Shown here in pieces: positions 1 to 30,685 of a stretch of DNA of 30,685 nucleotides; position 1 is the first letter of the stretch, and each line of letters opens with the position of its first letter. A program made the position numbers and the translations under genes. This stretch comes from Macrostomum lignano (Eukaryota). The stretch lies in NCBI GenBank assembly GCA_002269645.1, contig NIVC01000653.1:1-30685 (forward strand), read 5' to 3'. The notes beneath the pieces were generated by a model. The model was given only the letters and a program-made list of their open reading frames with translations. It was not told the DNA's origin and ran no database searches.

Positions 1-17
1 AAGTAAAATATTTTCAG

Positions 18-170
18 GTGATCGAAAAAATCCTCGAGAATCCAACGGATTTTGGATTCGCCGGCCAGAGACGACAAGACCGCACCTCATTGGCACAACA
101 ATCTGCGGCTTATCAAACTTGGCTGATCACTGCGGCGCCGTTCGAGCCTATTTTGGCGGAGGCCCCTGCG
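18..170 (+). CDS. possible upstream exon of the RNF213-like gene (3' boundary uncertain)
   Basis: The acceptor ttttcag|G at 17/18 opens a frame (VIEKILENPTDFGF...). No recognisable motif and the donor is not resolved. Confidence 0.3.
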
Positions 171-863
171 AGTACTTCCAGCTTAGAAAAAACTAATTTC
201 TATGTCACTTCCGCCCACTTCGCTTGAAGAAATTCAAGCCTTACCAGACAATGAACTGTGAGTTACTGCTATGAGGTTATGAGATTTTTTTAGCATGTGG
301 GATTTCAGTGTGAAACTATTTGCCTGTTAAGTTTTAGGAACGCAAAGTCAACTTAGGTTAGGTAAGAATATATTTGACCGCAGCAGTCGGCCGTTAGTCG
401 CGATAAAGGCATTCAGCTTTTTAGCAACTCGGCGTAAAAATTGAAAGCCGTACTGTACTGTATTCGAGCTATGGAATTAGCCATCGACCATGAATTATAA
501 CTCATACGCTCGTATTTCATAAATTGTCAGCAACAGCAACAGCTCGAATTATAAAGTCCGTTTTTGATAGATTATTATTACTTACGCCAAATTATTTACT
601 GAGTTCTATTAAATTCTGTATTTAGTTAAGTTATTCAGAGGTAGACTTAGATTTCTGATGGTTCGGTGGAGAAAGGATATTAAATAACACAAAATTACAC
701 GGAGGAGTTGAGCAGCAAGGTACTCTGCAAAGTAGTAACTGGGAGTGCAACATTTAATACAAGCATATTTGATTGCACACTATTTTTCATTGTTGTCTTA
801 TTATCTTATCTTTGATCTTGTCTGGAAAAATGTGTGACTAATTACACCGGCATCGCATTGCAG

Positions 864-1085
864 ATCGGAAGTGTCAAAATCGGTGCAAAAAATCATGGAT
901 GAACTTCTTGACAAAAACATGCCAGACTTAGCGCTACAACTGGTGCCTGCTTACCATCTAGTTGTACTCGCTGCGATCCTAGAAGTAGACAGCATATTCT
1001 GAAAGACCAGAAATGGGACGAATCAAAACCGAACGCATGGTTTGGCTTGGCAAGCAAATTTCAGTACCATTCGCGAGGCTCGGGA
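864..1085 (+). CDS. probable N-arm exon of the RNF213-like gene (3' boundary uncertain, probably frameshifted)
   Basis: Acceptor ttgcag|A at 863/864 is followed by SEVSKSVQKIMDELLDKNMPDLALQLVPAYHLV, then in a shifted frame HILKDQKWDESKPNAWFGL. Composition is coding-like between AT-rich introns. Confidence 0.4.
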
Positions 1086-1493
1086 AGTGAGAATTGGTCG
1101 AGGCTGAAGAAATTTCAAATATAAGGTGGGGAAAATATTTTTGCCTTTCTGTAGAAGATAAAATTTGCTTGATTTTTAAAAGACTACGGCTGGTGCTGGG
1201 TGCGAGTATATACTGAATACTAAATACCGTAACTTAATACGCTAGCATTTATGGGAAAAATCCAACCTTCTGGCAGAATTTTTGAATATCTCGACGGTGA
1301 AGAGGGCTGGGGACTTGATTCTTGTTTGAGAAGGTGCGCAACAAAAAGTTTAGCCCGTGTTCTTGAATTTAAAGAATTGAGTTCTTGAAAGTTTAGCCCG
1401 TTCCGGCGCAGCAAAAAATTATCAGTCGGGAATCCCCTTAGTAGTTCTACTGTTAATTGACACTAGACGTAGAACACCAACTGTAATTTTTAG

Positions 1494-4292
1494 CATCGAC
1501 TTCAATGCACTGATGGAGCTGCTGAATAGATTTGGTTCAGTCGACTCGCTTCTGAACCGGTTTTGCGCGGGAGTTGTCAAACAGTCCAATTTAGAGGCCT
1601 TCCTTAATGCTCCAAACGTAACTCTGGACTCGAAGCTAGCTCTTTGCTTCCGAGTCTGCCAGGAAATGGGAAGCTCTGATGACGAACGCGTTCTAGGTAT
1701 AATAGAGGTAAGAATTAAGTCTCCTGTACACATCTTTCGCTTCGATCTAGGAGTCGCAGGTGAAGTGGATTGTACGCTCGTAAGCTTTTCATTAGGGTCG
1801 TGAATTTGAAATAAAGTAGAGCCAGATTAATGCAATCAATTTTTAAGATTTCCTTTTTTTGCAATTTTTTAAACCTTTTTATGAGGAGTTGAATTCTTAC
1901 AATGCCAGGCACGCCCCTCTCAATTTTAGATGTTTCTTGATGAGTGTCAGGATGCCGCCTGCAGTGCATCAACAGCCACCTTAGAGGAGCTGCTTCTGAT
2001 TTTCCCATCGCTAGTAAAACTCCTTTTGAGGAGTCACAAATCGATGGCGCCTTTACAATTGCAGAGTATGTGTTTCGCATCGCTCAATACTTACTTGCGA
2101 TGCCTTTTGAAGCTGCGCTACTCCCAATCTACTGGAGTCGAAGCCGGTTCTAAGGATGAAATTTCAAAGTTTGGAGACCTGCTCAACCAATTAATCAAGC
2201 ACGAGGTTGACACTTTTAACCAGCAGTCGTCAATAAGTGTTGAATATTCACATGAAATAATCAGCATGTTCCTGCAGGTGAGAAACGATGCACAAGATAT
2301 AATTAATTTCATTCATTGCTAGTAAAATCTATTTCTCTGACCATAGTTTCCTCGGTCATTACTACAATCCCCATGCTTGAATTTCAGCGCTTCGACAAGT
2401 TTATGGGACTTCTGAGCACAGCCGGATGTCTGACCGAAGAACTGGTTGATCTGTGCAAGCAAAAGCTAAAATCCTTTATCAAAAAATTGCCAGTAGTGAG
2501 TGAGCTGCTTTGACTGATTAGTTTCCATATTCGTAAATTCGTAAATATATTCGTAAACTCATCCCACGTAGGTCTGTAATTGTTTGTGATGTTGCAATTA
2601 ATGAGTTTAGTTGATTTTGCTGGCGATTAAAATTGTGTTTGAGATTTTTTAAGTGAAATTCCATATACGATCTACGAGTACTTTAAAGTTAACTACGAGC
2701 TTATGATTAGGTACTTATACGTACTTATGATTAGGGACGGCTAATTTTAAACACTACTCTGTATAAAATTTAAAATAAGTTCAGTACAGTTTAAGCATTT
2801 GTAAAGGCTCAATTAATTGCGAATGGAAAAAGCTCAGGCTTCCACTTAGCCTGGTGGGCTATTATATATTGTGATCGATCGATATGCAATACGATGTACA
2901 TGATGCTAGAAGGGCCAAAACTCAAGCCGATTGGCTGCAGAGGGGAGAAGAACTGAATGGGGTGGGGGTTGAAATATTGCAAGGGCCGAAGGGTTAAGTT
3001 GGCTGGCGGAGAGAGAGTACATTGAACAGCGGGGCTGACAAGAGCGCACAGCGCACGGGACCGGCTCGCAGCGTTGAACTTTGATGGGTTTAAAATTCAA
3101 TGCAAGATTTTTGCACCTCGAGCGCAAATACCAGTTTTATACTATAGTAAGAGCTATAGTGTTTGCAGAGACACACCAATAGTTGCTCAACTGCTACCCA
3201 TGAATTATGCGTTTCAGGAAGCAACGATGGAAATCTTTCAAAGCGAAGGAATCATGGCCTTGCTCAGCTCAAGAACGTCAGAAACAATTCTGGAAGTTGT
3301 GATTCAAAATTTGAAACAGAACACCAAATCATACTTTTGGACTGCAGTGGTATGTGTCTCAGCGAAATGAACTGTGACCCCGCGAATGGGGAATTTTTTT
3401 TGTGTGCGAATTTGAATTTGCTCTATAAGCATCTGCAACCCGCTAATAGCAAATCCTTCATCTGGTTCACGCGGCTTGCATAGCTAACGACCGCTGTCCA
3501 CTTTGCAATCGTTTTTCGTGGAATTTTTTGTAATAAAGTCTTTGTACTTTCTTATGGCTCAATAGCTACGAGTGCAATACTTTCTGGGAGAGGCTGATTG
3601 ATGAACTGGATAAATAAATTCTAAAACATCTTAATTGCAGGACGGATTCGGCAATTTGCTCGCTAGCCTTTTTGGGGCAAGCTCTGACTCCTCTTCCAGC
3701 CATATTTTTTCTGAACTATCAAGCCTGATCGAGGACACAGAAAAAGGTGATTGGAACAGGCCATGGGACATCAGCTTGCACACAGCCATGACTCTGGAGT
3801 GGCCTCTGGCTCAGCCATTGCTATGCTTTCTAGGTAAGCGGAAAACTTGATGAATGAAAATCTAGGCGCAGAATATTACGCATTTATGTGCATGAATGAG
3901 TATAATTATTGTCATAAATATGTAAACTGGCAACTCTTCTTTTATTAAATACGTAAATAAAATATTAAACAATTTGTCCCCAACCAGACCCCAATGCGGC
4001 TATGGTACAACTTACTCTCAATGCACGAACAGCACTGGAGAAATGCAGACACGATACGGAAACGCTGCTTCGCGACTTGGAAACAGAACCTCTTTCCAAG
4101 ACGGTCGGGGCTATTCAATACTTGGCCAGACACAAGGCCAGCCTGAAAAAGGCAGCCAATGTATTGAGGCTCAGTAGCGACGTCGACAAACAGATTTTCG
4201 GTGCACAAGAATGGAAAGCAGCGTACGACAATACTGTCAAAAAGTTGAGGAATTACATGCTCTGCTACAAAAGACGCTCTGCTCCAACATTG
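1494..4292 (+). CDS. RNF213: six N-arm/helical-region exons of the RNF213-like gene
   Basis: Each exon has a pyrimidine-tract+AG acceptor and a GTAAG/GTGAG/GTATG donor. Phases chain correctly (0,0,0,0,1,0), e.g. CTA G|gtaagc...ccag|AC CCC = Asp-Pro. Confidence 0.7.
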
Positions 4293-7200
4293 GTGAGTTT
4301 AATTCTTTTATTGATACGCTGGTATTAGAACAAAAACGAGGCAGTGCATATAGGCTCAGTTTGCAGCACACATGTAGCATGTAGCACGTGTACCTGTGGC
4401 ACCTTTATTTGCTCTCTCGATTCTTCACGAATCCACAGAAAATCGCTCAGCTTTCAAATTATGCTCGCAAATTGAAAACAACTATCGAAACCAAAGATTG
4501 GGCTGGGTGCAGGTGGTAAAGGAACAAGGTTATTATAGGCACCCGTGAATGGAAAGCTGAAGTTGAATTCACAGCAATTTATCGAACTTTTGTGAAAGTG
4601 AAGAGCATATGCTTAACTCAGAACCGCCCCAAGAACACCTTCGAAACAAAATAAGTTTTATTAGTTCAAAATAGCTAGCTAGTAAATTTACAAATTCAGA
4701 AACAGTTTCGCAACCAATGCTTACTATGCATGCATTTGCCACCCATTGCAGTCGAAATTGAGGGTTTCCGAAAAAAACTTCTCGAAGTGGAAGTCCGAGA
4801 ATGTAAAATTAAAGAACTCGTCGATACGGAATTTTGTTTGAACCGACTGCATCTTGCGCGATTCCCAGAGCTGCAACCGTTTCTGAATCATTTGGAAACT
4901 GCAGTGCTGCCGAAAATACATCGAATCAACCAAAGCAGCACCTTTGAATCAATATTCGCAGAAGTGGCTGGGTGCAAATTCAGAAGTGGAGGCGAAATCA
5001 AGCTGCCAATATCCAAGCTCATCCCTTGCCTTTTAGAAGCGATCGATGAATGGGAGGCCAAAATTGAACGGCTAAAATCTGAAGAAGCTACGTGGGAGGC
5101 TGCACAGTTTCTCAAATCGCTTTTTGATCGTGAGGAAGAGCTGGTCAAGGAGCTCAGCTACCGTGCTACTGAGGGTGAGCCATGGGTCGAAAAGTTGGCA
5201 GAAAAGCTGAATCGAGCACAAAAGATTCTAAGGTTTTCAACTGCTGCTGCGGCTGTCCAGAAATCGATGGAGAAGCTAAAGATTCCCTGTAAAGATGACA
5301 TTCTAGTGAGGGTTCAGAAAACGGCCAGTGGAATAGAATCAGAAGCTTTGGCAAAAGTCAATACTGATGACATTGATGAGTTTATTTTTCTAAAAGAGTT
5401 TGCCGAGTCACCAGTTTTTGAACAGTTAATGGCTGCAGTGTCTAGCAGTTCTGAACTGATTGAATGGCTGCCCCAAAACATTCAAAATGGTCCACAGCTG
5501 AAAACTTTCCAGGATCTAGCCATGATATATCTAGGAGACTCGGGCGACCTGGAGCAAAAGAAGATTGAGGTTTTGGTCCAAGTGGTAAACGACTTTCAAG
5601 AAATTATCTACGGAATTGAAACTTTAGTCTCAAATGAAGAAGGAGAGTCACGGAATTCCTTGAACTTTGCCGACCTGTGATGGAAAGGCTGCAGAAAGAA
5701 CCCAAGCGAATTGAAGATTTGACCAAGACGGCTAACCAGCTCAAGTGGATCAAAATAATCAAAGAGAATCAGGGCTCCGTAGAGAGGCCCACGCTGGAGA
5801 AAATCGAAGAGATCTTCAAAAGTGGCAGCTTTCAAATCGGCTGTTTAGTGGAAAACACGGATCACTTTCTGCTCACAACTACCAAGGAAAGCAAGGCTGA
5901 TGACTCTCCCAAAACCCAAAGTAGGGCCGAGTTCACGCTTGCAGATGTCAAAGACTTACAGTCCAAGCTGATGCTCATTGCAGGCAGCGCTTACGAAAAC
6001 AAGCTCTTGCTAGACAGCTTCGTGAAACTAACGGAAGGAATTCTTCGATTGGTTGAGGTTTACAAAGACTTTCGTGCTCACTGCTGCTTGCTCTGCGAAC
6101 AGATCGACATCGTAGTGGATTTAGGCAGTGCAAAAGCTGCTAAGGACCGCTCGACAGAAGCGGGAATAGAAAAAGTAAAAAAGGACCACAACATAAATAT
6201 TGAGCTGCGATACTGCAAGCCCCACAAGTCGATCGGGTGTCATTACAGTGACATAAATGAGGGGCTCACACAACTGTCTAACGTATTTCATTCGTGCTTG
6301 GTAAAATGGAAGGAGGTAATTACTTCTTCTAGAACAAATCGTGACCTTCATGAAATTAATTTTTTTACGCTGAAACAATTGAAATTCTTGCAAAATGAAC
6401 TGGCAAAATTTTTTACCTCTGCAGCACAGAGCCAAGTTGATGATCGAGTGCTCCACCTCCTGTCATACATATGTCCGGCGTGTACTCCGAAAGAAATTTG
6501 TAAAGCAGTTGATTTCGTGGTCATAAAAAAGGCTGGTGGGGATTCTGATGCGAATGAGGAAAATAGCGGGCATAAAGCAGCCGTCAGTTTATTGACAGAT
6601 GAAGGATACAATGAGGAAGTTATCGACAAGACGCTGAAAATCTTTTTAGAAACTTTACTGTCGAAGAAGATAATTGGTCCCAAAACCTTATTGAGCTTGC
6701 TGAAAAGGTTGAAAGGACATCCGTCGTGCAAGCCGAGGAGAGTTCAAGAAAGGACTGGAGTACAGCTGACCATGAACTTTCCGCTGCCGAAGTTGGCGGC
6801 CTTCCCGTTCATGAAGCCTTCGAAAAGTTGTGGGAGATTTACCAAAGAAGCATTGACAAGTCTCACAAGGATTTCCTCAGTTTCCACGATTTATCGATGG
6901 TGCTGAGACGCCTATCCGAAAATGAAAAAAGCCCAATTTCTAAGAGAAAACTAAAGCCTGAATTTCAAAAGCTTTTTTCATGTAGTGAGCCAATAACATT
7001 CGTAATTAACTACAAGGACCAACTGTTAGCAACATTGGATTTGTTCCGCTCAGCATACGATAGTCTTCCTCAGCTGGAGGAAGTTCTGGTGTGCTCTGAC
7101 CAAACTACAGAAGAGGATGTGTCGGTGTTTATGCACCGATCCGTGCTGGATCAGAACAGCCAGGCTCTGTATGTGATTATGGGGGCTGAGCAGCTATCCT

Positions 7201-10200
7201 ATCAGAATTCTGTCTTCGCTGAGGATATTTTTAGCCGGCTGCTGGATCTGGTGGAAGGACGAACGAAAGCAAAGATTTTCGCATTGATGGCCGATGATCA
7301 ACAGCGAAACTTTCCGTTCTGCAGCATCCTCGCTTCCTTCATTCAGGATTATCCAATAATTCCAAATGAGAAAGACATTCGCGATTGGACAGCTAAATTT
7401 CTAAGAGAACAGACACCTGAAGAAAGTAGTTTTGTCTGGGTGACATCATCCCACCAGGCTTCAGGAATGGGTAAATCATTGATGTGCTCGCAAATCGCTA
7501 AGAAGAGAGCACCTGATCAAGACCCAGCCATCTTTAGTTGCAATGACACCCATCTGGATGCGGAAAAGCTGCATGAATTCCTTAGCAGCCCGCTGAACGG
7601 GGGCTCAGCCGTCTTTCACATCGACATCGCACGAGAGGTTCAGACAGGTTTTGATGTGTGCATCACCCAGATTGCGATTCTGGGGGGAATTTCCAGCTCT
7701 GCTGGTTTTATCTGGCGACGTGGATTTAGCCAGCGTTTGCTTCTTCTTGAGCACTCTAAAAACCTCCACTTTAATACAGACTTCCGAGTGCTGAACTTTT
7801 TGCCATGTATTCAGTGCAGATCACCTTCCGAAATTCTCGAAGCCATCGCTGATGGTAAAAGTGACAATGCTTGGGAGCCGCTGTTGAAGGATGAGTTACT
7901 TACGTCGGATTCCATCCGAAAACCTGTTAAATACTTACTTAATAAAAAGGATCGTCGAACGGTACAGCTCTCTGCCAAAGACGTTGTGAAGCTGCTTGTC
8001 GAAAATTGTGGGATCGAAAATCCATCCTGGCAGGAACTACAAGTTTTCAGCAGATTTTTTTGCCGACAAATTTCCGACATGGAGAAATCTCCGTATTGTT
8101 CAGAAATTGCTGGTTCCGAGATTCAGGGATTCCAGGAATTTGTGTTGAAATTCATGCTTATAATGTCAAAGGACTTCGCTACACGCTCGCTTAGCATCTC
8201 CGATGAAAGTGGAGGAAGTCAGATATCAGATGGAAAATTCACGGACAGTCCTGAAAAAGAAGACCTGCAAAATTTTCAATTGAGGCGCCGCTGGGAACAG
8301 AATTCTCACCCGTATCTACTTTTTAACGAAGATGGAGCGACGTTTACTTTTGTAGGATTCACTATAAATCCCGCCGGTGATCTGCTGGATCAGAAGCGCG
8401 CAGTCATTCAAAAAGGAATTATGTCTCAACAGCTGTACAAGGGCCTGCATCGACAAGGGGTTCACCTGGATGAAGCCTTCGATAGCTTGCCTCGTGACGA
8501 GATGATAAATAAAATTCGAATGGTTTTTGGATTTGACAATCGTGCTGCGTCAACCGATCCTGATCTTTCCTATGAGCTTACCACGATAACGCAATGAAAA
8601 TGCTAGCTATTTACATGCGTTTCAGATGCGAGATCCCAGTTGTTCTGATGGGAGAAACTGGCTGTGGCAAAACAAAGCTGGTCGAGTTTCTGTCCAAGCT
8701 CATGCTACCCGAAGGACACCCACCGCTGAGCAATATTAGAATTCTAAAGGTTCATGGAGGTGTTTCTGAAGCAGAAGTGGTAAGTACACTAAGGGAAGCT
8801 GAGAAACTCGCCGCTGAGAACTTTAGTAAATCCAAAAGATCGCCTTACACCATTGTGTTTTTTGATGAGGTAAACACCACAAGTGCAGTTGGACTCATCA
8901 AGGAAGTCATGATAGACGGCCGAGCTCATGGAAAGCCAATCGATTTTTCAAAAGGACTTCGTTGCGTAGCAGCCTGCAATCCTTACCGAAAGCATTCCGA
9001 GGAAACAATTAAGATCCTTGAGAACAGCGGTTTGGGCTACCGAGTTCGGAAGGAGCAAACAAGCGACAGATTTGGCACCGTGCCAATGCGGCACCTCGTT
9101 TATAGAGTCAAACCGCTTCCGTTGTCGTTTCTCCAAGTGCTGTGGGACTTTGGAAATCTCACCGACGAATCTGAAAGAAAGTATATTGACAGAATTATAG
9201 AGTCTCGGAAAACTGCATTCTCTGAACCAGCAGCTTCTGAAAAAGAGCTGAACATTCTTAAGAATGCTATAGCAGCGTCTCAACGGTTCATGCGAACTTC
9301 TTCCGACGAGGCAAAATTTGTTTCCCTCCGAGATGTGGAAAAGGCGATGAAAATGCTGGAATGGCTCTATCGGAGTGAAATAATTGACACCAACTCAAAA
9401 GAGTCCAAGAAATGCAGCCTTACAAAATTCATTTCAGCGGCAGTGATTAGTCTGGCGGTCTGTTACCACAGCCGTCTACCCAAAAACAGACAGCATGAAT
9501 ACCTGAGGATTATCAAGCAGGTTGCATGTACCGATTCCGTGACAGAAGGAGACATCTCAGACTTTATTTCGGCCGTCCAAAGTAATTTGGTCAGTGATGT
9601 TCAACTACCAGAGTCCATCGCGATGAACGAGGCTCTTAGGGAAAACATTTTCACAATGGTGGTGTGCATATCACTGCGAATTCCTCTTTTCATTGTTGGA
9701 AAACCGGGAAGCTCAAAGTCGCTTGGCAAAGCCATCGTTAAAGAATTAATGCAGGGACAAAATTCGCAGGGCCAGCATTTTAAAAAGCTGCCGAATACAC
9801 AAATGTTGTCTTTCCAATGCTCCCCGTGGTCAACATCTGAAGGCATTATTAGCACATTCACACAAGCTGCAAAGCTTCAAGTGGGCAGAGATGAGAATGA
9901 TTCGCTTCTGTTGTTGTACTCGACGAAATTGGACTGGCTGAAGACAGCCAAAATATGCCACTCAAGGCTCTGCACTCTCTTTTAGAGGAGGGAGTGAGTT
10001 TGAGGCATCAAATGAATTCAGAAGTACATGATCAGCAAGCAAATACTATGACAGGCCAGACACAATATGTCAGAGTTTCCTTTGTTGGTTTATCTAACTG
10101 GGCTCTGGACCCTGCAAAGATGAATCGTGGTCTTTACATCCTTCGAGGCGTGCCAGCACATGATGACCTCATAGAAACGGCAAAGGGAATCTGCAAGGAC

Positions 10201-13200
10201 AAGAAGCAAAACATAGTCTCCTGCTTGGATCTGATTACGAGATTTTACTTCAAAATATGCGATGAAACGTGCAAGCAAGTTGAGTTTTTTGGTCTTCGTG
10301 ACTACTTTTGTCTAGTAAAGCACTTGGTTTTCAAGACGAAAGGCAAAAAAGTTAATAATAGAATAATTTTGGAGTGCCTTTTGAGAAATTTTAGCGGCTT
10401 TAAAGACTTAAACCCCACCACGCTGCTTGATCGCAAACTAGAAAGCGTTGACTTAACGGAGCTACAAGGCTATTCGCCAATTCTTGACTCACTGAGGAAA
10501 TCTGATGATGAACAGCGTTATCTATTATTTATTACGCAGAACATGTCAGGCTTCAAGGTTTTATTAAAACTGTTGGACAGCAAATGTCCGAAGTAGGCAT
10601 TCTCTATGCCAGCAGCTTTCCAAAGGACCAGGAGTACTCCAAGATGTGTACAGACATTAACAAGATTAAGGTTAGCATGGAGCGGGAGGAACTCTAGTTC
10701 TTCTAAACATAGAAAATCTTTACGAGTCACTATATGACGCGCTGAATCAGTACTACGAGTACTGCGGACAAGACAGGTTCGTTGACCTTGGCTTAGGAAC
10801 TCATCGTCTCAAGTGCAAAGTGCACAAGGAGTTCCGGATTATCGTCATTGCGGATCAAAGCACCGTCGAAGAAAAGTTTCCCATTCCCCTGATCAACCGC
10901 TTGGAGAAGCACAAGTTGAGCACAGAGGCAATTTTGAATGATGAGAAACGATATACCATTAGGCAGATCCTAGAATGGGTAGAAAAAATGAAAGCGTCTG
11001 GCGAACAAGGTCTTCAAGATATCTTTGTTGGGTACCACTCTGATGTTGTCCCATCATTAGTTTTCGAGCTGGAGAAAGTTGAGAGTGCGAAGGAAATGTT
11101 GCTGTCTGTTGTGACAGTTGAAAGTTTAGTGCAACTAGACAGGACTGATCTTTCGAATGAAAAAGAAGAGTTGTTGCAGAATCATTGCAGAACAAAAGGA
11201 TTGCTGAGCCTGAGAGCGTTCCTCACAAACTTCGAGTTTAAAAACAAGAAACCACTTTTGCAAGTAACTACCTACGACAGGCTGATGTCAATCAAACAAG
11301 TGAAAGAATTTTCAAGAAACTTTCCAGAAAAACTCGGTTCTTTTGAACACTGCTATTTAAGCAAGTTTGAATCAGAAACACAGTTTTGTGAGCACCTACG
11401 TGTCTTCTTTAAGAATGATAAGCGATGCACTTTGCTGCTCCAATGCGAGGGAGCAAGCTCTAACTATCAAAGCCTTATTTCATGCGTTAAGTACCTTATA
11501 GAGGAGAATATCAAGTCCGGAAAGCAAGGTGAATCCTTGCCTGATTGGAGAGTCATTCTGATTATCAAGCTGCTACGATCGCAAATGGTCCCATTCACCG
11601 GGCTGGAGGGTGGTCTCTGGAATTCAGTGCACATTGAGGAACTAGTATCCTCTAACAGAGTGAATATTCATCATCTTGATGGTCTGCCCATGTCTAAAGT
11701 CGTTTCGAAAAGTAGTGAAATCGAGGAACCTGCATGCATGTCCGAAACGGGCATGTCAGAGAAGCCTGTGAATTTCGGACTCTTGCTTCGCAACTGCCAA
11801 TATGCTGCGCTTAGCCGGCTTAAGGACCCAACAAGCAGCGATAAACGTCTTGGAAACAGGCTCCAGACACTCCAACAAGTGCTAAGTGGTAGGTGTATCT
11901 TCAAATTTTATTTCCGAATTCTTGAGGTTATGGATTTAAACTTTCTCAGTTCAGGCCGAAGTCAAAAAGATTTCCTATAAAATATTTTAGAACCTAAGTT
12001 TCTGTCTAAAGCAAATGACGTCGTCAGTGAGTCCCTGCGGTGGAAGGAGGATTCGTGGCAAGCTACTTTTACGCCAAGCCAGTGGCTCAGTTTCGAGTCG
12101 GCAAAACTGATCAACGTGCGAAACGCAGGAAATCTGACGTGAGTATGACAATTTTTAATCTATCTAAACTTAGTTCGAATCTTAATTATCAATGCAAAAA
12201 ACAATTACAGCGAGAGCGCCTGGAGAACCATTAAACGAGAGGCTTCCCATGCTTTTGCCTGCTTTCTAGCCTTTACCGACAGGGATGGAAACTTGAAAAA
12301 CTACTCTAATGAGCTAAAAGCTCTTTGGTTGGATTTGCTTGGTTGTGCGTTCTTTTGTGACATTGAATTCAAGAGGTCATGTGAAGATAAAATGAGAGCC
12401 CCTGTTGAAAGTGCCGAATTTGAAGTAACAAGCTCAGCAGCAGACAATCACGACTTCGACAGCCAATTTCCTTTTTCATGGGCAGTTCTGGAGCGCATGA
12501 GACGCCTGATGGAGGTAGACCCGGATCGACTGGTAGAACTTTTTGGGGAGTCCGATTTCGGAGAAATTTTAAAAAAGCATGACTTCGATGATGCTTTGCT
12601 ACTTAAATATAGCCAAGACATGCTTAATATGCTTTTACTAGAAACTGACAGCGAGTCGGTGACACAAGTGAGTCGAATCCTCGTACAAAGCCCTGACATT
12701 CAAAAGGATTCATTGCCTAATGCTCTGAGTAGCTGCCTTCTAGTGCTCCAAAGATTCAAGCAACAGGTACAGCTACTGCTGAAGTTGAAGAGCCAGATCA
12801 AGGATCTAACCCTAAATATTGCGGAAGTGCAGCGACTGGAAGACTTGCCGGATGTAAGTTTGCCTTGATGTCAATTTTTAAGAATTTCGACCTGTCTATT
12901 TTCTAATGTTTTATGAGCTGTACGGGAGAACTGTGTGTTTCAATTATTCTACAATTTTAGGTTTTGTTCACCTCTTTTTACAAGCACTTTGAGAAAAACA
13001 AAACTCATCTCAACTCAGCTGAAAATCGAAAATTATGGCAAGCATGGGTTACAGACTCCGATGCGGTGATCTGCCGACTTCTGTTGAAAAACGGAAATGA
13101 AGAAATGCAACTTCAGTGGGACCGCATTCAGTGCGTCTTCATCTTTCTGACGGAAGTCGTGAATGCGTTCGATTCTGAAGCCCACATCGAAGAATCCGAC

Positions 13201-16200
13201 ATCAAGCCAATCCAGTTGTGGAATGTAAGCTTGGGCTTCAAATCAACTCTGATAAAGTAAGGCTTTTGAGAGCAATTCCTAACAAGTAAAAGAGCTGCCA
13301 CTCAATTAATCGCAATTTCAGTCTCTCCAACGAAAGTTAAAGGAGAACTTTCAAAGTCTGGAAGCAATTCGAATCATTGAAGAGTTTGTGGATAAGATGA
13401 ACACATCGCTAACAGAAAAAATCTTAGGGTAAGAGCTTTCTTAGCTTAACTCTAACTGTTTGCGATACGCTGGTAGTAAATGTTCAACTGCTTAAAATTT
13501 CAGGAGCAAGGATTGCAGCAAGTGCAAAAAGCGTTCAGATTTCAAGTTAATATTGCCATGTGCTGATCGGTTGTGTGCTGAATGCGTAGCGGACTGCGAA
13601 GTTTCGGAAAACCATGCTGATAGCAGAAAATGTCCGATCTGCAAGCAAGACTTCGATCCTAAGGCTGTGAGCGGTCCAAAGCAGCAGGTTCTTGTGGACT
13701 TCAAGGCTAGGTGCACTAGATTCATGATGCAAGTCGTGTCCAAGCTCTGCTTCCAAGCAGCTAAGCCCCCAACTGAGGATTTATGTCATCATTTAATTGG
13801 CTTCGTGACAAGAACCTCCAAACAAAATGCTGCTTTCGGGCTCTTCGGTGACGACCGCGACGATTCTCCGGTGTTCAGATCGTTCATCTTACAGAGGCTG
13901 CTTAAATTCCAGCCAAGCCAGGTCGAATCGCTGTTACAGCAACACGTTGATGCTGTCGCTAATTTCAGGGCAGATGCCAGGCATGATTTAGCTAAGATAA
14001 TTGTGAACTGCATGGAAGACGCTCAGATTGTGCGAAGCGAAGCTGAAGCGATGAATGAAGAACAGCAACTGCATCACGCTGTGTCCTTGCTGGCAGAGTC
14101 GACCCTACCAGAAAAGCTCCAGCTGTTGCAGATTCCACACCTACAAAACATCGCTTCACGTAGAGTGGCTTTACGCGTTCTGGCATTCGTATTTTCTCTT
14201 GGAAATCTCGGTGAAGAAACTGTTAATGCACTGGCAAGAGCTCTGGAGCCGCATAAGTGGAGCCGAATTTACTTTTTGCGCTGCCTTTCCATGGAGGTTG
14301 GTGTCTCTGCTGCAATAGGCCTCATCTTTAGAAATACAGTGGTTAAGACAACTCTGGAAGCAGAAATTGGAGGCATGGATGTAGTGCCCGTGCCTGACTT
14401 TCTACTCAGCCACTCTGAGGCGTACAAAGACTCAAAAGAGTATGTTCTCTCAACACTATACGATTCGAAAACTCAGGTAATATAAAATTTATCAAAATGT
14501 TTTAAATAAAATATGACCTTTCAGCATAGTCGTATCCTCAAATGAAAAGTTGATTAGGCGTCAACATTGACCCCATATTGTAAATAATACTAAATGTACT
14601 TTAAGCGCACCCCACCTGCCGCACACGGCCAAAAAGAAAGGAGAACATCGGTTTGCCAGTAGTCGATCCACTTCTGCCCACGTCTGCGCGGTGCCAGCAA
14701 GAAGCAAGGCGTACTGAAGCGGCTCAGCACAATAATAGGCTTCTAGGAATCTCGGGCCAGGCTCGCTGCAGTCGCTGACGTAGCTTCGTATATTAGACTT
14801 CAACATTAAAAGTCCAAATGCATGCACAATCTATGAGTGTAATGCTTGGTTTATCAAAAAGGATTCTCGTGAAAGCGCGCTGAGGATTTGGTTCATTACA
14901 AGTATTCTTGCTCTCGACACAGGGCAGTTGGACGTAAAACAATCGTTATTATGTATAGTGTGATTTCTATCCGGAAAGATTAATAGCTCGTAATAAGCGA
15001 GAATTGATCCAATTAAGCTTCTGCTAATTTCAGGACTCGGTGCTTCCTGACTCGAGCGGAACTATCTTGGTTCTAGCAGCACTGGCATCCACGTATAAAC
15101 TACGACACATGACTGAAGAGAAACCACCGGAATTCGAAAACTGCATCGAAAGATTGAAGTCTGAATTGTCTGCTCCACAAAAGGTAACGAAAAATGAGAA
15201 AATTGTACAGTATATTGCTGGTATGATTAGCAACACAGTTAAACGTTTCATCAGTCTAAAATGATGCTTAACATATGTTCAAATGAGTTGAAATGGACGC
15301 TTTAATTTTCCTTTTGCTACTTAGCTACATGAGTGCAACACGCTCTTTGGAAAAATCAAGTAGAAAATTTAGTAGGCAGCTGTATACACTAACAGATCCA
15401 GGGGGTCCAAATCATCAATATATTTCTTCAAATTCGTGATATTGCAAGTCCAGAAAGCTGTGCTCTGTTAATTTTTTTCATATTAACGCAAACTTAAGAA
15501 TGCTGGCGGATCCAGGGGGTCAAGGGGGTCGGCTGACGGGATCAGAACCCCCCCGGGAAAATCCTGGATCCACCATTGACTGTATAGTATCGCTGAAATC
15601 GTTAAAAATCGAATACTCTGCCTTTTAAGTGTTTTGATATGGCATTAAATTATTTTCCTGCGTCAAAAGAGCAGCGTATTTATACTTGTATTGTGCTTAA
15701 GTAGCTAATTCAATCTGTAGGTACCAAGTTCTCTTTGGTACGCGTATAATAAAATATAGCAAGGGACAATCGAAAACCCCTTTGTTATAACAAAGGCTAG
15801 ATGTATTGCAATACTTCAATGTAGTTCGCAGTGTTAAAACGCTCATTTTCCTAAAACTAGTTTTATAGCTATCAGAAGAATGTAAAATATTTAAACATTT
15901 GTTGTTGAATTTTAGAAACTGTACAACCAGTTGGCTTACCTGACGCAATCGCCATTGCCGGACCACAATGCTGCTCTGCTGTGCATTCGCTTGGCCTATG
16001 TGTTACACGCCAATTCCGCAAATGAAAGCTCCGCCTTTCGAAAGTTTTTGAAGGACCTGAAGTCATTAGCCGACAACTCGTATCTTCCTGCGATGATGCA
16101 CGATGAAATCTGGGAGCGGCTGTTAGAAATGATTAACTGTCCAATTACAACGAAGGATAAAGAGGGTTTTCTTTGTGATGAAAACTTCAAGATGTACTGT

Positions 16201-18776
16201 GAGTAAACACCAAAGCTATAGTAGGTGATGTACGATAGGAACAAACTACCTTCGTTACCAAAAACAAATTGTCAAAGAGTATATTCTGCATCCTTCTCAG
16301 ACCCAGATTATCTTGAGTGCCATCATTTTTAGTAAGTCGGATTCGTTTCTGTTGGCAAGCAGGTGAAGTGACGGTCCAAAAGCCCGCGTCTTGAAACTCA
16401 CCCTAAAGCTTGGTGGGAATTATCATAATACCAGATGTAGCGAAATAGCTGCAACCCAAGTTTCTTACTTTCTTAATACCTGTTGTAGCTACATTTCATT
16501 CATTGTCACATCAGGTGCCAGAGTGGAAACGAATATCAAAAAGTTACTTAGGTTGCTTAGGTTAGGAGGAGGCAGTGGCGAAGATACGAGCTGGTCCTGG
16601 GCGCATGTTAGAGCCCTCTCAGGGCATGCAGGGTCGAGTAACTCAACTCCCCTCGTTTAACAACAGCAGCAACTAGCTGATGTGCTGACGAGCTACGAGA
16701 TCACAAGTATTGCAAGAGCCATCCGTAATTTTCTTTCTAGGTTGCCCAAACGGCCATCCGTACGTCTTGGGAGAAGTAAGCAGCCAAAAAATATTTTAAC
16801 GAACTAAGGCCGTTTATTTTATCCGTTTTTTTTTATGCTAAAGTTGTCAAATTCAATCATTATTTTAATTTTCAGTGCACACAAGGATGGGTGAAGTACA
16901 AGTGTCACGAATGCGCTGCTGACATTGGGGGTCAGAAGCATAAAATAGCTGCAAACAACACCGAATACAAATGCAAGACAAAGATGGGCTTCTCCCCGCC
17001 ATCTATGAAGGAAGGTCAGCAGCCTCTGCGCAAGCTCACGCCAGCCAGTGCAGCTCTGATCCGGCTGCTGCAGCATCTGGCCATGTTGGTTTCTCCAGAC
17101 TCCAGACGCAAACTCCAGACTCCAGACGCAAACTGCTACTTGAGAGGGTTCGTCGACGACTTGAAATTGTTCAGCCAAGTAACCGGCAGAAGTGAGGAGG
17201 AGACATATCATATCCTCCACTTACTACTTAAGCAATTGGAGTCGGCCAAAAGCGAATCCGTTTCTTTTGATCTGAAAACTGACAAAAGCCGGAGAGAATT
17301 TGAGGACCAAATCGATAGGGAGTTGATACAGCCAATTATGGGAAACCTCAGCGACCTTCTTCAGAAATCTAACAAAGAAATTGCGCAGCAAACATCGGAA
17401 ATTTTGCAAATCATCCATGGTACTTCGAAAATGGAAGAAGAGGAGGAGGCTTCGCTCTGGAAATGTCACAGGCGGATAACCGTAAAGCACGCTGAGTATG
17501 CTTTCCAGGAACTAAGTACCGAACTCTCTGAACGATACAGACTGACTGGAACGGTTATTAATTGGCTTCCTGTATTGCGTCACGTCGGATCCTTGCCTCG
17601 ACTGATGAGACTGACAAAAGAATTGACGACATGTTACAACTACAAAATTACCTCTAAAGACGCCAGCTCAAGGACTTTTCAAGAAGCCTGGCACGACCGT
17701 AGTGACGAGTGCAAGCTGCAGGATGTGTATGAATTTGGACGAATTTGGGATGAACTCAAGCACCGACTGAAGCTGGCGCGGTTTGAAGACTTACCATATC
17801 CGGTTGTAAAGGGTGAAGTTTCCGCCTGTGACCTGCCATTGGCAGCTCTGCTACCGCATTCGAGTGAATGGGGGCGTTGCATCGTGGCCCTAGTGCAGCT
17901 GCTTGTTGATGCTCAAAATGCGGTGATTGATGCCAGCGCTATCAAAACGGAGAAAATATCACTGGACGATATAGATCAGGCTGCTGTGATACCACGGGAT
18001 CTAGAAGCGGGCCTCCTGCCGATACTACTGGCTAATAGTAGCTACTCGCTCAAAGATGCAGCCTGTGTTGAATATGATTTCAAGAGTCTCGAGTGCCAAC
18101 TGGTGGACTTCTTGGCGCGCGGCCGTTGCCGAATAGCTCCTCTCTTATCACCAATCGTCTACAAGGACGAGGTACATCTGATGCAGCTCTTCAAGCGTCT
18201 GGAGCGAACTGTACCACAAAACTCAGCTCCGTCAAGCGTCCACTGACTCAGGCGCTAAGCTCAAATCTGCCTCACGAGTTAAGAGACATCACTGAACTCT
18301 TGGATGACTCGTTGCCTGCAGCCATGCGTTTCCTAATCTCGCTGGCGCCGAAGGACACACAAGAGTTGCTGCATGCCTTCATGACTGAAAGGCTTGCAAT
18401 GCCAGGTCTGCCCACACCACAGCTGCAGCGCAGCGTCACATTAGCGGATACTAAGCTGCTCTGGATGTTCCTGGACCATCTGCGTTGCCGCTGTCTAATC
18501 CGAAGTGACTTGAACCCGTTTGAAGACTGTGGTGAGGTGATCGAGCTGCCAATGGAGTTGCCGAAAGAGCTGAAGAATCGGCGCTCAATTCTTATGGAGA
18601 AGCTGCATGCCTTCATCAGGCTGGAGCTGAGCAGTGGGCCAGCAATTTACGAGGGCATGGAGCTGCAGGAAGTGTGTGACATCTTTCCCGAGTACGATGA
18701 ATTCAGCGCTTTCGACGGGAGCTTCTTGTGCGAGCACGCGGTTGCTGTCTGGACCGCTCTCAATCGCATGGAGTGA
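1494..18776 (+). CDS. RNF213: RNF213/mysterin-like giant AAA+ ATPase / E3 ubiquitin ligase (multi-exon, 5'-incomplete, frameshifted in this sequence)
   Basis: RNF213-diagnostic motifs occur in the correct order: SGMGKS, YELTT[DN]AMKMLAIYMRFRCEIPVVLMGETGCGKT, IVFFDEVN, CVAACNPYR, IPLFIVGKPGSSKSL, VVVLDEIGLAE, VSFVGLSNWALDPAKMNRG, FPKDQEY, NLYESLYDALNQYY, DLGLGTHR, FPIPLINRLEKH, DRDGNL, RING, LPAMMHD, RZ finger, C-terminal ...AVAVWTALNRME*. Phase-compatible GT-AG exons: 1494-1707, 1930-2277, 2388-2495, 3218-3349, 3641-3833, 3988-4292, 4700-11888, 11991-12138, 12211-12853, 12961-13224, 13322-13428, 13504-14476, 15034-15183, 15916-16198, 16741-16775, 16876-18776. Confidence 0.93.
4700..11888 (+). 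CDS. RNF213: 7.2-kb single exon encoding the stalk and AAA+ ring; interrupted by six -1 frameshifts
   Basis: Acceptor aattcag|AAA at 4699/4700 and donor G|gtaggt at 11888/11889. ORFs 4730-5680, 5677-6906, 6726-8597, 8594-9985, 9955-10596 and 10820-11980 abut or overlap, stepping -1 each time, with no AT-rich intron between them. Confidence 0.85.
8651..9000 (+). other. catalytic AAA+ module: Walker A GETGCGKT (8651-8674), Walker B IVFFDE, sensor-1 ACNPYR
   Basis: Motifs read directly in ORF 8594-9985 and match the first catalytically complete AAA unit of RNF213. Confidence 0.9.
9698..10130 (+). other. second catalytic AAA+ module: Walker A GKPGSSKS (9698-9721), Walker B VVVLDEIG (after frameshift), SNW / AKMNR motifs
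   Basis: Walker B is visible only in the -1 frame from ~9901 (TTC GCT TCT GTT GTT GTA CTC GAC GAA ATT GGA). Confidence 0.88.
13514..13642 (+). other. RING finger variant C-x2-C-x11-C-x-D-x2-C-x2-C-x15-C-x2-C
   Basis: The exon from 13504 reads (G)SKDCSKCKKRSDFKLILPCADRLCAECVADCEVSENHADSRKCPIC. The fourth ligand position is GAT (Asp) at 13565-13567. Confidence 0.85.
15380..15586. mobile_element. small MITE-like insertion in an RNF213-like intron
   Basis: A 13-bp inverted repeat tggcggatccagg (15504-15516) / cctggatccacca (15563-15575) has 1 mismatch. A second gatccagggggtc copy lies at 15395-15407. A 7-bp direct repeat ctgtata at 15380-15386 and 15580-15586 flanks the whole unit. Confidence 0.45.
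16198..16941 (+). other. RZ finger (RNF213/ZNFX1-type E3 domain) split across three exons
   Basis: The spliced read is ...KMY C|CPNGHPYVLGE|CTQGWVKYKCHECAADIGGQKH. Introns 16199-16740 (gtgagt...ttctag) and 16776-16875 (gtaagc...tttcag) have matching phases. Confidence 0.9.
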
Positions 18777-18841
18777 TGCCGATTGTGCTTTGGTTTTTAG
18801 ATTGACAAAACAATTGAATCCCCGTTCCCCATATGATTCCC

Positions 18842-18894
18842 TATACTCACTAACTAGCTATACTCACTATACTTACTATACTCACTATACTCAC
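18842..18894 (+). repeat. 9-bp minisatellite (TATACTCAC) in the putative 3' UTR
   Basis: Four tandem units at 18859-18894 (one variant, TATACTTAC) plus one detached unit at 18842-18850. Confidence 0.85.
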
Positions 18895-19166
18895 TAATGA
18901 GTGATGAGGCAAATCATGCTGGAATTAGTCGGAAAACTATTACTGAAAAATTCGAATGCAAGTAGATATGGCTAATACCTCGGAAAGTAATTTGTTTTTT
19001 AAAACTGTCGGTCTGCTTTTTCTCGCACAGACAAGTTTCGTATTGAAATTCAGAAGCACAAAACAAGCAAAGCAAGCCTCATTGCTATGATCAGTTATTT
19101 GGTGATGTGTTTGCATGGTCACAAATTGTAGTTTTACTGTTCCATACAATATTTAATCCCACTTTT

Positions 19167-19172
19167 AATAAA
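19167..19172 (+). promoter_or_regulatory. candidate polyadenylation signal of the RNF213-like gene
   Basis: AATAAA ~390 nt after the stop codon. The region is AT-rich, so a chance occurrence is possible. Confidence 0.35.
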
Positions 19173-20259
19173 TATCTTTCATTATTTATTAGCTAACTAT
19201 CAAAACAATAACCACCATTCTTATTCTGCTAGCAGCTAGCTAGCTAACTATATTTATACTTTGATCGGTCCCTTGTTGTAGTGTGATTGCATGTTCAAAA
19301 TGGAAGTTACATTTTATTTACAATATTTAACCTCTACTTATCGTTTTAATCTATTTTTAATAACAGAAAAAATCAATCCAACGTTTTTATTCTTCTAGCA
19401 GCTCATAATTACTCTCACAATTACTGGTATTCATGTTTAAAAATTTTATGTTATATTTTGTGATTTCTCATCACAGAAGCAAATTTTACTGTCATAAAAA
19501 TATTTACCCAAAAATGTCTATTGTTTTATTCGATAAACTTTTAAACGTGTTTATTCCGATTTTATATTAAATTTAATCAGCTATTTTTGTAGCGAACAAC
19601 TTGCTATTCTGAGACTGAGCTCGAAGATCACTGAAACTTCAGTTGCTAAATCATTGAAAAAATCATTGTTTACAACACTGGCTAAAATATAAACATTGTT
19701 TAAAATTTAAAGCAAATTCAAATTTAAATTTTTTAGAATAAATTTAAAATTTAAAATAATGTTTAGTAGTTACACAATAAATAGTAAAAATGGGTCCGCG
19801 TTTTATTTAAAACAAAAAGAAATTTCGACCAAATGTCCATTGATTCTCAAATGCACTTTCAGTAAAACAATTTTTTTCGAATTTGAACAGGACCGAAACC
19901 GCCAAGTGTTTTAAGCAAAAAAAGTTTTTTAAATGTACAGTCTTCAATTATATTTATAATTGATGATATAGTTTTGTTCTATCAACTCGTTTATTCAGCC
20001 CTGCATCTTTTTACAAATAACAGAAATACTGTAGTATCGCTAACAGATTGTTTTCGTAAAATGTATCCACACCACCGCACTATTGATTTCATGTAGCCAC
20101 TTCCCTCAGTAGTATGTCACGATCTTAAACTACTCTTTATTTCGAAATAAAATCGATTGTTTAAATAGCTTTTCTATTAGTTATTCATCAACTATCAACT
20201 AGACGACTTGGGACCTTGTTAGCTATCGTACGCTCGTAACAGATTTCTAACCGCTTGCT

Positions 20260-20689
20260 TGTAAAGTTGAAGTCAAGCTACACGTGAATCAACTTCTTGG
20301 CACAGTTACAGAGGGCGTGCGATGAGAATTTATATCTCTTCTGAAGAGTTTGCCTTTAGAAAACTAGAAAATGAAAGGAGAGATCCAGAGAAAGAGAGAG
20401 GAATTGAGTCGTGTCTAAACCCACGAACTTCCACTTCCAGACCGAAGCCTCGGCACAAATAATGGCCCTAATAAATTACAACGAGGTGAGTCACCTTAAC
20501 GAAGATGCGTATGTTATTGGACAGTTGTCCAGTCTTGACAAAAGCTTCAGCAGTTCTCGGTCGGTAGTTCCTTCGATCGGTAGAAGTAGTCTTAGGTCAA
20601 GCAGCAGATATTGAACGAATAGCAATCCGACCTCAATCGGGTTGATCGGTAGTAATAGTAGTATCTTTTCCTCTTACTTGATTTTTACA
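20260..20689. mobile_element. candidate solo LTR (430 bp)
   Basis: Bounded by TGTAAA...TTTACA (6-bp inverted termini), with an internal TATA-like tttatat and AATAAA on +, adjacent to a gag remnant. No target-site duplication was found. Confidence 0.3.
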
Positions 20690-20784
20690 TTAGTACAAAC
20701 ACAAATTTTGTTTAAATGAAGAAGGCGATTGAAGATATAATCGCTAGGTCTTTTGCATCCTCGGAGAGTATAGCTACATGTATT

Positions 20785-21010
20785 ATAACAGGACCACAGC
20801 TTGTCAGCCAGCTGCGCGGCCGCCCGGGGGTCGCTGAAATCGGCCGTTGCCATGGCTATCCTAACGTCGGCGGGAAGCTGCTGGCGAAACAGCATTGTAA
20901 TACTTCGTAAGAAATCGGGCATAGGCAGGTGCGCACACAGAAGCGTGAGTCATTTCCCCCAGACACATCCAAGCTGGCTGGCTGGGTGAAGTCACCTTAC
21001 CAGCCAGGCG
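20785..21010 (-). pseudogene. degenerate Ty3/gypsy gag fragment
   Basis: LFRQQLPADVRIAMATADFSDPRAAAQLADKLW resembles the gypsy gag segment typified by LFLxQLPxDIRxxLAxxDFSDPxxLAxxADxLW. Upstream frames are broken. Confidence 0.6.
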
Positions 21011-21135
21011 TGCGAATGCCCGAAGCTCACTATCCCGGCTGTGCACCGCCACACTCAATATAAAACGAAAAAGCGTGCATTAAATGCATAGTCTATGGTC
21101 GAGACTCCAGAATTGAATCGTTATTACAATACGAC

Positions 21136-21188
21136 TCAATACTTGGTTTTTCTTGCTTAAATGTCTAGCACTCAAAACCAAGTATTGA
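21136..21188. repeat. 15-bp perfect inverted repeat with 23-nt spacer
   Basis: tcaatacttggtttt (21136-21150) / aaaaccaagtattga (21174-21188). Confidence 0.8.
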
Positions 21189-21311
21189 ATCCTTGATAAT
21201 TGATATCTAAATTCACAATTAGGCTTTTCATATTACCGATTCCAGAACCAGAATCGGTTCTGCATTTCTACGAATCCAAACAGTAAAACTATACTTCTTT
21301 CCCGGAGTATA

Positions 21312-22575
21312 CACTCAGCAACATTGAAAAGTTTCCACCCTCGCGCCAGCCATGTATATTTCGAGTTTCAAAACTGGTTTTTGTCGCCAGACTTGTGCCA
21401 TAGACGATTGTTGATTTCGTCAACACGCACTTGGGCCATAGACAAAAACTTGGGTCATAAACGCCTGACAAGTCGAAGGAAACAGTCACATGGAGCAGAC
21501 AGCAGCAGCGTACAGGAGTCTAAAATCCACGTTCGCAACCAAACGCAAATGGTTCGCCAAATGACCGACCTGGAACGAGCGCGCGCCATTGGCATGCTGG
21601 ACGCTGGATGTCCATCCGAGCTGTTGCTCGCCAAATTGGGCGGTCGCACACAGCAATCCGCAAACTGCAAATCAAGTGCAGAGAAACGGGCAGCGTGGCG
21701 CACGCCACGCGTGGCCGGCGGCTTAATATGCGCAGTACAACTAGGAGGGCGGACCGGCGATTGCTGCGAATGGTGAACCCCACATTGCCAGCCACCCTGC
21801 TACGGCTGATGTGGGCTGAAAGAAGCAGGCGAGGGAATATTCTGAACGCCCAAACAATCCGACGACGATTGCGGGAGTCGGGGCTGCGATCCCGTAAGAT
21901 GCGCAAACGGCCACGCCTGACCCCAACCCATGTGGCCAGCCGGGAACAATGGGCAATGCAAAGGGTCCACTGGAGGCAGCAGCAGTGGCGGCGAGTGATT
22001 TTCACAGATGAGAGCCGCTTTCGATTGTTCCGTGCCGACGGCCGCATTCGCGTGTGGCGCCAGCCGCGCCAGGAGATGCTCCCGCAGCACGTGCAAAACT
22101 CTGAGAGCCAGTCAGCTTCTATTCACGCGTGGGCAGACATCACAATGCACGCGAAGACGGAGCTCGTGTTCCTGGATGCGACTGTGACTGCCGAGTCATA
22201 CGCCAACCTTCTACAGACGCCCCTGCTGCCCTTCATTGATGCTTCACGTGGTGGCGTGGGGAACAGCGTCCTCCAAGACGACAACGCCCCACCGCATCGC
22301 GCAGCCGCTGTGGCGCATCTGAAGGAGCTGCTGCACCTGCGAAACTTGCGCTGGCCGTCCCAATCACCGGACATGAATCCCATAGAGTACGTTTGGGATT
22401 ACCTGAAGCGCTCGATTCGGCGCGACAATCCGCCGCAAAACGTTGCCCAACTGCGCGAATCACTGTCTACTGCATGGAAACAACTACCGCAAGATTTTCT
22501 GCGACGCCTGGTTCTGGGATGCCCCGGAGAGTGAGCGCTCTGCTGCACGCACGTGGCTGCTATACGCGTTACTGA
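21312..22575 (+). mobile_element. Tc1-family DNA transposon; probable left end TA|CACTCAGCAAC, right TIR not found
   Basis: A TA|CACT-type Tc1 start at 21310-21312 lies ~240 bp upstream of the transposase. No reverse-complement copy was seen downstream. Confidence 0.75.
21549..22575 (+). CDS. Tc1 DD34E transposase (~342 aa after repairing two -1 frameshifts)
   Basis: MVRQMTDLERARAIGMLDAG/MSIRAVARQIG (HTH), VIFTDESRF, VLQDDNAPPHRA, WPSQSPDMNPIEYVW (34 residues between D and E), C-terminal MPRRVSALLHARGCYTRY*. Frameshifts at ~21607 and ~22518. Confidence 0.92.
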
Positions 22576-23420
22576 CCCTGTTCTGGGCAAGTTGTCACCC
22601 AGATTTCGAATAGATTTGCTGTTTGATTAAGAATGGGGTTTTATATAGACAAATTCTTTGTCCGTCTCCAGTAGCATTTCCTTCTACTTTGGCTGTCTTT
22701 GCTTCGACATCATAAACCAGCTATTCAACTTTTTTTAAGTACGCGCCCCGTAGTATTGACAGGCATATCGCCAATTCCGTTAACAGTTTAACACTCACGG
22801 AACAATACACTGTGTCATCATTATTATTATGATGCATAATGATTCCTACATCAGTGGAGAACATACTCGAAGTGAATAAATTGATTTCATGTTACTAGCT
22901 ACTAGAATACACATTTCACATATTTCACATACGAGAGTTAATATCGAGATATGCTCGAATGCCAAAAAAAGTACAAATAATACTTTTAAAAGTACACGTG
23001 GATGTGATTTGATAAGTCATATAAAAAAGTAGCGACGTACGAGCTACTCAAAAGTACCATTTACAAAGATGGCGAAGTGCATTGTTACAAAATGGGTTCC
23101 AATAAGACAGATTACACTGCAAAGTTAGCTAATGCATTTAAAATTATGTTGATAAACTGAACCATATTGGATGTGGATAACTTGTTATTCTAAGTCAGAA
23201 AGAGACGCCTATTTTACATTTTTTACGAATAGTTGTGAACTGGATGCACACGAAGTCTAGGAATAATGATTTTTTAAATATAGTAGTAGCAACCAAGGCT
23301 GGCTTAAGAACACAGGATCCTGGGTATTATACATGGAAGTGAATCACAAGTCAAGAGGATTAAACACTAGAGCAAATGCGCCCAGTGGATTACATTATTT
23401 GATTAGGAAGCCTCGACTCC

Positions 23421-24923
23421 TTAAATCTGCGAAGACCTGTACCCACTGGCTTGCGCCTTTCTGACCTGGGAGACCGCTGGCTGCTGCTGCGGTAGCTGCC
23501 GCTGCTGCTGTTGATGCGGCCGGGACTGCGACTGCGTTTGGTGCTCGAACTCGCGATCTTCTCTGAGTGGCTGCCGCATCAACGAAAGCGGATCCCGCTC
23601 GTAGCCGGGCGGCGGCGACCTCTGCGGAGGCGGCGTCTCAATCGGCGGCTGCTGCCAGCTCGGCAAGTGTCGCGACTCCCCGTACGGGCGTCCCTGCCGA
23701 GCAGAGTCGTCAACGGTTGCCTTGGCCTGAAAATCCTGTCCGCTGGCCGATGCGGATATCTGCTTTCTGGTTGCGCCGCCAGAAAAGCCGGAATGATAGC
23801 TGCGCGAGGACTGCACACCGCCGACTGCGCCAGCCGGTGGAGCGTCCGAGAAGCCTGTGGAGAAATTTGCCGCTGCCGCCGAGGCAAATCCAGCCCGCTT
23901 TGCTCGATCGATTCGCACAGGAGCCTCCTCGAACGGAGGACCGCTTGGAGGCGCGTGTTTAACGAAGCTCGCTGTTGTGGGGACATCCTGATGTGCCTGT
24001 ACAGCTTGTTGACTGCGCCTTGGGTGGTCGTCTCGCTGTTGAACACCATATTGAGCAGAGGAAGCGTTTCTAGCCTGGTCTGTTGTTGGTCGGGGATCGA
24101 ACTGTGCAGACGGTCCTCGTCTAACTTGATCGCCTGGCGGCGGCAAATTGTACCGGCCAGCGGGACCTTGACGCGTGCGATCAGCTGGTGGTTGAGCACC
24201 GTGCTGAGCATAGGGACTGAGTTTGTTGTTTAGCGGTGACGGCTGCTGCGATGGAGCTCTACCTGTGGAGATGGTTGCTACTTGCGGCTGCGCTGGAGAC
24301 CTTGCAGCTTCAGCCTCGTCACTCAGGAAACCGAGGTTGTAAAATGCGCCCTCTCGATAGGACGGCATGGGCTGAAGCCGCGACGAAGACATCTGTGATG
24401 GTTGAGGCCGCTGCTCTTGAGGCACTCGTCGCTGTTGCTGTTGTACCGGGTCTCGCGAAGGAAGAGGCAGCACCGGTGGGCGCGGTCGACTACCAAAAGC
24501 TGCAGCAGTTGCCGACTGCGAAGGGAGCTCCTGATACCGGCTAGATGGTTGAATGCCCAGCTGAGCGAATCGTTCGGCCTTGGCCGCGTCCAGGCCAGAC
24601 TTCACCCGATAGAAATGAATGCCGAATACGATGAGCAGTGCTCCGCCGATTATCAGCAAGGCCACGCCGAGGTAAGTCACCGCCAGAATCCCTGCCGGCT
24701 TCGTTGCTTGTGAGCCGCCGCTGGAGCCGACGGCGCTGCTGTCAGCGGAGACGCCGGCGAACACGAAGATGATGCCCAGAGAAAGGCAGGTCAGGCTTGC
24801 ACCGAATTCAATCCAGCAGACTCGAGTCTCTTTGACGCAAATTGGCTCGTGTGTTCGCTCCCGGGCCTCCTGCTGCTGCTGCTGCTGCTGCAGTCTGGAG
24901 TGCATCCCGCGGGTGGGATTCAT
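23421..24923 (-). CDS. intronless uncharacterised protein (~500 aa): poly-Q N-terminus, two TM helices, long P/Q/S-rich disordered tail
   Basis: The ORF is unbroken with a likely start MNPTRG at 24923. Hydrophobic segments are VCWIEFGASLTCLSLGIIFVFAGV and ILAVTYLGVALLIIGGALLIVFGIHFY. It ends ...YRSSQI*. No family recognised. Confidence 0.7.
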   Translation of the reverse strand: MNPTRGMHSRLQQQQQQQEARERTHEPICVKETRVCWIEFGASLTCLSLGIIFVFAGVSADSSAVGSSGGSQATKPAGILAVTYLGVALLIIGGALLIVFGIHFYRVKSGLDAAKAERFAQLGIQPSSRYQELPSQSATAAAFGSRPRPPVLPLPSRDPVQQQQRRVPQEQRPQPSQMSSSRLQPMPSYREGAFYNLGFLSDEAEAARSPAQPQVATISTGRAPSQQPSPLNNKLSPYAQHGAQPPADRTRQGPAGRYNLPPPGDQVRRGPSAQFDPRPTTDQARNASSAQYGVQQRDDHPRRSQQAVQAHQDVPTTASFVKHAPPSGPPFEEAPVRIDRAKRAGFASAAAANFSTGFSDAPPAGAVGGVQSSRSYHSGFSGGATRKQISASASGQDFQAKATVDDSARQGRPYGESRHLPSWQQPPIETPPPQRSPPPGYERDPLSLMRQPLREDREFEHQTQSQSRPHQQQQRQLPQQQPAVSQVRKAQASGYRSSQI

Positions 24924-25635
24924 GGGAAGAAGCTGCACTGCGGGAGCGAGTTTTAACGACTGTACAGTGGGGGACGCCGATGCAAAAAGCAAAAAGGATG
25001 ACGGGGGTCGAGATTTTCTTCTCCACAGCGCACTGCTGGAATGCTGGGGATGGGTTGGGATCAGGGAGACTTTCGGAAGCTCGTCTACAAGCGTTATTCT
25101 CTTTCCTTTCTGGCTGGGGAGCTGCGAGTTGAGGAATCCGATAGGACGAAGAAGGTTGGGTAAGGAAAAGATGGGGAGAGACGATAAGGAGCAGTCAGTG
25201 CTGCGAGGTCTTGTCTCTCGGTACCTCTTCTGTCTGTTTTGTACGCAAGAGAAAGACCGCCTCACTTCTCTTCTGGTCTGGTCTGGCCTGGCAATATAGC
25301 GGTAGGGCTTGGGGCCGCTGTGCGGAGGGAGGGAATGTAGAAGTGAAGAGGGTTAGCGACATTCAAGGCGAGCACTGCACTGGGGCGGGCGGGTGGGACA
25401 GAGCTGGGCGGCTAAACACCGTCACCCCAAACTTGCTCCCATGGGTGGAGGCTACTCTTTCCGTCTCATTATTGAGTCTCACGGCAATGTACGCTTGCCA
25501 ACTCAACGTGTCTCCTTCTATACTATTGTACTCAGGCTTTTTACGAAGCTTAATTATTCTGACCGCGCTTCACCGCTCTTGAGAAAGTGGCCAGGTAGGG
25601 GCTGTCAAATGGTTGGTCACAACTTAAGAAATGGT

Positions 25636-25726
25636 TGTCACAACACGCTGCTTGACAAGCTCGGGTCAGAGGTTGCAGGTCTCAGCCAAAATTTATGGAT
25701 CAGAGCGCTTTTAATTGAAGAAAATA
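25636..25726 (+). pseudogene. possible degraded LINE reverse-transcriptase fragment
   Basis: CHNTLLDKLGSEVAGLSQNLWIRALL loosely resembles the VxHxxLLxKL...GxxxxWIxxFL motif of CR1/L2-type RTs. The match is short and weak. Confidence 0.25.
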
Positions 25727-25842
25727 GAGCTTGCTGCATGTTGTTGTGAAAGCTGCGCTACGAGTTACAAAGTGGGGTCAAGTATTTTTCCAAGGCTACG
25801 CTTAATTATTTTTAGCTCTGGCTAAATGGCTAAAGTATGTAA

Positions 25843-27745
25843 GCCGTCGCGCTCCTGGCTGAGCACCGCACCCAAGGCCACAGCACTGCTGTCACAGCTG
25901 ATGACGATAGGCCGGCTGAAGTCGGGCAGCTGGAGCACCGGGGCCTGGGTCAGCGCGTCCTTCAACTTTTTCAGCACCGCAGCATGCTCTGACGTCCACA
26001 CGAAGCCGCCGCCCGCGCCTTTCTGAGCCAGGTGATGCAGCGGTTTGGCAATATCAGAGAAGTTTGGCACGAACCTGCGGTAGAAGCTGAGCATGCCGAT
26101 GATGCGTCGAACATCCTCAGACTGCGGCTCCGGCATCCGCCTGATCGCCTCGACCTTCTCCGCGGCAGGTGCGATGCCGCTCTCAGAGACTTGGTGACCC
26201 AGGTACGTGACGCTCCGGTAGGCAAAGAAGCTCTTGCCTGGGTTCAGCTTCAGCTTGGCAGACCGCAGTCGATGCAGCACCTTGGACAGTGACTGAACGT
26301 GGCTCTCAAAGTCCCTGTTGAAGATGATCAGGTCATCAATGTACGCGATGACCTCCTCCCAGCTCAGGCCGGTCATGATGAGCTCCATCATTCGCTGGTA
26401 CGTCGCAGGCGCGTTGCACATGCCGAATCCCATTTTGCGGAATTGCATCAGGCCGCTCGGAGTGTAGAACGCTGTCAACGGCCGATCCTCCTCTCTGACC
26501 TCCACCTGAAGGAAGCCTTGCGCATGTCGATCGTAGAGAACCATGAGCAGCCAGCCAAGGAGTCGAGCGCTTGGTGCAAATGCGGCAGCGGGTGGGCGTC
26601 CTTCACTGTGAGGTTGTTCAGCGCCCGCCAGTCTACACAGACTCGGATGTCATTATTCTTCTTTCTGACGATTATCAGGTTGCTCGCCCACGGGCTGGTG
26701 GAGGGCTCGATGACGCCGTGTTGTCGCATCTGCTCCAGCTTCTCGTCCACTTGCCTCCTGAAGGCGTGAGGCACCCGCCGAGGCCGTTGGCGAATCGGGC
26801 GAGCGCCGTCGTCCAGCTCAATCTTGTGCTGCGCTGCGCTGCTCGTACCAACGTCGAACTCATGGACTGAGACCACGTCGGCAAATGCCCTCAGCAGCAT
26901 TGCTAGACGGTTGCTGTCCTCCTCCAGCAGCTCCGGATTGATGTTGAACTGGTCTGCGGGGCCTCGCCACTCGTGCACGTCCTCGTCCTCGTCGATAACC
27001 TCCGCGCTCTCGAAGGTGCCGATGCTCTGGTTGGAGAACAGCGTGACCGGGCTGCAGCTGAGGTTGCACACCTGAACCGGAATCTTGCCGCTCTCTGAAG
27101 ACACCGCGAACACGCGGCCGGGCAGCACTCCGATTCTGTCGATGAACTCCTGTGACGGCTCGAAGATGCCATGTGCCTGCTTGGTCTCGGTCGTCACGTC
27201 CACCACTTTAACTGACCTTGGCGTACCACGACGGCGCCCTGAACTCTGGCGATGATCACTGTGGGTACCAAGCAACAGGACAGCGGGCCATCTTGCTTGG
27301 AATCGCAGTTACTGAACGGAACCGCCTCACCATCGAATGCGACTGTCTTGGCACCCTGGTCCATGCTGAACTGCGATCTGGCCGCCTTGCTCACGAAATC
27401 CATCCCCAGGATGAAGTTTGGGCGAATCCCTCTGACCACCAGCACGTCCATTTGTCTGCGCAGCTGATGACTGAGTCGCGCCGTAATGCTCACGCTTCCT
27501 AACAGCTCGAGAACGGAGCCGTCCACGGACACAGGCCTGACATCTGCCGGCTTCAGCTCGCAGCGACCGTCCAGCTCTCTCAAAGCAACGTCGCTGATCA
27601 GCGAGGTCTGCGCTCCGGTGTCCAGCAGCCAGCGGCACGGCTTGCCGTTTGCCTCTCCAGGTATAAAAATAGCATGAAGCACGGGATTGCTCCTTGGGGT
27701 TGGTGTGGGTCCCGCACCCGTTGCACCAACCCTTAAAAGTTTCCC
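25843..27745 (-). pseudogene. pol: gypsy pol: aspartic protease, linker, reverse transcriptase, truncated RNase H
   Basis: WLLDTGAQTSLIS; PIRQRPRRVP; IEPSTSPWASNLIIVRKK; VCVDWRALN; DAHPLP; FGMCNAPATYQR; AYIDDLIIF; YLGHQVSESG. Further -1 shifts occur at ~27200-27275 and ~26517. Confidence 0.9.
27697..27745 (-). promoter_or_regulatory. programmed -1 ribosomal frameshift signal (gag->pol)
   Basis: The slippery heptamer G GGA AAC (27745-27739) is in the gag frame, followed by a 6-nt spacer and a stem GGGTTGGTG/CACCAACCC with an inner GGGT/ACCC stem. The -1 frame leads into the protease. Confidence 0.85.
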
Positions 27746-28551
27746 GGAGCCTTCGATGGGCAGACAGAGGCCTTGTGCCCCCGCCCAGAACACTTGTGGC
27801 AGATGATCGGACCCGGCTGTTTCTCTTGCTGACATTGCGCTGCACGGTGTCCGAGCTGGCCGCAGTTGAAGCAGCCGCCTCCTCGCTGTTGACGGCGACG
27901 CCGAGTGTCGGTACCCGACTGTACGCTGACCCTCGCGATGAGCTCCTCCATGCGTTTCTCCAGTCGGTCCAGGCGGTCCTCGCTTGGTTCTGCCGATGAT
28001 GTAGCGCTGACGGCTCCGACTGCCGCCACCGACTGTCGCCCAGCCAGCTCCTCCAGCCGAGCCGCCCGCTGCAGCAGAGTCTCCAGGCTGCAGGTCTCTG
28101 CATCCTCTGCCTTAAGCAGGTTGTCACGAATGTCGGCCTTGAGCAGCTGCAGAAGCTTGAAGCGCACATCTCGGTCTCGTTGAGCAATTGAGTCCTCCGG
28201 TCTGGCTTTCTGGTGTAGCAGCTTCAGGTTAAAGCAGAGCTCACGCAGTGTCTCGGTATCTCCATGTTTCCTCGCATAGAAGTCGCTCATGGCCTTAAAG
28301 CTGTCGGCTTCGCCTCCATAAAACTTTGTGAGGTCCTCCTTTATACTTTTAAAACTCTTTTGTCTTGTCTCGGCCAGGTCCCAGACGACCAGTTGGGCTT
28401 CTCCCGTGAGCAGCAGCTTCACCTTCGACGCTGAGGTCGCGTCGTCCCATTTCGCATCGTTGGCGAATTCCTCAAAGATGCGCAGCCACTTTCTCACGTC
28501 AGTGCCGTCTGTTCCACTGAACTTTGGCGGTAGAAGGGTGTTCTGGGCCAT
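27733..28551 (-). CDS. gag: gypsy Gag (272 aa) with two CCHC zinc knuckles
   Basis: MAQNTLLPPKFSGTDGTDVRKWLRIFE...; CFNCGQLGHRAAQC and CHKCSGRGHKASVC; intact frame. Confidence 0.9.
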   Translation of the reverse strand: MAQNTLLPPKFSGTDGTDVRKWLRIFEEFANDAKWDDATSASKVKLLLTGEAQLVVWDLAETRQKSFKSIKEDLTKFYGGEADSFKAMSDFYARKHGDTETLRELCFNLKLLHQKARPEDSIAQRDRDVRFKLLQLLKADIRDNLLKAEDAETCSLETLLQRAARLEELAGRQSVAAVGAVSATSSAEPSEDRLDRLEKRMEELIARVSVQSGTDTRRRRQQRGGGCFNCGQLGHRAAQCQQEKQPGPIICHKCSGRGHKASVCPSKAPGNF

Positions 28552-28573
28552 GAGTGCACTTGCACTGGGTTCT

Positions 28574-28584
28574 CGCTGCCACCA
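28574..28584 (-). promoter_or_regulatory. primer-binding site complementary to the tRNA-Leu 3' end
   Basis: TGGTGGCAGCG lies 1 nt after the LTR-terminal CA and matches the eukaryotic tRNA-Leu 3' end (...CGCUGCCACCA). Confidence 0.75.
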
Positions 28585-28585
28585 A

Positions 28586-29346
28586 TGTAAGAGCCGAGAA
28601 TTTAGAGTAAGTTTACGAAGTATATTTTGATGCACGATAATTTACGAGCGATTAAATAGTCAGCGATGATAGATCGATTAAAGTGACTCACCCAACTGGG
28701 GTGGTGGGCATGTACAGAGAAGAAAGCGAGATGCAAGTACATATACTAATAGAGCAGCCCCCACCCCGACGGCCCAAACCAAACGCAACCCTACAAGTAA
28801 ATAACTGGAGTAGTCGAACTGCGAATTCCGTGCAGGGTGCAGCTTAAAACTCATGCAGAATGAAATACCAGTAAAACCCACTCGCCTGTAAAGTGAGACA
28901 TGATCTCGCTCTACGGCCGACAGGTAATTACCGATGGACTGAACTCTCCCGTTTGTGCGGGGTTACTACCAATATTGAAGCCTGATGCCCGTCAGTGTCA
29001 ACACAGCACGCTCTGTTTGTTAAAATTCAAGATGTCGCAGAATGTCCCCGATTACTGCTTCAACCTGTTCCTGCTACGATGCAGGTGCAGCGCATCTCAC
29101 CCCTGCCATCATGAAAACTGCGATCTTCTCTGCACAGCACTTCGACATCGCTGGACTCCAGTGCCAACCGACGCCCTCTCCTCTACCCCAAAGCCTGAGA
29201 GTTGGCTCGCAACGCGCAGCACTCGCTGATTGTCAATGAAGCTCTCAGGGACCTTCCTGATAGCCACGTTTATCGGACCTCATATGGACGTTCACGCCTC
29301 TTGAACGTCCTGCACAGCCCCGGAATGGCTTCTGCCCGATGTTACA
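28586..29346 (-). mobile_element. 5' LTR (~761 bp; outer boundary tentative)
   Basis: The inner end ...CTCTTACA abuts the PBS. The outer end TGTAAC at 29346 gives TGTAA...TTACA inverted termini; an alternative shorter boundary TGTCTC lies at 28900. Confidence 0.55.
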
Positions 29347-29368
29347 AAGCTTTCACCACCGCGTCCCT

Positions 29369-29370
<2 letters not shown>

Positions 29371-29414
<44 letters not shown>
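29371..29414 (+). repeat. (CA)22 microsatellite
   Basis: Perfect dinucleotide run. Confidence 0.98.
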
Positions 29415-29417
<3 letters not shown>

Positions 29418-29452
29418 CGTAAATCGATTCCGCTCTATCAATTTGAAAATAA

Positions 29453-29479
29453 TTTATTGAAAGTAGCTGACACTTTATT
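29453..29479 (-). promoter_or_regulatory. two candidate polyadenylation signals of the ACOT9-like gene
   Basis: AATAAA on - at 29474-29479 and 29453-29458, ~300 nt after the TAG stop. Confidence 0.45.
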
Positions 29480-29782
29480 TTGATTTTTCTGTATAGTTTT
29501 CTGCTATGCTAGCGTAAAATATCAATAGGTATATTTATCCACGTATACTAAATCAGGATACGAAAAACAGAGACTAAAAACGGACACAAAAATGACTAAA
29601 CTAACGACATAAATAATGAAATATTTAATAAAACGTCAGCCCATTCTACTAAGTTACACAACTAATACTTAGCAAGGGTACTTGAAAGCACTGCGCGCGG
29701 CCTGCCGGCGGATAAAAACACAGCATCGCAAACTGAATTATTCGATAGCAAGCGGTAGGCAGCCATTAGCTTCCGCACAGGG

Positions 29783-30551
29783 CTAAGCTTCAGTGAGTTT
29801 CCGCATTCCGTCAATGTGCAGCATGGCCTCGCTGTAGCTCCTGGGCACCACCTGCGGCGCATCGGGCACGCAGTCCTCGCCAGCCTGCGCGGCGGCCTCT
29901 GGCGCGAACACGAAATAGAAATCATTGGTGGTGGTCCGCAGCCCGCTGTCCGGCTGCAGCACCTCAAGCGTGCACGCGGACGACGCAACGACAGCCGTGC
30001 GAGCAGGTGACTTGCGCGGACAGGAACAGCAGCGAGCCGAGCTCGACTGGAGCGCGGAAGGACACGTCCTTGACCTCGAGCAGCACCGGCTGCCCGGCGG
30101 CAGTGGGCGAACGCGCAGATCCAAGCCGTCTCCAGGGCTTTGCGCATCAGGAAGCCGCCGAACACCTTGCAGTAGACGTTCATCTGCTCCGGGTGGTACA
30201 GATGAGGCAGTCTTCAGCATTGTGTCGCGCAGCCAGACGCTGCCGGCTGGGAGGCGTCGACGGCTGAAGGTGAACGACCTGATAAAGGTGAAAAGGAGAA
30301 GCTGTATAAAAACAAAGTGGCCGCCTAGAATTGACTCAGACGCAGATGAGTTGGGGCAGAGCAGCTGCTCACTTGGGATCGATGGTGTCAAGAAACATTC
30401 GATGAATTTTGGCGATCTCTTCGTTGCGCGCACAACGCTGAGCACAGACTGCGATGCCTGCTGCAGCCTGTAGGCCTTGGCCCGCTCGCCTCGCTGGAAA
30501 ATCTCCCGGTCTGCGGCCGACTCCAGCAGCAGGGGGTTCAGCTTGGCGGCT
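29783..30551 (-). CDS. ACOT9: acyl-CoA thioesterase 9-like (double hotdog fold), last two exons 30551-30373 and 30278-29783; frameshifted in this sequence
   Basis: The repaired read is LNPLLLESAADREIFQRGE...EIAKIHRMFLDTIDPK|SFTFSRRRLPAGSVWLRDTMLKTA..HPEQMNVYCKVFGGFLMRKALETAW...FRAPVELGSLLFLSAQV...EVLQ...TTTNDFYFVF...PQVVPRSYSEAMLHIDG. This follows the ACOT9 C-terminal motifs. The 94-nt intron is gtgagc...ttatcag. Confidence 0.88.
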
Positions 30552-30685
30552 CTGCGGGGAACCAGTCATTCACGCCTTATTCATGCGGTTCCTTTAGCTT
30601 GTAAATAAGTACTTATCACCTCACGGCCTGGTTTAATGCAAAACACTTGTTCTGGTAATTGATACGGGAAGGAGATACTGTAACC

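Follow-up and report, generated by a model that had tools for sequence, protein, structure and literature searches.

The closest described systems are the RNF213 (mysterin) proteins of human and mouse (PDB 8S24, 9G08, 6TAX, 7OIK), in which a stalk, a six-unit AAA ring, an E3 module with a RING finger, an RZ finger, and a C-terminal domain (CTD) follow one another. For the mammalian enzyme, roles have been assigned to four Zn ligands, a nucleophile Cys, and a general-base His of the RZ finger (PMC11549300; bioRxiv 10.1101/2025.09.05.674436), and pathogen and LPS ubiquitylation, coat formation, and induction by infection are known only for that enzyme (PMC11549300). The RZ finger of ZNFX1 likewise has a catalytic Cys and a His serving as general base (bioRxiv 10.1101/2025.09.05.674436), but ZNFX1 is built on an SF1 helicase core with NFX1-type fingers and is devoid of the RNF213 CTD. 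Annotated RNF213-like genes exist in sponges, cnidarians, molluscs, annelids, nemerteans, echinoderms, and hemichordates. In invertebrates, they appear in transcriptomic studies of immune (PAMP) challenge and symbiosis, where the link to immunity is a transcript-level correlation only, RNF213-annotated clam transcripts changing in both directions after PAMP challenge (PMC7430831; PMC11299980). In the literature searched, no paper connected RNF213 with the term "flatworm" or with the phylum (platyhelminth), and no evolutionary study of RNF213 across metazoans was found.

We analyzed a window of 30,685 nucleotides from Macrostomum lignano (GenBank assembly GCA_002269645.1, contig NIVC01000653.1). 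It is very likely that positions 1 to 18776 of the plus strand represent most of an RNF213 family gene, that its RZ finger is split by two introns, and that the frameshifts within it are single-base assembly errors; its product would work as the mammalian enzyme does. The gene model was derived from stop-to-stop open reading frames (ORFs) and homolog-guided splice searches, and it consists of the following elements.

1-4751, plus strand: predicted to contain additional 5' exons of this gene, for its N-arm or stalk; the gene start precedes the window
4752-11960, plus strand: giant exon of ~7.2 kb for stalk and predicted six-unit AAA ring (homology; ORFs joined across six 1-nt deletions)
8651-8674, plus strand: AAA3 Walker A motif, GETGCGKT
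8852-8875, plus strand: AAA3 Walker B motif, IVFFDEVN
9698-9721, plus strand: AAA4 Walker A motif, GKPGSSKS
9910-9945, plus strand: AAA4 Walker B motif, VVVLDEIGLAED
12174-12853, 12961-13224, and 13322-13428, plus strand: three exons for the hinge and E3-shell region (homology)
13504-14476, plus strand: exon for the RING finger and a portion of the E3 module (human RNF213 alignment)
13514-13642, plus strand: RING finger motif C-x2-C-x11-C-x-D-x2-C-x2-C-x15-C-x2-C, with Asp at the usual His position
15034-15183, plus strand: exon 5' of the RZ region (GenBank model, paralog homology)
15916-16198, plus strand: exon for a helical segment running into the RZ finger (GenBank model)
16876-18776, plus strand: last exon, with the second half of the RZ finger and the RNF213 CTD (stop codon TGA at 18774-18776)

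The least certain junction is 11960/12174, the paralog intron lying about 14 codons further on. The N-terminal ~1100 residues (human CBM20 region) fall outside the window; Pfam scans of the N-terminal ORFs 1381-1800 and 1930-2319 and of a 643-aa minus-strand ORF (23424-25352) gave no match.

Alignment of the conceptual product of 3893 aa to human RNF213 yields four collinear stretches with a combined score of 1141 bits; they cover the stalk, the AAA ring, the RING/E3 module, and the RZ finger with the CTD, about 3700 residues. Residues 769 to 2328 match residues 1461 to 3083 of 9jw1_A (human RNF213, construct numbering) with 949 bits, and the individual parts score against the human protein with E=1.5e-112 for the AAA3-4 ORF, E=2.9e-11 for the RING ORF (RING and E3 module), and E of about 3.2e-33 to 3.6e-33 for RZ plus CTD over about 570 residues. 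In the last case, residues 115 to 685 of the GenBank model described below align with residues 4539 to 5143 of 9g08_A (a 5247-residue construct), i.e., ~4499 to 5103 in native numbering, assuming an offset of 40. Native human numbers were obtained throughout by subtracting this assumed construct offset from the chain numbering, since the published RNF213 residue numbers are thereby reproduced. As in human and mouse RNF213, the predicted six-unit, dynein-like AAA+ ring has Walker A and B motifs in two units (GETGCGKT/FFDEVN and GKPGSSKS/VLDEIGLAED); Pfam AAA and AAA_5 also gave matches. The RING finger, which lies after the AAA ring and before the RZ finger, retains seven of the eight metal ligands, with Asp in place of His4014 of human RNF213, and reaches 22.3 bits with Pfam zf-C3HC4_3, below the cut-off of 27. 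A CTD of the RNF213 family follows the RZ finger, as indicated by both sequence and Foldseek.

Related proteins share this organization. The M. lignano paralogs PAA78550.1, PAA73448.1/PAA78029.1, and UniProt A0A1I8JAF5 have the same architecture at 37 to 62% identity. The full-length PAA78550.1 (BOX15_Mlig006834g2, 5368 aa) aligns end to end with 43% identity; its giant ~7.25-kb exon, 264-nt and ~108-nt exons, and 35-nt RZ micro-exon recur in the gene studied here, whereas the remaining intron positions differ. The RING His is kept in PAA78550.1, whereas Asp is found in the gene studied and in A0A1I8JAF5. RNF213-like proteins of other invertebrates (e.g., Crassostrea gigas rnf213-alpha, Lineus longissimus XP_064634464, Sinanodonta woodiana KAL3881517, and those of Exaiptasia, Amphimedon, and Saccoglossus) belong to the same family and share the RZ motif; full-length alignment with the mussel protein, recorded for S. 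woodiana as "hypothetical protein," gives 28.8% identity. Identity to the invertebrate genes amounts to 40 to 47% in AAA3-4 and 23 to 30% in the CTD. The initial annotation had called the locus a divergent RNF213-type ligase; the type is borne out by AAA ring, RING, RZ finger, and CTD, but "divergent" does not suit an AAA3-AAA4 segment with 40 to 47% identity to proteins that are annotated as RNF213 in many invertebrates.

In the window copy, seven one-base deletions break the frame, six in the giant exon (at about 5641, 6647, 8584, 9900, 10584, and 10686) and one in the last exon at 18239, where the GenBank copy (L001) has an extra G. These lesions could mark a decaying pseudogene of an RNF213-like gene, in which the RZ finger would be intact by timing only and no full-length protein would be made, and it fits such decay that only fragments of the locus are annotated in GenBank and that redundancy exists in M. 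lignano, with its several paralogs and partly duplicated genome (PMC5730564). However, the GenBank copy is free of four of the seven frameshifts but has others of its own, a mutually exclusive pattern expected of sequencing or assembly error. The two copies are 99.8% identical, with an indel-to-substitution ratio of 19:11 that likewise speaks against decay and with three substitutions upstream of ~18.1 kb. The remaining three frameshifts, those at about 6647, 10584, and 10686, are common to both assemblies and are each one base short in homopolymer runs of T, A, or G; as both assemblies stem from the same PacBio reads (PMC5730564), a real lesion at these three sites is formally possible. Six one-base insertions restore an unbroken ORF of 2435 codons, the whole model of 3893 codons has no nonsense codon after one-base repairs, and the 3' part is covered by RNA-seq-derived transcripts. 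Short introns as the source of the frame changes between long ORFs were rejected, because tblastn with the paralog loses no residues there and the GenBank copy shows one-base indels. Judged by these sequence comparisons, the seven frameshifts look like assembly errors and not gene decay, and the gene is very probably functional; a pseudogene is an improbable explanation.

The RZ finger is assembled from three pieces of the plus strand joined across GT-AG introns (16198, 16741-16775, and 16876-16941), which yield exactly the proposed sequence CCPNGHPYVLGECTQGWVKYKCHECAADIGGQKH. Its elements are as follows.

16198, plus strand: last base of the upstream exon and base 1 of a split Cys codon (T/GT); donor GTGAGT at 16199, exon end in the GenBank model
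16741-16775, plus strand: 35-nt micro-exon, (C)CPNGHPYVLGE (splice sites, Pfam, human alignment, paralog exon)
16743-16745, plus strand: predicted Zn-ligand Cys, equivalent to human C4505 (alignment)
16755-16757, plus strand: predicted Zn-ligand His, equivalent to human H4509 (alignment)
16876-16941, plus strand: first 22 codons of the last exon, CTQGWVKYKCHECAADIGGQKH (Pfam, human alignment)
16876-16878, plus strand: putative nucleophile Cys, equivalent to C4516 (alignment)
16903-16905 and 16912-16914, plus strand: predicted Zn ligands, equivalent to C4525 and C4528 (alignment)
16939-16941, plus strand: putative general-base His, equivalent to H4537 (alignment)

The upstream exon ends in ...ATG TAC T before the donor gtgagt; the micro-exon (GT TGC CCA AAC GGC CAT CCG TAC GTC TTG GGA GAA) is preceded by ttctag and followed by gtaagc; and the acceptor ttttcag leads into TGC ACA... 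from 16876. Translation of the spliced RZ region runs for 562 codons without a stop. Against the Pfam family ZnF_RZ-type (PF20173; cut-off, 27 bits), the proposed profile check gave 56.1 bits (E=2.8e-15, profile positions 8-53/54) for the spliced product, whereas the last exon by itself, lacking the micro-exon, reaches 24.8 bits and remains under the cut-off. The six Cys and His residues are in register with C4505, H4509, C4516, C4525, C4528, and H4537 of human RNF213 (HMMER alignment) and with seven other RNF213 homologs (8-sequence alignment), and their spacing is identical in human and mouse. The claimed equality of spacing holds when counted from the second Cys of the finger (16743-16745), the first Cys (split codon 16198+16741-16742) being opposite the non-conserved human T4504, and the codon named as catalytic, 16876-16878, is opposite human C4516. 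After this Cys, the flatworm finger reads C-T-Q-G, whereas most homologs have C-G-R-P. The motif C-x3-H-x6-C-x8-C-x2-C-x8-H was present in 82 of 156 relatives, many of which are fragments.

Among 54 candidate internal exons in 16199-16875 (AG..GT-bounded, frame-preserving, and stop-free), only 16741-16775 completes the finger and also matches both the RNA-seq-guided model and the 35-nt exon conserved in the paralog (L002 22751-22785), where the intron phases, including the phase-1 intron, are the same. Two longer candidates, 16693-16775 and 16708-16775, also contain CPNGHPYVLGE and have neither model nor paralog support. Omission of the micro-exon shifts the frame and leads to a stop 15 codons downstream. 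Together with the conservation of the exon and its phases between paralogs only 43% identical, this could suggest a regulated switch, by which skipped transcripts would be degraded or else yield a ligase without RZ finger and CTD, and the E3 would be under conditional control. Yet a constitutive exon is equally expected to be conserved, both splice sites of the micro-exon agree strongly with the consensus, and nothing points to a skipped isoform; we assign very little probability to such a switch.

AlphaFold2 was used to model the C-terminal 764 aa (BOX15_Mlig002339g1) from an input alignment of 22 sequences, with a resulting pLDDT of 75.7. In this model, the finger (residues 117 to 151) features four short strands, and the catalytic-Cys loop has pLDDT values below 50. 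A Foldseek search returned nine significant entries, all of them RNF213 (E=2e-21 for 9G08), with roughly 21% identity over RZ plus CTD; the global TM-score was low (0.3) because domain orientations differ. That the finger might come from a ZNFX1-type or other unrelated RZ protein, as is conceivable because ZNFX1 has an RZ finger just as RNF213 does and is conserved in invertebrates (PMC11549300; bioRxiv 10.1101/2025.09.05.674436), can be dismissed almost entirely. The roughly 530 residues that follow the finger match the RNF213 CTD, a domain absent from ZNFX1, and the RING and the RNF213-type AAA ring lie upstream, on the same strand, in a collinear alignment that refutes this origin. Pfam scans of eight large upstream ORFs (4679-14482) detected no SF1 helicase or NFX1-type fingers, all matches being to AAA-type P-loop or RING families, and PDB searches by sequence and by fold returned RNF213 only.

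Part of this gene is already in the public record. The GenBank protein BOX15_Mlig002339g1 (764 aa) matches the query, the 562 spliced C-terminal aa, at 100% identity and includes the same micro-exon; it begins at an internal ATG (15109), and paralog homology extends 5' of that ATG. Since the GenBank annotation of M. lignano was built from RNA-seq with StringTie, TACO, and TransDecoder (PMC5730564), this model in effect provides the RNA-seq check of both junctions that had been proposed. The finger was not "hidden," as had been claimed: BOX15_Mlig002339g1 uses the exact junctions and carries PF20173, and UniProt names it "RZ-type domain-containing." A second public model, A0A1I8J9L4 (UniProt), mis-splices the RZ finger. 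GenBank files the locus as "hypothetical protein" and in fragments, the fragmentation being due to single-base indels in the assembly; BOX15_Mlig002339g1 and its 1771-aa upstream neighbor form a single RNF213-type gene with the unannotated 9 kb that separates them. "Undescribed" applies in a narrow sense, as the literature searched held no RNF213 paper on a flatworm; it does not extend to invertebrate RNF213 genes, which are widely annotated and appear in transcriptomics. The locus is thus a family member not yet described in the literature, the family itself being known. What stands of the initial annotation is an intact RZ finger with its catalytic codon in an RNF213-type gene. That finding is correct but ordinary, because the domain is publicly annotated and such genes are annotated in many invertebrates: domain, family, and invertebrate presence were known, and the exon structure was already in GenBank and UniProt. 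Its practical value is modest and consists in uniting fragmented "hypothetical proteins" as one RNF213-type gene and in exposing the mis-spliced finger of A0A1I8J9L4.

By analogy with the mammalian enzyme, one Zn2+ would be bound by Cys 16743-16745, His 16755-16757, Cys 16903-16905, and Cys 16912-16914, holding a small β-sandwich. Cys 16876-16878 would take ubiquitin by transthiolation from E2~Ub positioned on the E3 shell and CTD, His 16939-16941 would be the general base when ubiquitin passes to the substrate, and ATP binding in the AAA core would turn the ligase on. At roughly 20 to 30% C-terminal identity, this is an extrapolation for catalysis, choice of E2, control by ATP, and substrate alike. 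Flatworms are not known to have an interferon system; therefore, regulation must differ from that of mammalian RNF213. The at least four divergent M. lignano paralogs might form a small flatworm family of RNF213-type ligases for interferon-independent, cell-autonomous coating of pathogens or symbionts, with the RZ finger, including its conserved 35-nt micro-exon, as the sole active site in the two paralogs that have lost the canonical RING His. We consider this proposal speculative and rather unlikely. If it were true, the transgenic-tractable, transparent M. lignano would be an in vivo model for ancestral RNF213 function. A genetically tractable flatworm with at least four RNF213 paralogs could be used to study the role of the family before the vertebrates.

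Joining three exons on the forward strand of the window gene yields an RZ finger with the following elements:

to 16198, +, end of the upstream exon, ...AAG ATG TAC T, then donor gtgagt
16741-16775, +, micro-exon of 35 nt, acceptor ttctag, donor gtaagc
16876, +, start of the last exon, acceptor ttttcag
16743-5, 16755-7, 16903-5 and 16912-4, +, putative Zn ligands (alignment to human RNF213)
16876-8, +, putative nucleophile Cys codon (same alignment)
16939-41, +, putative general-base His codon (same alignment)

In the part tested, 562 codons are open after joining, and the product includes CCPNGHPYVLGECTQGWVKYKCHECAADIGGQKH. The spliced peptide matched the Pfam ZnF_RZ-type profile (PF20173) with 56.1 bits (E=2.8e-15; cut-off, 27 bits); the last exon by itself reached 24.8 bits, under threshold. 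The open frame and the profile alignment, which the initial annotation had proposed as a check, confirm its claim of an intact three-exon finger. HMMER paired yCCPNGHPYVLGECTQGWVKYKCHECAADIGGQKHK of the window finger with human YTCPNGHPCSVGECGRPMEQSICIDCHAPIGGIDHK, placing C4505, H4509, C4516, C4525, C4528, and H4537 opposite six conserved positions, in agreement with the residues named in the initial annotation (human numbers are chain numbering minus 40, on the assumption of a construct offset of that size, which yields the published ones). In RNF213, C4505, H4509, C4525, and C4528 coordinate the metal, C4516 is the proposed ubiquitin-accepting nucleophile, and H4537 is the proposed general base (PMC11549300). 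The Cys encoded by the split codon (the first of 'CC') occupies a non-conserved position. The pattern C-x3-H-x6-C-x8-C-x2-C-x8-H is present in 82 of 156 relatives, and an alignment of eight sequences, human, mollusc, nemertean, and flatworm proteins among them, shows no variation at Y, C, N, G, H, P, C, C, C, I, G, G, and H. AlphaFold2 was used, with a 22-sequence alignment, to model P0001 (GenBank BOX15_Mlig002339g1, 764 residues). The model has a mean pLDDT of 75.7 and four short strands in the finger; the loop around the putative catalytic Cys is predicted with low confidence, in line with the mammalian RZ domain, which is flexible and partly unresolved (PMC11549300). Within the last coding exon, a 20-nt unit (CTCCAGACTCCAGACGCAAA) is perfectly duplicated in tandem (2.1 copies, 17093-17134) and is read in frame as SPDSRRKLQTPDAN.

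Four independent lines indicate that the splice junctions of the finger are right. P0001 is 100% identical to the spliced C-terminal 562 residues, and its exons map to 15109-15183, 15916-16198, 16741-16775, and 16876 onward. Since the M. lignano annotation was built from a genome-guided RNA-seq transcriptome assembly (StringTie and TACO plus a de novo transcriptome, with TransDecoder ORFs; PMC5730564), the P0001 junctions are transcript-derived, and both junctions proposed for the micro-exon are the ones it uses. The locus of the paralog P0267 (PAA78550.1), L002 on contig NIVC01000679.1, has the same layout: an exon ending in ...GCC TAT G before the donor gtgagc, a 35-nt exon (ag/CT TGC CCC AAC GGC CAC CCG TAC TAC ATT GCC AAT/gtaagt), and a following exon that opens with the putative catalytic-Cys codon (cccag/TGT GGC). 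Among 54 frame-preserving, stop-free AG..GT candidate exons between 16198 and 16876, only 16741-16775 has the support of P0001, the RNA-seq annotation, and the paralog as well as completing the motif; two longer candidates that end at this donor include the motif too, without such support. Skipping the micro-exon leads to a stop after 15 codons. The 542-nt intron upstream of it contains a 97-codon open frame (16367-16657, +).

The surrounding sequence supports assignment of the window gene, with its intact RZ finger, to the RNF213 family. Its conceptual product of 3893 residues was built from nine exons:

4752-11960, 12174-12853, 12961-13224, 13322-13428 and 13504-14476, +, first five exons of the model
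15034-15183, 15916-16198, 16741-16775 and 16876-18776, +, last four exons of the model

The translation begins at the open-frame start, 4679; an acceptor lies at 4750-4751, and the first 24 residues, upstream of it, are probably intronic. Against human RNF213 the product gives four collinear stretches that sum to 1141 bits, of which the AAA ring contributes 949; it aligns end to end with P0267 (43% identity overall) and also matches a 4701-residue mussel protein. Specifically, ORF 8576-9982 has Pfam AAA and AAA_5 matches, aligns to human and mouse RNF213 structures (E=1.5e-112), and is 40-47% identical to RNF213-annotated proteins of crinoid, mussels, clams, sea anemone, tubeworm, gastropod, acorn worms, and sponge, and 33% to a protein of the fungus Rhizophagus labelled only 'AAA+ ATPase domain-containing protein'. 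ORF 13496-14482 encodes a RING; its match to the RING and E3 module of human RNF213 has E=2.9e-11. P0001 aligns to the human RZ and CTD over ~570 residues (E=3.2e-33). AAA ring, RING/E3 module, and RZ plus CTD are collinear with human RNF213, as expected of the RNF213-type host gene initially proposed. RNF213 has two catalytically competent AAA units, each with a Walker A/B pair (PMC11549300), to which, judged by sequence, GETGCGKT/IVFFDEVN and GKPGSSKS/VVVLDEIGLAED correspond. Foldseek searches of the PDB with the P0001 model gave nine significant matches, all RNF213 (E 2e-21 to 1.5e-13), with a low global TM-score (0.3), presumably because domain orientations differ. ZNFX1, the other RZ-finger protein, lacks the RNF213 CTD (bioRxiv 10.1101/2025.09.05.674436); this identity was ruled out, the window gene having the CTD and neither helicase nor NFX1 fingers.

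The RING (13514-13642) carries Asp at the usual His position (LPCADRLC versus human LPCDHVHC, H4014), and its Pfam score is under threshold. The Asp is shared with the paralog P0118 (A0A1I8JAF5); P0267 keeps the His. Human H4014N is a Moyamoya allele, and in mammalian RNF213 the RING is not required for pathogen ubiquitylation (PMC11549300).

Seven frame changes interrupt the long coding region, with no space there for introns:

5641, ~6647, 8584, 9900, ~10584, ~10686 and 18239, +, one-base deletions in the window copy, breaking the RNF213-like frame

We infer that these are long-read assembly errors. A true pseudogene, which the broken frame would also fit, is possible but carries only a very slight probability: the full 3893-codon model contains no nonsense codon, and six single-base insertions restore one unbroken ORF of 2435 codons. 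The GenBank contig copy L001 (NIVC01001187.1), 99.8% identical over 5103-18896 (19 one-base indels, 11 substitutions), is free of the frameshifts at 5641, 8584, 9900, and 18239 and has private ones, e.g., at 9507 and 14092, where the window frame is open. The three shared lesions each leave a run of T, A, or G one base short (ATCTTTTTAG, GCAAATG, GCGGGAGG), and the same PacBio data underlie both assemblies (PMC5730564).

Such single-base assembly errors account for the fragmented GenBank models (Mlig_3_7), in which a 1771-residue model ends near 6168, a 764-residue model begins at an internal ATG at 15109, and the interval between them (L001 1067-10001), which holds the entire AAA ring and the RING, has no gene call; the two flanking 'hypothetical proteins' belong to a single gene. 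They likewise explain why P0117 (A0A1I8J9L4, 2819 residues, 'RING-type domain-containing protein') hops around lesions and mis-splices the finger: it reads the micro-exon region (16100-16900) in the wrong frame (...ERLLPKRPS/CTQGWVKY...) and loses the first half of the RZ domain, with only the second retained. The earlier view that annotation would miss the catalytic domain thus holds for P0117 but not for P0001, which retains it. The term 'hidden' is also largely unsupported, P0001 being present in GenBank ('hypothetical protein BOX15_Mlig002339g1 [Macrostomum lignano]') and named 'RZ-type domain-containing' in UniProt.

Compared with L001, the window shows almost only indels and 3 substitutions upstream of ~18.1 kb, and 2-4% divergence (locally 9%) from there to 30685, with a further 2.95 kb, at 25838-28790, that L001 lacks. 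The pattern points to a change to another haplotype or to a duplicated copy, together with insertion of a polymorphic retroelement. Other features are:

21524-22531, +, Tc1/mariner-type transposase ORF, 336 residues (HTH_Tnp_Tc3_2 E=1.6e-10, DDE_3 E=6.5e-14)
25825-28641, -, gag-pol remnants resembling an LTR retrotransposon, spread over several frames (CCHC zinc knuckle, RVT_1 E=5e-21, RT_RNaseH_2), a 59-60% GC stretch mostly coinciding with the block missing from L001
~29660-30450, -, hot-dog thioesterase-like gene pieces, in different frames in the window copy; stitched peptide NVYCKVFGGFLMRKALE...FRAPVELGSLLFLSAQV, 22.3 bits against Pfam 4HBT (cut-off 20.6)

A 9-nt microsatellite (CTATACTCA, ~6 copies, 18841-18896) begins ~65 nt 3' of the stop codon, 19000-20000 is a 28% GC stretch, and a 643-codon low-complexity, Q-rich ORF (23424-25352, -) had no Pfam match.

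Many invertebrate phyla have annotated RNF213-like genes, and the description of the system as 'undescribed' therefore largely falls away. In a HMMER scan with P0001, 345 representative clusters passed E<=1e-3, 96 of them also E<=1e-10; M. lignano paralogs were the closest, and the species has at least four divergent ones, 37-62% identical (P0267, P0271/P0121, P0118). Both P0267, annotated at full length (5368 residues), and the window gene have a giant exon of ~7.25 kb and the 35-nt RZ micro-exon; their other introns differ. A literature search for RNF213 together with 'flatworm' found no paper, which makes the window gene a hitherto undescribed member of a family already known, with its RZ domain already recognised in databases. 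By analogy with the mammalian enzyme (PMC11549300; bioRxiv 10.1101/2025.09.05.674436), the E3 shell and CTD would provide the docking site for E2~Ub, ubiquitin would pass to the RZ Cys (16876-8) via transthiolation, the RZ His (16939-41) would assist onward transfer to substrate, and ATP binding in the AAA core would switch the ligase on. At the level of predicted sequence elements, everything needed for an RNF213-like scheme is present and collinear in the window gene, and, on the same analogy, an innate-immune, pathogen-coating role in the flatworm is plausible.
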